This document shows, piece by piece, positions 1-64,000 of a stretch of DNA of 64,000 bases; position 1 is the first letter of the stretch; each line of letters starts with the position of its first letter. The notes beneath the pieces were generated by a model, which made no database searches, was not told the DNA's origin, and saw only the letters and a list, made by a program, of their open reading frames with translations. Where the stretch lies: positions 21,338-85,337 of the IMG/VR virus record IMGVR_UViG_3300043410_001823. One strand, given 5' to 3'. The position numbers and the translations under genes are program-made. The stretch is from a virus.

Positions 1-449
1 TTATTTGGTCCGTATGCACGAAGCTTTAGACAAGCTTCTCCACCATTTGCCTGTGAGCCCTTTTTCTTATCAGGCGTTGTATTTCCTTCACCTGTCCAAC
101 AAGTACCATCCCCGTTGTCTTCAAGAATAACACCAACGTGATCAATATCTCTGCCACCTGGAAAATTAAAAAATACTGGTGATCCAGGAAGTGGACGAGC
201 ACCCTTACCCGCCTTAACATACTGACCACTCTTCTTAAATGCTGCTACACCTGCGGGTGTATAAACAACACTTGGAATCTTAATTCCTGCTTGATTAAAA
301 CACCACATAACGAATGAACCACACCATGGCAAGAAGTTTGCCTTTGTGAATGCTCCATACTTTGTTTCGTTATCTTTTGGACCCTCTACGTATCCAATTT
401 CTTTTCTAATAACTTCTAGCAATAATGCTAGTGTACCTTTTTCTGCCAT
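1..449 (-). CDS. CHAP-domain amidase/peptidoglycan hydrolase (probable endolysin), 3' end runs off the window
   Basis: Not in the ORF track. Hand translation from ATG 449: MAEKGTLALLLEVIRKEIGYVEGPKDNETKYGAFTKANFLPWCGSFVMW...FFNFPGGRDIDHVGVI...EGNT. WC, HVG and EGNT are CHAP motifs. AGGAGG RBS and TGATATAAT (472-480) lie upstream. Confidence 0.85.
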   Translation of the reverse strand, partial: MAEKGTLALLLEVIRKEIGYVEGPKDNETKYGAFTKANFLPWCGSFVMWCFNQAGIKIPSVVYTPAGVAAFKKSGQYVKAGKGARPLPGSPVFFNFPGGRDIDHVGVILEDNGDGTCWTGEGNTTPDKKKGSQANGGEACLKLRAYGPN

Positions 450-480
450 AAATCCTCCTAAGATTCATTTAATTATATCA

Positions 481-756
481 TTAAGCAGTCTTTGCTGTCA
501 ACCTTATATGTGTTCTTATTCTATGACAATTAGCACAAACTACTTCACATTTTTCAATTTCTTTAGCAATTGCTTTCCAAGAAAATCCATCGTGAATCAT
601 TCTTGATATGTTATATTTTTTATTATGTAGATGATCAAAATCTAGGACAATGTGATTTGTTTCTCCACAGTCCGTACACCCACTGGCCTCTTTGATCTCT
701 GCCAGCTTTTTCTTAAACTGCTGCTTTTGTCTATGTAACAACTGCTTATCAGTCAT
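481..756 (-). CDS. HNH endonuclease
   Basis: CTDCG...LDFDH...CEVVCANCHRIRT zinc/HNH motifs. ATG lies 6 nt after a TGATATAAT element (probably leaderless). Confidence 0.85.
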   Translation of the reverse strand: MTDKQLLHRQKQQFKKKLAEIKEASGCTDCGETNHIVLDFDHLHNKKYNISRMIHDGFSWKAIAKEIEKCEVVCANCHRIRTHIRLTAKTA

Positions 757-782
757 AAAAACATTATATCAGGATATAAAAA

Positions 783-866
783 GCCCCACACAGGTAATTC
801 AAGCACGATGGCCCGTTGGTCATAAATATGGGTAACTAATCCATCTCTAAGGTCCTGTGTGGGGAC
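783..866 (-). ncRNA. Candidate small structured non-coding RNA (about 85 nt), family unknown
   Basis: 11-bp perfect closing stem CCCCACACAGG/CCTGTGTGGGG (854-864 with 784-794). Its own TGATATAAT sits at 873-881 and a T-run follows the stem. The region is intergenic and GC-richer than its flanks. Confidence 0.55.
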
Positions 867-873
867 TATATAA

Positions 874-1341
874 TTATATCAGATTGTCTAAAATAAAAGC
901 ATCAATCATTTTTGGGTCAGCTGCTGGTCCAAAATTGTAAACCTTGCCATCAAACCCAATAAGGAACTTTTCAAAATTCCAGCCAATGTCGTGACCATCT
1001 TTGTAAGCACTCTTTAAATGTTTATATAGTGGGTGAGCATTGTCACCGTTGACATCGATCTTAGATGCAATTGTAAAAGTTATCTTATAAGTACTACAAA
1101 ATGATGAGATTTCTTCATCGGTACCTGGCTCCTGCTCTCCAAATTGATTGCATGGAAAAGCAATAATTTCAAGCCCCTTACTCTTATACTTTTCATATAA
1201 GTCTTGCAGTCCTAAATATTGTGGTGTAAAACCACACTTACTTGCCGTATTAACTATCAGTAGCATTTTGCCAGCGTAGTCTGATAGGTTTTTTGTTTCC
1301 CCTGAATTTGTAACAAAATCAAATTCATCATAATTGAACAT
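874..1341 (-). CDS. gpx: Glutathione peroxidase family (Cys-type) thiol peroxidase
   Basis: LIVNTASKCGFTPQY, AFPCNQFGEQEPG and WNFEKFLI signature motifs. Confidence 0.95.
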   Translation of the reverse strand: MFNYDEFDFVTNSGETKNLSDYAGKMLLIVNTASKCGFTPQYLGLQDLYEKYKSKGLEIIAFPCNQFGEQEPGTDEEISSFCSTYKITFTIASKIDVNGDNAHPLYKHLKSAYKDGHDIGWNFEKFLIGFDGKVYNFGPAADPKMIDAFILDNLI

Positions 1342-1363
1342 AGTTTTCTCCTTTTGTTATTTG

Positions 1364-1436
1364 CTGGTCCAGCAGGTCTCGATCCTGCGACATCCGAATT
1401 AACAGTTCGGCGCTCTACCAACTGAGCTATGGACCA
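1364..1436 (-). tRNA. trnN: tRNA-Asn (GTT)
   Basis: Acceptor stem TGGTCCA/TGGACCA, D-arm AGCTCAGTTGGTAGAGC, anticodon arm CCGAA-CTGTTAA-TTCGG, T-arm GCAGG-ATCGAGA-CCTGC, discriminator G. CCA is not encoded (CAA follows). Confidence 0.93.
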
Positions 1437-1443
1437 ATTCCAT

Positions 1444-2331
1444 TTACGATACGTATCCGTATCCAAGCACCTTTGGAAGTGATGCTATCAAGGCGTCTAT
1501 CGTAGACGATCCTTTCTTTGCTACAAGCTTTGCTGCAACAACAGGAGTTGCAATAGATGTGCCAGTCACAGTGATCTTCCATCCTCCGTAAGAAATAATA
1601 TTCATATCTCCACGAGCAACAAGATCAAGTCCTGGACCGACATTGCTATAGGTTGCAAATGTATTGTCTGGCTTTAGTGCTGACACACTTTGTACACCAG
1701 GAACGCATGATGGAAATCCAATCATATTTTTCTTTCCATCGTTGCCAGTAGCTACAAATGTAGGGATGCTCTGCTGATTGAGAACTGCTACTGCACCCTC
1801 AAACACCTTATCTGTCGGACATATTCCTGCAGTAAAGTTTGAGCGAGATTGGCTAATAGATACAGCATCAATTCCGTACTTTGATGCATTCTTTGATACC
1901 CAGTTAATTGCTAGGTCAAGTGAAACATCATCGTTGCGAATCATTGAAAATGTGGGATATTTCTTAATGCTTGAAATTCTAATGAACACAATTTTTATAT
2001 TAGGATTAGACAATGATGCAACGGTGCTTACCTTATGTCCGTGGTCAATTCCAGTAATGTCATATGAGCTTGCTGCTGCAGACCCAGCGCCTTCTTGTTG
2101 GGTTAGTCCATTTGGACATCCTTCTGCGTAGTATTCTGTTTTACCAGTTCCCTTATTGATGACTGGTCCAGTTTTTTCAATAGTAAAGCATGCTTCATAG
2201 ATGACATTTGACATCTTTGCAGAGTCAATAGCTGTGTCAATAATGGCAATAACCTGTTGATCTTCTGCATGTGCTGTTTGTGATACTGACACTCCAAGTA
2301 CTAGTGCTAGTGCAATAGCAATCTTTTTCAT
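1444..2331 (-). CDS. Secreted subtilisin-like (S8) serine peptidase
   Basis: Signal peptide MKKIAIALALVLG..AHA. Catalytic triad motifs IIDTAID, DHGH and GTSIATP, plus oxyanion ATGN. Confidence 0.85.
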   Translation of the reverse strand: MKKIAIALALVLGVSVSQTAHAEDQQVIAIIDTAIDSAKMSNVIYEACFTIEKTGPVINKGTGKTEYYAEGCPNGLTQQEGAGSAAASSYDITGIDHGHKVSTVASLSNPNIKIVFIRISSIKKYPTFSMIRNDDVSLDLAINWVSKNASKYGIDAVSISQSRSNFTAGICPTDKVFEGAVAVLNQQSIPTFVATGNDGKKNMIGFPSCVPGVQSVSALKPDNTFATYSNVGPGLDLVARGDMNIISYGGWKITVTGTSIATPVVAAKLVAKKGSSTIDALIASLPKVLGYGYVS

Positions 2332-2349
2332 TTATTTCTACCCCTTGTT

Positions 2350-2529
2350 TTAGTTTGTTGTTATATTGTCTTCTAATATTTTTAATACTGGGCAACATGG
2401 ATCTCCACCATCTTCCCATTCTTGCATTTCTTCTTCAGACATATATGGGTCACCATCATGTGTGCTGCAAAACGGGTCAGACACCCACTTCTGCTCAACA
2501 CCATACTCTAGCCACTCAATAAAGTCCAT
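2350..2529 (-). CDS. Small acidic hypothetical protein with C/H/CC residues
   Basis: ORF with GGGAGA RBS before ATG 2529. TGCTAAAAT promoter-like element at 2558-2566. Confidence 0.65.
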   Translation of the reverse strand: MDFIEWLEYGVEQKWVSDPFCSTHDGDPYMSEEEMQEWEDGGDPCCPVLKILEDNITTN

Positions 2530-2543
2530 TTTTTCTCCCATAA

Positions 2544-4196
2544 TCACTTACCATCCCATTTTAGCAGTTCTTCCTTGAGCATGTCAAGTCCCATTGGGCC
2601 TAATTTTAATGCGTACATATGAAACTTTTTTAGATCAAATTTATTGCCAAGGCGCTTTTTAGCATCTTCACGAGCATCAAGCCATACCTTTTCACCAAGC
2701 TTATAAGTAATTGCCTGTCCTGCCCAAGAAATATATCTATTTACTTCGCTAACAGCATAGCTATGATTTAATAAAGCTTTTTCTTTCATATATTCTACAG
2801 CAAGTTCTGGTGTCCAAATTTGTCCATCACCATCTGGATATTTATATCCTAGATGAAGTCCAACATCAACAACCATTCTTGCTGCCCTCATTGCTTGGCA
2901 CATTAGATATCCCATTTTATATCCTGGCTTATCAAAATAACCAAGTTCATCCATTAATTTTTCAGAGTAAAGTGCCCAGCCTTCACCGTAACCACTATTC
3001 CATGCGTACTCTCTTTGATACACACTTAATGTTTCTTTATTTAGTGTAGAGGTTGCAATTTGCATATGGTGCCCAGGAACGGATTCATGAAACCATGTAG
3101 AATAATTTTCCCAGGTTGTAAATTTAGTTCGACCTAAAGTAGGATAGTAAGTTTTACCTGGACGCTGTAGATCATCTGATGGACCTTTATAATACGGAGA
3201 CTCATCAATAGTATCCTCATCCATAACGACTTCACATTTTTTAATAGCAACGGGAATTGTAAAATACTTTCCACTCATATCTTTAATAGCTTTAGAGGTA
3301 ACACCCTCTAAAAAAGCTTTAAAGTTATCTACACCCTCTATGATATATTCTGGATCATTGTTTAGTATCTTAGAAAAATCACTTAGCTTTGTAGCATTTG
3401 GATCAATCTGCTTTCCAACTTCCCACATTTGCTCATTAATAAGAGATAGCTCATGCATACCGTCATAATAAACTTTTTTCGGATCAATAGTCAGTCCACT
3501 TTGATCTTTTACTGTCTTAATATATCTTTGCTTGCCAACTCTCCAGTTTTCTTCTGCAAGTGGCTTATACTTTGCTTCAAGCCAAGCTGATAGCTGTTCA
3601 AAAGCCATCTCAGCCTCTCTCGCAGCTTTCATTAATCTCTTATCATCTTTATCTACTGTTTCTGCATATTTTGATATTTTACCGTCTGATAAATTATTTA
3701 AAATAGCAATGACAAAATCAATTCTCATTTTAGCATTTGAGTGACCCTTAGACTGAATTATCTTTAAGGAATGTGCCCATTGGTTTAAGGCTACTGGCAT
3801 CTTTTCCAAACGCTTTATAATGTTTAAAACATCTTTACGGGTGTCCTTAGGCATAACCTCAAAAACCTCAAAAAGGCTTTGCGCTTCAGAAAACACGGAA
3901 CCAAAGTAAGTATAAGGCCAAAGATCATCTGCATCATTAATATAGTTATCCATATCTATTAGGATAATCTTTTTAGCTAATTCATCGTAATAGTCCATAG
4001 GCTCTGCAGCCTCAATTTTCTTTTTATATGATTTTACAATTTTAAGAAAAGGGTCTACATCATGATAGCTATAGTCATTCCAGCTATCATTTTGGTCTTT
4101 AATGTTTGCATAGGAAGATGCGATTGCATCATGTTCTAGACTTTTAGTATAGTACTCTTCGCACAAACCAAAAATAACAGATCGTGATTTTGGCAA
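2544..4196 (-). CDS. DUF885 family protein (zincin-like metallopeptidase)
   Basis: HESVPGHH, GYGEGWALYSE, RAARMVVDVGLH and GQAITYKLG motifs. Start revised to TTG 4196 behind an AGGAGGGG RBS. Confidence 0.85.
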   Translation of the reverse strand: MPKSRSVIFGLCEEYYTKSLEHDAIASSYANIKDQNDSWNDYSYHDVDPFLKIVKSYKKKIEAAEPMDYYDELAKKIILIDMDNYINDADDLWPYTYFGSVFSEAQSLFEVFEVMPKDTRKDVLNIIKRLEKMPVALNQWAHSLKIIQSKGHSNAKMRIDFVIAILNNLSDGKISKYAETVDKDDKRLMKAAREAEMAFEQLSAWLEAKYKPLAEENWRVGKQRYIKTVKDQSGLTIDPKKVYYDGMHELSLINEQMWEVGKQIDPNATKLSDFSKILNNDPEYIIEGVDNFKAFLEGVTSKAIKDMSGKYFTIPVAIKKCEVVMDEDTIDESPYYKGPSDDLQRPGKTYYPTLGRTKFTTWENYSTWFHESVPGHHMQIATSTLNKETLSVYQREYAWNSGYGEGWALYSEKLMDELGYFDKPGYKMGYLMCQAMRAARMVVDVGLHLGYKYPDGDGQIWTPELAVEYMKEKALLNHSYAVSEVNRYISWAGQAITYKLGEKVWLDAREDAKKRLGNKFDLKKFHMYALKLGPMGLDMLKEELLKWDGK

Positions 4197-4224
4197 CGGA
4201 AACCCCTCCTGGTCAAGTATATCT

Positions 4225-4253
4225 AGTATACCATCAACTAGGAGGGGCGTCAA
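4225..4253 (-). promoter_or_regulatory. Sigma70/SigA-type promoter TTGACG-N17-TATACT (with extended TG) for the DUF885 gene, embedded in an inverted repeat
   Basis: Minus strand reads ttgacg cccctcctagttgatgg tatact. Confidence 0.7.
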
Positions 4254-4265
4254 TTAAGCTTAGAT

Positions 4266-4562
4266 TTAAGCCTTAGCCTTAGCTCTACGCTTTTCAACAA
4301 CCATATCTTCTACAGTAACTGCATTTTTGTCTGTAGTAGAAAATGCTGAATTAATCTCATCCGCTGTTAGCTTTCCGTCATCCATAAATGCACGAGCAAG
4401 TTTCTCAACTACCGCTGCTACTGCTGTCAGTCCAGCAACTGTAATAGCTTTGACTGTAGAAATGCCAGCAATTGCACCAGCGCCAATTACAGCAAGACCA
4501 TTGGCAGCAAACACCGCAACAATACGCATTAGAATGTTCCAAATATTTTTGACACCATTCAT
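4266..4562 (-). CDS. Small two-TM membrane protein (possible holin)
   Basis: Two hydrophobic helices, a DDGKLT motif and a basic C-terminus. Confidence 0.55.
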   Translation of the reverse strand: MNGVKNIWNILMRIVAVFAANGLAVIGAGAIAGISTVKAITVAGLTAVAAVVEKLARAFMDDGKLTADEINSAFSTTDKNAVTVEDMVVEKRRAKAKA

Positions 4563-4732
4563 TATTCGTCTCCTCTATTCCTAATTGGATAAGTTAATAT
4601 CCAAGTTATAGTAGTTAAAATAATTCCATAACCAACAACTGCTTTGGCACTACCGTCCAAAACAACCCAAGCAATAAACATGCCTAGGAGGGTCCACTGT
4701 TGATCAAGAATATCTTTTAGTAGTTTTACCAT
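4562..4732 (-). CDS. Small membrane protein (56 aa)
   Basis: Not in the ORF track. MVKLLKDILDQQWTLLGMFIAWVVLDGSAKAVVGYGIILTTITWILTYPIRNRGDE. Overlaps both neighbours (TAATG coupling at 4562). Confidence 0.7.
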   Translation of the reverse strand: MVKLLKDILDQQWTLLGMFIAWVVLDGSAKAVVGYGIILTTITWILTYPIRNRGDE

Positions 4733-6888
4733 CTTTCATTCCTCCTTGAACCGCCTGAGTTTGTACCCCCACTTGGTCCAGATGAACCACCACCTGTTGG
4801 TGCTGATCCACCAGTTGCAACACCTACAGCATTTAAAGCTGCTCCTGCTGCCACTACTGTTGCCACAACCATCTTGGTTGCTTCTTCTCTTTCTGCTGGA
4901 GACATATCTGCTCCAATGCTTCCAAGAGCTGCCAAAGCTGCTCCAGGATCTGATAATGCTGTTGATAATAATGCTGCTGGGTCTGAAACTAATTCAACCT
5001 GAGCAGCAACTTCAGCTGTTATAACGACTGCGCTTCCATTTTCATCAGTTCTAACATCTACTGGTGTTGCTGGTGGAAGGTCAGAATATGAAATACCAGA
5101 AGCTTTTATATCTGCTGAGGATATTGCTTGGCCTGGTTGTAAGCTTGCTATTAGATTTTCTACTACTACTTCTTTTTGTGCCTCTGTTAACTTGCCATCT
5201 TCAGCTGCCTTTTTTAACGCATCTGCTTCTGCTTTAGCTTTAGCTGCTTCTTCAGCTTTTTTAGTTTCTAATGCTTTGGCTTCTTCCTCAGCTTTTGCCT
5301 TTGCTTCAGCTTCTGCTTTAATTTTTGCTTCTTCAATGGCTAATCTTTCTGCTTCTGCTTTTGCATCTGCTTCTGCCTTGGCTTTAGCTTCTGCTTCTGC
5401 TGCTAAGCGATCAGCCTCAGCTTTAGCTTCAGCATCAGCCTTGGCTTTGGCTTCTTCTTCTGCTTTCTTTGCAGCCTCTTCAGCAGCAATTCTCTCTGCC
5501 TCTAATCTTTGTGCCTCAGCTTCGGCAGCAAGTCTATCTGCCTCAGCCTTTGCTGCAGCTTCCGCTGCTGCTTTTGCCTCTGCTTCAGCTTTAATTCTTG
5601 CTTGTTCTGCTGCATATGCTTCTGCTGCAGCAACTCTTGCAGCTTCCGCTGCTATCGCTGCCTGTCTAGCAATCTCTGCTTGTCTTGCTTCTTCAGCAAT
5701 CCTTGCTCTTTCTGCTTCTTCGGCAGCAAGTGTAGAGGCTACTAATGTTTGTGCTGTTGTAACATTATTATTCATTATTGTAACTGCAATATCTACTGCT
5801 AAAAGTGCAGATACTAGATTATTTTTTGCAGTTGTAAGATTGGTTTGTGCTTCTGTTAAATCTGCTTCTGCTACTTCAAGATCTGTTTCTAATACATCAA
5901 GCGTTGCCTGAGCAACTTGAAAATCTGTTTGTGCTGTTTGTAATGTAGCAATCTGTTCTGGTGTTGCAGATGTAGTAGAAAATTCAGATGCAGGAATTAC
6001 TGACCACGATCCATCTCCGTTATATCTCATCAATGCAACCGATGCTCCACCGCCATTTTCATAAAACCAAAATTCAAAATCTTTACCAACTCCTGCTGTT
6101 GTTTGAACTGCAGCAGTTGATCCACCACCACCCTTGTCATACCAATCATTAATGACTAGTTGTCCATCTAAATATAATTTTGTTCCATCATCTGCTGGTG
6201 CATAAATCCACTGTGTCCCAGTATATTGTGGAGTCCAAATCCCTTCCCACTTAACTTGAAAATCTTCAGGATACGTATTAGCAGGCCCTCCACCGCCCCA
6301 AGGCTCATTAATACCATTTGTATCAGTAGTTACAGATACAACAGTTCCTGCCCCTTGTGGAGGAGCATTGTTATATCCACGATCTTGATAAACCGTCATT
6401 GTCAATCCAGGAGATGTGTTTGCTTCTACAACTGCTGTTGCTGAATCAACTATCGATACTTTTACTTCAACTACAGCTGTTTGTGAATCTACTGCTATTT
6501 GAGATATTTGTACATCTTGTTGAGCCACTTCTACAGATACCGTTGCAGAATCAACCTGAGCCATAGCCACAGTAGCACTATCTACTACTGCTTGAGCCTG
6601 ATCAATAGAAACCTGTGCCTGTGCGATAGTGGCTGTAATTGTTTCTGTAGGCTGTGTAATGGCTTGTGCTTGTGTTTCTATGGTTGCCGTTGTACTTTCA
6701 GCCTGAGTTATTGCAGATTGTGCTGACTCTATAATGGCTGTTGGTGTTATTGTTGCTGTAGATGTATCTGATGTAGAAGGTGACACCTGTACGGTAATTT
6801 CATCAGCAATAGCTGTTTCAGAAGGTGAAAAGATTAGCCATAGTGTGACTAATAATCCAACTAAACTAAACTTAAACAGGGTCTTAAT
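4726..6888 (-). CDS. Secreted/membrane-anchored PA14-domain protein with long Ala/Glu/Lys coiled coil
   Basis: PA14 motifs (EDFQVKWEG, APADDGTKLYLDGQLVINDW, FYENGGGA), a TolA-like AEK-rich stalk and a C-terminal hydrophobic segment. The frame extends to a signal peptide beginning at ATT 6888 behind AGGAG. Confidence 0.75.
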   Translation of the reverse strand: MKTLFKFSLVGLLVTLWLIFSPSETAIADEITVQVSPSTSDTSTATITPTAIIESAQSAITQAESTTATIETQAQAITQPTETITATIAQAQVSIDQAQAVVDSATVAMAQVDSATVSVEVAQQDVQISQIAVDSQTAVVEVKVSIVDSATAVVEANTSPGLTMTVYQDRGYNNAPPQGAGTVVSVTTDTNGINEPWGGGGPANTYPEDFQVKWEGIWTPQYTGTQWIYAPADDGTKLYLDGQLVINDWYDKGGGGSTAAVQTTAGVGKDFEFWFYENGGGASVALMRYNGDGSWSVIPASEFSTTSATPEQIATLQTAQTDFQVAQATLDVLETDLEVAEADLTEAQTNLTTAKNNLVSALLAVDIAVTIMNNNVTTAQTLVASTLAAEEAERARIAEEARQAEIARQAAIAAEAARVAAAEAYAAEQARIKAEAEAKAAAEAAAKAEADRLAAEAEAQRLEAERIAAEEAAKKAEEEAKAKADAEAKAEADRLAAEAEAKAKAEADAKAEAERLAIEEAKIKAEAEAKAKAEEEAKALETKKAEEAAKAKAEADALKKAAEDGKLTEAQKEVVVENLIASLQPGQAISSADIKASGISYSDLPPATPVDVRTDENGSAVVITAEVAAQVELVSDPAALLSTALSDPGAALAALGSIGADMSPAEREEATKMVVATVVAAGAALNAVGVATGGSAPTGGGSSGPSGGTNSGGSRRNERW

Positions 6889-6935
6889 TTTTCTCTCCTA
6901 AGGGGTCGTAAGAGTATTAAGATAATTATAACACA

Positions 6936-6970
6936 AAATAAAAAGGGAGCCAGCGTTAACTGACTCCCTT
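6936..6970 (-). terminator. Intrinsic terminator after the surface-protein gene
   Basis: AAGGGAGTCAG-ttaacg-CTGGCTCCCTT followed by TTTATTTT. Confidence 0.8.
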
Positions 6971-6983
6971 AATATAGTTAAGA

Positions 6984-8039
6984 TTACTTAAGAGTTGCAA
7001 CCTTAGCCTTTGGATTCTTTGCATTCCACTTCTTAGCAAGTGCGTTGAAAGCATCCTTTACAGCCTTAAGAGCTGTAGCATTGTCAATGTTTGCCTTAGC
7101 AAGAGCAGCATTAGCTGCTGCTGTTTCTGCCTTAGACTTTGCAAGTTCTGCGTCTGCTAGTGCCTTAGCGTCTGCTAGTGCCTTTGCTCCTGCTGCCTTT
7201 TCTGCAGCAAGTTGGGCTACTGCCACTGCAAGTTCTGAGTTCTTTGCAGCAAGTTCTGCAGCAAGATCACGAACAGTTGCTGTCTTAACGATAACACCAA
7301 GTGGTGCTGCAAGACCAGTCACTACGGTAGCAACAGTTGCAGTTGCAACAAGAGTTACTGTACCAGATGCAGGAAGTGTTACATCCTGTGTCTTTGTACC
7401 AAGTGTTGCTGTTGCTGTATCTGTTGTCAAAGAATATGTTGTTGATGCAGTTGGAGTGATGTACTGAAGGCTAATTGATGCCCCACCCTTTACGTTACCA
7501 AATACGTCATAACCAATTACCTTTGGTGAAACAACTGTTCCTGCAGCGCCAGAAGATGGAGCATCAAGAGCAATTGTATTAAGTGCACCAGCGGTACCGT
7601 TAAAGTAATATGTTGTTACGTTTCCACCAACTGTAACTGCTACAGATCCCTGTGCAGTTGTAGTAGTAAATACATAAAAATCAGCAGTTGTTCCTGTACC
7701 AGTGCTTACTGATGCAGATGTTGATCCTGCTGATGCTGCTACAGGTGCTGAAACAGTTGCAAGAGCTGTAACGATCTTACCTGCTGTAACGACTGCAGAA
7801 ACAGTTGTTCCTGTGTCAAGACCTGTGATAGCAATCTTAAGAGCATCTGCTGAGTCTACAGAGTTATCTGCTGGAACTGGCAATGCAATTGAAGTTGCTA
7901 CTGTTGTACCCGCTGTTGCTGGTGAGCTTCCACCTACTGTGAGTGTAGTTGCTACTGCAGCACTTGCAGGTGTTGCTACTAGTGTGCCCAATGTCATGGC
8001 TGCAACCACGCCAAGAGCGACCTTCTTGAATGAATTCAT
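6984..8039 (-). CDS. Secreted Thr/Ala-rich surface protein (S-layer/Ig-like) with C-terminal coiled coil
   Basis: Signal peptide MNSFKKVALGVVAAMTLGTLVATPASA, beta-rich T/A/V body, helical C-terminus. Flanked by an AGGAGA RBS and a terminator. Confidence 0.6.
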   Translation of the reverse strand: MNSFKKVALGVVAAMTLGTLVATPASAAVATTLTVGGSSPATAGTTVATSIALPVPADNSVDSADALKIAITGLDTGTTVSAVVTAGKIVTALATVSAPVAASAGSTSASVSTGTGTTADFYVFTTTTAQGSVAVTVGGNVTTYYFNGTAGALNTIALDAPSSGAAGTVVSPKVIGYDVFGNVKGGASISLQYITPTASTTYSLTTDTATATLGTKTQDVTLPASGTVTLVATATVATVVTGLAAPLGVIVKTATVRDLAAELAAKNSELAVAVAQLAAEKAAGAKALADAKALADAELAKSKAETAAANAALAKANIDNATALKAVKDAFNALAKKWNAKNPKAKVATLK

Positions 8040-8070
8040 TCTTTCTCCTTGTTTGTATTTGTTTGTTTAC

Positions 8071-9855
8071 TTAGATTAATCCAAGCCTATCCAGGTAATC
8101 CTGAACATCGCTTGGCATTTCCTTGTTCTCTAATTTTACCACAGCTTCCTGCTCTCTTGCAAATCGGGCTGCAGTTGACCAATCATGAACCTCAACAACG
8201 ACATTAGGGTTTTTAGGAGTATGAGAGATAGCATTAAATACTGATCCGCATACTGCATCCGCTAAGTCCTTAGATTTTTTACGTGGATGGTCTACACGCT
8301 TACCATTGTCTGTGATTTTTAACTCAGACATTTCTTCTAACAATAGTGGAATATTTGGCATTGCAACTCTTTCTTCATAAATCATCATTGCCAAATCTTC
8401 ATAATGTTTTTTTGCTACAGATACTGTGTCGGTTTTCATTCCTACAGCCTGTAATTCTTGCTGAATATCAAATGACTGCCATCGGTCAAATGATACCAAT
8501 CCTATGTTAAATCCTTGTCTTCTTAATCCTTGAATCCATTGTTTAACCTCAGATAGATTAACTGGGCCTTCTACTTTTGGTTCCCACCAAACAACAGCAT
8601 CTACAACTACTATTGGGGCTACCTGCTCATAATCTTTGATAACCTGAATATTGACCCATCGATCCACATGTGAAATTGCAACGGCACATTTGTCATGTTT
8701 TTGTGCAAGGTCAGCGTGAACATAGTAAACTTTATCTGGGTCTGGAGCAAAGGTGGTATCAAATCTCTTAGCGGTATCAATTGGATTTCTTAAGCTCATA
8801 CATTTTTCTAGCTTATCCTTTTGTTTAAAGAATGCGTCAGATGAGTACGTTGGTGTACACAAGAAACGCATCATTGCATCTCCTAGGTCTGTAATAAAGG
8901 CAATCTTAAAATCTTCAATTTTACGTGTTGGATTAACTTCCCAAGTAGGTCTTTTTAATGCAAACATTCTTGGATACTTATATGAAATAATATGATCTTC
9001 ATCCCACTCAATCTCAAACTCATTGTCTGGACCTTCTGGAAGTTCTTCATTAATAATAAACTTATGTGTGCGATGAATAGTTTCTTTTTCCATGATTACA
9101 TCTTCATACCGCTTTGAAATAAAGTCTCCTACGTAGCGGGGGAAGGAAAGCAACACAACCTTACCAAGATCTGGAAAACGAGAATCTACAGTACCACGAA
9201 AAGCTTTATAGATGTTATCAGCAGTTTTGCCCTGCTCATTTCCAGTTCCTACCTCAGTAGCAAAACCAGAAATCTCGTCAAGAACTGCCATAAACAAGTT
9301 CAAACCCTCATGAGATTCTCTTTCAGAGTGTCCAGAATAAACAGTGATAGATTCATCAAAGCCAATCGAGTTTACCTTTGGATCATACTTTCCAGCAAAC
9401 CATGGTGACTTTTCAATTTTTGTCTTGAAACCTTTAAAGAATACGTTCTTAGCCTGCTCAGCGTTAATAGCAACGTTGATAATATCTATAGCATCTCCAG
9501 GTGGTTTCCCGAAGTATCTCGCAGGGTCTTTAAGACATAAAAGTTTATAAACAACATAAGCACAGCCAATAGTAGAAACGTGGTCTTTACCACTACCTTT
9601 ACCAAGCTGAAGGATGATTTCATTCTTTGTATATTTTTTATAATGACGTGCCCCTTCCTCTGTACCCAAAACTTCTTCTAGGTCTTCCTGTCTATAAATC
9701 TGACTCATTGCTTCTACAACATCATACTGAATGGTAGATAGAGAAGGTTGCCCCAAGTATTCTGGAGATTCGACAAATGTCTTTACATCTACTGGTATTT
9801 CCCTGAAAACATTTTCTTTTAATGCATCAAGAAAATCATTGAACATCGTGGACAA
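8071..9855 (-). CDS. terL: Terminase large subunit
   Basis: Walker A LGKGSGKD, Walker B AVLDE, RNase H-like nuclease motifs HADLA, SFDRWQS and KDLADAV. Confidence 0.88.
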   Translation of the reverse strand: MSTMFNDFLDALKENVFREIPVDVKTFVESPEYLGQPSLSTIQYDVVEAMSQIYRQEDLEEVLGTEEGARHYKKYTKNEIILQLGKGSGKDHVSTIGCAYVVYKLLCLKDPARYFGKPPGDAIDIINVAINAEQAKNVFFKGFKTKIEKSPWFAGKYDPKVNSIGFDESITVYSGHSERESHEGLNLFMAVLDEISGFATEVGTGNEQGKTADNIYKAFRGTVDSRFPDLGKVVLLSFPRYVGDFISKRYEDVIMEKETIHRTHKFIINEELPEGPDNEFEIEWDEDHIISYKYPRMFALKRPTWEVNPTRKIEDFKIAFITDLGDAMMRFLCTPTYSSDAFFKQKDKLEKCMSLRNPIDTAKRFDTTFAPDPDKVYYVHADLAQKHDKCAVAISHVDRWVNIQVIKDYEQVAPIVVVDAVVWWEPKVEGPVNLSEVKQWIQGLRRQGFNIGLVSFDRWQSFDIQQELQAVGMKTDTVSVAKKHYEDLAMMIYEERVAMPNIPLLLEEMSELKITDNGKRVDHPRKKSKDLADAVCGSVFNAISHTPKNPNVVVEVHDWSTAARFAREQEAVVKLENKEMPSDVQDYLDRLGLI

Positions 9856-10372
9856 CTGTAATCACTTCGCCTTCTTTAGCAATAGAAGAAAGTCTCTTCA
9901 TGATAAGATCACGTACCTCTGGATGAGTAGCAGCAATATCACGCAAGATTCCAACAAGAACTTCCTGTCGCTTTTCAATCTCAACCATTTCTTCAGCCAA
10001 CTCTTTATTCTCTAACAATCCAGCCTTTTGAAGCATGTCAATACGCTTAGATTCAATATCCATAACAAGTTTAATTGCTGCAGTCTTTGCTCCAAGATTT
10101 GCAGTTGTTGTTGCATCATCAATAACTTCATATGCCTGCTTGATTAGTTTTGTATAGTGTTCATCAGCACCAACCAAAGCTTCTTTTGCACGAATACGAA
10201 TAGCTGTATTATCAGATGCCATCCTCTTCCACTCATCTAAGTGAGCGACAACTCTTGTACGTGGGAGATTAAGCTGTTTTGAAATACGTGTTGGATCGCT
10301 ACCTTTTAAATATTCAGCAACAACCGTATTTACTTCATCAAGGTGTTTGACGATCTCAATCTCTGCGTCCAT
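9836..10372 (-). CDS. HTH/helical protein, probable terminase small subunit
   Basis: N-terminal HTH-like segment (PTRISKQLNLPRTRV) followed by a coiled coil. Overlaps the terL start. Confidence 0.5.
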   Translation of the reverse strand: MDAEIEIVKHLDEVNTVVAEYLKGSDPTRISKQLNLPRTRVVAHLDEWKRMASDNTAIRIRAKEALVGADEHYTKLIKQAYEVIDDATTTANLGAKTAAIKLVMDIESKRIDMLQKAGLLENKELAEEMVEIEKRQEVLVGILRDIAATHPEVRDLIMKRLSSIAKEGEVITVVHDVQ

Positions 10373-10607
10373 TGTATTCACCCTTCAGTCGTTTAATCTC
10401 ATCCTGAATATAGAAAATTGCCTTTTCCAAATCTTCGATGTGCTTATCTTCACTCTTGATTCCAGCTCTCCAGATATACTTCATTGCATTACCTAGATTA
10501 AAATTCATATGTCTTGTGACCTGCAAAGCTTCAATACCGCTTGGGTGGCTAGTATAGTGCGTAGGATGATTGACTTGGTCAACCTTAATATCAAACTTCT
10601 TATCCAT
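10356..10607 (-). CDS. DUF3310 family protein
   Basis: VNHPTHY, FNLGNAMKYIWRAG and EDLEKAIFYI motifs. Confidence 0.85.
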   Translation of the reverse strand: MDKKFDIKVDQVNHPTHYTSHPSGIEALQVTRHMNFNLGNAMKYIWRAGIKSEDKHIEDLEKAIFYIQDEIKRLKGEYNGRRD

Positions 10608-10764
10608 TTGTCTTATTAGTCCTAATCTTTTTTAAACAACGCTTGCAGTATGTGTATGTTAATCCCGTGAATGGGCATGAAGAGCTGTAAGACTCTGGAT
10701 GTTTGCAAAAGAGCATCTTTGATTTAGCTGATGCTACATGCAATAGGTGTTTTAAAATTCTCAT
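10600..10764 (-). CDS. Small Cys-rich hypothetical protein (54 aa)
   Basis: Not in the ORF track. MRILKHLLHVASAKSKMLFCKHPESYSSSCPFTGLTYTYCKRCLKKIRTNKTNG. Overlaps both neighbours. Confidence 0.6.
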   Translation of the reverse strand: MRILKHLLHVASAKSKMLFCKHPESYSSSCPFTGLTYTYCKRCLKKIRTNKTNG

Positions 10765-10916
10765 CGTTTTGATTTGCGGAGACCAAACTTAGCAAGATAT
10801 ACATAGATAGTCTCTACGCTTGCTCCACACTCCTTTGCAATTTCCTCTGGAGACTTTTTGTCTAGCGTAAATCGCTTACGAAGCCAAGTCTCGTTAGTAT
10901 ATAGTTTAGCAGCCAT
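10761..10916 (-). CDS. Small HTH DNA-binding protein (51 aa)
   Basis: Not in the ORF track. MAAKLYTNETWLRKRFTLDKKSPEEIAKECGASVETIYVYLAKFGLRKSKR shows a classic HTH pattern. Confidence 0.7.
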   Translation of the reverse strand: MAAKLYTNETWLRKRFTLDKKSPEEIAKECGASVETIYVYLAKFGLRKSKR

Positions 10917-10931
10917 AGCTTTATTTGTCAA
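10903..10931 (-). promoter_or_regulatory. Near-consensus promoter TTGACA-N17-TAAACT (extended TG) overlapping the HTH gene start
   Basis: Minus strand reads ttgaca aataaagctatggctgc taaact. Confidence 0.6.
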
Positions 10932-11496
10932 CCTTTACTACTTTAGACCAATTGTTAATAGCATAATGCCCAATACCGCAAGCATCAGCCACGTCATTAT
11001 CTTCAATCTTTTGATCATAAATTATCTCCAATAATCTCATGGTTCTCTCTTTACGTAGGTTACGCTCATAGTTTTTGTACCATGCTACAGATTTTCCAGG
11101 TGTCTTGTTTCTAATCAAAAGCTGTTCATCTTTTGTAAGCTTTTTATTACCAAGAAATGTTTGCCATGTAATTGGTGGTACGGTGCCAAAAACAGTAATC
11201 CCAGACATCGCAGAACCACCTAGAATTGCCCCTTGAATCATAGATAAATCTATTAATGTTTTAGGACTATTCATAAAAACTGACTGCTCAATAACGACTG
11301 CATCTACCATACCGATCATATCGAGTAAAGCTTTTGTTTTCTTGACAGCATCACCTATTCTATCAAATAATGTTGAGCCTTCAAAAGTTACTTTGCCGTA
11401 GGAATATAATTTTCCATGGGTGTAAACTGAAAAAGCTAAGCTTGTTGTATTAGCATCAATACAAAAGATCTTATCAGGACTAGTTGTCTTGTTCAT
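10921..11496 (-). CDS. ruvC: RuvC-like Holliday junction resolvase
   Basis: IFCIDANTTSLAF, VVIEQ and DNDVADACGIG motifs. Confidence 0.8.
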   Translation of the reverse strand: MNKTTSPDKIFCIDANTTSLAFSVYTHGKLYSYGKVTFEGSTLFDRIGDAVKKTKALLDMIGMVDAVVIEQSVFMNSPKTLIDLSMIQGAILGGSAMSGITVFGTVPPITWQTFLGNKKLTKDEQLLIRNKTPGKSVAWYKNYERNLRKERTMRLLEIIYDQKIEDNDVADACGIGHYAINNWSKVVKVDK

Positions 11497-11773
11497 AGTC
11501 AAAAAATCCTTTAATCTGCTTAAGCATCTTATCCACAGCCTTCTTGCTTACATTGCAATTAGAACAGAATCCAGCATCGTTGTATATAGATATAGCCATT
11601 CCGCATCCACCCAAACAAAGTCTTTTCTTACCAATCCTATTCTGGCGACGAGTAACTCTATACCGTTCCAGTATTTTTTCTTTTGTAGCTTCTTCTCTAC
11701 AAATATCGCTACAATATATTTGGTAACTGACCTTAGGTGTAAACCTAGTGTCACATCTACTACATAGTTTCAC
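11480..11773 (-). CDS. Zinc-finger protein
   Basis: CxxC...CxxxC...CxxxC...CxxC pattern. Confidence 0.65.
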   Translation of the reverse strand: MKLCSRCDTRFTPKVSYQIYCSDICREEATKEKILERYRVTRRQNRIGKKRLCLGGCGMAISIYNDAGFCSNCNVSKKAVDKMLKQIKGFFDYEQDN

Positions 11774-12590
11774 TCAATTCCTCCAGAGACGCTATCTTAA
11801 TAGTCCCTGCCTCTGCTTCAGCACATGCTGCTTTAACTGGACAACTTTTGCACACTTTAGAATTAGCTCTGTAATTCTTTGTGGGCAATGTTTGGTTGTC
11901 GGAAGCCTTTTTGACTTCTCTCATCCAGTCAAACGCATAGTCTACCCATTTTCTATATCCATCATTTACCTCTACAGGAAAAGCAATCATGTCGTGATTG
12001 TTTTTATTTTCATAAATTAGCACACCCCTTGCCTTTTTAAGAATCTTCATGTAGATAAGTAATTGAACCAAGTGCCCCTTCTTAGGAGTCTTGTTATTTT
12101 TGAAATACTCAAAAGCTTCGCTAGACATTGTTTTAATTTCTCCAGCTAACTCTTCACCATTCCATTCGACTATAGCATCGCCATAGCCAAAAATACCAGG
12201 ATCGTTGTTAATGATCTTGAATTCTGTTGTATCTTGCCCATTATCGTCCTTGAATACCTTTGCAACATTTGACTTCATCATTGCACTTTGAATTCTTTCA
12301 TGAGACAATGTTCCGTTTTCCATATTTGCAACGTTATCTGGAGTTGCCTCATCTTCAAAAATATTACCCTCAAAAGCTAAATACCAATATCTTGGACACA
12401 CACCATGACCATATGCGATTGTAGATGGTGCAAATGTTTTTTTCTTTGTATGCTTTGGCCCTCTGTCAACTGTATATCCAGACTTGATTTGTTCTACCAG
12501 ACCATCAACATCAAATGCCTGCACAAACTTCTTCTTTGCAGGCTTATCTGGCTGTTGAACCATTACTTGTTTTAATAAATTTCTTGTCAT
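11760..12590 (-). CDS. Cas4-like/PD-(D/E)XK exonuclease
   Basis: N-terminal CPR, GYGD...EIKT, QLLIY and C-terminal CKSCPVKAAC Fe-S cysteines. Confidence 0.8.
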   Translation of the reverse strand: MTRNLLKQVMVQQPDKPAKKKFVQAFDVDGLVEQIKSGYTVDRGPKHTKKKTFAPSTIAYGHGVCPRYWYLAFEGNIFEDEATPDNVANMENGTLSHERIQSAMMKSNVAKVFKDDNGQDTTEFKIINNDPGIFGYGDAIVEWNGEELAGEIKTMSSEAFEYFKNNKTPKKGHLVQLLIYMKILKKARGVLIYENKNNHDMIAFPVEVNDGYRKWVDYAFDWMREVKKASDNQTLPTKNYRANSKVCKSCPVKAACAEAEAGTIKIASLEELSETM

Positions 12591-12620
12591 TTTCCCTCTG
12601 CTCTTATCTCTATTATAGCA

Positions 12621-12932
12621 TTAACGCATGATGTACTTGAGAGCAGAAACAAGATTGTTGACAGCCTCTGCTGCTGTATAGTAAATATTCTTTTTTGATC
12701 TATCTGATTTGTCTACATTAGCCATCCAAGTAGCCTTTAAAGATAACTTTGCTGCAATTGCCTGAAGTCTAACAATTTCAAGACTAGCTGCTTGGATTGG
12801 TATATCTGGTTTAAGAATAAGCTTTGCAATGGTAGTTAAAGCCACTGTGAGCTCTTCATCGTTCATATAGTCAGCTATTTCTGCTAGACCATTAACCATA
12901 TCAATCGTTGTTTTTTGTGATTCGTTTTCCAT
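12621..12932 (-). CDS. Hypothetical helical protein
   Basis: ORF coupled to the upstream gene via TAATG; position within the recombination cluster. Confidence 0.65.
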   Translation of the reverse strand: MENESQKTTIDMVNGLAEIADYMNDEELTVALTTIAKLILKPDIPIQAASLEIVRLQAIAAKLSLKATWMANVDKSDRSKKNIYYTAAEAVNNLVSALKYIMR

Positions 12933-13216
12933 TATTGCTCTCCTACAAGTTGTTCTAAAATTCCCGCTTCAATAATTGCCAAACGCACTTTTGCATTACC
13001 CTCCCCAAGGATAACAAATATAGCTGGATCGTTTTTATTTTTAAGAGCATCTGTTACCGCCTTGGCCCAGTTGTCCTTATTTACCGTAAATCCCTTTGGA
13101 TACTCTTTGAAATCAACTGTAAAGTTATTCCAAACAGCGTCCCCCTTCTTGGTTCCACGCCCACTATTTTTAACTTGCTTAGCACCAATTCTTTTTGCTT
13201 CTGATCTCTCACTCAT
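12932..13216 (-). CDS. PD-(D/E)XK nuclease, Hjc-like resolvase
   Basis: SGRGTKKGDA...VDFKE motif. Confidence 0.6.
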   Translation of the reverse strand: MSERSEAKRIGAKQVKNSGRGTKKGDAVWNNFTVDFKEYPKGFTVNKDNWAKAVTDALKNKNDPAIFVILGEGNAKVRLAIIEAGILEQLVGEQ

Positions 13217-13394
13217 GAGCAAAATCCTTCTTCTTCTTCTTTTCTGCCTTAAGGCCTACTTTAGAAATATGCTTTTCAGAACATAGCCATGAGATTTCTC
13301 CAGAGCCATACCAGAATCTAGCTGCTCTACACTCAACCTTACATGTCTTACATATAAATTGTCCTTGAACAACCATAAAAAGTTGATCAGACAT
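13209..13394 (-). CDS. Small zinc-ribbon protein
   Basis: CKTC...CSEKH pattern. Confidence 0.6.
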   Translation of the reverse strand: MSDQLFMVVQGQFICKTCKVECRAARFWYGSGEISWLCSEKHISKVGLKAEKKKKKDFAHE

Positions 13395-14403
13395 TAGATA
13401 CCTTACTCATAATGTCTTCTTGAAGGTCTAGATCTTCTTTAACACGACTAATGAATCCGTCACGACCCTGCACCTTAGTGCCATCTTCAAGTTGATACCA
13501 TGCACCAGTTCTAGAAACAATACCCATTAACTCAGCAGTATCGACGAGATCTCCCACACTATCAACACCAGTATCAGGACCTCTAAAATAGAAATCATAC
13601 TCGCCAGACTGAAAACCAGGAGAAGTTTTCGAAAACTGTAGTTCCCATCTGACTTTTCTGCCAATCTTTTCTTCAATAAGCTTGTCGCCAACATGAATCT
13701 TTCCCTTCAATGCTTGATTATCTGATTCTGATGAAAATAACTTAACTACTGTTGATGAATAAAACTTAGTTGCATTACCGCCAGTAGGTTCTGGCTTAGT
13801 ATACATTGCACTAATATTATTGCGTTGCTGTGAAATTAATACCAACATAGTTGGTTTAACCTTGTTATTAGCATAATTCAACATCTTCCAAGCATTACTA
13901 AAATCTCTTGACTCAGCACCGATCTGCTTTGTATTCTCTAGTTGCTTAAGTTCGTCAGAATCTTTTTCAAAATATACAGCAGGAAGCATAGATGTAATAG
14001 AGTCAACTACAATCATATCAACTCCTGCTTCCATAAGCTGTACACCAACATCAACCATGTCATTAATAGTTCTAGCCTGTGAATAAATAAGCTTTGATGT
14101 ATCTACCCCAAGCTTCTCAGCCCAAGACTTGTCATATGACATTTCTGAGTCTATCCATGCACACACCTTGCCCTCTTTTTGGGCCTTAGCGATGATCTGA
14201 AGGCAGAATGAGGACTTACCAGCAGACTTATTACCCCAGATAAGGATCTGGCGTCCATATGGCAATCCTCCGCCAAGTGCACGGTTTAGTCCATAGCTAG
14301 GAGTTTGTGCAAACTCTGTAGCTGGAACAGCATCTCCAACCATAATATTTTTGCGTAGTTTTGGATTTAGCTGTGATAAAACTTCTTCTACCGTGACTGT
14401 CAT
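13387..14403 (-). CDS. recA: RecA-like recombinase
   Basis: LGGGLPYGR, GNKSAGKS, IVVDS, TGGNATKFYSS and GAWY motifs. Confidence 0.93.
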   Translation of the reverse strand: MTVTVEEVLSQLNPKLRKNIMVGDAVPATEFAQTPSYGLNRALGGGLPYGRQILIWGNKSAGKSSFCLQIIAKAQKEGKVCAWIDSEMSYDKSWAEKLGVDTSKLIYSQARTINDMVDVGVQLMEAGVDMIVVDSITSMLPAVYFEKDSDELKQLENTKQIGAESRDFSNAWKMLNYANNKVKPTMLVLISQQRNNISAMYTKPEPTGGNATKFYSSTVVKLFSSESDNQALKGKIHVGDKLIEEKIGRKVRWELQFSKTSPGFQSGEYDFYFRGPDTGVDSVGDLVDTAELMGIVSRTGAWYQLEDGTKVQGRDGFISRVKEDLDLQEDIMSKVSNV

Positions 14404-14720
14404 TAGAATCTTACTCCGTGCTTCTCTGGTCTTGTCTTATTAAACTGTGTCTTTGTATCCATAGCGTAATCTAGTGATATCTTAGTATACCCTGCTTCGA
14501 CCATTCCTGCATAGAGATCTAGGGTACGAATAATAATATCTGCAAATTCTTTTGCAATTTCCTCTTCACCCTTATCCTTGCGTACTGCTTCCATTACTTC
14601 TGTAACCTCAGATACGATCATCATACATTGTTTTGCAACAAAAATATCATCGATCTCTTCTGGCCAAAATCCTTTTTCTACTGCTGTTGTGTGTAGTTGT
14701 TCTGCTAGTTCATCAAACAT
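14403..14720 (-). CDS. mazG: MazG-like nucleotide pyrophosphohydrolase
   Basis: SEVTEVMEA...EFADIIIR (ExxE...ExxD). Confidence 0.8.
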   Translation of the reverse strand: MFDELAEQLHTTAVEKGFWPEEIDDIFVAKQCMMIVSEVTEVMEAVRKDKGEEEIAKEFADIIIRTLDLYAGMVEAGYTKISLDYAMDTKTQFNKTRPEKHGVRF

Positions 14721-17700
14721 TTATATCCTCCAATATGACTGTTCCATCTTTTGTTTTACCAAATGAAAACTTATATGTATTGCCTTCTTCAATCTTCATG
14801 TATGCTTTTGCAAATGCTGTTGGAAATACCGTTACAGGATGAAGATTTCTTGATGCATCAGCTAGCGTTAATGATGCCATTTTTTTACCTGCTTTAGTCA
14901 TTCTAGGTTTAAATGATATCACAAACATATCATCATCCTTGAATGGAAGCATCTTGTAATTTAAGAATTTAACTAAAGCATCGGAAGAGTTTTTAATCTC
15001 ATCAACAGGAATAGAAGAAACAATCCTATTGTCAGAAGCCAAGATCAAATATGTTCGTCCAGACTCAATTGCCGTTTGCTCTTCATCAAAGATTCCTGCA
15101 GAACCAGTCTTATCTAGAATTTCTACTCTAGACCATCCTGTTCCTCGTTTAATACTCTTGACCATGCCCATCAAAATAAACGATCCCTTTTCTTCAAAGT
15201 CATCGATATCATTAATATATGCATAGTAATGCTGTGGCACTGGCATATTAAATTCTGGCAAGTTTAAATACTCATATAGATTTTCTTTAATCTCTGACTC
15301 ATTCATTGGATTATCAGGGAATGTTGCAGCGCCAATTACTCTTAAGGCTTGTAGTGCTCTGCTGTTAACTCCATTGCCTTTCGTAAAGGTGAACTCTTCA
15401 AGTTCTTTATACGAAGCAAAAGGACGTGCCTCAATATAACGGCTTGCAATCTTTTCTGAGATAAACTTAATCGCAGTGAGTCCAAACCTGATACCCTTAC
15501 CCTCAATCTTAAAATCAATATCTGAATCATTAATATGTGGTAGTTTAACAGGGATGCCCATGCGTTTCGTTTCGATAAGATATTCTGTTCTTGCATCTTT
15601 ATCACTTTCATTCTTTAATAGTGAATACATAAACTCTAGAGGATAGTGGTATTTTAACCATGCTGTCCAGTATGAGAGTGTTGAGTAGGCAACGGCGTGG
15701 GACTTGTTGAAAGAATATCCTGCGTGGGCCTCGAAATCATGCCATAAGTCAAGAGCGTCGTTAGGAGCAATATACTTGCTAGCACCACTAATGAAACGGT
15801 CTTTGAACTCATCAAATTCTTTTGCATCTTTCTTCTTTCCAATAATCTTACGAACCTTATCCGCATCTGCCATAGACATGCCACCAAGTTCAACGCAAGC
15901 TTGCATAACTTGTTCTTGATAGAGAACACATCCAAAGGTCTCTTCTGTAAATGGCTTCATGACTTGATGAAGATAATTAATATTTTGACGTCCATGCTTG
16001 CGCTCAATATAATCTTTACCAATTGTATTCATAGCACCAGGACGAACCAAAGCATTAGAAGCAGCAAGTTCTGCCAAATTCTTAACGCCCATCTTAATAA
16101 GAAGGTTAGTATATGGTGCTGCTTCACATTGGAATACACCCTTAGTATATCCATCTGAAAGCATTTGATAAACATTCTTATCATCCATATCTATAGATAA
16201 AAGATCAATCTTTTTATCATATCTATCTTCAATAATATCAAGAGTATCCTTTAGAACAGATAAAGTTTTTAGTCCTAAAGCATCAATCTTAATCAAGCCA
16301 ATGTTTTCAGCCTCCCCCATGTCAACTGCAACAACTGGAATGCGAACGTCATTTCCAGTAACAGAGCGAGTCTCCAACGGCGCATACCTAAAGATTGGAT
16401 CTTTACTAGTAACAACTCCTGCAGCGTGAATACCAGTACCCCTAATACGACCACGTAACTGCTCTCCATATCTTTCTACCTCTGGATATTTTTCACGGAA
16501 TTCCCGTGTTGTTTTTGAAGTACAATACTCATCCCATGTATCTACTGTCTTTAAAACCTTGTTTACATCTGCCAACGGAATATTTAAAGCACGTGCTACA
16601 TCTCGAACAACACCCTTGTCTTTAAATTCAAGGAATGTGGTAATTGATGCAACATGTCGATATTGTCTAACAAGATAATCCTTTACCTCATCACGACGTG
16701 AATCCTGAATGTCTGAGTCAATATCTGGAAAGTCATTACGTTCTGGATTAATAAATCGGAAGAACAACAATCCATGTTTGATTGGATCAATATCCGTAAT
16801 CTCAAGAGCATAACAAAGTAAAGAACCTGCAGCAGAACCACGACCTGGACCAACCATAATTCCTTCTTTTTTAGCCCAGTTCAACATATTTCGAACAACT
16901 AGAAAGTATGGAGCAAACTTCTTATCATTAATAACCTTAAGCTCTTCGTCTAGTCTATCTAAGTATTCTTGATTATCTGCAAAACCACGCTTTTCCAAAC
17001 CTTCTAGAGCAAGCTTTTTAAGTTCTTGTCCAGGATTCTTATACTGTGCTGGAAGTAGGTTTAAACCACTCTTAATGTCATATTCTTCTACCTTATTAGC
17101 AATCTCAATAGTAGACTCAAACATCTGTTCATTCTCAATACCCTGCTTTGCCATCGCATCTTTCATTTCTTCATATGAAAGTAGGTGAATATCAAACGAT
17201 CTAAAACTCATCATGCGGTCAGCGCCATATAGATAATCTAGGCGCTCCATCATATCTGAATACTTCTTAGACTTTTCGTATGTTGCATCTTTTTGCAATT
17301 TAGCATGAGTATTCAGAATAAGCATCATTTCCTGAATAACCTTTTGATCAACATCAGAGTGGTGGCAATCTGGAGTAATTACTGGCTTAACCCCCATAGA
17401 CTCTGCTAAATCAAGAAGTCCTTTATTTACCTCTGCAGGATTATGTGGCATTACTTCAATGTAATAGTCATTGCCAAACTCTTCTTTAAACCATGATATA
17501 TACTTCTTAGCAGTTGCTAGTTCTCCTAGTTCTACTGCCTTTGCAATCCACCCACTTAAACAAGCAGATGTTACAATGATGCCTTCTTTATATTTCTTTA
17601 AAATTTCAAAATCAAAGCGTGGCTTACTGAAGAAACCGTCTGTCCACGCAATTTCATTAATCTTGTTTAGGTTTTCTAAACCCTGTTGGTTCTTGGCAAG

Positions 17701-17985
17701 AAGAACTATATGATGATAATTTAGATCAAGAGGATCAGTGCGGTCTGCCTTTGCTCTCTTGTCAGCCATATCTGTAGTCATATAGCCTTCTATGCCAAGT
17801 ATTGGCTTAATACCTTTTGCTTTTGCAACACGGTGCAGTTCCCTGTGCCCAGATAAAGTACCATGGTCGGTGATTGCGATTGCAGGCATCCCCAACTCAA
17901 CTGCACGGTTCACGTATTCTTCTGGAGTAGCAACACCATCCATCAAGGAATAGTGTGTATGTACATGTAAGCCAACGTAGTTCAT
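14713..17985 (-). CDS. dnaE: DNA polymerase III alpha subunit
   Basis: PHP motifs HVHTHYSLMDG and AITDHG; GPGRGSAAGS, PDIDSD, KIDALGL and FNKSHA. Confidence 0.96.
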   Translation of the reverse strand: MNYVGLHVHTHYSLMDGVATPEEYVNRAVELGMPAIAITDHGTLSGHRELHRVAKAKGIKPILGIEGYMTTDMADKRAKADRTDPLDLNYHHIVLLAKNQQGLENLNKINEIAWTDGFFSKPRFDFEILKKYKEGIIVTSACLSGWIAKAVELGELATAKKYISWFKEEFGNDYYIEVMPHNPAEVNKGLLDLAESMGVKPVITPDCHHSDVDQKVIQEMMLILNTHAKLQKDATYEKSKKYSDMMERLDYLYGADRMMSFRSFDIHLLSYEEMKDAMAKQGIENEQMFESTIEIANKVEEYDIKSGLNLLPAQYKNPGQELKKLALEGLEKRGFADNQEYLDRLDEELKVINDKKFAPYFLVVRNMLNWAKKEGIMVGPGRGSAAGSLLCYALEITDIDPIKHGLLFFRFINPERNDFPDIDSDIQDSRRDEVKDYLVRQYRHVASITTFLEFKDKGVVRDVARALNIPLADVNKVLKTVDTWDEYCTSKTTREFREKYPEVERYGEQLRGRIRGTGIHAAGVVTSKDPIFRYAPLETRSVTGNDVRIPVVAVDMGEAENIGLIKIDALGLKTLSVLKDTLDIIEDRYDKKIDLLSIDMDDKNVYQMLSDGYTKGVFQCEAAPYTNLLIKMGVKNLAELAASNALVRPGAMNTIGKDYIERKHGRQNINYLHQVMKPFTEETFGCVLYQEQVMQACVELGGMSMADADKVRKIIGKKKDAKEFDEFKDRFISGASKYIAPNDALDLWHDFEAHAGYSFNKSHAVAYSTLSYWTAWLKYHYPLEFMYSLLKNESDKDARTEYLIETKRMGIPVKLPHINDSDIDFKIEGKGIRFGLTAIKFISEKIASRYIEARPFASYKELEEFTFTKGNGVNSRALQALRVIGAATFPDNPMNESEIKENLYEYLNLPEFNMPVPQHYYAYINDIDDFEEKGSFILMGMVKSIKRGTGWSRVEILDKTGSAGIFDEEQTAIESGRTYLILASDNRIVSSIPVDEIKNSSDALVKFLNYKMLPFKDDDMFVISFKPRMTKAGKKMASLTLADASRNLHPVTVFPTAFAKAYMKIEEGNTYKFSFGKTKDGTVILEDINV

Positions 17986-17988
17986 TGA

Positions 17989-18642
17989 TTACCAGTCGAT
18001 GTTAGTTGTAGTAACAGACGGTGTATCAAATCCAAAGTAGAACGTTTCCTGTTCTGCGTATGGAACTTCACGAACAACCTTTTCTAGGTTGAACGGTTCA
18101 TGTGTGCCCCAGTTAAATGGCTCTGAATCTGGTGCAGATGGAATAAGTGTGTAATTAGTTTCAGTTCCCTGACCATTACGCTTTAGCTTCCACTGAATAT
18201 TTGAGATGCTTCCTGTTTCAAGTGCATACTCACGAATTGTATTAAATGCAGACTGCTTGCTAATGCCCTGTGACCAGACTGCGATATAAGGGTCTTCTAG
18301 ACCGTCATCCATAAGAACGTTAGTGTAGAAGCGTAGACGTGCCTTCCAACCGCTCTTAGGCTCCTTACGAGCCATTTCACAACCAAAGCAACGACCTTCT
18401 GTATCCTGTGTACATGCAGCCTTGCGCTTGTAGTCCTTTGGGTTTGTGTGTTCTGAAACAACAACAGCGAGTCCACGCTGTTCATTGTAGTGTGCTGAAT
18501 CTGAATCTAGCTCATTTACAAAACGGATCTTTGCAGATTGACCATCGGCTAGCTTTACCCAGCGTACTTTGATTCCTGATGATTCTGTTTTTGGTTTTTC
18601 GACTAGGGCGTTGATATTTTTAAGTCCCTTTACAACAGTCAT
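17989..18642 (-). CDS. Single-stranded DNA-binding protein (gp32-like)
   Basis: Lies between primase and DnaE. Zn-type H/C residues, KRNGQGTETNY motif, acidic/aromatic C-terminus. Confidence 0.65.
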   Translation of the reverse strand: MTVVKGLKNINALVEKPKTESSGIKVRWVKLADGQSAKIRFVNELDSDSAHYNEQRGLAVVVSEHTNPKDYKRKAACTQDTEGRCFGCEMARKEPKSGWKARLRFYTNVLMDDGLEDPYIAVWSQGISKQSAFNTIREYALETGSISNIQWKLKRNGQGTETNYTLIPSAPDSEPFNWGTHEPFNLEKVVREVPYAEQETFYFGFDTPSVTTTNIDW

Positions 18643-18665
18643 TTTTTTCTCCTTGTGTGTTTTAT

Positions 18666-19589
18666 TTATTGTAGCATAGCTTCAATGGAATTGTCAAATG
18701 AAAACTCAAGTTTTCTAATTGCATCATCATCCATATCACCGATGTCTTTATATTGTTTATTTAGTTTTATTATTGTTAAGGCATTCCCCAATTTGTCTTT
18801 TAGTTTTTCAGACATAATCCTACCTGCCTCATCGTTATCCGCAACTAAGACAATGTTGTTAAAATATTTTTCTAACAATTTTATCTGCGTTGCAGAAACA
18901 TTTGCCCCTAGTGTTGCCACTGCAGGGAATCCTACTTGATCAAGTCTAATTGCATCAAAAGATGATTCAACTACATATATTATACTTGAAGCCTTTACCC
19001 TATGCAAGTTAAAAAGAATTTTACTTTTCGGAAGTCCTGGAGTATTCTTAAATTCTTTTCCTTCTACAGTTCTTGCAACAAAACCAATGCATACACCATC
19101 TGGAGAATGCATAGGTACTATAACTGAATCCTGCTTTTCAGAATATCCTAAGTCAAACTTTTGCATTGAGTCTCTAGTGATGCTTCTACCTTCAAAATAT
19201 CGCACAGCTCTTGGGGACTCTAAGGCTTGTCTTCCCAATCTTTTGATCATCAATTCATCATAAGGCACAAAATCTGGTGGAGCTAGCAATGCTTTATTGA
19301 CAACAGATTCAATATTACTTTCTTGCTCTTTGCTTTTAATAAAACGCATTGCCTCAAAATAACTACGACCTGATGTATGCATTACAAATTCTATAAGAGA
19401 TTTAGTTGTTTGACATCCAAAACAAAAGAATAAGCCAGATTCTTTGGATACTTCTCCAGCTGGAGTTCTGCTATTGTTGTGATATGGACAATAAACTATA
19501 TAATCAGTTCCATATTCAGCCTCAATATCAATTCCTGCACCTGTTAATACTCGTTTGATCTGTTCTTCTGTATAAATATCTTTAGCCAT
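18666..19589 (-). CDS. dnaG: DNA primase (CHC2 zinc finger + TOPRIM)
   Basis: CPYH...CFGC, VVESSFDA and DNDEAG motifs. Confidence 0.9.
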   Translation of the reverse strand: MAKDIYTEEQIKRVLTGAGIDIEAEYGTDYIVYCPYHNNSRTPAGEVSKESGLFFCFGCQTTKSLIEFVMHTSGRSYFEAMRFIKSKEQESNIESVVNKALLAPPDFVPYDELMIKRLGRQALESPRAVRYFEGRSITRDSMQKFDLGYSEKQDSVIVPMHSPDGVCIGFVARTVEGKEFKNTPGLPKSKILFNLHRVKASSIIYVVESSFDAIRLDQVGFPAVATLGANVSATQIKLLEKYFNNIVLVADNDEAGRIMSEKLKDKLGNALTIIKLNKQYKDIGDMDDDAIRKLEFSFDNSIEAMLQ

Positions 19590-20808
19590 TTTTATCTTCA
19601 AAGTCCTTATATCTGTAATAGCCCTTATCGAAATCTACCTCTACGAGGAAGTCTCCCATAAAACCATTACGGTTTTTTCTGAATACACATTCAATGATAT
19701 CACTATTCGTTGCTCTACCCAGCGCTAATACCCAGTCAGCATCGTATGCAATCTGCTTTGACCATGCTGTTTGAGCTAGAGTTGGAGCACTACTCAAATC
19801 CTTGACATCATCTGGTGTAGCTGATGAGATAGCAATAATTGGAACTTCATCACCAATAGCCATAAGCTTTAGCTCACGAGAAAGATTTTTCATCTTAACA
19901 ACTTCGCTTTCAGACTTTTGGTTTGGACTCATCAACTGAAGATAATCTACAACAACAAAGTCTGGCTTATACTGATCAATCTTTCCACGAATAACTGATG
20001 GAGTTACTTCTCCACCACCATCATTAGATATAATGTTAAACTCTGGTCTACCTGCCAATTTACTAGCATGCCATTTTTTCATCATATCTAATTCAACTTC
20101 ACCATTGCTCAATTTGCGGTGAGACCATAATCCTTCTCCCATAATTGCGTATACACGATTACGGACTTCTGTTTCAGACATTTCAAGACTGATGATAAGT
20201 GGTGACTTACCCTGCTTCCATGCCTGTACCGCAAAATAAAGAGCAAGCCAGGACTTTCCAATTCCTGGATATGCTAGGAACACCCCTAGTTGACCTGGCA
20301 TAATCCCAGATGGGAGATAATTGTCAAATCCTGGCAAGCCTGTTTTGATTCCTAGTACTCCAGCATCTTTCATCTTTTGTACCTGTTCATAATATGCAAC
20401 TGCAGAATCAATATCTGTTGCATCAACATCTCTAATAGCAGCTGTATTTTTCTTTAACTCGGATGTTTTTGTAATAAGTTCTTCAAGAGCCTTTGTTCCT
20501 TGCCCACTCTGAACTTCAGAAGCAGCATTTCTAATAATATCTTTTAGGCTATCTGTGAGATACTCGCCTTGAAGTTCATCCAAGTGGTACTTGGTTGATC
20601 CAATACCCTCTACTGGATTAAAATCTCTAAACTTCTCTACAACAAGAGATACTGGAGGAACTGCGTTATTGTTTTCAAAGTAACGCTTAATGAATGTCCA
20701 AACATCTGTATGTGTTTTTAAAATAGACTCTACATTGGCTTGCAACAAAACATGCATCTGCTTGTCATTCAGCACAGCTGAAATAACTTTTGCCTCTGTA
20801 TTATTCAC
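19582..20808 (-). CDS. dnaB: DnaB-like replicative helicase
   Basis: AYPGIGKS, ISLEM, VVDYLQLM and KNRNG motifs. Confidence 0.92.
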   Translation of the reverse strand: MNNTEAKVISAVLNDKQMHVLLQANVESILKTHTDVWTFIKRYFENNNAVPPVSLVVEKFRDFNPVEGIGSTKYHLDELQGEYLTDSLKDIIRNAASEVQSGQGTKALEELITKTSELKKNTAAIRDVDATDIDSAVAYYEQVQKMKDAGVLGIKTGLPGFDNYLPSGIMPGQLGVFLAYPGIGKSWLALYFAVQAWKQGKSPLIISLEMSETEVRNRVYAIMGEGLWSHRKLSNGEVELDMMKKWHASKLAGRPEFNIISNDGGGEVTPSVIRGKIDQYKPDFVVVDYLQLMSPNQKSESEVVKMKNLSRELKLMAIGDEVPIIAISSATPDDVKDLSSAPTLAQTAWSKQIAYDADWVLALGRATNSDIIECVFRKNRNGFMGDFLVEVDFDKGYYRYKDFEDKNG

Positions 20809-21109
20809 TTAACCACTTCCTCGCTAATTCTCGTCGCTCTTTGCGCTCTTTGATATCTTGTGTGACTTCATCCCTACCATTGATAATTCGCTCTGCATTA
20901 TATGCAAAGAAATTCCAAGAAGGTTCTTGTGCTATTGAAAAGTAATATTCTAATAGGTCATAGCATGCAGGCAGGCCATAAGATTCAACTAAGGCATCTG
21001 CTGCCCATTGCTCAACATTTAGATTGAGATTAGACTTTTGCTCATATCTTTGTAGATAAAACTTATTGTATCGACTGAGCAAAGCCATACGGTCTTTGCG
21101 CTCAGCCAT
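20801..21109 (-). CDS. Hypothetical protein (possibly helicase-associated)
   Basis: ORF overlapping the dnaB start. Confidence 0.65.
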   Translation of the reverse strand: MAERKDRMALLSRYNKFYLQRYEQKSNLNLNVEQWAADALVESYGLPACYDLLEYYFSIAQEPSWNFFAYNAERIINGRDEVTQDIKERKERRELARKWLSE

Positions 21110-21110
21110 T

Positions 21111-21320
21111 TTATTCCTCTACAAGAGCTTCTCGGCCCTGCTGAACCTTTTCTACTACTTGGTTCTCTACAAAGGCGTAAACACGGTCCATGGCGTCTTT
21201 AGTAGTCTCTCCATCACGAACGTGGTCTGTTACTCCAAGATCCACTCGTAGAGACTGAAAATTTCCTAGATTAAGTGTATAACCTAGTGTTGCTGTTACT
21301 TTTGTTGTTTCGTTTTCCAT
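21111..21320 (-). CDS. Hypothetical protein
   Basis: GYTLNLGNFQSLRVD motif; GGAGGGG RBS before ATG 21320. Confidence 0.7.
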   Translation of the reverse strand: MENETTKVTATLGYTLNLGNFQSLRVDLGVTDHVRDGETTKDAMDRVYAFVENQVVEKVQQGREALVEE

Positions 21321-21340
21321 TGCTACCCCTCCCAAGGATA

Positions 21341-21883
21341 TTAAATGCTTTCTGACCAGACTGGAATAAATCTTCCATCTTCTGTCTTTGTATATGTAAG
21401 TATACCGTCTCCCATTCGCCTTGTCAACTCTTGGCTAGTGGGTGTTACATTGTTTGTTATTAAATTATCTTTTCGTGCTTTGCCGTGATGAATACTTGCA
21501 AGTATATCACGAATCTCTTTTACTTGCGACTCTGAGTAATAAGCTCGTACTTGCCATCCACGTTTTCCATCAAGCTGTGATCCGACTGGTGGTGGAATTA
21601 CTCCACGCTTAATTAATCTTGGTAAATATTTACGATGCCTATTGACAAGAACTGCAGTTTCTGCTACAGTATATGCTTTTTCTCTGTTTTTTCTAAAATC
21701 AGAACGTAAGCATGTTTCAATGCGATCTTTATTGATATTGTAGACAGAAACTAAACCTGTAGATCTTGAGCTATGATGAAGTCTAACTAAATCACCATTT
21801 AAAAACCAAACTGTTTGATTACCACGAATTACAGGCTCGTTATTGTATATCTCGCCCTCAATAATTCCTTTTCTAGTAACCAT
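21341..21883 (-). CDS. MerR/excisionase-like HTH DNA-binding protein
   Basis: YTVAETAVLVNRH...GVIPPP...RAYYSESQV winged-HTH pattern. Confidence 0.65.
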   Translation of the reverse strand: MVTRKGIIEGEIYNNEPVIRGNQTVWFLNGDLVRLHHSSRSTGLVSVYNINKDRIETCLRSDFRKNREKAYTVAETAVLVNRHRKYLPRLIKRGVIPPPVGSQLDGKRGWQVRAYYSESQVKEIRDILASIHHGKARKDNLITNNVTPTSQELTRRMGDGILTYTKTEDGRFIPVWSESI

Positions 21884-22020
21884 AACCCGTCCCTGCTATT
21901 TTGTGGAGGATGATAAAACTTTCTTCCACCACACCTAACGCAATATACCTCAATGTGCTTAATGGTTGTATACTGTCGATCAATAAAAACTCTACCACTG
22001 CATTTCTCACATTTCAGCAT
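21829..22020 (-). CDS. Small zinc-ribbon protein
   Basis: CEKC...CVRCG pattern. Confidence 0.6.
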   Translation of the reverse strand: MLKCEKCSGRVFIDRQYTTIKHIEVYCVRCGGRKFYHPPQNSRDGLWLLEKELLRARYTITSL

Positions 22021-22032
22021 TTGATTATTCCG

Positions 22033-22224
22033 CTACATACTTTCACTCATTTTTGCAGCAAGTTCATTTGAATATTCTTCTGCTGCTATTGTCTTATTAT
22101 TGTTATTTTCAACATACTGTGTTAATTCTGCTCTAAGCATTGCAACTGTAATTGCATGATCTGCAGACATTTCAGCAATTTGTTGCTTTAATGCAATAAT
22201 AATTAATTCTTCTTTCGTAGCCAT
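22033..22224 (-). CDS. Small coiled-coil hypothetical protein
   Basis: ORF with GGGG RBS; helical composition. Confidence 0.6.
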   Translation of the reverse strand: MATKEELIIIALKQQIAEMSADHAITVAMLRAELTQYVENNNNKTIAAEEYSNELAAKMSESM

Positions 22225-22246
22225 TTATACCCCCAATTATAAATTA

Positions 22247-22483
22247 CTATACAGCAGAGTTTATTTCTGCATTAATGTCATCAAGCTCAGACTGCAGCAC
22301 AGCTTTTTGTGCCACAACATCTTGCATCTGTGAGTTTAAAGAGTCAATATTTGTTTGATTCTTTTCTGTCATTGCATTTGCCTCAATAAGGCTTAATGAA
22401 AGGTTGTACTCAGAAAAAGCAATTGTCTTCATGTGCTGCTCGACAATAGTCTTCTTTTCTTCTGGTGTTAAAGATATGGTCAT
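22247..22483 (-). CDS. Small coiled-coil hypothetical protein
   Basis: AGGAGG RBS; TGATATAAT at 22500-22508. Confidence 0.65.
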   Translation of the reverse strand: MTISLTPEEKKTIVEQHMKTIAFSEYNLSLSLIEANAMTEKNQTNIDSLNSQMQDVVAQKAVLQSELDDINAEINSAV

Positions 22484-22505
22484 GTTTTCCTCCTTATATA
22501 TTATA

Positions 22506-23402
22506 TCATGTATGTATTTGCTTCAATGAAAAATCAATATTTGCATAAGATTCATACTCATTGAGTGTTCTGGAGGATCCAAGTGCCTGGGCTCCAACTT
22601 CTTTAGTAGTTATAATTCGCTCAAGCTCTAGCTTAGACTTTTTATCAAGGTAGTTTGATTCTGATGGAAAATCAACTGATGTTTGACGTCTAAGATTCTT
22701 AAATCCTTTATCAGCGTCATAATATAAATGATAGACATTTTGTGCCTCTGGTAACATTAAATCATACCCGTGAGTAAATAATCTAATTGCAGTTAATATC
22801 TCTTCACCCCAAAAGAAAATGTTTTTATTTGGTTCTACGGACGCTATTGAACCATCCGAAAATATAGATGCTGCCGACACAGACTTAGTAAAAATATTAT
22901 TAGAAAAATTTCCAACAGCTCTTTGATGTGGTATCAAATCATTTAAAAAACTTAACTCTGGAACAAAATCAGTATATGACACATGAGCCTTATTGTTTAA
23001 TATATTTAAAGTTCCATCCGTATATTCATATGCTCCAGGGTAGCAAGATAGAACTGGATTTGCGCCACTGGATTTATTTTTAAGATAATTCATAATAAGG
23101 TTGTGATCCCAATTTTGTTCAAATCGTGAATGAGAATCTATTTGAAAATAATAATCTTCACCATCATAAAAAGAATTTGCAATATACCTAGATATTCCTA
23201 CACCAATATTTTCTGGGGCTAAACTTAGTTCGTACTTTACATTGGGAATATCTGGTAAATCAAAGTCTATTTTTTGATAATAAGATATGTGTACGCCAAA
23301 CTTAATAACATGGTTACCTGAACTTTTATTTATAGCATCACGAATAGTTCTGACTAATTCATAATCATGATACGATGGAATCTGTACAAATATGCTAGCC
23401 AT
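22506..23402 (-). CDS. GT60/GlcNAc-family polypeptide (hydroxyproline or Thr) N-acetylglucosaminyltransferase-like protein
   Basis: SIFVQIPSYHD, GxGxSR, YDGEDYYFQIDSHSRFEQNWD, FWGEEI, RLFTHGYD and YHLY match Gnt1-like GT-A enzymes. Confidence 0.8.
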   Translation of the reverse strand: MASIFVQIPSYHDYELVRTIRDAINKSSGNHVIKFGVHISYYQKIDFDLPDIPNVKYELSLAPENIGVGISRYIANSFYDGEDYYFQIDSHSRFEQNWDHNLIMNYLKNKSSGANPVLSCYPGAYEYTDGTLNILNNKAHVSYTDFVPELSFLNDLIPHQRAVGNFSNNIFTKSVSAASIFSDGSIASVEPNKNIFFWGEEILTAIRLFTHGYDLMLPEAQNVYHLYYDADKGFKNLRRQTSVDFPSESNYLDKKSKLELERIITTKEVGAQALGSSRTLNEYESYANIDFSLKQIHT

Positions 23403-23656
23403 TACCATTTACCAATTGGGCAGGTTGATTCTTTAAGCTTAGTTTTTAATGCCATAAAACATCCGCATTTTTTGCATTGCTTGGTTAAATCAAATAGCTC
23501 TGGACAAGCCTTACATATCTCAAATCTTTCTGTGGAAATAACTTGATCTACATATTCTGTATTTGGATTAATCAAGTCCCAGGGCTTTACAGACTTATTA
23601 GGATTTTTGTCCTTTTGTTTTTCCAAATATTCTTCCCACCTTGTTTTATTGCTCAT
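23402..23656 (-). CDS. Small Cys-rich metal-binding protein
   Basis: RFEICKACP...QCKKCGCFM..KTKL....CPIGKW. Confidence 0.7.
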   Translation of the reverse strand: MSNKTRWEEYLEKQKDKNPNKSVKPWDLINPNTEYVDQVISTERFEICKACPELFDLTKQCKKCGCFMALKTKLKESTCPIGKW

Positions 23657-24009
23657 GGATAAAATACCCCATCAATATATTTTGAACCAATTTCTACCCA
23701 CCTTGAATTTTCTGGCACTTCAATTAATAAAGGATTGCTAACTACGATAGCCCCCCGTCTTTCATCAAAAACTACACCCTGAACTTCTCCAGAGTCCTTA
23801 TTTGTAAAAGATACTAGAACTTCACCTGTTTCTAAGATAGAATCTTCTTTAATGATAGAATTGTGAAACATTTCAAAAAATTCTCTTGAAAATACATTAT
23901 TATCGACTACAATATCGTTAATAACAAAACAGGCTAATAAATGTGTATCTGTACTAACGGAATCAATTGCTCCATCATTTAAAATATGAATTATACCCTT
24001 ACTCAACAT
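23653..24009 (-). CDS. Hypothetical protein (possible tail-fibre-associated)
   Basis: ATG 24009 lies 7 nt after TGATATAAT (24017-24025). C-terminus reads VEIGSKYIDGVF. Confidence 0.6.
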   Translation of the reverse strand: MLSKGIIHILNDGAIDSVSTDTHLLACFVINDIVVDNNVFSREFFEMFHNSIIKEDSILETGEVLVSFTNKDSGEVQGVVFDERRGAIVVSNPLLIEVPENSRWVEIGSKYIDGVFYP

Positions 24010-24041
24010 ACCTATCATTATATCAAATACTAACCATTATG

Positions 24042-27011
24042 TCAACATCCAGCTGGATAATATGTATTTCCATCATACAAACATTGACCAACATAGGTGC
24101 ATGGATTAGAAGGATTTGCAACGTCAGCAGAATTACATTTCCAATATACTAATGCCCTAGTTGTTGTAGTAGTGGTTGCTGTCTTGTTATAATTTGGACA
24201 ACATGAGCCAGATGTTGTAGATACTCCTGGAACACCAACTACAGCGGATCCCGTTGGACAGCATTGTGGAGAATAATAGTATGTTCCATAATCCTGATAA
24301 TAACATGTACAAGATGTAGTAGTAGTAGTTGTCGTAGTAGTTGTTGTTGCTGCACTTACTGAAACGCTATTAGACCCTGCAGTAGTGCTTCCTACTGTAT
24401 TGGTAGCAGTAACAACACAATAAATAGTATACAGGAATCCAGAAACACCTGCTAGAGATGCTGGAGGAGTCCAACTACTTGATGTTGCTCCACCATATGA
24501 TGACCATCCTCCTGTTGTAAGATAATACCATTGATACGAATAACTAGATACCGCTGGATTTGCATCCCAGCTTCCAGTAGAACAAGAAAATGATGTTGAT
24601 CCAAGGGTTCCAGATGTAGGGGTAATTGCTGGCGATGTAACAATCTTTGGCTTATATGTTGCAGGTACAATTGGGCCTACCTCAGTTCCAGCCTGCCATG
24701 ACGAGGATCCAGCAGAGTTGGAGGCTTGTGCATAAACTCTAAAATATCTTGCCCCAGAATCATAATCAGCCTGTGTGGTTACATACGTAAGGCTAGTACT
24801 TGTTCCACTAGCAACAAGTGTTTCACTCATCAATACTCCAGCTGTTCCCCTATAAATTCTAAGATCGTAGCTTGTTGGAGAATTATTCCATGTTCCAACT
24901 CCAGCGGTCAAAGTTCCTCCAACAGTAAGAGAAGAAGCACTTAAGGTTGGTGCTGATGCATTGGTAGGTGAAATTACTGGAGCAGAAACAGAAACATAGT
25001 TTGCTCTCTGCGTTGCAGAACTATTTGTTGTAGTATTTTTTGCCGTAACATCACATGTCAATGATGTTCCGTAGACCTGAGTAAAATTAGGTGATGGGGT
25101 AAACTGTGAGGATATTGCTCCAGATATCGCTGGGTAAAGACTTCCTTGATCCCAGTACCTCCATTGATATGTGTATAGATCTGGATTTCCATTCCATGTA
25201 CCGTTTGTAACTGAAAATGTAACAGAACCTGCTACACCGCTTGTTGGACTAATTACGGGGGCTGTAACATTAGAAACAAAAACAGCTGTTGTAATTGAAC
25301 CAGTCACAGGCGTTCCAGCATAACCAGTTCCATTTGCACCAGTATACGGAGTTACTTTCCAATAGTATGTGGTTCCAGATGGGAAGGGGCCTGTTGGACT
25401 AATATTTCCTGGTGAATTAATCGTTCCACCATTAGCTGAATAAACACCTGCAGTACTGCTATAAGTCAGCACAACAGAACCAGTTCCTGTCGCAAAAGCA
25501 GAAACGTTTACCGACCATTGACTTGTTGTCGGAGAATTATTAGATACAGTAGGAGCATTAAGCGTACTTGTTGTATATGTATTAGAAACTGGTGGTCCTA
25601 ATACCTGTGTACCATCTATAGATGTAGTAGCTCTTAATGTTAAAACATAGGATGTGTTTGGAGTTAGGCCTAAATATATATACGCATCTCCAGTTGTAGC
25701 TCCATCGAAACTTCCATCAATGTATGCTCTAGTTGCAGATGTGAGTGGGGCCTTAGAAAAATTTAATGTAATGTCTGTTAGAGATAAAGAAGATGATGTT
25801 ACTGATGGAGATCCTAGTGCAATGGTAGATGATTGATATGTCCATGGTTCGCTATCTACTCCATTATTTGCATAAACAACAATATCTAAATAACCACCAG
25901 CAGCACGAAGCGGTATAGTAAAATCAATATAGTTATCTGTTGTATATGTAGATGCACTTGCTGGCATACTGATAGTTTCATAAACATTATTAACATTTAA
26001 ATAATCAATATAATATTGATATTGATATGGAGAGCCAGTCCATGTGCCCGCATATAGGCGATAAGTGTCTCCAACCGTCATCCCCGTACCAGATAATTTT
26101 GATAGGAATGGTCCTGGGTTTGCAGTTGGAGCAATTTGAACATATGTTGGTCCAGTAGTTACAGTAACTGGAGTACCAAACCAATCTGTGCCAGAATTGT
26201 ATTGGGTTTCAACTACATAAAAGTATTTCCCGCTATTGTTAGGGTCTGTAGAAATATCATATGTAAATGATGTTGAATAGCTGGTTGTATGTGAGCTAGC
26301 ATTATTTCCAGTATCTTGACTGTAAGTCGCTACTAATGTTCCTCCAGTAGTTGAGTTAGTTGTATTTCTATATAACTTTGTTACTGATCTTGTTACGTCA
26401 GGAACTTCCTTGGTGGCTGCAGACCAATTAGAACTATATATCAGATCATTACCTGAAAGAGTTAAAATATGATAATTATTAACAGGATTTTTTCTGTGAA
26501 TAAAATATCTATACCCATTACTATCGGTATTGTCATCTCCAGATATTCCGTCTGCTCTTGTTGCTTCTACCTGAAAAACCAGCCACGATCCGTCATACAT
26601 TTCTAGTGACATATCTAAAACTTGGTATGCACCCATTGATCCATACTCTATTGGGTAGACAAAATCTTGCCCAAGTATAGACGATGTAGCATTATATGTT
26701 TTATAAGAGTATGATGTTATTTGAGATGTTGTACTATTCGCATCCCAAATACCCCTTTGACCATAAACATTGGTTCCAAACTCTAAATCAAAACCTGAAG
26801 GAAAATTATTTCCCGCTGCATCTAAAGTAATATACGGAGGAAGGATTGCATATGGTCCAGTTTTAGGCCAAAATAATTGCCAAGTTCCATTTGCTGTTTT
26901 TACCCAAAGCTTCTTGGCAGATTTCCAAGCAGTTGAGTACGTTGTTTTTACCCACAGTTTTTTTACAGATTTCCACTGCGTCGAATAGTCAGTTTTAGCC
27001 CAAAACCCCAT
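24042..27011 (-). CDS. Tail/virion protein with Ig/FN3-like repeats, poly-Thr linkers and Cys-rich C-terminus
   Basis: Four AP.(I/L)S...G.W...P..Y.YQW-type repeats, FN3-like segments, T11 and T6 runs, 10 Cys in the last ~90 aa. Follows the tail-tip genes. Confidence 0.7.
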   Translation of the reverse strand: MGFWAKTDYSTQWKSVKKLWVKTTYSTAWKSAKKLWVKTANGTWQLFWPKTGPYAILPPYITLDAAGNNFPSGFDLEFGTNVYGQRGIWDANSTTSQITSYSYKTYNATSSILGQDFVYPIEYGSMGAYQVLDMSLEMYDGSWLVFQVEATRADGISGDDNTDSNGYRYFIHRKNPVNNYHILTLSGNDLIYSSNWSAATKEVPDVTRSVTKLYRNTTNSTTGGTLVATYSQDTGNNASSHTTSYSTSFTYDISTDPNNSGKYFYVVETQYNSGTDWFGTPVTVTTGPTYVQIAPTANPGPFLSKLSGTGMTVGDTYRLYAGTWTGSPYQYQYYIDYLNVNNVYETISMPASASTYTTDNYIDFTIPLRAAGGYLDIVVYANNGVDSEPWTYQSSTIALGSPSVTSSSLSLTDITLNFSKAPLTSATRAYIDGSFDGATTGDAYIYLGLTPNTSYVLTLRATTSIDGTQVLGPPVSNTYTTSTLNAPTVSNNSPTTSQWSVNVSAFATGTGSVVLTYSSTAGVYSANGGTINSPGNISPTGPFPSGTTYYWKVTPYTGANGTGYAGTPVTGSITTAVFVSNVTAPVISPTSGVAGSVTFSVTNGTWNGNPDLYTYQWRYWDQGSLYPAISGAISSQFTPSPNFTQVYGTSLTCDVTAKNTTTNSSATQRANYVSVSAPVISPTNASAPTLSASSLTVGGTLTAGVGTWNNSPTSYDLRIYRGTAGVLMSETLVASGTSTSLTYVTTQADYDSGARYFRVYAQASNSAGSSSWQAGTEVGPIVPATYKPKIVTSPAITPTSGTLGSTSFSCSTGSWDANPAVSSYSYQWYYLTTGGWSSYGGATSSSWTPPASLAGVSGFLYTIYCVVTATNTVGSTTAGSNSVSVSAATTTTTTTTTTTSCTCYYQDYGTYYYSPQCCPTGSAVVGVPGVSTTSGSCCPNYNKTATTTTTTRALVYWKCNSADVANPSNPCTYVGQCLYDGNTYYPAGC

Positions 27012-30000
27012 TAGTAATCAACCCACAAATCTCCAATAACTCCAGCAGTATTGCTTGGTGTGTTTGTTGAATCCACACTTGTATCTCTATAGTATACACC
27101 AAGTCCAAGCTTTACTTCTCCAGTATCTGGGGTCTGAACAAGCATTCTTTGTCGTGGATGAGGACCAAGTGGGTACATATCCAAATAATATACCGATCCC
27201 TTTGTCATATTAATATTGCCTTGAGCACGAATACCTTTAATTGTTGTTCCACTTGAACCAAGAGTAATCATTGATGGACCATCATATGCGTTATTTCCAT
27301 CTTGACTAGATGTGTATGATGTTATTAAGGAAATCTGATTTGACTCATACTTAATATAAGCAGAAGATCCTCCAAGGTTGAAAGTTCCACCATTATCCAA
27401 ATAATACCCGTCAGCCGTACTTGCAACGCTTGTTTTAGAACCACCCGCAAGTGTTCCCTTAATTGTTGCTGCTTGAGCATACATTGTTCCATCATGTTTA
27501 ACCCAGAAGTTTGCATTAGAAGATGTTGGGCTTCCAGTTAGCAACCCTGCTTCAATAGCATACTCAGAATCTGCTCCAGCAATAATTCTTACGCCCTTTG
27601 CAGAGTTTGCTGTTGATGAAACAACCTTTAAATAGTTGTTTGCAGAATCTAAGGTAATATAATCTGATGTAATAGTTCCATCTGCTATGAGCCATCCAGA
27701 TGCCTCGCTTGATCCAAACAAAGCTTTTTTGCTCCACAGGCTAATACCACTTACACCCTTATATGAAATAGGATTAGAGTAAATTTTTGTAGTAGGTGAA
27801 CTTGATGAATCAAGGGCCAATAAGCCTTCAGATCCAACCTTTACAGTTCCAGTTCCAGCAGATATCAGGTAGGACCCAGAGTTAATGTTAACATTTGCAC
27901 CAAAATAAGATTGCTGATTTACTGTAATGCTTCCTGTAATTGTTGCAGAAGAAGCTGTTAAGGCACCAGTGTTTGTTACCTTAAAAACTCCTCCACCTGC
28001 ATTAATAAGGTCTGAAGTTGTTCCATCACCTATAATGCTAATCTTTCTTGCAACCACTTGACCTGCTGGGGTTACAGAGAATTTTGCCATTCCGTCAGAA
28101 TTTTTAGATGCATCTGCACCTGCCCAGAATGCATATGTTCCACTAGCAGACAATCCAGTATATGTTGAACCACTGACATACCCATCATTTTCAATGGCTG
28201 TTGGAGAAATTGTCCAGTCTGCGATTACAGCTCTTTTTGTAATAAACGTAGGAGACCCTGCAGACGCACTATTAATGATTTCTGTAGTCCAGTCTCCATT
28301 TGAATCGTATGCAAAAATACCATCCTTATTAAAAAATACCTGTGGATATTGTGTGCTATCACCCACACCAGCAAATATAGAACCATCGGTAGCAATTTTT
28401 ATTGGGTTTTCAATTAATGTTACCAAACCTATGTCGATTGGGTTTACAGAAACACCACTCTCTTGCCCAACCTTTTCCATACTGTAATACGAGTTATTAT
28501 TAAATTGATCATAATATCTTACAATCACATATCTTGTATCGTTATTTGGAGTAATAATAGTTGCAGGACTGAGTCCAGAGTAAACCATGTCTGCGTCATC
28601 AGTTGGGACACTTGTCCATGCAACTGATTTTTCATATACTTCTAATCTTGTTGCCCCTACTGGCATATCAAAGTCAACAACGTAACCATTAGAAATTGGA
28701 CTAACTCTAAATATTCCTGATGGGGAATTTACATTGGGAGTTCCTAATGTTGGATATAAAGTAGCTAGAGGGTTTGCTCTAGTTACTGGACCAGAGGAAA
28801 TTACTGCACCCAATGTTTCTACACCTTGTGCAGATACGGATGTTATATATGCCTTAAACTTAGAATAATATGTTCCAAACTGACCATACATGTCTAAAGA
28901 CTTAATGGTAAATGATGTTTCAGAGCCTGTTATTAAGTGATAGAAGTATGCATATAATGATGTGCTTTCTACATCGTTTATATATGGTACTAATTTTACC
29001 TTTACCGTTGTTCCAGCATTGGATGATGGCTGAGTATAAGAAACATTAATGTCGTTACCGTTCCAAGAAATGCTTGCTGCTGTAAACTGTGTTGGAGGGT
29101 TGGTATTTACAGGCATAAAAGAATCTGGAGTGATATCTGCAATGTCTGAATAAACGGATGGCAAAGCTGCCTCTCCTACAAACTTAACTCTAACCCATCT
29201 ATGAGCATCGTCTGGAGCATAAATGACAATTGGGCTAGTCGCAGTTATTGGTGAGGCTTGAACCCATCCCTGTGTCAGACTAACATTTGCCTTTATAGTT
29301 TCAGTTGTTACTTGTTCTTCTACAATAATTCCATAAAATGATCCAACAGCTAGAGCTTGAGCTAAATTCTCAACTGTAACCGCATAATAATCTACACCCT
29401 TTGATAATGTGATGACAGGCTGAGGCAGTGGTGACACATATGCTGGAACAGTTGCACAAACATATTCTCCAACATTGATGTAGTCTGCTGAAGCTACACA
29501 AACTTGATTTATTGTTGAAATTAAGTTAATGCCTGTTGCATTTAATACCACAAAAGAAAGTCTTAATGTTTGTGAAACTGAGTTTGTATCTATAAAACTA
29601 GTTGCTGAATATCCATAGCCAGCTTGAAGAACATAATCTTTGTTTTTTGCTGAATCGTGAACTTTAATAAGAAATCTATCAATCCATTGATTCTCATCGG
29701 CAGCTGGGTCCCAATCAAATGTTAAAACAATATCATCGCCATCCCATGCAGCAACTAAGTTGGTGACACCTAGTGGCGCAGTTCCTTTTACTGGTCCACC
29801 AAAGACTCCTCCAGAATCTCCGCCATCACCTGGAGTTGGCTTTGGATTATCTCCAGTATATAGTGATGATGATGAGTTTGCTATAGTAGAAAGAAAAGCT
29901 CCTACTGGTTTGTTTAATCCAATATTTGCAACTTCAGCATTTTGTCTTGCTAACTTAAATGGTGCTGTTATAGATGATGATCTGGGGTCATCTAGATCAA

Positions 30001-30064
30001 TATGCAACGTCTGTCTTTTAGCTGTTGATGAGCTTGAAATATATGACGGAGATATTTTTTTCAT
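27011..30064 (-). CDS. Minor tail/tail fibre protein
   Basis: FN3-like N-terminal half and beta-repeat C-terminal half (AFWAG, FSVTPAG, FWVKHDG). Ends in GDLWVDY. Confidence 0.7.
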   Translation of the reverse strand: MKKISPSYISSSSTAKRQTLHIDLDDPRSSSITAPFKLARQNAEVANIGLNKPVGAFLSTIANSSSSLYTGDNPKPTPGDGGDSGGVFGGPVKGTAPLGVTNLVAAWDGDDIVLTFDWDPAADENQWIDRFLIKVHDSAKNKDYVLQAGYGYSATSFIDTNSVSQTLRLSFVVLNATGINLISTINQVCVASADYINVGEYVCATVPAYVSPLPQPVITLSKGVDYYAVTVENLAQALAVGSFYGIIVEEQVTTETIKANVSLTQGWVQASPITATSPIVIYAPDDAHRWVRVKFVGEAALPSVYSDIADITPDSFMPVNTNPPTQFTAASISWNGNDINVSYTQPSSNAGTTVKVKLVPYINDVESTSLYAYFYHLITGSETSFTIKSLDMYGQFGTYYSKFKAYITSVSAQGVETLGAVISSGPVTRANPLATLYPTLGTPNVNSPSGIFRVSPISNGYVVDFDMPVGATRLEVYEKSVAWTSVPTDDADMVYSGLSPATIITPNNDTRYVIVRYYDQFNNNSYYSMEKVGQESGVSVNPIDIGLVTLIENPIKIATDGSIFAGVGDSTQYPQVFFNKDGIFAYDSNGDWTTEIINSASAGSPTFITKRAVIADWTISPTAIENDGYVSGSTYTGLSASGTYAFWAGADASKNSDGMAKFSVTPAGQVVARKISIIGDGTTSDLINAGGGVFKVTNTGALTASSATITGSITVNQQSYFGANVNINSGSYLISAGTGTVKVGSEGLLALDSSSSPTTKIYSNPISYKGVSGISLWSKKALFGSSEASGWLIADGTITSDYITLDSANNYLKVVSSTANSAKGVRIIAGADSEYAIEAGLLTGSPTSSNANFWVKHDGTMYAQAATIKGTLAGGSKTSVASTADGYYLDNGGTFNLGGSSAYIKYESNQISLITSYTSSQDGNNAYDGPSMITLGSSGTTIKGIRAQGNINMTKGSVYYLDMYPLGPHPRQRMLVQTPDTGEVKLGLGVYYRDTSVDSTNTPSNTAGVIGDLWVDY

Positions 30065-30077
30065 CTATATCCTAGTA

Positions 30078-30557
30078 TTACTTATGTCCTATAGCAATCC
30101 AGTTTACGTTAACAGTACCAGTTAACCAGTCTGAATTTTTTGCTGCATGTCTTAAAACAATATTAAAGCTTGATGGTGTTACATCTCTAACATTTGCAAT
30201 AATGTCTAAATAGTTAGTTGAGCTAGATGATACCTGAGCTTGAGCAACAATAAATGGAGATGATGAAAATGGTTGACCAATAAATGTTACGGGCATTGTG
30301 TATGTATACATGGTTCCATTAAATGTGAATCCTGGTGATGATGGGTTAAACTTTGTTTGTCCATATAGGATCTGTTGAGATGCCATATCGTACTGATATT
30401 CTGTGCTTGCGCCACTAACAGAAGAGCCACTGTAGACATTTCCATAGTTATTTGTCAAAGCAGAAATATTATCACTGTGCTGATTAACAACATTAACAAT
30501 TTGATTAATTGTTGATAGGTCAATGATTTTTGGATCTGATATTTTTATATATGCCAT
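30078..30557 (-). CDS. Minor tail protein with H-type-lectin/gp53-like C-terminal domain
   Basis: VTF..PFSSSP.IVA...VTPSSF...VNWIAIG motif. Confidence 0.6.
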   Translation of the reverse strand: MAYIKISDPKIIDLSTINQIVNVVNQHSDNISALTNNYGNVYSGSSVSGASTEYQYDMASQQILYGQTKFNPSSPGFTFNGTMYTYTMPVTFIGQPFSSSPFIVAQAQVSSSSTNYLDIIANVRDVTPSSFNIVLRHAAKNSDWLTGTVNVNWIAIGHK

Positions 30558-30586
30558 TTTTTCTCCTTAAATAAAATTATACCATG

Positions 30587-33500
30587 TTAGACGCTTATTC
30601 CAGCATCAAGCATTTTTAGTGATATCTGCGTTTGTAAGCCATTATTAAATGAGTTGTTTACAGAGTGAACCACATACTTTTGCTGATTAACTCCAGCAAC
30701 TGGGTATGTTAGCTTGACAACATCTCCTACCTCAATAAGTGGATTTCCGAATATGTTCAAGGACACATCCTTAGAGAAGTTTTCAAGAGAGGTAGAAACT
30801 AGCTTTAGAAGCTTATTAGCATCTTGCTTAGACTGGATAAATTCGCTATCTAATTGAACGACTTCTTGCATATTTCCTGGATTGGTTACAACCTCAATAA
30901 TTTCAGGATCTGACGGAACAATAATCTCGTGTGTCCATAGATTAAAATTAACTGCAAACTGATTAATATCATCGGAGTCTTTTTTGAGGTATACCATATG
31001 TGAGCTATTGTTGGCTACCGCAAACTTACCTCTAAATCCTGTATTAACTGGTGTTGAATATGCTACAGAATATTCATCAACAACCTGCCTTTGTAGATAT
31101 TTTTGATCTAACAATGTATTTCCAGGGAAGTAGTACCATGCATACTCTACTGGCAATACATCTACCGATACCGCAGAACCGTTGGTATACTGAACATCAT
31201 ATACGTTAATTCCAGTTACACATGGTTGAGTTTGCATTATAAACTCGTCATAGTTAGAGGCTAGATTGTGTCCCTGAACTAAACCATTTAAAAACTCTGG
31301 ATCTTGAAAATAATAATTTACGCTTCTATTTTTTAGAATTTTTTCAGATGCGTAGATCTCTCTGACATAACCAATAAGCCCATTAGAGCTAGTCTCTGGG
31401 TAGTGTAATGGTTCTTTCCATTCACCGTCTATATAGCTAGAAGGAAGGACGGTTGGAGCATTAGATAGAAATACTCCGAACTTTGTATCTGTCCCCTTTG
31501 CATATTCAAGCAATGCAACCTTTTTCCTTAAACCATTAACAGTATTAACATCTGTGCTTTTCCATGCATCATTTTCATAAACTTGCCAACCACTAATCTC
31601 AAAATTATTTAAAAATGCTGTGAATGTATGTCCCGTTGGGTTATCTGCAGAACCCTCACCACTTTCATGATAATCAAACTCTTCCATAGCAATTCTTAAA
31701 TTAAATGCTTCATGTGGATCGACATAAAGGATATAAGCATCTGACCCATCTTTTTTAGTCGGTGACGGATTTTTAACCCATATCTTTTCAAAATTACTCA
31801 TAATAGAATTGACTACGCCAGACACGTTAGCATAAGCTATCGGAGAAAGATCACCAGAATAGGCATCTTGCTTAGAGAAAATTAATGCATACATATAATC
31901 TGCTGCTGCAGTTTGTGGTGGATTATATCTAACCAGTTCTAAGAAATATGTATCAGCTAAATTAGATTCATACATATTAAAAAATATACCGCCAGAACAT
32001 AGCTCTACTGGTCTATTTGACTCAATTGGCATAAAGAATTTTCCTGAGTAAGAATTATACACGCTATCTGATGCTGACCCAGAATATATGAGCGTTCTGC
32101 CAGTTGCGCCTGGCTCTACCTGAATATAATAATATGGATCCGAATTCTGTGTAGTTACTACGCTTGCATTATTGCTTGTAGAGAGGGTAGTTCCATTATG
32201 GTCTTTAGCATATAGGTCTTTTTTAGTATTTACCCCTGTTGAAAAATCTCCAGATATAACTTCATGCTTTGCTGCACTTGTACCAAACATTCCACGCTGA
32301 ATATTAGTAATAGTGCCTAATGGTTCAATAGTTATATCATAACTTGTTGCTTTTTCAAATCTGCCTGACGTCCAACCTGACTGCATTGTGTCTGATGTTG
32401 GAGATATTACAGTAAATGAGTTAGATGTTACGTTTTGCACTACATAAGATCCATTGAGAGCTTCTGGCTTCATACCTCTAATAGATACAAGGTCTCCAAC
32501 TTTTACCGTAGTTAATGGGTTTTTGACATCTGCTGTTGGTGTACTTGAGAATGAATATGTTGCAAAATTTTGTCCACCCGATTCTGATTGAGATACACCA
32601 GAAATAATTCCTACATTTTCTACAAGACCAATTCTTTTTTCTTTAATAAATTGATTAATTGCTGCACCAAGCTCGATGTCATTTTTAACAGATATTTCTG
32701 AGTATGTGGCAGAATCCGATGTCTTTGAAATCTTATATTTTTTATATACAAAAGATACAATTTCATTTTCAATAGCAGCATATCCATTAGTTGATAGGTT
32801 AAAAGTATGGAATATATCTAGTAAGTCTGACTTGTGCAATGTAAATTGATGATCTGTTTCAGACATGTCTTCTACTAAGTAATTTAATCCTAGAGAATCA
32901 ATGCTCTGCTGTTCCCACACAACGTCGTTACTTGTTGTATATATGTACGACGGTCCATTCTTGATTTGTGGGTCTATAACATTTTGCAATGATAAAGACT
33001 GCTTAATTCTAGGAGTTGTATATCTTAAAGAAATCTTTCCTGGCTTTGCCTTGGTAGAAACAGAATAACCACCATTAAGGATATCTGAATCATCCAATGA
33101 AAAATCTTGAGTAGCCGAAGCTTTTCCAAGAATATTGGATAAGCTCATAAACTTCATTACACCAAAATTATCTATATAGGCTGCTATTTGATATGGCAAA
33201 AAGATTTGATTTAGCGCTTCTGCTAACGTAGTGTCTTTTGAGTTGCAGTAGTAATAACTAATACTTAATGGAGTGTGTGAATCCATACATGCAGCATATA
33301 AAGAATCTACATCATAATCTGTAAACCCACTTAAATCCAAGATATTTGTTATGGTTTCAAACGCAGTTTTAAAATGAGAAACATAGTCTGAGGCTGGGAC
33401 ATTTTGAAGGTATCTAGTGATATCATAGCATTGTACAGAAACTCTATCAATATCATCTTGTTGCCAAGAATCAGAATAATAGACTCCTCCAGGAATAATC

Positions 33501-35041
33501 GTGTTGGAGACTGTTTCCCCTCCAGAAGACCAGTTTGCATAACTCTTAAGGTTATAGTTAATGTAGAACTTTACATTCTTTTTAAACATACCCTTTAGTT
33601 GTGTTGACGTATAATTACTAATATCTGAAAAAACTGGCACTGGGCTATTAATATCTCCAAGAGGCATTCCACTAAAAGAAATATTTGCATCGTCAGTGAC
33701 TAGAGAAGAAATCGGCATAACCGTATCTTTTCCATCTAAGGATTTATTGGTAGATGTTTCTAGTACAAAATCGCTTAGGTCAATTTCAAGTCTTGGTGAT
33801 ACCTCAATTAGCTGCATACTATCAGCATCTTGAGATACATATGGATTGTCTAAATCAAACTCTGGCAATACTGTTGCGCTGTTTTGAGTCACTGTAATTT
33901 TTTTAATATATACATAGCTAGTAATAGATCCATTAGTTCCAATTGTTGGCATTGATGCCTGTGGCCATCTAGAAGTTGTTAAAGAATTACCGTCTAAATA
34001 TACGATTAAAACACCAGTTGAGTTAGGGGCTCCCTGAAATGATATGGTTGAATTATCTGATTTTGTAACCGTAACTGTGACAGACGGAGATGATAAAAAT
34101 GTGTTGAACTTTAAAACAATCTTATTCATGATAATAGGAATGTTATAAATAGCAGAAACTGAGTTGTCTACATTTTGTCCAGATACGTAGTATTTATATG
34201 AAGAAATGTCTGTTAGTAATGCGCTTTTATATATTGGGGCATCTGATGAAAGCGCAAAGAAATTTGGAGTAGATACAATCGGACTTACTGGCATCTTAAA
34301 TGGTGAAGAATATCCTTGTAGTATGCTTGTGTTGTTTACTTTTCTATAATTGTCTGCAAATGGTGCTCCTCCAGTGCCTAGGGCATACCCTGCATTTCCT
34401 GTGCAAACGTAAGATTCCCCTGGTCTAAATGATGAAAAAACAACATCTGTTGGCCAAGTAGTTCCATATTGATAATCAAAATATGAGGTCTCATAGACCT
34501 GTGGAGTTGTAAAATATAGGTATGACTGGCTGCTTTGTGATGCATCTCCAATTGGAGAATATGTCATTCTGTATGTAAGTGAATCTATTGCAGACTGTGA
34601 TCCAACATATGTCTCTATCTTGGTCCAGCTAAAGGAATTGATTTCTTCGCTACTGGATCCAAACTGATTTTCTGTTCCATTTGCACTAATGTTTACCAAA
34701 ACTGGCTTATCTAAGTCAGTTGTTACATATGTGACAATCTTAAAAGCTTTATACCCATTTGTAGGAAAGTCTGGAGTGCTATCTGGAACTAATGAAAATG
34801 AAGCAGTAGCAACAGAGTTATTGCTATTAATTTCTTTTTTTAGCGCAGACAGTCCTTGGTATGTTTTAGTAGACGAAGTTATTCCGCTACCAGCTGTGAC
34901 TGCAACAGTATTCTTAGCATTACCAGCAACAGTGTATGATGGTGGATTAAAAATATTCTGATTCCACTCAGCAGAAACTACTGGTGTTAAGGTAATTGAC
35001 TCAGATTCAGTGAATATGGATGAGCTAACATTTGTTAACAT
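30587..35041 (-). CDS. Large tail-tip/hub protein
   Basis: 1484 aa, immediately after the Dit-like gene. C-terminal GNPLIEVGDVVKL hub motif. Confidence 0.7.
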   Translation of the reverse strand: MLTNVSSSIFTESESITLTPVVSAEWNQNIFNPPSYTVAGNAKNTVAVTAGSGITSSTKTYQGLSALKKEINSNNSVATASFSLVPDSTPDFPTNGYKAFKIVTYVTTDLDKPVLVNISANGTENQFGSSSEEINSFSWTKIETYVGSQSAIDSLTYRMTYSPIGDASQSSQSYLYFTTPQVYETSYFDYQYGTTWPTDVVFSSFRPGESYVCTGNAGYALGTGGAPFADNYRKVNNTSILQGYSSPFKMPVSPIVSTPNFFALSSDAPIYKSALLTDISSYKYYVSGQNVDNSVSAIYNIPIIMNKIVLKFNTFLSSPSVTVTVTKSDNSTISFQGAPNSTGVLIVYLDGNSLTTSRWPQASMPTIGTNGSITSYVYIKKITVTQNSATVLPEFDLDNPYVSQDADSMQLIEVSPRLEIDLSDFVLETSTNKSLDGKDTVMPISSLVTDDANISFSGMPLGDINSPVPVFSDISNYTSTQLKGMFKKNVKFYINYNLKSYANWSSGGETVSNTIIPGGVYYSDSWQQDDIDRVSVQCYDITRYLQNVPASDYVSHFKTAFETITNILDLSGFTDYDVDSLYAACMDSHTPLSISYYYCNSKDTTLAEALNQIFLPYQIAAYIDNFGVMKFMSLSNILGKASATQDFSLDDSDILNGGYSVSTKAKPGKISLRYTTPRIKQSLSLQNVIDPQIKNGPSYIYTTSNDVVWEQQSIDSLGLNYLVEDMSETDHQFTLHKSDLLDIFHTFNLSTNGYAAIENEIVSFVYKKYKISKTSDSATYSEISVKNDIELGAAINQFIKEKRIGLVENVGIISGVSQSESGGQNFATYSFSSTPTADVKNPLTTVKVGDLVSIRGMKPEALNGSYVVQNVTSNSFTVISPTSDTMQSGWTSGRFEKATSYDITIEPLGTITNIQRGMFGTSAAKHEVISGDFSTGVNTKKDLYAKDHNGTTLSTSNNASVVTTQNSDPYYYIQVEPGATGRTLIYSGSASDSVYNSYSGKFFMPIESNRPVELCSGGIFFNMYESNLADTYFLELVRYNPPQTAAADYMYALIFSKQDAYSGDLSPIAYANVSGVVNSIMSNFEKIWVKNPSPTKKDGSDAYILYVDPHEAFNLRIAMEEFDYHESGEGSADNPTGHTFTAFLNNFEISGWQVYENDAWKSTDVNTVNGLRKKVALLEYAKGTDTKFGVFLSNAPTVLPSSYIDGEWKEPLHYPETSSNGLIGYVREIYASEKILKNRSVNYYFQDPEFLNGLVQGHNLASNYDEFIMQTQPCVTGINVYDVQYTNGSAVSVDVLPVEYAWYYFPGNTLLDQKYLQRQVVDEYSVAYSTPVNTGFRGKFAVANNSSHMVYLKKDSDDINQFAVNFNLWTHEIIVPSDPEIIEVVTNPGNMQEVVQLDSEFIQSKQDANKLLKLVSTSLENFSKDVSLNIFGNPLIEVGDVVKLTYPVAGVNQQKYVVHSVNNSFNNGLQTQISLKMLDAGISV

Positions 35042-35514
35042 TAGATCTCCGTAAATTCAATATTCATTGAAACATAGTCACAATCTGTTGTTCTATGCAT
35101 AATAGTATTATTAAAATCAGTGATGAATACACGGTATGTTTGATATGTACTTTGTGCTGTTGCAAATGTTGAGTCTGATGGAGCTACTCCTGCAGCTGGT
35201 GTAGTTACAGATGAACTTGTTACCTTTACATATACTGGAATTCCAGCATTGGCTTCGTAGAAGGCCTCTAGCCATGCCCCGCCTTTGTTAGCATCTACAG
35301 TTAATTCACTCTTTGTTGGAACATAAGACCAATTAGTGGAAATTTTATTTTTCTTTGCAATAACAAATCTACGCATTTTGCCATTAGCCATTCTTTGTTC
35401 ATTCTGAATAAGCTCTGGAGTTACGTTAATTTCTTTTCTATTATGGTCTGTCAGCTTGTGCCAAGTTACCCCATCAAAGGATACAGCTAGACCAGTATTA
35501 ATTGCATATGCCAT
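35041..35514 (-). CDS. Distal-tail (Dit-like) protein
   Basis: Follows the tape measure gene; RMANGKMR motif and IEFTEI ending. Confidence 0.6.
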   Translation of the reverse strand: MAYAINTGLAVSFDGVTWHKLTDHNRKEINVTPELIQNEQRMANGKMRRFVIAKKNKISTNWSYVPTKSELTVDANKGGAWLEAFYEANAGIPVYVKVTSSSVTTPAAGVAPSDSTFATAQSTYQTYRVFITDFNNTIMHRTTDCDYVSMNIEFTEI

Positions 35515-38500
35515 TACATCACCATATTACTTCTGTTGGCTCTTGACGATAAAACATTTAGCTTCTTGATGACTTGATCAGCTATCTCATTTGCGCTTGA
35601 AGTTCCACCATTAATTGTCATTGTTACATTATACACTGAGCTATTGTTTGTTGCGCCATCATTTACACCAACTTTGCCATCATTTATAGCATTCATAAAT
35701 GATGTTCCATATGTTCTAACAGCTGCTTGACGCATTACATACTCACCATTTGATAGATTAATCATGCCACCTGCAGCGTATCCAACCCTAGCCTTTACAG
35801 AGTCCGACATAGCGGTTCCAGGGCCTCTTACAAGCCCTCCGAAAGCTAATCCAGACTTAGCCTTAGCCAATGCCTTTTCAGCTGCTGTAACCTTCTCTCC
35901 AGCCTGTAATGCAGAGATTCTGTTCTCAAGTCGTGTAATAGTTTTATCTAATGCAAGATTAGCTGTTTCCTTATTAAAGTCTGCAGTTGTTTTATACTGC
36001 TGTTGTTGAAGCATGGCTGCTTGAATATAGTTACCCTGTGCCTTTGCTTGCAATGCACTTTGTTGAAGATCTGCAAGTTTTTGCTGATATTCATATTGAC
36101 GATTAAGTTCATCATTAGTTTCTTTTATAAGGTCTCTTTTTGTCTTTAAAGCATCTAGTTCTTTTTGTAGTCTAGCAATTGTAAGTTTTGCTTCTTTAGA
36201 TAGCGTATCAGTTCCTGTGCCAGTCCCAGTTCCAGTTCCAGTGCCTGTTTCTTGTTTGGTCATTTCTGCTATTTGCTTTTGAAGTGCTAAACCTCTTTTT
36301 ACCGCTGCAGATAATTGCATCTGGGCTCTTCCAACAACTTTTGGATCATATTTATCTCTATTTGCTAATACTTTAAGAATCTGACTATCAACATCGAGGC
36401 CACCGTAAGACAAGGCTAAGAATGCATTCAGCTGGTCGTGAGCTCCCTTGATTCCAGCAGTTGCTTTTACTGCTGCAGGACCTAGCTTTTCAAACATACT
36501 ACTAATAAATTGTAGCTGAGTTGCTTGAGGCATTGATTGAATTTGCCCATTCAATACAGCTATTTGCTTATTAAATGATGTGGCATTAATCGTTCCCTGC
36601 TGGAATTGTCCAATAAGACCTTGATATATTCCAAACATAGAGGATGCTGCAGCATTCATTAGTGATTTTTGAGATTTTGAAAATTCAGTAATAACCTTAA
36701 CTATTGGTGCTGATCTTGGACCTGTATATTCAACTAAGGTCTTTTGAACACCCTTACCAAATGTTTCTGAAAACTTTTGAGAAATATTAGTTGCTTGTGA
36801 TTGAATATTTTTATCATTAATTACACCAACACTCTTAAAATCAAGCTTAAGGGCTGTCTTGCCAGATTCTACTTGGAGTGCTTGAATAATTGTTTGAATT
36901 TGATCTTGAGCAAAACCTCTTGCACCCAATTGTAACCCTAGTGACTGTAAAACCATTTTAGCATTAGAACCACTTGTTTTCTTTAATGAAGCAATGTCAT
37001 TTTTAAAATTCTTTTTAAAGTTTGGGTCTTCTCTTAGCTGGTCTACCTTTGTTTTTTGCTGGGCAGACATAGCCATCTGATTACCGCCAAGACTTTCATA
37101 TGGTAGTTTTGTAGTAACAACACCAAAGAAATCTCCTAGTGTCTTTAATTTATCACCAGACATGGTGGCAGCATCAGCTAATCCTTGAATTGCCACTCTT
37201 TCTTTTTCTCTCCACCAATTAACTACTTTAATTATTCCATATGTAGCTAGTAAACCACCCGAAACCAACTTCAATGGTCCAGGCAACATCTTTAATGCTT
37301 GTAACAAGAATCCAACTGTTGAGGCTTGTCCAGCAATTTCTCCAGCTTTACCTGGAAGCATTGATCCCATCATGAGCGCTGAAGATAGTCCAAATCCAAC
37401 CTTTGGATTACTTAACTTACTCATTGCAGTTCCAGCAACACCTCTCATGCGGGACAACATTGATGCCTTTGGAGCTACTCCTCCAGCGACAATACCTCTC
37501 TTAGCAAGTTTTCTTTCATGACGAGCAATAGATTTTTGAACAGCAATATCTGCAGAATCAGCTGTTCCATTAACCATTGTTCTAGATGCTGTTTTTGCTT
37601 GTGCTGTTTTTTCTTCAATTCCATTGACATAGCCTTGACCAAAATCATTACCAAGTTCACGACCAACTTCTGATGGAGATGCAGACTTTTGTGCTTGCTT
37701 AACTCCTCGTTCAACAATAACAACTAAACCTTTTGCCTGTCTTGTTAATGCATCACGTAATTGTTTTGTTGGTGTTGAAATTTTTGTTAAGTCAAGCATT
37801 TGTCTATCTGCAACGTGAGCTTTAACTAATCCCTCTGTGCTTGATAGTCCTAATGCTTTAGATACCTTGTCATATACAGAACTCTTATTTCTATATGAAG
37901 ATACTCCTGCTGTTGTTTGTGCACGGCCTATTGATTCTAAAAGACCACTAGATCTTCTTCTCTTCATTGAAGTATCTTCAAATGTAGTGATCTCGGTAAA
38001 AAACTTTTCTACAGCATTTGAATAAACGCTTCCATAGTTTTGTGCCTGCTGCCTTGCAACCTTCTGATAAATCTGTGTTAATTGTTGATCCGCAACTTTA
38101 TTATTTCCAAGAGTTAAAAGTTCTTGAGCAATGCCCTGTGAAATAGAAGAACCAAACTTAGCAAGATTAGGATCTTTTCCGAGCATCTTAACAATATCTG
38201 GAGAACGCTTTGCACCAAGGGCTTCTGCAATTGCAGTAATAATTGGAGACTGAATTCCTGCGCCGCCCTGTGCAAATTCTGCAGCTAGGTCAGATGCTGC
38301 AATTCCTGATCCGCCCTTACGTGTATTAAGAGCATAGTTAGTTGATTTCTTTAATAGTGTAACGGCGTTGGTGTATGCAGGGAATAATCCATTTTGAAAA
38401 CCTGGAATATTTCCAGCTACAAGTCCTGCAGTTAGGTGTGGATATTTTTGTACATTTTTTGCTGGAATAACTGCTTCACCATTTGAAAGCATTGCTGGTA

Positions 38501-40547
38501 CGCTATCTGAAGTTCCATTTCCTGGACCAACTACCATTCCACCAGTTGCCATCTTCTTGCCTCTAAATCTTGGAACCATCATTCCAGGATTGTTCTGTGC
38601 AAATGCAGCGCTTGCTCTAGTAGCTGCTTGGTATGCTGAAATTAATTGGTTTAAAGCATTTTTTTCAACATTAAATGTTTGTGTTAGTGTAGCGTGAGAC
38701 TGATTAAGCGAGTGAGCAGCTGCAGCTGCATCTAACTGTTCGCTATTCAAATATCGTGTTTGCTCTCCAAGAACTTGTGATTGTCCTGTAAGTCTTAAAT
38801 ACCCATTTCTCAATGTTAAGAATAGTTTAATAATATTAGCAATACCGTTAGCTAAAAGACCAAATGCCATAAGAACAATAGGTCCAATTCCTGCAACTCC
38901 GACAGTCATAATTGTTATAAACTTTTTAACACCATCAGAGAGACCATTAAATCTATCTAAAATACCAGAAACAAAATCAATAATTGGTGTTACGGCTTTT
39001 AAGAATGTTTCTCCGACTGGAACCAATGTCATCTTAAGATCTTCAATAGACTTCTTAAACTTATTCATTGCAGAGTCTGCAGTTACACCTAATTCTTGTG
39101 ATGATAGATTTGCAAGTTCTTCAGTTGATGCACTAGCTAAATCAAGTACTCTTGCTGCCTGTGTACCAGTTTTTGTAACATTTTGAAATAATGCTGATAG
39201 ACGAGCAAACTGGAACTTACCAAACATCTGCTCAATTGCACGTGCTCTTGCAAGTGGATCAAGTGTGTCTAGAGCTTTTGCAAATTCAACAACGGTAGAT
39301 CTTAGATCACCCTTGTTCTTTGAAACAATTTGTTGAATATTAATACCCATGCTTTGAAGCATTGCTGTTGCTTTTGTGCTTGGATTAATCAAAGATGCAA
39401 GACCAGACTTAAGTGCGTTAGCACCTTCTGATGCGTTAACTCCTCCTTCTTTCATTGCTGTTAAGAAGAATGCTAAGTCTTTTACGTTACCGCCAAGTTG
39501 TTTGATAACTGGAGCAACCTTAGGAATAGCAGTAGTGATATCATCAAGGGATGTTACAGTTTGGTTTTCTACTGCGTTTAAAAAGTCAATACTATTTGCA
39601 AGGTCTGCTGAAGATGTTCCAAATGCATTTTGTAAAGAAATAGTTGTTTGTAGAGCTTGCTGTGCATCAATTTGTCCAAGGACAGAAAGCCTTGTTGCTT
39701 CAGTTGTTTGTCGCTGTAGATCAAGTCCTTGGAAACCTGCTGCTGCTGCATCTGCTGCAAGACCTACGGTTTGTGAAACAGCAATACCATATCTAGTAAA
39801 CTGCTTTCCTAATTCTTGAATATTTGCAAGAGCTTGCTGTGTTTCGGCTTGTGGAGTAAATAAGTCTCCATAGACCTTTTTAAATTTAAGTGCTTGTGTT
39901 TCCATGTCCATAAATGTCTTTGTTGCCATCGAACCAACTGACATTAATGGAAGCGTAAAACCAACCATGAGCTGACGACCAGCCCACTGTGTATTCTTAC
40001 CAAAGTTCAAAAGATTTGTTGAACCTTGCTTCATTAATTGATTAAATATTGCTTGCTTTTGTGCAGCTATTTGTGCTTTTGTAGAATAGCTAGAAAGATC
40101 TAATTTATCAGGGATAACAGCTATAGCCTTCATAGCTCCAGAAGTATCTCTTCCAAGCTTTATATACTGTGTCTGTAGTTTCTTTACACGATCTTCTGCT
40201 ACCTTGCCGATTGTGTCAAACTCCGATTGGAATAGCTTGCCGAATGTTTTTGTAGAAGCTCCAGCATATCTGAAGTACTCACGCATTGAAAACTTATTCT
40301 TTTCAAGCGATGTTGTAAATGATTCGGCTGTTGTTTTTACGGTACGTAGTTCTGCAGAAAAAGCACCAATAGAATTGATATTGTTAAGAAGATTTTTCTG
40401 TAAAGACTTTTGTGCAAGCGCTGCAGCCTCAGATGATTTTGCTATAGAAGAATGGAATCTAGAGATCTGAGATTGTAGATTTTTAAGTTGGCTGAGGGCG
40501 TCTGACGTATTAATGTTAACGTCAATATTAGCATTTACATCAGACAC
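35514..40547 (-). CDS. Tape measure protein (TP901-type core)
   Basis: 1677 aa, helical and Ala-rich, central hydrophobic segment, two GG.V.GPG...SDSV...LSNGE motifs; canonical position. Confidence 0.92.
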   Translation of the reverse strand: MSDVNANIDVNINTSDALSQLKNLQSQISRFHSSIAKSSEAAALAQKSLQKNLLNNINSIGAFSAELRTVKTTAESFTTSLEKNKFSMREYFRYAGASTKTFGKLFQSEFDTIGKVAEDRVKKLQTQYIKLGRDTSGAMKAIAVIPDKLDLSSYSTKAQIAAQKQAIFNQLMKQGSTNLLNFGKNTQWAGRQLMVGFTLPLMSVGSMATKTFMDMETQALKFKKVYGDLFTPQAETQQALANIQELGKQFTRYGIAVSQTVGLAADAAAAGFQGLDLQRQTTEATRLSVLGQIDAQQALQTTISLQNAFGTSSADLANSIDFLNAVENQTVTSLDDITTAIPKVAPVIKQLGGNVKDLAFFLTAMKEGGVNASEGANALKSGLASLINPSTKATAMLQSMGINIQQIVSKNKGDLRSTVVEFAKALDTLDPLARARAIEQMFGKFQFARLSALFQNVTKTGTQAARVLDLASASTEELANLSSQELGVTADSAMNKFKKSIEDLKMTLVPVGETFLKAVTPIIDFVSGILDRFNGLSDGVKKFITIMTVGVAGIGPIVLMAFGLLANGIANIIKLFLTLRNGYLRLTGQSQVLGEQTRYLNSEQLDAAAAAHSLNQSHATLTQTFNVEKNALNQLISAYQAATRASAAFAQNNPGMMVPRFRGKKMATGGMVVGPGNGTSDSVPAMLSNGEAVIPAKNVQKYPHLTAGLVAGNIPGFQNGLFPAYTNAVTLLKKSTNYALNTRKGGSGIAASDLAAEFAQGGAGIQSPIITAIAEALGAKRSPDIVKMLGKDPNLAKFGSSISQGIAQELLTLGNNKVADQQLTQIYQKVARQQAQNYGSVYSNAVEKFFTEITTFEDTSMKRRRSSGLLESIGRAQTTAGVSSYRNKSSVYDKVSKALGLSSTEGLVKAHVADRQMLDLTKISTPTKQLRDALTRQAKGLVVIVERGVKQAQKSASPSEVGRELGNDFGQGYVNGIEEKTAQAKTASRTMVNGTADSADIAVQKSIARHERKLAKRGIVAGGVAPKASMLSRMRGVAGTAMSKLSNPKVGFGLSSALMMGSMLPGKAGEIAGQASTVGFLLQALKMLPGPLKLVSGGLLATYGIIKVVNWWREKERVAIQGLADAATMSGDKLKTLGDFFGVVTTKLPYESLGGNQMAMSAQQKTKVDQLREDPNFKKNFKNDIASLKKTSGSNAKMVLQSLGLQLGARGFAQDQIQTIIQALQVESGKTALKLDFKSVGVINDKNIQSQATNISQKFSETFGKGVQKTLVEYTGPRSAPIVKVITEFSKSQKSLMNAAASSMFGIYQGLIGQFQQGTINATSFNKQIAVLNGQIQSMPQATQLQFISSMFEKLGPAAVKATAGIKGAHDQLNAFLALSYGGLDVDSQILKVLANRDKYDPKVVGRAQMQLSAAVKRGLALQKQIAEMTKQETGTGTGTGTGTGTDTLSKEAKLTIARLQKELDALKTKRDLIKETNDELNRQYEYQQKLADLQQSALQAKAQGNYIQAAMLQQQQYKTTADFNKETANLALDKTITRLENRISALQAGEKVTAAEKALAKAKSGLAFGGLVRGPGTAMSDSVKARVGYAAGGMINLSNGEYVMRQAAVRTYGTSFMNAINDGKVGVNDGATNNSSVYNVTMTINGGTSSANEIADQVIKKLNVLSSRANRSNMVM

Positions 40548-40570
40548 TCACTCACCTCTTTTAAGTTTTA

Positions 40571-40891
40571 TTATGCATTGAGTTCAAAATTTGGTAGGCC
40601 AGCGAAACTTGTTCCTGCTGCAACCTCAACAATTTTATAAACTGTTGGAAGATCTACAATTTCTTCTAGGGCTGCTTTGTCACCAGAAAAATCTGGCTTG
40701 TATTGCTTAAGAGCAATCAAAACACAATCCATAAGAACGTCAATTGACTTATCGTTATCTTCTGCCACCTTTTCAACCTCACCAAACTTCTTCAAAAATT
40801 CACGAAGAAGAGAGATTTTTAAAGGACGAAGACTAAGCTCTGAGTTGTCCATAAGCTTAATTGTTTCTTCCTTGTACTCGGTTGTTGCCAT
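40571..40891 (-). CDS. Tail assembly chaperone (short, G-like)
   Basis: Lies between tail tube and tape measure. Paralogous to the N-terminal half of 40935-41630. Confidence 0.65.
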   Translation of the reverse strand: MATTEYKEETIKLMDNSELSLRPLKISLLREFLKKFGEVEKVAEDNDKSIDVLMDCVLIALKQYKPDFSGDKAALEEIVDLPTVYKIVEVAAGTSFAGLPNFELNA

Positions 40892-40934
40892 CTATACCCT
40901 CCTAGATATTAAGTTAATTATATCATAATCGAAT

Positions 40935-41630
40935 CTAATTTCTTAGATCTTCATAATCTAATCCCATGCCGATACCAAATCCAGCATTTACTGCATTTTG
41001 TCCTTGTAATGAAACAACATCGTTTGAATCTGATGTTTGTCCCTTACTAAACACCCTAGCCTTTAGGTCTTCCCATTCCTTTTGGCCCTTTTCTTCTTCA
41101 GCACCTTCATCAAGATCTACACCTTGAATTGCTGCTAAAAACTTATTTTGTGCATACTCTGTTTCTCTTTTAGCTTCAAGAGTAGATATTAACTCTGGTA
41201 AAGAAAGAGATGTTTCTAGGTCTTCGTAGTCTTTCCAGATGCCCAACAAAAATAGTTCTGCCTCTAACTTGGCTAAATCTAGAGTTTCCCATGTAGCCCC
41301 GCCTTCTTCTGCCTGCTCCTTAACAGAATCATCTGATTTAGGATTAATAATGATATTTGCAGATAGTTCTAAGATCTCGTTAATCATTGGCATATTCATA
41401 ATATTTTCAACATCCTCTTGCGTAAACTTTTTACCTGGAAAATATTGACGCATTGAGATAGCAACACATTCTGACAAAATTGACATAGACTCTACATCAT
41501 CACGGGATTCATGAATCTGCTTAAAAACTTCCATAAAATCTCTTAAATATTTTATTTTTAATGGAGTTATATAAGCCTCTGATCCATCCAGAAATGTGAT
41601 AGTTTTGCTTTTATAGACTGATGTAGGCAT
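40935..41630 (-). CDS. Tail assembly chaperone (long, GT-like)
   Basis: Position; the N-terminal half aligns with the downstream 106-aa gene. Start MPTSVY follows TGATAAAAT (41639-41647). Confidence 0.65.
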   Translation of the reverse strand: MPTSVYKSKTITFLDGSEAYITPLKIKYLRDFMEVFKQIHESRDDVESMSILSECVAISMRQYFPGKKFTQEDVENIMNMPMINEILELSANIIINPKSDDSVKEQAEEGGATWETLDLAKLEAELFLLGIWKDYEDLETSLSLPELISTLEAKRETEYAQNKFLAAIQGVDLDEGAEEEKGQKEWEDLKARVFSKGQTSDSNDVVSLQGQNAVNAGFGIGMGLDYEDLRN

Positions 41631-41649
41631 AGATATCAATTTTATCATA

Positions 41650-41685
41650 AAACAACAAAGCCCACTACCAAAAAGGTAATGGGCT
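41650..41685 (-). terminator. Intrinsic terminator after the major tail gene
   Basis: AGCCCATTACC-ttttt-GGTAGTGGGCT followed by TTGTTGTTTT. Confidence 0.75.
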
Positions 41686-41701
41686 CGTCGTCTATATTAA
41701 A

Positions 41702-42337
41702 TTATGAAGCTGGTGTAAAAGTACGATCTACGATCTTACCATATGAACCAGATGTGTCTTCTGGGAGAAGACGGAATGAAACTTCGAACATTGAAGCTTC
41801 GTCACGCTTTGCAGAAACTGTAACATTTTCGATTGAAAGTGCACGGTATGCTGTGTAAACACGCTCTACTGAGTCTGAATTTACGCAGTCACCTGTTCCT
41901 GGTCCGACTGCAACGAGGCCACGTTCAACTGGACATTCACCAATCTTACCTGCAGACATGTTTAGAACACGTCCAGCGGAAGTTGACTTTGATCCAGTAA
42001 GCTCTGTATCCTTGTATGCTAAAGCCAATAGAAGATTTTCTAGTGTAGCTTCAGCGAAAGCAGTTGCAAGATTTACCTTCATGCCCTGCTTATAAAGTTT
42101 AGCAACGTCAAGAACCTGATCAACCTGTACTTCACCGAAGTCTGGTTGGAACTGGAGCTCAAGACCGTTACGAGTGTATCCAACGTTCTCGTATGTTGAT
42201 GCTGCTGAAAGTGTATCCTTGAACGATTCTGATGAAACAAAAGACTGAGTTGTTGACGGAGTCAGTGTTGTATCAGCAACGAAAAGGGCAGCTGCACCAA
42301 CGATAATGTTGGTTGACGTACCACGGCTGTATGCCAT
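41702..42337 (-). CDS. Major tail (tube) protein
   Basis: NIIVGAA, VGYT..GLE...VDQ and AEATLENL motifs. Strong GAGGTG RBS, own promoter and terminator. Confidence 0.8.
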   Translation of the reverse strand: MAYSRGTSTNIIVGAAALFVADTTLTPSTTQSFVSSESFKDTLSAASTYENVGYTRNGLELQFQPDFGEVQVDQVLDVAKLYKQGMKVNLATAFAEATLENLLLALAYKDTELTGSKSTSAGRVLNMSAGKIGECPVERGLVAVGPGTGDCVNSDSVERVYTAYRALSIENVTVSAKRDEASMFEVSFRLLPEDTSGSYGKIVDRTFTPAS

Positions 42338-42411
42338 ATTTTTTCACCTCTACTTTCAGAATGAGATTTTAGTATTGGCGTGTTTCCTCAAAATACAGTA
42401 TATCAGCCTTT

Positions 42412-42966
42412 TTAATTATATTTGTAGTTGGCTGGGGTTACTATATGATAGTCGTACTCAACAATAATCTTATTAACAAACAGGGTTCTGGCTGAGGCTA
42501 GCTCTGCTACGTCCCTGCTTTCATCTGCCTGATAAACCTTCACATTATGGAAAAATGTATTAAACCCTGTCATATTCTTGGAGCACCATGAGTTGATATC
42601 TTGGGCTGCTGCATCTTCTCGATCTAGAACATCTGTGATGACCCTAACTGTATTAATAAGCTTATCAAGGTCTGCTGTATAAACAAAATATACAAGTTGC
42701 TCCTTTTTAGTCCTATAAAATGCATTTGATCTGAATCTCATTAAACGGTCATATACCATCAATAGCGGACTCTGAGTTTGTCTAATTTGCAAGCTATCAT
42801 TGTATAAATCTTCTATGTTAGTAGGGAATTGAGCTGGAACCATTGGGCTTGTGACTAGATCAGTATCTGCAATCAAACCAAACTCTTGAAGCTTAGCTAA
42901 AACATAAGCATTTATAAAAGTAGGTGGAAAACCTGTGTCAGCGATATTTGGAACATATGTACTCAT
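42412..42966 (-). CDS. Tail terminator/completion protein (putative)
   Basis: Size and position directly upstream of the tail tube gene. Confidence 0.5.
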   Translation of the reverse strand: MSTYVPNIADTGFPPTFINAYVLAKLQEFGLIADTDLVTSPMVPAQFPTNIEDLYNDSLQIRQTQSPLLMVYDRLMRFRSNAFYRTKKEQLVYFVYTADLDKLINTVRVITDVLDREDAAAQDINSWCSKNMTGFNTFFHNVKVYQADESRDVAELASARTLFVNKIIVEYDYHIVTPANYKYN

Positions 42967-43643
42967 TATTCTAGTCCTATCTGTGCATTAGATATCCAGC
43001 GATACCCTGTTGAAATTCCGACATTTTTTCCCATCTTAGCACCAGAAGCAAGATTTTTCTTGTATGCTACAGGCTTGCTTAGATATGAAGATATTCCAGA
43101 CGCAGATAAAAATGATTGTCTAAAATAGTTATTCATAAATGAATCAAAAGCTCTTTCAAATGCACCTTGAACTTCTGTTCCTCCAGGGTTATTTATCGTG
43201 ACTGGCTTATTTGTAAAAATCTCTTCACCATCTATTTCAAATCTAAGAACATTAGATTTTTTTGGTGCAATCTTGATTGGTATTCCATTTTCCATAATCT
43301 TTGCTTTATCATAAAATGGTTTATCTGCAGTATTAGCTTTTGTTTTAGACTGTTTAAAAGTAGATCTTACAGATAGCCCCATATTGCTAACAGTATAGTC
43401 TAGGTCATAAAGTCTAGCCATTGGGCTACCCGTCTTGTACCATTCATATACGTGGTGCATTGCTTGTGGATTTGCTTTTGCTTCTATATCTATATAGCTA
43501 TGCATAATTGGCAAAATTCCCTCACCAAGATTTTGCAAGAAAATTCTTTTACCTTTTTGAACACCCTCTAAAAATCCAATTGAATATTGAACAATATTTT
43601 GAAGCTGTTTCTCAAAGTTCTTTGAGTTGGTGGTAACTATCAT
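42966..43643 (-). CDS. Neck/tail completion protein (putative)
   Basis: Position in the neck cluster; I.PKK..VLRF...V..PG motif. Confidence 0.5.
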   Translation of the reverse strand: MIVTTNSKNFEKQLQNIVQYSIGFLEGVQKGKRIFLQNLGEGILPIMHSYIDIEAKANPQAMHHVYEWYKTGSPMARLYDLDYTVSNMGLSVRSTFKQSKTKANTADKPFYDKAKIMENGIPIKIAPKKSNVLRFEIDGEEIFTNKPVTINNPGGTEVQGAFERAFDSFMNNYFRQSFLSASGISSYLSKPVAYKKNLASGAKMGKNVGISTGYRWISNAQIGLE

Positions 43644-44092
43644 TATTCACCAACTGTCTGGTTTTCAGCTCGTCTTAATAACAATCTGTAATATTCTACA
43701 TCTCCGAATGGACCAACAAAAGGTTGGACTGTAGCTAATTCATAAATAGTTGCTTTGCCAGTTCTAACACCAGCGGTCTCTACGTAGATTGGTTCATCAC
43801 CACTATTTCTAATATTAGTCATGAGGATATTGGTTATTGCATTACTACCACCCTTAGATGCAAGTCTAGGGTCAGCCTTAACTCGTCCAATCAACTGATT
43901 CTCAAGCTGTAAAAATGATGCTGGATTAATTTCATCTTTTGCATACTTGCCAAATGGAGTTGCATTGCAAACAACAGTTCTATCAAATACCCATTTCTTT
44001 TTAGGCTGACCATATTCACCCTGTTCGATTACAGGATAGAATATGTCTACCTTCATGGGATAAATAGCATCTGGTCGTTCGCAATTAATCAT
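43643..44092 (-). CDS. Head closure/stopper protein (putative)
   Basis: Position, beta-rich composition, GEYGQPKKKW motif. Confidence 0.5.
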   Translation of the reverse strand: MINCERPDAIYPMKVDIFYPVIEQGEYGQPKKKWVFDRTVVCNATPFGKYAKDEINPASFLQLENQLIGRVKADPRLASKGGSNAITNILMTNIRNSGDEPIYVETAGVRTGKATIYELATVQPFVGPFGDVEYYRLLLRRAENQTVGE

Positions 44093-45066
44093 TAAATTAC
44101 CCTTGGCTTATAAATAGATACGATATATCTTTGTAGAATTCTATCAACAAAGTTATTGCCAGTACCCTGAAATGCTGAGGTGTCAATCGTTACGCTAAAT
44201 TGATCTGTTCGATAATCTGTTACATATCTTTTAGCATAATCAAGCTTTCCGCACTTGATATCGTCAATTAATCTTGTTGTTGCATCTTCAATGTCGTGAG
44301 GAATAACCTTGTACCCTGCTTCATAAATAACAACATAGTCCCATCCTTCTGGGAATAAAACTGGTTGATCGTACATGATCTGATTTGCACTATCAATTGG
44401 AACTGATCCACGATATGAATCAGATACAGCTCTAGGAAGCTTACGAGGGCGCTTCTCGGCACGATTAAAACCAATCTGTGCAGGAACATACTCTTTATAA
44501 ATAGCAGATCTATCTTGAGTTATTCCATAAACAAAACCTTTGCCAAGAGATGGGTCTTCAGCATTTACATCGTAAACAAGGTCTCCATTTTCATAAACCT
44601 GCAAAACTTTATATCCCATATCCCATAGTGGAAGATAATCTGTGCCTTCTCCAACGACTTCCATAACTGTCTTTTCAAAAATCAAACCTTTTGGTCCAAT
44701 AACAGAATCAATGAGGCCACGAGCAAGTTGTTCGTTTTCCATATATTCAGAAACTTCTGATGCTGTACCTGATCCATATTTTTCTGCAAGCATATATGGG
44801 TTAACATAGGGCTTCATAATATTAAGTACGTCTTGCACAACAACATCTCCGTCTGTATCATAAACTAAAACGGCATAGTTGTGATCATATTTTACAAAGT
44901 CGCCAGTTAACTCATACTTGATCTTAGAGTTAGCATCTGATACCAGAGTCACTTCTGCCTCAATGGTACGTGGAGCATTTTCAATAGTGAATACATACTG
45001 AGCATTTGGCTCTGGAACTGAATATTCAGCATATAGTGGGAATGGTGGGATTCGTAGAATCTGCAT
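44092..45066 (-). CDS. Head-tail adaptor protein
   Basis: YEAGYKVIPHDIEDA and VDRILQRY adaptor motifs. Confidence 0.65.
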   Translation of the reverse strand: MQILRIPPFPLYAEYSVPEPNAQYVFTIENAPRTIEAEVTLVSDANSKIKYELTGDFVKYDHNYAVLVYDTDGDVVVQDVLNIMKPYVNPYMLAEKYGSGTASEVSEYMENEQLARGLIDSVIGPKGLIFEKTVMEVVGEGTDYLPLWDMGYKVLQVYENGDLVYDVNAEDPSLGKGFVYGITQDRSAIYKEYVPAQIGFNRAEKRPRKLPRAVSDSYRGSVPIDSANQIMYDQPVLFPEGWDYVVIYEAGYKVIPHDIEDATTRLIDDIKCGKLDYAKRYVTDYRTDQFSVTIDTSAFQGTGNNFVDRILQRYIVSIYKPRVI

Positions 45067-45419
45067 TATACTTTACCGTAGTATTTGGCTACCTCTTCAG
45101 GAGTTGCTTTACGCACTTCCTTACGGGTTAACCACTTCTCGGTGTCCTCCTTTGCGACAATGTTATATCCCACTTTTAGCTCTCCAAGTTCACCCCAAAA
45201 AAGATTTCTAGATGAGTATACAGCTTCTTTTTCACCTGTCTTTTTTACTTCTTTTTTCTTTTCTTTTACATTTGGAAATTCTTCGATTGGAACAAAGTTT
45301 AGAATTGTTTCTAATATTTCATCTTTAGTGCTTGTTCCATATAGGTCAATATTGTTATCTTTTGCGTACTTCTTAAGCTTTGTTATTGAACTTTTCTTTA
45401 ATTCTTCTACTAATCCCAT
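45066..45419 (-). CDS. Hypothetical protein with N-terminal Rho-N/HeH-like motif
   Basis: LKKSSITKLKKYAKDNNIDLYGTSTKDEIL. Confidence 0.55.
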   Translation of the reverse strand: MGLVEELKKSSITKLKKYAKDNNIDLYGTSTKDEILETILNFVPIEEFPNVKEKKKEVKKTGEKEAVYSSRNLFWGELGELKVGYNIVAKEDTEKWLTRKEVRKATPEEVAKYYGKV

Positions 45420-45453
45420 TTTTTCTCCTTATTTAATGAATTATATCACAGGA

Positions 45454-45696
45454 CTATCGTCTTGTGGTTCTAAAGCCATTCTGTTGTGGTAGTCTTGCTC
45501 CACTTGGAGTTCCTGATGGGTTTACTGCATTAGGTCCTGATGTATCTCCAAAGATTGCATCAGCATGATTTCCTAATATATATGTTTGTGTCATTACACC
45601 TCTAGGTCCAGATACTATTGCCCCACCAACTCCACCAACTACAAAAGCACCGTTACCATTTAACGGATTACTTTGATCTGCTCCTGAATATGACAT
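45454..45696 (-). CDS. 80-aa protein paralogous to the capsid protein N-terminal arm
   Basis: Shares LNG.G.F, LGN and GPNAVNPSGTP.G..LP.Q with the MCP N-terminus; AAGGAG RBS. Confidence 0.75.
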   Translation of the reverse strand: MSYSGADQSNPLNGNGAFVVGGVGGAIVSGPRGVMTQTYILGNHADAIFGDTSGPNAVNPSGTPSGARLPQQNGFRTTRR

Positions 45697-45713
45697 ATTT
45701 ACTCCTTAATAGA

Positions 45714-45751
45714 CTAAAGGGAGGGAGGCTATGAAAACCATCCCTCCCCTT
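45714..45751 (-). terminator. Hairpin/terminator after the major capsid gene
   Basis: AAGGGGAGGGA...TCCCTCCCTTT with only a short T-run (probably leaky). Confidence 0.65.
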
Positions 45752-45768
45752 GTCGGGTAGAAATCAGA

Positions 45769-46905
45769 TTATGACTCTACTGCAGCATCTGCGTACGCAA
45801 CTGCATCAAGTTCTTCCCATTGGATACCGAAACGAACGAATACTGTGTACTCGATTGTGTCCTTCTTTGGACGGTATTCACGGTTAACAGTGATGTCACG
45901 CTGGAAGCCCCATACACGGTTCTGTGGGAATGTCAAGTCGACATATCCTGCAGGGTAGTAAGGAACTTCTTGCACGTCAATTCCAAGAACACGAGTTGTA
46001 CGTGCTCCACCAAATGTCTGTGCTGTGCCATCAAGGTATGCTTGACGCATCTGTGGTGTACCAGCAGGTACTGAAGAGAATGCTTCTGCGATTGCATCAG
46101 CAAGTGTTCCATTGTGCTTTACGATACCTGCGAATGCATCGGTACCAGCATAGAACTTAAGGTTTGACTTAAGTGCACGGTACTTACGTGGCATTGCAAG
46201 GATGATATCCTGCATCACGTTTGTGTTCCATGCATTGTCAGATACTGTTACGATTGACTCGTGAGCACCTGATCCTGGAGCCTTAACCTTGTGAACGAAA
46301 CCTTCCATAATTGAAAGGAAGTCACCTGTTGATCCATCGCCATTAATAGCAAGATCTTCAATATCGTTACCGAATGCATTGGTCATCAAGCGAACTAGAT
46401 GATCTTCAAGTGCACCGCCTTCAATATTGTCTTCAAGTGCTTCAGTTGCAACTTCCCAGTCAAGACGAATCTTCTTTGTAGTCAATTCGACCTTTGTGAA
46501 TGTTGCGCCAACGTTTGTGAAGTCGTATGAAGCCTGTGCAGCTGCACGGATCACACGCTCTCCAACGTTAACCTTGTCAAGTTCCATTGTATTAGCACGC
46601 ATTGTAACTCTACGTCCATCTTGAGCGAGTACAGTTGCATCCCATACGTAATCAATAAAACGACGAGCTTGTTCTGGTAGAAGAATACCACCAGGTGTAC
46701 CAGATGGATTTACTGCGTTTGGTCCAAGTGTAGAACCTGCAAGTGCTGTTGGGATATTTCCAAGAACAGCATTGTCATGGTAGTTACCTGGAACGTTAGC
46801 ACCAGTATCTGAGCCAGACGCAAATGAACCCTCACCGTTCAACGCTCCTGGAGGAGTTGCTGAACCTGGATAGTTCTTTACGATTTCTGTGTTTTGTTCC
46901 GACAT
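45769..46905 (-). CDS. Major capsid protein (HK97 fold)
   Basis: GGILLPEQARRFID, EALEDNIEG and DIEDLAINGD motifs; AGGAGGTG RBS; follows the protease/scaffold gene. Confidence 0.9.
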   Translation of the reverse strand: MSEQNTEIVKNYPGSATPPGALNGEGSFASGSDTGANVPGNYHDNAVLGNIPTALAGSTLGPNAVNPSGTPGGILLPEQARRFIDYVWDATVLAQDGRRVTMRANTMELDKVNVGERVIRAAAQASYDFTNVGATFTKVELTTKKIRLDWEVATEALEDNIEGGALEDHLVRLMTNAFGNDIEDLAINGDGSTGDFLSIMEGFVHKVKAPGSGAHESIVTVSDNAWNTNVMQDIILAMPRKYRALKSNLKFYAGTDAFAGIVKHNGTLADAIAEAFSSVPAGTPQMRQAYLDGTAQTFGGARTTRVLGIDVQEVPYYPAGYVDLTFPQNRVWGFQRDITVNREYRPKKDTIEYTVFVRFGIQWEELDAVAYADAAVES

Positions 46906-46930
46906 ATTGTTCACCTCCTAGTGATTTTCT

Positions 46931-48262
46931 TTACCTAAATAGGTCGGTTGTTTTGAGGAAACGTTCGCCCCATAGGGATTTTTGAACCTGTGAAGTAGGT
47001 TCTAACTGTACGATTTCGCCTAAATCGCCAGACTTGCGGAAAGCTGTGTCAAGTTCGACAGCATCTACTCGCTTTCCAAATTCATTAAAATTACCCTTAA
47101 CATCTGCGACTTCTTTTGCAACTATTGCAACTTGATCGTTTGTGTTTGCGAGTGATTTTGCTAGTTCAGCAACTTGATCATGAAGTGACTTCATGGTTGC
47201 TGCTAGGTCACCAAAGGCATTAGTAACAGAATTCTTAATTTCAGCAACTGCATCTACTGTGGCATCTACAGACTTTTCTACAACATCAGCTTGCGCTTCT
47301 GGAGCAGAATCTTCTGCCTTTGCAACAGTCTCAACTGGAAATTCTGCTTGAGCATCTGATTCATTCTTTGGTGATTCACCAAGTGCATGATCTTCAATCT
47401 CAACAGTTTTTTCCGCTGCTTCTTCTGCTTGTGTCTCTGGAGTAACCTCAACGCTTTCCTCTGCTGAATCTTCAGCAATTGGATTTACGATATCTTCTGT
47501 CATTGGATTGACCTCCTTTGTCATCTTAATTGTCCTAATGCCTTTTGCATTGTCAACTAAGAACTTTATTGTATCGGGGTTATCTACATCTGCTCGTTCA
47601 ATAAAACCAATATTTTTCATTGTTTCAAAACATGATGGACATGACTCACTAGACTCATCTGATGTTCGTGCAACAGCATCCTTTTCGCACCAGAATACAT
47701 CTAGTACATCTGCTTTTGCTAGAAATCCACCTACAACATCTTTTCCATCTACCTTCTCAATTGAGATAACATTAGCAAACTGATTTGCAGGGTTATCAAC
47801 AAGAGAAAGTTCAAACAAATGATATTCCTTAATAAGGCGTACTGGCTTATCTAATTCAACATTGTATTCGTCTTCTGACTTTGTAATGTTGCCACCAATC
47901 GAGAATCCCGTTAGTGTACCGTCCAAAACTTTTTCCCATGTATCTTGTGCACCCTTTGAAACGTAAGCAGATACATAAACTCCGTTATAAAACTTTTTTG
48001 TATTCGGATCAAAATAACGATCCTCTTTAAATGAGACTACCTTACCAACAGCTGTTGGCTGATGCATTTCACGTAGATTTCCACGGAACTTTCTGAAGGC
48101 CTCTAAGCTAGCCTCAGTTGAAACAATATCATTTTGTTTGTCAATATTGTCTAGAGTAGCAAAGCCTGATACAATACGCTTTTCCTGGTCTACCTTGCCG
48201 ATAGGCATAGAGAAGCGAAGATTGTCACCATCTGTGGTCCATTGTGCTTTATTGATAATCAT
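46931..48262 (-). CDS. Prohead protease fused to acidic/coiled-coil scaffold
   Basis: REMH, GFSIGG and ELSLVDNPAN protease motifs; E/A-rich C-terminal half. Confidence 0.88.
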   Translation of the reverse strand: MIINKAQWTTDGDNLRFSMPIGKVDQEKRIVSGFATLDNIDKQNDIVSTEASLEAFRKFRGNLREMHQPTAVGKVVSFKEDRYFDPNTKKFYNGVYVSAYVSKGAQDTWEKVLDGTLTGFSIGGNITKSEDEYNVELDKPVRLIKEYHLFELSLVDNPANQFANVISIEKVDGKDVVGGFLAKADVLDVFWCEKDAVARTSDESSESCPSCFETMKNIGFIERADVDNPDTIKFLVDNAKGIRTIKMTKEVNPMTEDIVNPIAEDSAEESVEVTPETQAEEAAEKTVEIEDHALGESPKNESDAQAEFPVETVAKAEDSAPEAQADVVEKSVDATVDAVAEIKNSVTNAFGDLAATMKSLHDQVAELAKSLANTNDQVAIVAKEVADVKGNFNEFGKRVDAVELDTAFRKSGDLGEIVQLEPTSQVQKSLWGERFLKTTDLFR

Positions 48263-48301
48263 AGCAGTATTATTATATCAAATGTTTTTAATGTTTCTCA
48301 G

Positions 48302-49972
48302 TTATTGAGACGCTCGACCTTCACCCTTAGGATTACGTCCAGACACTGTGGCTGGACCATCTGATTGGGTGTTAGTTCTTTGAGCATCTCTAGTTCTGTT
48401 TTTAGAGCCATTAGCCTTTGCATCAGCTGCTGCTCTAGCAGAAAGTTGTAGTGGTTCATCCCCGTGTGGAGCTTGAGGTAGACCCAAAATCTCACGAGCT
48501 TCATTAGGAATCATAATCTGATTCTTAACATAACGTTCCAAGATCTGTGACTGAGCAATCTCATCTGTTAGTGTAAGCTCATTAAACTTAAACTCAAGAA
48601 CATCTGTCTTTTCACGAATGATCTTGTTGACTACCTTTGCTAAATGGTTCTGCTCTGGTCTTGAAACTTGCTCTTTAAATGTTCGATCCTGTGCAAGAGA
48701 TGCAGCAAGTGCTGAGCTATCTGATCCACCAATTTTAGAAATTGGAATCTGATGAGCAATAAATATATCATCACGATTCTGCTTACGATATTCTCTAAAT
48801 GAACCTTCTTGAATTCCATTCTCAATTGGCATCATCTCAAACTCAACCTTGTTGTGATCTCCATCACCAGGTAGAGGAATATAAAGAGTTCTATGTGATT
48901 GTGACTTTAGTCCTGTTTGCAAAAAGCGGAACATCTTGTCTTCAGCATCAGGCGAAAGTTTTGCACCCTTAAGCATGATGATGTAACGTGGAACAGCTTT
49001 ATTTTCAAAATAGTCAATGTTGTATTGTGATGCAAGTTGATCACCAATAAGTGATGGCATTGCAGCAATAATATCTGGAACACCATAATATGTATTTAGT
49101 GGTGAGTATTCCTTAATATGGATAATTTCGTTTGGTCTTGGATCTGCTGTCAATGGATTTGGATTCTTGGCACCAAAGTTACGGAAGTAAACAAGTTTTT
49201 GTCCAATAATTTGTACATATCCATCCTTAAGACGACGCACACGCATTGTTGTAGAAGGTATGTGGCCTACATATCCAATGTCGCCCTTTACTGTTCTACC
49301 AATTTCAATATAACCATTTCCAGTTGCCTGTACATCTGTATAAACTTTTTCCATTGTTTTAATAAAAGAGTCATCATCATTCAATGACTCTATCCACTCA
49401 CGCAACTGAAGTTTTGCTCTTTCAATTCTGTTCCGTGCACGATCAACTTGATCTGAATCTTCGTTATTTTCTAATCTTAGTGCAACAGACTGTGTCGGGG
49501 AAAAATCATATCCAAGACTTACAACATTTTCAACCTTTGCATCAATTGCTGCATGGTTTGCAAACGATGTATCATAAAAATTTGCTAATTCATAAAGATT
49601 GTATGGTGGTGTGATAACATCAAAGATTCCGTAACCATTTCTATAAACAGTTCCAGGATTTAGTTGCTTTGAGTTTGCTCCGACACCAACTGGACTTGCT
49701 TTTGCAGAATCTAAATATGGCCCCATAGTATCTGATTGATACGGACGCATTGCATTCTTTGTATCTACATTGCTAAAACTTGTATAGTCTCCACCAGCTG
49801 CTTTTGTAACGTTTCGTGATGTACGACGTTTAAAATTTGTATCAATTCCGCCTAGATCTTTTAAGTTATCCCAAGATTTAGCAAAAGGATCTTTATCAGC
49901 GAATAAATCTTCACGAGCTGGCTGAGTATTTAAACTAATGTCTACAATTTGACTGTAATCTTCATTATCCAT
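48302..49972 (-). CDS. Portal protein
   Basis: TGNGYIEI, EIIHIK...YYGVP, YFENKAVP and PNEAREILGLP motifs. Confidence 0.9.
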   Translation of the reverse strand: MDNEDYSQIVDISLNTQPAREDLFADKDPFAKSWDNLKDLGGIDTNFKRRTSRNVTKAAGGDYTSFSNVDTKNAMRPYQSDTMGPYLDSAKASPVGVGANSKQLNPGTVYRNGYGIFDVITPPYNLYELANFYDTSFANHAAIDAKVENVVSLGYDFSPTQSVALRLENNEDSDQVDRARNRIERAKLQLREWIESLNDDDSFIKTMEKVYTDVQATGNGYIEIGRTVKGDIGYVGHIPSTTMRVRRLKDGYVQIIGQKLVYFRNFGAKNPNPLTADPRPNEIIHIKEYSPLNTYYGVPDIIAAMPSLIGDQLASQYNIDYFENKAVPRYIIMLKGAKLSPDAEDKMFRFLQTGLKSQSHRTLYIPLPGDGDHNKVEFEMMPIENGIQEGSFREYRKQNRDDIFIAHQIPISKIGGSDSSALAASLAQDRTFKEQVSRPEQNHLAKVVNKIIREKTDVLEFKFNELTLTDEIAQSQILERYVKNQIMIPNEAREILGLPQAPHGDEPLQLSARAAADAKANGSKNRTRDAQRTNTQSDGPATVSGRNPKGEGRASQ

Positions 49973-50375
49973 TGTCATATGCTTCTTTTCCAATTACATT
50001 AACTGTATCTTGAGCAGCCTTCCATGCACCTAGATCATTCATAGAAGGAATAAGTCCTTGCTTTAAACGATCCATTTGCTCTGAGTGCTCTTCTTCTGAA
50101 ATTCTTGTAAGTCCAGGAACAAAGACTGCTTGTCCATCGCCAGGATCTCCATTTCCCATTGCAGCAGCTTTTAACTTTGCAATTTGAGAAAGATCACCTT
50201 TCATTGAAGGAATGTTCAATACACTTCCTTCTCCGTCAGTAAACCAACGTCCGTTAGCCTTCTTATAAACGTATAGACCCCAGTCATAGTGTTTATCTAT
50301 AACCTGGCGTCTTACGTTTCCTACAATAGGCTTACCAGTTTTGCGGTTAATTAGTGGGCTTAGATCCATATCCAT
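49965..50375 (-). CDS. Hypothetical protein upstream of portal
   Basis: ORF overlapping the portal start; ATG lies 6 nt after TGGTATACT. Confidence 0.7.
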   Translation of the reverse strand: MDMDLSPLINRKTGKPIVGNVRRQVIDKHYDWGLYVYKKANGRWFTDGEGSVLNIPSMKGDLSQIAKLKAAAMGNGDPGDGQAVFVPGLTRISEEEHSEQMDRLKQGLIPSMNDLGAWKAAQDTVNVIGKEAYDNG

Positions 50376-50416
50376 ACCATAAGTATACCATAACTAAATG
50401 ATCAGTGACCAAAAAG

Positions 50417-52450
50417 CTATGAAATCTTAATCTCACAAACATCAGTTGTGCAATATGCCTCACCAGCAGCTTCTAGGTTGTCAACTCCATCATATATAGC
50501 AGACCAATCAATCTTCTTGATCTTACCAAGGTATGCCTCGTATTCATCCTTTGTGATTTCTGTATATGGTTGCTGTGGATAAGTTTTATTACCCATTGGT
50601 AGGAAAGACACTGCCTTAAGCTGACCCTCATACATATTGAGTGCGGGTGCAACGAACTTCTTCTCTTCATCTTTGTCAAATGAAAGAGTTACAGAAACAC
50701 CATTATCTGACCAATACTTCTGAGCTGTTGCTGCCAAACCAATCTTTTCAAATAGGCTAACCTGCTTCTCAGAACGCTTATGTCCTGATGCTACTGGGAA
50801 ATATACTACCTGAGTATTTGCTGATACTAGATCTTCTTCAATCTTATACCCCGCTGCTTTAAACAAGTGAAGCATTGGATCTTGATTTCCAAATCGAATA
50901 GCACGAAGATAAAACTCTCCACCTGGCCCCCAGTGAACTCCAGGAGTTGCGCCAGAAAGAAGAGAGACAGACCCTGAAGGCTTAACTGTTGTTACACGAA
51001 CTGACTCACGAACACAAAGCCATTCTGAATATTGATGGTCATACTTACGAATTGTATTATATCCTTCATCCATCCACTCACGTGTTGTTGGAAGGCCATG
51101 CTCATCAGCAAATGCTGCGATACCTGTCAAAGATGTTCCAATACGACGATTGCGTTGCATGATACCATTTGTCTGCTGCCAATGTGTTGGCATAAGGGTT
51201 ACAGTCTTGCCATAAAGATAAGCAAACTTCAACGTCTTGAGGAAGTCCTCCTTGGATTCATGACGATTTAAATGCACCTCTACAAGCGTACATAATTCGT
51301 AACTTTCCAATGGCTGCTCCGCACAAGGGTTGAAGCCCATAATGCGAGTGTCCTTGTAATCAGGAGCATCTGCAAGACGGCCATAATCACGTGCAACATC
51401 AAGCCAAATAAAACCTGGCTCTCCATTATCTGCAATTAAATCTACATAATCTTCATACTTAGTTCCAACTTTTGCAGCAATGGAGTTATTACTCATCCAA
51501 GCCCATCCTGGATTCTTCGGATCATATGAATTTCTATCTGGAAAAACTTCTGGATTCTTAAGATTAATGAATGAATCATCTTCTGGAGTTCCCAGAGCAA
51601 GTGTTGCTGATCTACGAACATTTCCAGAAACAACACATGTTCCAATTAAATTAATAATGTCTACAATTGCTCTGCTATCAAGCATCTCTCCCGCTCTAGA
51701 GCCTACAACAGACCGAATGCGTGTGTGTAGGTCAATCAATGGCTGTGGACCGCTAGCAACGCCACCAAAGCCCTTAATAGGGGCACCCATTGGACGGATA
51801 AGGTCATAGTTAAACTCTTGAATAGGCTGATTTTGACGAAGGAATGAGTTAATCAAAAGACGAACAGATTCCACCCATCCTTCACGAGTATCTGGAATAT
51901 CATAAACAGAAGCTGGCTCTGTTGGAGCAAAAATAGGCATTTGCTTATCTTGTCCAAGAGTATCAAAGCCAACACCAATTCCAAGCATCAAAGCATCCAT
52001 AACCCACGAAAATAGAGCACCTGGATCATTGCGGTCAATGTCACGAGTAGATACCATTGCACAGTTTTGAAGAGAGGCAGAGTTACGCTTCTCCATAGTC
52101 ATTGGAGTACCAAATGCCCATAGGCCTCGTCCTGGTGGTGTCCACTTTAGCTCAAACATTCTCTGAAATGCTTCTTGAGCAGACTTCTGAGCCTTGTTAT
52201 CGTTCCAAGGTAGACGGTTATCTTTAGCGTGGTTCTTTTGAACTGAGTACATACCCTCAATTACACGACGACACACCTCGTACCAACGTTCCTTTGTGCC
52301 ATCATCCTTAACACGAGAATAAGTTCTGATAAATGTAATCTCTCCAAGGGAGTTAGACCCTGCATCCTGGAATCCAAATGGAGCTGCAACTGCAGCATAC
52401 TTATTAACAAAATCTTCAGACAAACGGAAAGAGAAAACACTTTCAGACAT
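50417..52450 (-). CDS. nrdJ: Class II (adenosylcobalamin-dependent) ribonucleotide reductase
   Basis: PPGRGLW, LQNC, GNVRRSA, NPCAEQ, TVKPSG and C-terminal CTTDVC motifs. Confidence 0.93.
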   Translation of the reverse strand: MSESVFSFRLSEDFVNKYAAVAAPFGFQDAGSNSLGEITFIRTYSRVKDDGTKERWYEVCRRVIEGMYSVQKNHAKDNRLPWNDNKAQKSAQEAFQRMFELKWTPPGRGLWAFGTPMTMEKRNSASLQNCAMVSTRDIDRNDPGALFSWVMDALMLGIGVGFDTLGQDKQMPIFAPTEPASVYDIPDTREGWVESVRLLINSFLRQNQPIQEFNYDLIRPMGAPIKGFGGVASGPQPLIDLHTRIRSVVGSRAGEMLDSRAIVDIINLIGTCVVSGNVRRSATLALGTPEDDSFINLKNPEVFPDRNSYDPKNPGWAWMSNNSIAAKVGTKYEDYVDLIADNGEPGFIWLDVARDYGRLADAPDYKDTRIMGFNPCAEQPLESYELCTLVEVHLNRHESKEDFLKTLKFAYLYGKTVTLMPTHWQQTNGIMQRNRRIGTSLTGIAAFADEHGLPTTREWMDEGYNTIRKYDHQYSEWLCVRESVRVTTVKPSGSVSLLSGATPGVHWGPGGEFYLRAIRFGNQDPMLHLFKAAGYKIEEDLVSANTQVVYFPVASGHKRSEKQVSLFEKIGLAATAQKYWSDNGVSVTLSFDKDEEKKFVAPALNMYEGQLKAVSFLPMGNKTYPQQPYTEITKDEYEAYLGKIKKIDWSAIYDGVDNLEAAGEAYCTTDVCEIKIS

Positions 52451-52638
52451 TTTAAACCTCTCAAAAAGTAATAGAGCTTTACAATTTGTAAAGCAGTGTT
52501 AAGTATATCATAAATTTTAAAAGTATTCTACGCTTAAAAACTATATCTAAAGGTTTACATGAGAGTAAGCACTTAGATCTAAACAATCTAGTTAAACATA
52601 AAAGCAAGAGAGCTATTTAAAACTAATAGTGCTAGCTA

Positions 52639-53514
52639 TTAATCTTTATTTTGTTTCTTTAAATGCTTTCTAAATTCTTCTTTATCAATGTGCCTAAAAA
52701 ACTTTCCAGATAGTTCTTCGCCTTCGACGCCAGCACTTTGATATTCTCTAATCTTTTCTTCTGTAAACTGAGGATTAGGAATTAGTGGAATTTTCCATCT
52801 ATCGATATGCTCTTGATCTTTATTTCCTATTTGCTCATAGTACTCTGGGGTGCCATAATTGTAAAAAGTTCCAGGGTTGTCTATTGCCTTTAAAGAAAAA
52901 TTAGAAAAAGCATATCTAATTCCAGAGGTAACTTCTCTAACACCATGAGCATATGGATCAAAAGCACTATGGATAACCAAATCTCCTCTTTCTGGCTTAA
53001 ACTCTAAACACTGTCCAATAACATTGTTATCTTCAGTTTTTAAAGTGCCGTCTGGATTAATGTTTGGATAGAAGATTTCTCCACCTTCGTAATCTCCAAA
53101 ATATGCGACTACCCCATAGTCTAATTCGCAGCAGGTGCTCCATACATCTACTTGAGACAATAGATTACACATTCCTTTACCTGGACTATCGGAGTGAATA
53201 AACATTCCGTTGTCACCAGGCTTTACAGATAGCAGATTATTTTGTGGATGAATGACCCAGTCTGGGCCTATAATGTCTCCAATTTGTTCCCAAACATCTA
53301 TTAACCCATCAACTGTTGGAGTTAATTTTTCTGAATACCAAGAGATTAAAGTATCTTTATATACTTCATTTTGTGTGCCCCTCAAGCCAGACTCAATTTT
53401 TTCAACAAGCTCTGGCTTAATAATATTTTTAAAAAGAAATACTCCACTTTGGGTTCCATATGCATCTACATATGGAGATATTGTAATACAGTCTTCTCTT
53501 TCGTAAAACTTCAT
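52639..53514 (-). CDS. 2OG-Fe(II) oxygenase, prolyl 4-hydroxylase-like
   Basis: HSD...DYEGGEI...HGVREVTSGIRY. Confidence 0.85.
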   Translation of the reverse strand: MKFYEREDCITISPYVDAYGTQSGVFLFKNIIKPELVEKIESGLRGTQNEVYKDTLISWYSEKLTPTVDGLIDVWEQIGDIIGPDWVIHPQNNLLSVKPGDNGMFIHSDSPGKGMCNLLSQVDVWSTCCELDYGVVAYFGDYEGGEIFYPNINPDGTLKTEDNNVIGQCLEFKPERGDLVIHSAFDPYAHGVREVTSGIRYAFSNFSLKAIDNPGTFYNYGTPEYYEQIGNKDQEHIDRWKIPLIPNPQFTEEKIREYQSAGVEGEELSGKFFRHIDKEEFRKHLKKQNKD

Positions 53515-53535
53515 AGTTCCTCCCTCATAAAAATA

Positions 53536-54207
53536 TTATACCACCAATACTGAACAAGGCACTGTATATCTTATTCCAGATATGATTGGTTTTACCTCAT
53601 GAATAAACTCTGAAGTGGCTGGAAACATAACTAAGCTACCTGCTTTAGGCTTAATCATAACGTTGTGGTTTGGAAAATTAATTTCTCCGCCTTCATAGTC
53701 GTCATTTAAATACAAGACCATAGTGAAGGCCAATCCATAACTTCCATCCTGTCCATCTGCGTGTGGACCCATATTTTGACCAACATTCCATTTTTTTATA
53801 TTGATAATGTTTTGATCTAAAGCATATTTGTTTGGGTCTAATCCATGCCCTTTTGTATATCGATCAAAGCACATCTCTAAAGCCATACTTAGGCTATTGC
53901 GTATATACCTGGTTTTTTGCTCTACTCTTTTATTGTCAATTTGAATATTGTTAGATTCTGGAACAATGGTCTTATAGTATCCATATAAAACATTTTTGTC
54001 GTTACTTGCAGTCCATTCCTGCCACTTATTAATTCTTGGATAAGATTCTTCGACTAAATCTATTTCTTCAATAAAATCAACAAGTTCATTAGGACAGCTT
54101 ACAACATTATCCCAATACCAAATATTAGCACTTGGTGCAACTAGATCAAACATTGTATATTGCTTTTTACCTTCCATGTGAGAAAGGTTATTAGACATCA
54201 TACTCAT
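53536..54207 (-). CDS. 2OG-Fe(II) oxygenase, prolyl 4-hydroxylase-like
   Basis: HAD...YLNDDYEGGEINF...HEVKPIISGIRY. Confidence 0.88.
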   Translation of the reverse strand: MSMMSNNLSHMEGKKQYTMFDLVAPSANIWYWDNVVSCPNELVDFIEEIDLVEESYPRINKWQEWTASNDKNVLYGYYKTIVPESNNIQIDNKRVEQKTRYIRNSLSMALEMCFDRYTKGHGLDPNKYALDQNIINIKKWNVGQNMGPHADGQDGSYGLAFTMVLYLNDDYEGGEINFPNHNVMIKPKAGSLVMFPATSEFIHEVKPIISGIRYTVPCSVLVV

Positions 54208-54959
54208 TACTCAACCTCTTCGGCAAGATACTTATTTCCTTCTGGACTAATTCTATATCCACTTTCTCTGATATCTGCCCAGTCTTTTTGTTGATCTTTT
54301 TGCATAGCTCTAACCTCTGCCAATTCCTTGGCCCACTTTTCTCTAATATCTGCTGGATAATCAGACTCTTCTCTGTCATCCCAGAATGAACCTAGTGTGT
54401 ACCTAGCGCCATGTTTAATTACTGACACCTCATGCATATTTTTATGTCCGCCATGAAAAATAGCAAACATTCCAGCTTTAGGCTGTATAGATATATCTTG
54501 TTCTCCATAATTTGCTTTAAACTTTAATAATCCACCTTCAAAATCACTGTTCAAATACATAAAGCCAGCATATCTACTTCTAGTAAAGGCACCCATAACT
54601 CCATTGTTATCTGAATTGTCTGAGTGTAGCGGAGCAAATGCTCCTGGTAGCCACCTCTGTACGTGAAAACTAATTCTAGACATTTTCTCTGGAGAAACCC
54701 CAGCGACATTTGCTGCTGCTTCCCTATATCTAGTCATCATTGTAGACATCCAATTACTAGGTAAGCCAAATTGCTCTAAAATAGGGTCATTATCTTCTGG
54801 GTATCCAGCAGAGTATGATTCGTAGAAAGATATTGGCTTCCAGTAATCTGGATCTCTTTCAGCATAAGCTAAAATCATGTTTAAAGTTTTTTCTGATTCT
54901 TCTGGTGTCAAAAAATCATCATAAATATGAATATCCTCAGATATTTTATTTAGCTTCAT
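54207..54959 (-). CDS. 2OG-Fe(II) oxygenase, prolyl 4-hydroxylase-like
   Basis: HSD...YLNSDFEGG...HEVSVIKHGARY. Confidence 0.88.
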   Translation of the reverse strand: MKLNKISEDIHIYDDFLTPEESEKTLNMILAYAERDPDYWKPISFYESYSAGYPEDNDPILEQFGLPSNWMSTMMTRYREAAANVAGVSPEKMSRISFHVQRWLPGAFAPLHSDNSDNNGVMGAFTRSRYAGFMYLNSDFEGGLLKFKANYGEQDISIQPKAGMFAIFHGGHKNMHEVSVIKHGARYTLGSFWDDREESDYPADIREKWAKELAEVRAMQKDQQKDWADIRESGYRISPEGNKYLAEEVE

Positions 54960-55800
54960 TTGATTCTCTTTCCATCTTTTCAGCATGCATCTGCTCGTAA
55001 GGAATAATCTTTTGATCTTTTAGATATACCATATTGCGCTTATCTTCATAGTCAATTCTTTCTTCTTCCATCTTTGCCCATCGATATGCACCATGCTTCT
55101 TTTGGTTAGCTAGCCATTCAGCGCTTCCATCGTAATCAAACATAACAAAGTTTCTAATAAAGAATTTATTTCCATCTGGAATGGTTTTAACGCCATGGAA
55201 GAATGGTGCTCCTGAAGGAAATACAACAAGGTCTCCTGCCTTTGGCTTATGATTTACAATGTCTCCATTAATATAAAATTCAATATCTCCACCATTATAA
55301 TTATCATTAATATAAAAAGTACATGTGGTATGGAATTTTTCTCCAGGCATGTCTCTTTGAGAAATAATATAGTCAGTATGATATTGCATTGTCATATTAT
55401 TTTTTAAATTATCAATTTTATTGAAATACTTACACCAAGACTGGCCACTATATCTAGCACCCTCTGGAATCTCAATTCCTGTGTGCTTAAAGTAATGAGA
55501 TATTGCCTTATCATAAGATATAGCAATTTCCTCATACAGAGATTTCTCTTCTTCGAAAATTGGACCAAGTTCAGCTTGAGCTAACTCAGTTCCAAACTTT
55601 GCTTGCGTATATGTTCCAAAATGTGCCCAAGGATCCCAGGTCTTAAAGAAGTATTTTCCAGCACTAGATTCTTCAGAACGCATCATAATTTCATATGCCT
55701 TATCTGGATTGCTTAACATGTTTCGATAAACGATAACTCCTGGATAAAGTTCTTCCCAGTCTAGTGCATCTATATCATCTCTAAGGTTTAAACTATGCAT
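54946..55800 (-). CDS. 2OG-Fe(II) oxygenase, prolyl 4-hydroxylase-like
   Basis: HTD...YINDNYNGGDI...HGVKTIPDGNKF. Confidence 0.85.
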   Translation of the reverse strand: MHSLNLRDDIDALDWEELYPGVIVYRNMLSNPDKAYEIMMRSEESSAGKYFFKTWDPWAHFGTYTQAKFGTELAQAELGPIFEEEKSLYEEIAISYDKAISHYFKHTGIEIPEGARYSGQSWCKYFNKIDNLKNNMTMQYHTDYIISQRDMPGEKFHTTCTFYINDNYNGGDIEFYINGDIVNHKPKAGDLVVFPSGAPFFHGVKTIPDGNKFFIRNFVMFDYDGSAEWLANQKKHGAYRWAKMEEERIDYEDKRNMVYLKDQKIIPYEQMHAEKMERESNEAK

Positions 55801-56549
55801 TATTGATTCTCTTTCTGTTCGAATATCTTCTTATATTCTGGATTATCAAATCCACCAATATAATCTTGTGGAGGTTGCTTTTCTCCTGTATGTCTTTTAA
55901 TTGTCCAAAAAAATGGAGAAGTAAATCTATTTCCTGACTTAATTGGTCTTACCCCGTGGGCATAATGTCTATCACCAGGGAAGAAGTAGGCAGATCTTGG
56001 TTTTGGCTTAAACTCAATGCCATGTTGAGGGAAATAAAGCTCTCCTCCCTCGTAATCATCATTAAAATAAAATAAGGACGCTATGTCATACCAAGGAAAA
56101 TCATTTGGTCTTCCAGTCTCTTCTCCTACCCAAAACTCTTTATCTGCATGCGGTTCTTGCCTTGCACCAACTGGCCATTTTACAATTGCTGGTCCAGTTT
56201 CTTTTGCATCGACATTAAAAAATTTATCTACTTCTATTTTTAATCTATTAATCATGCTGTATATAAGTTCTAGAATTGATGGGTCTGAAGCCATCAATGA
56301 GTTGTATGTACAAACTCTATCTGCCCAAATATTATGATCATACAAAACTAGTCCATCTTCATCTATATGTGTTTCTGTTACATCCCAAATTTTATTATTA
56401 AGTGCAAAACTCATAAGTCTTTGCTGCTCTTCTTCTGTTAAGAAGTTTTCAAGCTCTACAATATTGTCTTCAGAATTACCAAAGAACCCTGATGGAGTTA
56501 TGGACTTTGGTGCGTTATTCTTATTCCATGCATTACTTGTTTCGTTCAT
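55800..56549 (-). CDS. 2OG-Fe(II) oxygenase, prolyl 4-hydroxylase-like
   Basis: HAD...YFNDDYEGGELYF...HGVRPIKSGNRF. Confidence 0.88.
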   Translation of the reverse strand: MNETSNAWNKNNAPKSITPSGFFGNSEDNIVELENFLTEEEQQRLMSFALNNKIWDVTETHIDEDGLVLYDHNIWADRVCTYNSLMASDPSILELIYSMINRLKIEVDKFFNVDAKETGPAIVKWPVGARQEPHADKEFWVGEETGRPNDFPWYDIASLFYFNDDYEGGELYFPQHGIEFKPKPRSAYFFPGDRHYAHGVRPIKSGNRFTSPFFWTIKRHTGEKQPPQDYIGGFDNPEYKKIFEQKENQ

Positions 56550-57163
56550 TCTGACTCCTTAACAACATATGGTGTAATTTCATAAGAACTAAAAGGCTTT
56601 TCATATACATAGACAGACGTTAGGTATCTACTTCCACTGCTTACTAATTTAACTCCATGATTAAAATTGCTAGGGAAAATAACAACTGATCCTGCCTTTG
56701 GCTTAATTGAAACTGAGTGATCTGGAAAATATATTTCTCCGCCCTGATAGTTATCATTAAAATAAAGCAATAAAGTTATGTATGGTTTTACATTAACCCC
56801 ATTTTCACTAACAAAGCCATAACCATCGTTATGAGATGACATTTCTGATCCCTCACAGTATTCTCTAATAGGTATTCCACCCAGATCAATATGATCTACA
56901 GAGATTGAAAGCGATAATTCAGATATATAGTCTTGTAAAGAATCTCTAAACACATCTAAAATTTCTTCATGTTCTTTGTCTTCTGATGAAACGTAGGCGC
57001 TATTGCCAACAATGGTGCTGCCACCATTTAGATTTGTATATGGTTGCCAAAAATATGATTTAAGTGATTGTAGCAAATTATCAGCTTGTAGACATGCGCC
57101 ATCTATTTCCCAAATTTTTTCTGCATGTCTGACAATGGTTCTAGAATTTCCCATATCGCTCAT
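56546..57163 (-). CDS. 2OG-Fe(II) oxygenase, prolyl 4-hydroxylase-like
   Basis: HND...YFNDNYQGGEIYF...HGVKLVSSGSRY; GGAGG RBS before ATG 57163. Confidence 0.88.
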   Translation of the reverse strand: MSDMGNSRTIVRHAEKIWEIDGACLQADNLLQSLKSYFWQPYTNLNGGSTIVGNSAYVSSEDKEHEEILDVFRDSLQDYISELSLSISVDHIDLGGIPIREYCEGSEMSSHNDGYGFVSENGVNVKPYITLLLYFNDNYQGGEIYFPDHSVSIKPKAGSVVIFPSNFNHGVKLVSSGSRYLTSVYVYEKPFSSYEITPYVVKESE

Positions 57164-57192
57164 TTTTGCCTCCAATTATATGATATCATATT

Positions 57193-57894
57193 TTATAAAT
57201 CGTTTATTACATTTAAGTTAATTTTTTTGACCTGGTGGTCTCCAAGTTTATTATTTTTATGATCTACGGCATTTCTGTAAAAGTCTGCCCATTTGCCTAG
57301 CTTATTTATTTCAAAAATAGTATTAGAATAGTCATTCATGTCTACTTTGCTTCTTTTCATATTTGATGCTGAATCAAAATTAATAGACGAGTCTTGAATT
57401 ATTTCTAAATCAATTGGCAAAATAGCAGCTATTGGCGTATTTGCTTTAATAATAATTTCAGTTTTTGGCTTTAATATTCTACAAGCAATTGGAAGCTCTC
57501 CGTCATACCAGGATGTGCTCATTAAGGTTGTAAATGTTTGAAAATTATCATTAAAGTGGTTTGGAACTGGCATAGTTAAAAGTGTTACATTTTTAGGTGT
57601 CTCAAACTTTATACCTGTGTGAAAGCTTATTGTTGCATTTGCTCTTCCAGTGTATGCATATTTTTCACCAGATATTATCTTTACATGATCTGAGGTAGAA
57701 TCAGATATTCCATCCCAAGTAAAGACTATGTCTTCTGGAAATGATACTTCCCAGCCTAATTTGTTTGCCAGACTTACTGGAAAACAGTGATAAGCATGAG
57801 CGTTATAGGTTTCATCCATCCAATCTCTATTAATTGATAATGGAGCAATATTTGCAAAACCTGCTTGTACCCTATAAGCTTTTATTTCATACAT
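57193..57894 (-). CDS. DUF6065-like protein
   Basis: RDWMDET...HAYHCFPVSLANKLGW motif and a C-terminal FYRNAVD. Confidence 0.6.
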   Translation of the reverse strand: MYEIKAYRVQAGFANIAPLSINRDWMDETYNAHAYHCFPVSLANKLGWEVSFPEDIVFTWDGISDSTSDHVKIISGEKYAYTGRANATISFHTGIKFETPKNVTLLTMPVPNHFNDNFQTFTTLMSTSWYDGELPIACRILKPKTEIIIKANTPIAAILPIDLEIIQDSSINFDSASNMKRSKVDMNDYSNTIFEINKLGKWADFYRNAVDHKNNKLGDHQVKKINLNVINDL

Positions 57895-57898
57895 ATCG

Positions 57899-58597
57899 TT
57901 ACATGCTTTGCGATGATTGATTTTGTACCCAGCGTTGTCTCATCTGCATAAACTCATCATTATGAGCATGATCATTATAATCAAGCATGGTAACAACTGA
58001 GTACTTAGTTCCAGTTTCTACTGGCAAAGCTATATGAGAAAATAAAAACGTAGATGGGAAAATGTATAGATCTCCAGCTTGAGGCTTAATTTCTAATCCT
58101 AACTTAGGAAACTTTAAGCCACCACCTGTATAATCATCATTTGGATACCCTACCAAAGAAACGGTAGCACTATAAGAAAATCCATCATCAGCATGTTCTT
58201 GGAAATGCTGTCCTGGTATATATCTTATACAATTCATTACTTCCCAATAATCCATTCTGACAGAATATCTAGTGCAATAGTCTGAAACTGGACCATCCTG
58301 TGCTCTCTTTAGATCTTTCCATAAAGAATCTACAAGTACTTCAGTATTATTTCTAGGATACTTTATATCTGTTACTTTGATATCATGACAATCACGATAA
58401 TCTGGTCTCTTATCTGCATATCCAACAAAACCAAAGGTCCACTTAAAAGATTTTGCATCATCTTTTTCTGCAGAAATACCAATTTCATCTAGTCTATTGA
58501 TAATATCTAAATCTTTAGTAAATACATTTCTATAAACCCAAACACCAGGGAAAAGCTCTTCTGCATTTGTCCAGTTTTTATTTTCTTGATTAATCAT
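57899..58597 (-). CDS. 2OG-Fe(II) oxygenase, prolyl 4-hydroxylase-like
   Basis: RY..GQHFQEHAD...NDDYTGGGL...HIALPVETGTKY. Confidence 0.88.
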   Translation of the reverse strand: MINQENKNWTNAEELFPGVWVYRNVFTKDLDIINRLDEIGISAEKDDAKSFKWTFGFVGYADKRPDYRDCHDIKVTDIKYPRNNTEVLVDSLWKDLKRAQDGPVSDYCTRYSVRMDYWEVMNCIRYIPGQHFQEHADDGFSYSATVSLVGYPNDDYTGGGLKFPKLGLEIKPQAGDLYIFPSTFLFSHIALPVETGTKYSVVTMLDYNDHAHNDEFMQMRQRWVQNQSSQSM

Positions 58598-58631
58598 TGA
58601 ATACCCCTATCCACCTTTATATTATATCATG

Positions 58632-59219
58632 TCATCCATTGTAAGTCAACATTTCATCTGGAAGAATATCAACGATCATATGGATTCTGTCTATATCGCT
58701 TCCGTTTAAAACTGAATGTGGCAACTGATTATTAATCTCATACCCTATACCTTCTTTCATATGAATAGTATTATCCATAACTGTAAATGTAACGTGCTCG
58801 TGAGTAATTAACGGTATATGAACTCTTCTTGAGTAATGAAGTAATGCTCCTCCATCAGTATGCTTGTATACTTCTGAGTTGGCTTTTAGCTTAATAATTT
58901 CACATCTAATTACTTTGCCACTATAATATTTTTCTAAAAAATCAAAGATTTTTTGAGCTTGATTCTGAGCTAACTTTGTTTTAAAAGTATTTATATAATC
59001 TGTTTGAATTGGTGTTCCTGGAATCCACTCATAATCTGTTTCAAATAGCCTAAACATAAAGGTATTCATATGGGTTGTACCTTTTTCTTGCCTTGATGTA
59101 TTTAAAAACCATTCATCAGAATAAGTAGATACTTCTTGCTTAATAGCATCAATATTAAAAGATCCCAGATCTTGTATGGTCCATTTAGTATCTTTTTTTA
59201 CTCTTTTGTACATACTCAT
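58632..59219 (-). CDS. Aspartyl/asparaginyl beta-hydroxylase-like 2OG-Fe(II) oxygenase
   Basis: HTD...RVHIPLIT...EINNQLPHSVLN...RIHMIVD. Confidence 0.82.
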   Translation of the reverse strand: MSMYKRVKKDTKWTIQDLGSFNIDAIKQEVSTYSDEWFLNTSRQEKGTTHMNTFMFRLFETDYEWIPGTPIQTDYINTFKTKLAQNQAQKIFDFLEKYYSGKVIRCEIIKLKANSEVYKHTDGGALLHYSRRVHIPLITHEHVTFTVMDNTIHMKEGIGYEINNQLPHSVLNGSDIDRIHMIVDILPDEMLTYNG

Positions 59220-59889
59220 ATACCCCTAAATCTATATGATTCAATTCTAGCACTCTATTTTTTTGCTCTTTTGTAAGCTCAATGCCTATATTAGGAGACA
59301 TGTTAGATTTGTCTGTATACTTAAATGTAGAAAATCCAAAATGTTTAATTAAGGCTTTGTTAAAATCTTCAATAAAAATATTATGATTATCTAATGAATA
59401 GCAATAAAATTTATCAACATTTTCAAGCACTTTATCTATATCCAATGAATAATCCTCTATATACCAGTTATTCATTATTGCATCTTGAAAATATTTATGA
59501 TTATCATTAAATTTTTCAATATTAGTGCTTCCAGTTAAAAATTTTGACTGAACATTAGATTGAACATCAGACTGTGGTCCATAAAGCCAGTCATCTAATC
59601 TTCTTTCTGCTTCTTCACCCATTCTTACTAATCCTGTAGTATATTTAAAATAACTAATAAAACGGTCTACTGGATTTCTAACAATACAAAATACATCTGG
59701 ATTACTCATATACTTAAGTGGCATGATTCCAAAATGACCACCAACAACCTTGCTATTTCTTAGTACATCTGGTTCTATTTTAGTTCTATTGGATATAAAA
59801 TGTGATACCCCACCAGATATTAGATGGGGTAAAACATTTTGCTTAACGTATATTCCTGATGTTCTTGGTATATGTAAATGATAAATCAT
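59185..59889 (-). CDS. Sulfotransferase-family protein
   Basis: HLHIPRTSG (5'-PSB-like), GHF, IVRNPVDRFISYF (3'-PB) and N..D..VYE motifs. Confidence 0.75.
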   Translation of the reverse strand: MIYHLHIPRTSGIYVKQNVLPHLISGGVSHFISNRTKIEPDVLRNSKVVGGHFGIMPLKYMSNPDVFCIVRNPVDRFISYFKYTTGLVRMGEEAERRLDDWLYGPQSDVQSNVQSKFLTGSTNIEKFNDNHKYFQDAIMNNWYIEDYSLDIDKVLENVDKFYCYSLDNHNIFIEDFNKALIKHFGFSTFKYTDKSNMSPNIGIELTKEQKNRVLELNHIDLGVYEYVQKSKKRY

Positions 59890-61242
59890 TTACGCAAAAC
59901 CCTTTTTATTGTGAACAACAAGGCTGCCAGCAATAAGAAGGTCATTTGGAGAAGCATCAAATTCAAAGACTCTACGCTTTTCATCAATTAGTGTAATGTC
60001 GTTGATAACAACTTCAGAGAATGTTCCGTCTTCTTGTCTTTCAACAAGGACATCTCCAATTTCCAAAGCACCAGTTGTTCCAAAGAAATATACATCATTT
60101 TTCTTAGTAAGAACTGTTTGTTCAAGAGAGAATCTCTTATTGCTATCACCGTTAACGATCATGGTTACATCCTTAACGTGCTCAATAATGTTTGTAATTG
60201 AAGCTTCTGCATCTGCAATTCCTTCAATTGAAGAGTTTTGCCATGTATATGGATCAAAGGCAAATTCATCTTCAAGTCCTGGAACTTTTACAGATAAAAC
60301 CTTGTCTCCAATTACCATATCTTTTGCTTTCTTCCAGGCAATTGTGTTATTGTCAAGAAGAATTGCAATTGGAGTATCCTCATCAATACAGAATAGAGGT
60401 GGTGCGAAGAACCCTGGAGGTGCAAAGAACACTGGAGGTGCAAAGAACACTGGAGGTGCAAAGAATCCTGGTGGTGCGAAGAATACAGGTGGTGCGAAGA
60501 ATACAGGTGGTGCAAAGAATCCTGGAGGTGCAAAGAACCCTGGAGGTGCGAAGAACCCTGGAGGTGCAAAGAACCCTGGTGGGAAGAATGGTGGGAAGAA
60601 TGGTGGCAATGTAGTTACAGTATTTGTATTTGCTGAAACTAGAGATCTTCCATTAGCATTATCCGCATATACATTGTAATATTGCGATGTGTTTGCAGTA
60701 TCGTTAATTGTAATGCTTGTAGATGTTGTATTTCCAGACGTGCCATCTGATCCAACTACATAATAGTTTGAAATAGCTTTTCCACCATTTGCTGGTGCTG
60801 TCCAAGATATTACATCTGAATTAACAGCTGCAGTAGCAGATGGTGATTGTGGAGCCTGTGGAACTGTTGTAGCAGTTACAGAACCAGAAACTGTTGCTAC
60901 TCCGCTACCAAATGTATTTTTAGGAGTTATCGTAAATGTATATGAAACACCAGATGCTAATCCCTGAAAGGTATAGGATGTAGCTGGTGCTGCAACATTT
61001 GCTGTATATGTAGATGGTGTTGTTGTAATATCGTAAGATGTAGCAGCAGTTGATGTTGAAGGAACCGCCCATGATATTGTAACAGATCCACCAGTACCTG
61101 CAGCCGAAGCTGCAGATGTGGTGTTTGCTGTTGCTAAATAAGGTCTTGCAGTTCCAACATCTGTAACTGTTACTCCAGTTACTGCCAATGGCGGAATTGT
61201 TGAGTCCTGACCATCACTAAATCTACCCTGTAATTTTGCCAT
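59890..61242 (-). CDS. FN3-domain protein with Pro/Phe tandem repeat and C-terminal Hint (intein-like) domain
   Basis: Two FN3-like domains (ISWAVP...YTFQGL..G.SYTF; ISWTAPANGG..I..Y), then (PPFF)2(PP[G/V]FFA)10PPLF, then CIDEDT...IGDKVL...LEIGDVL...LLIAGSLVVHN-KKGFA. Confidence 0.85.
   Translation of the reverse strand: MAKLQGRFSDGQDSTIPPLAVTGVTVTDVGTARPYLATANTTSAASAAGTGGSVTISWAVPSTSTAATSYDITTTPSTYTANVAAPATSYTFQGLASGVSYTFTITPKNTFGSGVATVSGSVTATTVPQAPQSPSATAAVNSDVISWTAPANGGKAISNYYVVGSDGTSGNTTSTSITINDTANTSQYYNVYADNANGRSLVSANTNTVTTLPPFFPPFFPPGFFAPPGFFAPPGFFAPPGFFAPPVFFAPPVFFAPPGFFAPPVFFAPPVFFAPPGFFAPPLFCIDEDTPIAILLDNNTIAWKKAKDMVIGDKVLSVKVPGLEDEFAFDPYTWQNSSIEGIADAEASITNIIEHVKDVTMIVNGDSNKRFSLEQTVLTKKNDVYFFGTTGALEIGDVLVERQEDGTFSEVVINDITLIDEKRRVFEFDASPNDLLIAGSLVVHNKKGFA
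60391..60606 (-). repeat. Coding tandem repeat: ten 18-bp units (60403-60582) plus two 12-bp units (60583-60606) and a partial unit
   Basis: Plus-strand units of type TGC(A/G)AAGAA(CCC/TCC/CAC/TAC)(T/A)GG(A/T)GG encode PP[G/V]FFA. GAAGAATGGTGG x2 encodes PPFF. Confidence 0.95.
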
Positions 61243-61265
61243 AGTATTTTATATACCTTTCACTC

Positions 61266-63950
61266 TTAGTTAGTTAGGTCTCCGAAGATAGCCCATGTAT
61301 TTGCTGCCACCTTTAGTGCGGTAGCTACAGAGAACTGTCCTCTGAACTTTAATGCCATTGTTCCATTAACTGAAGCTGCCTGGAAGGTTACTCCAGATCC
61401 AGCTACGAAACTTGTTTGTCCTGCACCGATTTGCTGGAAATCTAATGAAGCTCCGACTGGATAGCTATATGTTGAATCTGGTGCAATTGTAATTGTGTTT
61501 GCAGAACCAACATTCATTCTTACAAAAGAATCCTTAACATATGAAGATCCAAGTGTAATGGATGCAGTTGGTGTGTTGATTGGAGTTAAGGATGGTGTTC
61601 CAGCTAGTGTCTGTGTTCCATCTGAGAAAACAATTCCAGATGATGGAGTTACAGTTGTAGCTTCAAGAGAACCTAAAACAAGTGTATCCTTTGTCCATGT
61701 AGTAAAATCGATTGTATCTGAAGGCTCTGTAGTTACTCCAGAGAACAACTTCCACTTTCCATCAGAAGCATCACGGGTTAAACCTGTGTGCTGATATGTT
61801 CCATCACTAAAGTGACCAACAATACCAAGATCCTTAGAATTTGCTGAATTACCAGTTCCGATATAGATAAGTGGGTCAGTGACTTCAAGATTTTGTGAAG
61901 AAACTGTAGTTGTTGTTCCATTAACAGTCAAATTGCCTGAAAGTGTAAGACTTGTACCTGAAACAGCACCTGTAAATGTTGCTCCTGAAAGCGAAGCCTT
62001 TGCATCAAGTGCTGTTTGTGTAGCAGTTGAGACTGGCTTATCGGCATCTGCTGTATTGTCAACGTTGCCAAGACCAACCATGCTCTTTGTAATACCAGAA
62101 ACTGTCCCAGTAAAGGTTGGTGAAGCAATTGGTGCCTTTGCATCAATATTTGTTTGTAGTGCACTACCAGCATTATCTACGTATGTCTTAGTAGCAAGTG
62201 CTGCAGTGTCTGCAATTCCGTGAACATTTGTGCTTGAAGATGTGTGAGATGATAGGTCTGCATCGAGAGCCTTATCATCAAGTTGTGTTTGAATTGCAGA
62301 GGTTACACCATTTACATATGAAAGTTCTGTTCCTGAAACATCACCGATTGATGTTGTTGAAGGCAAAACTACGCTTCCAGTAAAGGTTGGGGCATCTGTA
62401 GACGCTTTTGTTCCAAGAGCATTCCAAATATCTGTATTTTGTTCTTGAAGTATATCTGTTGTTACTAATGCTGATGTATCTGCAATACCGTGAACATTGA
62501 GAGACTGTGCGGTATGGGCATTAAAATCTGAAACATCCGCCTTTGATGCAAGATCTGAAAGATTAACCTTTAATGCTAGTGCTGACTCTACATCTGTTGC
62601 TACTGCCTTGAGGTCTAACTGATCCTGAATATTGCCAGTAATTCCTGCAAGTGTTCCTAGTTCAAATGGATTAATTACATGATTTCCATCTGTAACTGTA
62701 ATAGTAGGATTTTCAAGAGTTGCATCTACTGATGGAGCCTTTGTATCAAATTGTTCTTGAATAGTGTAAGCCTTATTAATTCCATTTAGTGTTTGAAGTT
62801 CGCCGTTATCTACATTTCCGATAATAGCTGAGGTTGCTTCAATTTGTCCAACTTCCAAATTTCCCTTTGTGTATGTTGTAAAATCAATTGATCCTGATGG
62901 TTCTGGAACTACGCCCTCAAAAATTTTCCAAGTTCCGCTTGATGAGTCTTTAACAAATCCTGCGTGAGCATAACCACTTCCATCCTTATATCCACCAACA
63001 AATCCAAGATCTGGATTAAGAGCAGCCTTTGATTCAGCTGATCCTCCAGATGTGTATGTTGCGGTTGATGTATTTGCAAGTGTAAAGCTTGTTTCTGTAA
63101 CAGATAAAATTTCTGACCAATCTGTATTTAGTCCAGATGGAGTAATTCCTGTTACGACTGCAATATTGCCAGCAACAAATAGTGAATCCGCATTATCGAT
63201 AGTATATGTTACGGATGTGCCATTTCCAACTGCTGCAGTAATTGGTTTTGTAACTGCTTCATTAAGATAAATGATATTATCTGTGATTGATAAATTGGTT
63301 GAATTTACAATCGACTGTGTACCTGCAACTGTAAGATTTCCTTCAATGATTACGTTATTTGCTGTAAGATTATTGTTAACTCCAATAGAGTCTGCCTGAA
63401 GATCTGCTGCTGTTACAAGATTTATAAACGTTGGTGAATCTTTTGGAGCATATACATCTGCAACATCGCTGACCTTTGCAAAAACGCTTCCATCAACATC
63501 AAATTGAGATGTACCTAAATTCCAAGATAGTCCATATCCAGCTAGTTCTGATTCATTAACTGCTGCACCTGCTACAGCACCATCAACATATGAAATAGTT
63601 GCAAGTTGAGCTGTATCTTCAATTCCATGTACGTTAGTTGTTGATGATGTATGATCAGATAGATTAGTTGCAACTGTATTTATGAAATCTGGATCATCTC
63701 CAAGTGCTGCTGCTAATTCATTTAATGTATTTAGAAGATCTGGAGCTCCATCTACAAGGCTGTCAATTGCAGATGCTGCATCAGTAAAATATGTTAGATC
63801 TACCCAGTGATTAACACCATCACCGATCTTAAACTTATTTGTATCGGATTCAAATCCAATTTCACCAGCAGCTAGGATAGGCCCGCTACCATTATTTACA
63901 GAAATCCACTGCGCTGCAGTTCCTCTGCGCTGTTGCATTCTTGTTGCCAT
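61266..63950 (-). CDS. Tail fibre/virion appendage protein with Mtd_N-type N-terminal domain and internal repeats
   Basis: MQQRRGTAAQW...LAAGEIGFESDTNKFKIGDG, APDLLNTLNELAAALGDD, VGLGNVDNTAD, KAP..SPTFTG repeats; ends in W..FGDL. Confidence 0.8.
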   Translation of the reverse strand: MATRMQQRRGTAAQWISVNNGSGPILAAGEIGFESDTNKFKIGDGVNHWVDLTYFTDAASAIDSLVDGAPDLLNTLNELAAALGDDPDFINTVATNLSDHTSSTTNVHGIEDTAQLATISYVDGAVAGAAVNESELAGYGLSWNLGTSQFDVDGSVFAKVSDVADVYAPKDSPTFINLVTAADLQADSIGVNNNLTANNVIIEGNLTVAGTQSIVNSTNLSITDNIIYLNEAVTKPITAAVGNGTSVTYTIDNADSLFVAGNIAVVTGITPSGLNTDWSEILSVTETSFTLANTSTATYTSGGSAESKAALNPDLGFVGGYKDGSGYAHAGFVKDSSSGTWKIFEGVVPEPSGSIDFTTYTKGNLEVGQIEATSAIIGNVDNGELQTLNGINKAYTIQEQFDTKAPSVDATLENPTITVTDGNHVINPFELGTLAGITGNIQDQLDLKAVATDVESALALKVNLSDLASKADVSDFNAHTAQSLNVHGIADTSALVTTDILQEQNTDIWNALGTKASTDAPTFTGSVVLPSTTSIGDVSGTELSYVNGVTSAIQTQLDDKALDADLSSHTSSSTNVHGIADTAALATKTYVDNAGSALQTNIDAKAPIASPTFTGTVSGITKSMVGLGNVDNTADADKPVSTATQTALDAKASLSGATFTGAVSGTSLTLSGNLTVNGTTTTVSSQNLEVTDPLIYIGTGNSANSKDLGIVGHFSDGTYQHTGLTRDASDGKWKLFSGVTTEPSDTIDFTTWTKDTLVLGSLEATTVTPSSGIVFSDGTQTLAGTPSLTPINTPTASITLGSSYVKDSFVRMNVGSANTITIAPDSTYSYPVGASLDFQQIGAGQTSFVAGSGVTFQAASVNGTMALKFRGQFSVATALKVAANTWAIFGDLTN

Positions 63951-63983
63951 TATATCTCCTTGCTAGTAGATTGGAATAGTGCT

Positions 63984-63992
63984 ATTATAGCA
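63984..63992 (-). promoter_or_regulatory. Extended -10 promoter TGCTATAAT (example of a motif recurring about 20 times in the window)
   Basis: The same TGNTATA(A/C)T motif occurs at 472, 763, 873, 4225, 6925, 12612, 22500, 24017, 30576, 40917, 42397, 45440, 48272, 50382, 52502, 53535 and 58621, each just upstream of a gene or candidate RNA. Confidence 0.75.
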
Positions 63993-64000
63993 TTATTTTA

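Follow-up and report, generated by a model that had tools for sequence, protein, structure and literature searches.

Which substrate is served by a row of ten enzyme genes that lies directly behind the gene for a protein with a Pro/Phe polymer? The locus belongs to an uncultured freshwater (lake) phage of Actinobacteria, and the window (the whole 64-kb stretch of DNA that was analyzed) contains the repeat protein P0001, followed by genes for a sulfotransferase, an AspH-family oxygenase, seven P4H-type 2OG oxygenases, and a DUF6065 protein (Table 1). A preliminary description had given P0001 the architecture FN3-FN3-(PPFF)2(PP[G/V]FFA)10PPLF-Hint, which was borne out together with the reading frames and coordinates. 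We infer both the target of the array enzymes, likeliest the polymer, and the residues that they would modify.

Table 1. Features of the repeat-protein locus (window coordinates)
Feature	Coordinates	Strand	Evidence or motif
Tail-fiber protein, 894 aa, Mtd_N-type N-terminus, directly upstream of P0001	61266..63950	-	Pfam, PHROGs
P0001, repeat protein	59890..61242	-	
P0001, two tandem FN3 domains (~ residues 17-210)	60613..61194	-	Pfam fn3, PDB profile, AF2, Foldseek
P0001, Pro/Phe polymer (residues 213-284), proposed hydroxylation target	60391..60606	-	Composition, TRF, AF2
P0001, Hint domain, A-type BIL character (residues 285-450)	59893..60390	-	Alignment, profile, AF2, Foldseek
Sulfotransferase (SULFO), 234 aa, accessory	59185..59889	-	Pfam Sulfotransfer_1/2 at threshold
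Asp_Arg_Hydrox-family (AspH-like) 2OG oxygenase (ASPH), 195 aa, accessory	58632..59219	-	Pfam E 4.9e-11
OXY1, P4H-type 2OG-Fe(II) oxygenase, core	57899..58597	-	Pfam 2OG-FeII_Oxy_3 E 2.6e-10
DUF6065 protein, core	57193..57894	-	Pfam E 7.2e-28
OXY2, 2OG-Fe(II) oxygenase, accessory	56546..57175	-	Pfam E 9.3e-11; HND at residue 115
OXY3, oxygenase, core	55800..56549	-	Pfam E 1e-6; HAD at residue 134
OXY4, oxygenase, core	54946..55800	-	Pfam E 3.1e-8; HTD at residue 141
OXY5, oxygenase, core	54207..54986	-	Pfam E 7.5e-9; HSD at residue 121
OXY6, oxygenase, core	53536..54207	-	Pfam E 4.8e-12; HAD at residue 149
OXY7, divergent 2OG oxygenase, accessory	52639..53514	-	phrog_61, HSD motif, orthologs

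In the repeat-protein family, it is the N-terminal FN3 pair that is conserved. Pfam detects fn3 in P0001 (E 3.3e-10) and makes no call for the second domain, which is visible in the PDB profile search and in the AF2 model. Profile A1 matched titin and fibronectin FN3 tandems in PDB, and the AF2 model of this part (pLDDT >90) has FN3 tandems as its Foldseek matches. The polymer consists of 26 Pro, 25 Phe, 10 Ala, 6 Gly, 4 Val, and 1 Leu, with no Ser, Thr, or Tyr, which confirms the Pro and Phe counts given earlier and the absence of hydroxyl side chains. TRF finds an 18-bp period with 9.9 copies (60401-60579), and the polymer is predicted not to fold alone (AF2 pLDDT <50). Because two to three different proteins in each genome carry the same repeat with the same C-terminal module, the target would be a cassette rather than one gene; this cassette was also found on fiber-region proteins of 800-1100 residues.

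Profile, AF2, and Foldseek evidence establishes the C-terminal domain of P0001 as a real Hint domain. Pfam alone is weak here (E 0.017); the family profile matches the bacterial intein-like domain (BIL) 2lwy (E 5.4e-7) as well as mini-inteins, and the AF2 model (pLDDT 91.3) matches inteins, BIL/BIL2, and Hedgehog domains in Foldseek, with TMq 0.52-0.69 in the listed rows except for 5bkh, a domain-swapped entry (TMq 0.36). Cys285 directly follows the repeat, and the domain ends in VVHN, after which comes KKGFA. C1, T6, G28, N80, H160, and N161 are invariant in the alignment with 15 relatives, and Cys1 and His-Asn are invariant in a set of 40 relatives as well. Self-cleavage between Phe284 and Cys285 is the most likely activity of this domain. 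The Hint cap is an accessory part of the system: of the 133 distinct family members in our tabulation, an HN-type Hint is present in only 22 and a C-terminal module is missing altogether from 52, and members lacking Hint already terminate in the polymer.

The tail-fiber gene product matches Pfam Mtd_N (E 1.6e-11) and PHROGs tail fiber and minor tail families, its gene ends 23 nt ahead of the repeat-protein gene, and a homolog also lies upstream of the repeat protein in related loci. The claimed zero gap to the sulfotransferase gene is exact (0 nt; minus strand ...GCG TAA ATG ATT). Further on, SULFO and ASPH overlap by 35 nt, gaps of 34, 4, and 17 nt separate ASPH from OXY1, OXY1 from the DUF6065 gene, and the latter from OXY2, and overlaps of 4, 1, 41, and 1 nt join OXY2/3, OXY3/4, OXY4/5, and OXY5/6; OXY7 follows OXY6 after 21 nt, and RNR follows OXY7 after 188 nt. 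The genes had been described as co-oriented and mostly overlapping or abutting. The spacing holds, whereas the co-orientation, though true, is uninformative because all long, non-shadow ORFs of the window lie on the minus strand. The suggestion of a virion appendage fits the position behind the tail-fiber gene and the FN3 domains, and P0001 is presumably present in the virion.

All ten proposed tailoring genes were found, but only six of them (OXY1, DUF6065, and OXY3-6) form the core of the array, the other four being accessory. HxD...H occurs in all eight oxygenases, and their catalytic motifs are intact; 2OG-FeII_Oxy_3 exceeds the Pfam cut-off in six of the seven P4H-type genes. Among solved structures, they come closest to protein prolyl and lysyl hydroxylases, with weak sequence matches (E 5e-4 to 0.06). 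In OXY1, H135, D137, H188, and K198 are invariant among 14 orthologs, and the weak PDB matches are lysyl hydroxylase LH3 and B. anthracis P4H. OXY3 is the most conserved core oxygenase (median identity 80.5% in 49 loci, compared with 57.5% in 46 loci for OXY4 and 52.6% in 47 loci for OXY5) and weakly matches PiuC and prolyl 3-hydroxylase 1, while OXY6 matches a PKHD-type hydroxylase, B. anthracis P4H, and PBCV-1 P4H (5c5t). The DUF6065 protein has no sequence match in PDB; the fusion partner of DUF6065 in Atlas clusters is Cupin_8/JmjC_2 for bacteria and 2OG-FeII_Oxy_3 for viruses.

Among the accessory members, the sulfotransferase reaches Pfam Sulfotransfer_1/2 only at threshold (22.6 and 21.8 bits; cut-off 22). 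The profile of its 13 orthologs, 12 of which match Sulfotransfer_2, finds heparan-sulfate 6-O-sulfotransferase 5t03 (E 8.5e-10); P8, G12, R71, P73, and S79 are invariant, and the gene lies directly behind the repeat protein in a subset of loci only. The AspH-like enzyme (HTD motif at residue 120) has L-proline cis-4-hydroxylase 4p7w as its best solved relative (E 7.3e-6). The best matches of OXY2 in related loci are only 31-39% identical. OXY7 falls below the Pfam cut-off (20.2 vs 27 bits, E 1.2e-3) and matches phrog_61 (E 3.2e-5; HSD at residue 107); it has 57% orthologs in two related complete genomes, and its ortholog in complete genome G001 is encoded on the opposite strand, well away from the array. 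The best matches of all four accessory genes in a related complete genome are located elsewhere, outside the array, and those of the sulfotransferase (24%), the AspH-like enzyme (37%), and OXY2 (40%) are only distant relatives. The preliminary description had suggested sulfation or glycosylation after hydroxylation; the GlcNAc-transferase of the phage showed no association with arrays.

The preliminary description had suggested examining whether oxygenase arrays co-vary with repeat composition, and they do so strictly: in 177 evaluable loci, many of them near-copies of each other, all 111 with Pro-Pro-type repeats have 4-10 oxygenase genes just downstream, and all 66 with a single-Pro (FSFTPFGF type), very short, or absent repeat have 0-2. 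The forward test covered 204 loci with a repeat-protein homolog, 158 of which were evaluable (at least 6 kb downstream or reaching the portal gene). Four to ten oxygenases were present in 108/108 loci with at least three Pro-Pro dipeptides; the 45 loci with single-Pro repeats had none (14 loci), one (13), or two (18), and the four loci without a repeat had none. A borderline locus, in which Pro-Pro occurs only twice, has five oxygenases and is counted among the 111. A further query added 19 new loci, two of Pro-Pro type with nine oxygenases each and 17 without Pro-Pro and without oxygenases (11 with a single-Pro repeat of at least 19 residues, six with only a 10-13-residue tract). Arrays lacking the repeat protein were sought from OXY3 in 76 new loci, which share contigs with the forward set; 18 with less than 1.5 kb upstream were left out, in 57 of the remaining 58 the gene immediately upstream of the array encodes a Pro-Pro-type repeat protein, one is cut by the locus end, and none has room yet lacks it. 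In three cyanophage-type loci with distant homologs, no Pro/aromatic repeat protein was seen nearby.

The array tracks repeat chemistry, not other parts of the repeat protein. A C-terminal Hint, no module, and other long modules each occur with both repeat types, and Cys-rich knots are almost restricted to the Pro-Pro type (19 vs 1). Encoded Ser+Thr+Tyr has a median of 7.3% in 102 distinct Pro-Pro repeats vs 20.2% in 20 single-Pro repeats, and Phe-Pro-Phe-rich repeats have a median of seven oxygenases vs five for PP-only repeats. These data support the repeat protein and the oxygenase array as a conserved unit behind the tail-fiber gene.

Whole genomes show the same division. All five complete or near-complete Pro-Pro genomes have orthologs of OXY1 (48-68% identity), DUF6065 (42-58%), OXY3 (55-81%), and OXY5 (39-53%), whereas the five complete single-Pro genomes lack array orthologs and have only 23-34% paralogs or nothing, with no DUF6065 match at ortholog level. 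Genome-wide PF13640 counts are 8-12 vs 4-7. On the portal tree (54 rows), the trait requires four changes and a single clade is rejected (AU p 5.5e-43). The portal and RNR of the window fall among those of single-Pro genomes (66-71% and 82-83% identity), and its OXY3 shares 81% identity with the OXY3 of the other backbone vs only 55-56% with Pro-Pro genomes of its own backbone. The array and the Pro-Pro polymer are mobile as a pair between phage backbones.

The explanation that we put forward, with about an even chance of being correct, is that a late-gene module of the phage makes a fiber-associated protein whose Pro-Pro polymer is hydroxylated by the array enzymes. P0001 would be translated together with the tail-fiber genes, and Hint would cut itself off, so that the mature protein terminates in the polymer. 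OXY1, DUF6065, and OXY3-6 would most likely hydroxylate polymer prolines inside the infected cell, acting equally on the same polymer in other fiber-region proteins of these phages and supplying hydroxyls to a tract in which almost none are encoded. The AspH-family enzyme and the sulfotransferase could extend this chemistry as optional add-ons. This explanation does not account for the use of five to ten different enzymes on such a simple polymer.

Linkage alone could explain the pairing, because the genes are adjacent and block inheritance needs no functional link. The array might then be a cargo island (moron or auxiliary metabolic) in a variable fiber-portal slot, which we consider unlikely but worth weighing. 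On the one hand, array enzymes belong to phrog_61, filed under "moron, auxiliary metabolic gene and host takeover," and phage 2OG oxygenases are treated as AMGs in passages of the literature (PMC3037559, PMC11561400). Other 2OG oxygenases are scattered across these genomes (4-7 in genomes without the Pro-Pro repeat, extra clusters in Pro-Pro genomes), and the family clearly has other roles too; accessory members, namely the OXY7 ortholog and distant relatives of the sulfotransferase and the AspH-like gene, change position within the genome. The N-domain tree of the repeat protein does not reject one origin for the single-Pro type (AU p 0.061), and supported branches give only five independent contrasts (sign test p 0.0625). 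On the other hand, array and polymer are never separated in the 177 forward and 58 reverse evaluable loci despite recombination at both repeat ends, where C-terminal modules were swapped and, in some loci, sulfotransferase/AspH genes were inserted before OXY1. The lack of array orthologs in the five complete single-Pro genomes that share this backbone, the variation of array size with the Pro context of the repeat, and the kinship with protein hydroxylases also speak against cargo.

Ribosomes stall at runs of Pro-Pro, and the hydroxylation targets of some 2OG oxygenases are ribosomal proteins or elongation factors. The enzymes could accordingly modify another target needed only when the Pro-Pro polymer is made, either another virion protein or the host translation apparatus. 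This would explain the same co-variation, and OXY3 and OXY6 match PiuC/PKHD-type hydroxylases, whose function is unsettled, about as well as collagen hydroxylases; however, nothing points to such a target, and a single host target gives no reason to expect several paralogs that differ in their N-terminal parts, which makes this explanation improbable. The RiPP-like cluster proposed earlier, in which Hint frees a small peptide tailored by the ten enzymes, is favored by the repetitive core, the self-processing domain, and the adjacent enzymes, but it fails and is very improbable: the cut would free a protein of 284 residues that includes two folded FN3 domains, many family members lack Hint, the cassette also sits on long fiber-region proteins, and a leader/recognition element, protease, and exporter are all absent.

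Our literature search found no paper on a system of a Pro-Phe fiber protein and a hydroxylase array. The one studied viral precedent, PBCV-1, whose P4H is matched by OXY6, speaks against polymer hydroxylation: according to a passage in a review, attempts to detect hydroxyproline in its virion proteins did not succeed (PMC7019647). The Hint domain of P0001, for its part, has the features of A-type bacterial intein-like domains, namely Cys1, a terminal His-Asn, and no +1 nucleophile.

P0001, the gene for a protein made of two FN3 domains, a Pro/Phe polymer and a Hint domain, and the ten enzyme genes behind it follow a tail-fibre gene in the order given in the preliminary description, and the TAA of P0001 directly abuts the ATG of the next gene. 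All long ORFs of the window are on the minus strand, and neighbouring genes of the block overlap by up to 41 nt or are up to 34 nt apart. The contig is linear, viral and 85,337 bp long, with a completeness of 79% (CheckV), and the window is its last 64 kb. It is most likely from a phage of aquatic Actinobacteria, because it carries a WhiB-family gene outside the window and because the window portal is ~45% identical to portals of Streptomyces phages. Nearly full cover of the window was found only in runs of one freshwater metagenome sample, a possible source of the contig. A wastewater run (X3), labelled RNA-Seq and judged to be probably DNA, holds contigs that, over window 48000-64000, match parts of the array at 99% and the RNR/portal region at ~94-95% and that leave other parts of the array uncovered; thus, close relatives of the phage exist beyond the source sample. 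No RNA runs containing the stretch were listed. INPHARED gave no match to the region (megablast) or to P0001 (tblastn), which shows little because the low-complexity filter was on and records of the phage's own genome may have been omitted. A near-consensus promoter-like site and a hairpin with a T-run were seen in the region, and the promoter and terminator scan of 50000-64000 was at chance (52 hits vs 53 expected and 8 vs 7.5 expected, respectively).

Positions of the features discussed, in window numbering unless another sequence is named
Feature	Position	Strand	Remark
Tail-fibre gene	61266-63950	-	Mtd_N; tail-fibre PHROGs
Repeat protein P0001	59890-61242	-	next after the tail-fibre gene in reading order
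Sulfotransferase		-	first after P0001
AspH-like oxygenase (Asp_Arg_Hydrox family)		-	second after P0001
OXY1 (2OG-FeII_Oxy_3)	57899-58597	-	third after P0001
DUF6065	57193-57894	-	fourth after P0001
OXY2-OXY7, six further oxygenases		-	after DUF6065
OXY3	55800-56549	-	
OXY7	52639-53514	-	
Whole array	52639-59889		
Class II ribonucleotide reductase (RNR), then portal		-	188-nt gap past OXY7
RNR region compared with G001, G002 and G004	50417-52450		
Promoter-like site, TTGACT-17-TATAAT with TG	58621-58649	-	just ahead of OXY1
Hairpin and T-run	52476-52494	-	between OXY7 and the RNR gene
PF11397 (GlcNAc) glycosyltransferase	22506-23408	-	E 1.8e-34; behind a 989-aa tail-region protein, 30 kb away
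WhiB-family gene	G000:C1:18248-18421		same contig, outside the window; E 2.6e-13
Cassette copies, related locus L007	2310-4694		
Cassette copies, related locus L011	532-3747		
Cassette copies, related locus L182	11154-12122		
Cassette copies, related locus L192	646-1359, 8223-9188, 10001-10978		
Second cluster of four OXY2-like oxygenases (L206)	G001 14718-19322		far from any repeat protein

Loci were fetched around relatives of three divergent members of the P0001 family, and their six-frame ORFs were labelled by jackhmmer with the window proteins. This forward set held 204 loci, 46 of which had too little downstream sequence and were dropped. Among the remaining 158, all 108 loci with at least three Pro-Pro dipeptides in the repeat (Pro ~0.3-0.46 of the tract; the Pro-Pro type) are closely followed by 4-10 oxygenase genes, all 45 loci with single-Pro repeats (FSFTPFGF, FSFTPYSF, etc.; Pro 0.1-0.2) carry 0, 1 or 2, and the four loci without a repeat carry zero; one short tract with two Pro-Pro dipeptides is followed by five. 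A further 19 loci came from a fourth query: two of the Pro-Pro type with nine oxygenases each, and 17 without Pro-Pro and with zero downstream oxygenases (11 with a single-Pro repeat of at least 19 residues, six with a tract of 10-13 residues). The reverse search, from the most conserved enzyme, OXY3, yielded 76 new loci. Of these, 57 have a gene for a Pro-Pro repeat protein directly upstream of the array, 18 have too little upstream sequence, one is cut, and none of the 76 has room upstream yet lacks such a protein. The proposal that oxygenase arrays co-occur and co-vary with repeat composition is upheld by the concordant forward and reverse counts, with no separated locus; these counts overstate the independent evidence because many of the loci nearly duplicate one another and some contigs occur in both the reverse and the forward sets.

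In ten complete or near-complete related genomes, PF13640 matches number 12, 11, 9, 8 and 12 for the Pro-Pro type versus 5, 6, 7, 4 and 4 for the single-Pro type, and a background of other oxygenases is present in both kinds. OXY1 (48-68% BLAST identity), DUF6065 (42-58%), OXY3 (55-81%) and OXY5 (39-53%) have orthologues in the Pro-Pro genomes, whereas the single-Pro genomes hold just 23-34% paralogues of these four, or nothing. Thus, a specific orthologous set tracks the Pro-Pro repeat. Repeat composition varies further: with kinship ignored, the median content of encoded hydroxyl side chains (Ser+Thr+Tyr) is 7.3% in 102 distinct Pro-Pro tracts versus 20.2% in 20 single-Pro tracts, and among Pro-Pro loci a median of seven oxygenases accompanies tracts rich in Phe-Pro-Phe versus five for PP-only tracts (Spearman 0.71, uncorrected).

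In P0001 itself, the repeat occupies residues 213-284 and reads (PPFF)2(PP[G/V]FFA)10PPLF, with 26 Pro, 25 Phe, 10 Ala, 6 Gly, 4 Val, 1 Leu and zero Ser, Thr or Tyr; the underlying DNA has an 18-bp period. An AF2 model built with 40 relatives has two confident FN3 domains, a repeat with pLDDT below 50 and a confident, all-beta C-terminal domain. P0001 has no match in PHROGs and at least 194 relatives in the protein database. Common to these are the FN3 pair (~35-60% identity), a Pro/aromatic repeat of highly variable length and then a variable end, which may be an HN-type Hint domain, another long domain of ~150-200 residues starting with Cys, a short Cys-rich knot or only a few residues (e.g., ...TFGSRFIRSY). 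The repeat and an identical end module recur on two or three different proteins per genome, including fibre-region proteins of 800-1100 residues. Thus, the unit to be explained is a cassette rather than a single gene, and its copies within one phage (Table) suggest concerted evolution or exchange inside a genome. Some cassette-bearing proteins of 800-1100 aa also have Cys-rich and PATPP tracts.

Of the seven P4H-type genes, six score above the curated cut-off for 2OG-FeII_Oxy_3; OXY7 is below it (20.2 vs 27 bits) and matches phrog_61. HxD is found at the Pfam-matched position in all seven, the distal His and Arg/Lys having been read off the translations, and HxD...H is kept in all eight oxygenases. 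The one family alignment, for OXY1, has H135, D137, H188 and K198 invariant across 14 orthologues. Among solved structures, the closest are lysyl hydroxylase LH3, bacterial and viral P4H, P3H1 and PiuC-type hydroxylases, and these matches are weak but consistent (E 5e-4 to 0.06). The P4H-type genes encode candidate peptidyl-proline hydroxylases whose sequence likeness to solved prolyl and lysyl hydroxylases is weak. The AspH-like gene matches Asp_Arg_Hydrox (E 4.9e-11), has HTD at residue 120, and has L-proline cis-4-hydroxylase (4p7w) as its nearest solved chain. OXY1 and OXY3 also match, over the 2OG domain, phrog_3531 'ferrochelatase' and phrog_2297/phrog_274 'DNA endonuclease', and for the homologous ORF of phage S-T4, RefSeq gives 'ferrochelatase' and GenBank 'hypothetical'. 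These labels may be carried-over misannotation and may inflate the reported co-occurrence of ferrochelatases and oxygenases.

The sulfotransferase is a genuine family member, judging by its orthologues: the Pfam score of the window protein is at threshold, 12 of 13 orthologues match Sulfotransfer_2, and the orthologue profile finds HS 6-O-sulfotransferase (E 8.5e-10). Its invariant residues are P8 and G12, and R71, P73 and S79, which we take to be the 5'-PSB and 3'-PB motifs. It is accessory to the array. The sulfotransferase/AspH pair sits between the repeat gene and OXY1 in some loci only; the best matches in G001, a complete related Pro-Pro genome, are ~40 kb from the repeat gene and, with identities of just 24% and 37% to the window proteins, count as distant relatives rather than as established orthologues. 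A sulfotransferase-like and an AspH-family gene also lie just upstream of the second, OXY2-like cluster of that genome.

The DUF6065 gene matches its Pfam family with E 7.2e-28, and the corresponding ESM Atlas clusters carry PF19541. The family is mostly viral. In the Atlas, it occurs fused to Cupin_8/JmjC_2 in a bacterial cluster (73 members) and to 2OG-FeII_Oxy_3 in a viral one (84); these fusions tie it to oxygenases and do not give its function. DUF6065 had no sequence match in PDB, and its name did not occur in the literature searched. OXY1-like and DUF6065 genes alternate as pairs in several related loci (L168, L174, L175 and L181).

Foldseek with the whole P0001 model returned FN3 matches only; therefore, the C-terminal domain was folded separately. 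Modelled alone (AF2 pLDDT 91.3), it has Foldseek matches to mini-inteins, BIL domains and the Hedgehog autoprocessing domain (E 3.6e-7 and weaker), with TMq 0.52-0.69 among the matches listed, except for the domain-swapped entry 5bkh (0.36). The first match of a profile of 15 relatives is the bacterial intein-like domain 2lwy (E 5.4e-7). No variation was seen at C285, H444 and N445 among 40 relatives, or at C1, H160 and N161 among 15. Lys follows His-Asn, so there is no +1 nucleophile, and the 166-residue domain has no insert (no homing endonuclease). The domain has a Hint fold and agrees with the account of A-type BIL domains in PMC7765530, by which they cleave at their own ends and do not splice. 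A-type BILs, such as the Clostridium thermocellum BIL (2lwy), share with it Cys1, a conserved C-terminal His-Asn, the lack of a +1 nucleophile and a site in variable proteins. Unlike A-type BILs, the P0001 domain caps the end of phage fibre-region proteins: it comes straight after a Pro/Phe polymer and is followed by only five residues. It also reads SLEQ (His to Gln) rather than TxxH at block B, a position assigned by eye from the alignment; TETH is kept in some relatives (L182 and L197). The BIL2 domain of the Tetrahymena BUBL loci (6y75, 6tmm) is among the best fold matches as well (TMq 0.61-0.67). BUBL loci are a precedent for a Hint thioester handing an upstream polypeptide to another molecule. 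Unlike them, P0001 has no ubiquitin-like domain, and transfer instead of simple cleavage by the P0001 Hint domain is pure conjecture.

The reading that we favor, an evenly balanced proposition drawn from sequence comparison, is that the array oxygenases would hydroxylate prolines of the polymer cassette carried by fibre-region proteins and that the Hint cap would cleave itself off. Its main rival, that the array is a cargo island kept beside the repeat by linkage, strikes us as rather improbable. Block inheritance of adjacent genes could explain the pairing, and trees of the phage backbone and of the repeat proteins both bear on it. On the portal tree (54 rows, IQ-TREE quick; a FastTree version was also built), the trait needs four changes, and the Pro-Pro/array genomes as one group are rejected (AU p 5.5e-43, with portals of less than 400 aa left out). 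The window portal (66-71%) and RNR (82-83%) group with single-Pro genomes, whereas its OXY3 shares 81% identity with the OXY3 of genomes that are far less similar in portal (46-49%) and RNR (27-28%). Thus, the repeat-plus-array block has been transferred between phage lineages. Compared with the genomes G001-G005, the window's OXY3 is 81% identical to that of the other backbone and 55-56% to that of its own backbone type, with portal and RNR the opposite. The RNRs of the two backbone groups, 27-28% identical, are also placed differently relative to the array in the window and in G001, G002 and G004.

The N-domain tree of the repeat proteins leaves the linkage explanation more room. The trait changes 6 times (FastTree, 154 rows) or 12 times (IQ-TREE quick, 166 rows), and the five contrasts on supported branches are all concordant (sign test p 0.0625). 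These trees exclude repeats under 13-15 residues or with less than 150 residues ahead of the repeat, and the IQ-TREE version and its AU test leave out two 1550-aa proteins with very long branches, L121 and L124. The AU test on the N-domain tree (p 0.061) does not reject that the single-Pro type arose once; therefore, we do not claim many independent switches. On the other side, recombination clearly acts at both edges of the repeat: either repeat type can be followed by a Hint module, a long module or none, although almost all Cys-rich knots (19 vs 1) accompany the Pro-Pro type. The sulfotransferase/AspH pair is inserted next to the repeat gene in some loci only, yet the pairing holds, and no locus separates a Pro-Pro repeat from an array. 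Thus, the comparative case for an array-repeat pairing, as it appears from sequence, is good but not closed.

A more far-reaching version of the hydroxylation reading, which we consider decidedly unlikely, is a fibre polymer built post-translationally, in which a battery of regio-specific hydroxylases would convert a tract of nearly pure Pro/Phe into a hydroxyproline-rich aromatic material by an extensin- or mussel-foot-like logic, a sulfotransferase would add to it in some phages, and the Hint thioester would ligate the polymer C-terminus to a virion component or surface molecule. If true, such a Hint-ligated polymer would add a new class to the protein chemistry that phages encode, and some of the 'AMG' oxygenases would be reassigned to virion construction. 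The PF11397 glycosyltransferase belongs to a family that includes a hydroxyproline GlcNAc-transferase; as a partner of the array it was dropped, because it is present in none of five complete Pro-Pro-type genomes and in two of five single-Pro genomes. The RiPP-like layout of the preliminary description did not survive: in place of a short precursor with a leader or recognition element and a small released peptide, P0001 has 450 aa and two folded FN3 domains, many homologues have no Hint domain, and the same cassette occurs on 800-1100-aa proteins. Three cyanophage-type loci (AG-345-L05, AG-345-E08 and S-T4, up to 20 kb of flank each) give no support for extending the reading to cyanophage oxygenases: they have one to three distant homologues and no Pro/aromatic repeat ORF, and they are too few for a conclusion.

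Few unexplained genes are as common in aquatic viromes as those for phage 2OG-Fe(II) oxygenases, and PMC3037559 and PMC11561400 have them routinely tallied as auxiliary metabolic genes. If the hydroxylation reading is true, there would be a target for a subset of these 'orphan' oxygenases, chemical tailoring by tailed phages of their own fibre proteins would be established, and part of the tally would move to virion construction. The module sets one substrate gene beside its candidate enzymes, which makes it concrete and cheap to test, and a Pro/Phe polymer with a removable Hint cap would be of interest as a new fibre material and a self-processing tag. Phages of 'Ca. Nanopelagicales' have been isolated (PMC10202952). 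The literature searches found no paper linking phage oxygenase arrays to a Pro/aromatic repeat protein or a Hint-capped fibre protein, and a term search within PMC6802176 found no description of the system.

The nearest precedent is the P4H of PBCV-1 (5c5t), which is among the PDB matches of OXY6 (E 0.021). According to PMC7019647, which cites Eriksson et al. (1999), this enzyme acts on Pro-rich peptide substrates of the same virus, its biological role is unknown and hydroxyproline was not found in virion proteins. It is one enzyme of an algal virus with no adjoining substrate gene, whereas the window phage, a tailed phage, has five to ten paralogues and DUF6065 beside a Pro/Phe polymer gene. 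The nearest solved relatives of the array, collagen-modifying hydroxylases and bacterial P4H (LH3, 8zgc/6fxk; P3H1, 8k0e; Bacillus anthracis P4H, 5hv0/3itq), are protein hydroxylases that act on Pro-rich repeats with the same HxD...H triad. Unlike collagen, the repeat is PPxFFA or PFFPPFF rather than Gly-X-Y, has no triple-helix signature and is predicted to be disordered. Eukaryotic proteins such as extensins and Skp1 (P4H, then a GlcNAc transferase of PF11397) are tailored on hydroxyproline: proline is hydroxylated and the hydroxyl is built upon; the window phage would follow the same logic and encodes a PF11397 enzyme, but its link to the array is not supported. The 2OG-Fe(II) genes of cyanophages and pelagiphages belong to the same PHROG (phrog_61) and Pfam family as the array. 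In PMC3037559 and PMC11561400, they occur in several copies per genome, their role is unknown, and they are treated as auxiliary metabolic genes, candidates for metabolism or DNA repair with no named substrate. Unlike them, the window array is a specific orthologous set tied to a fibre-protein repeat.
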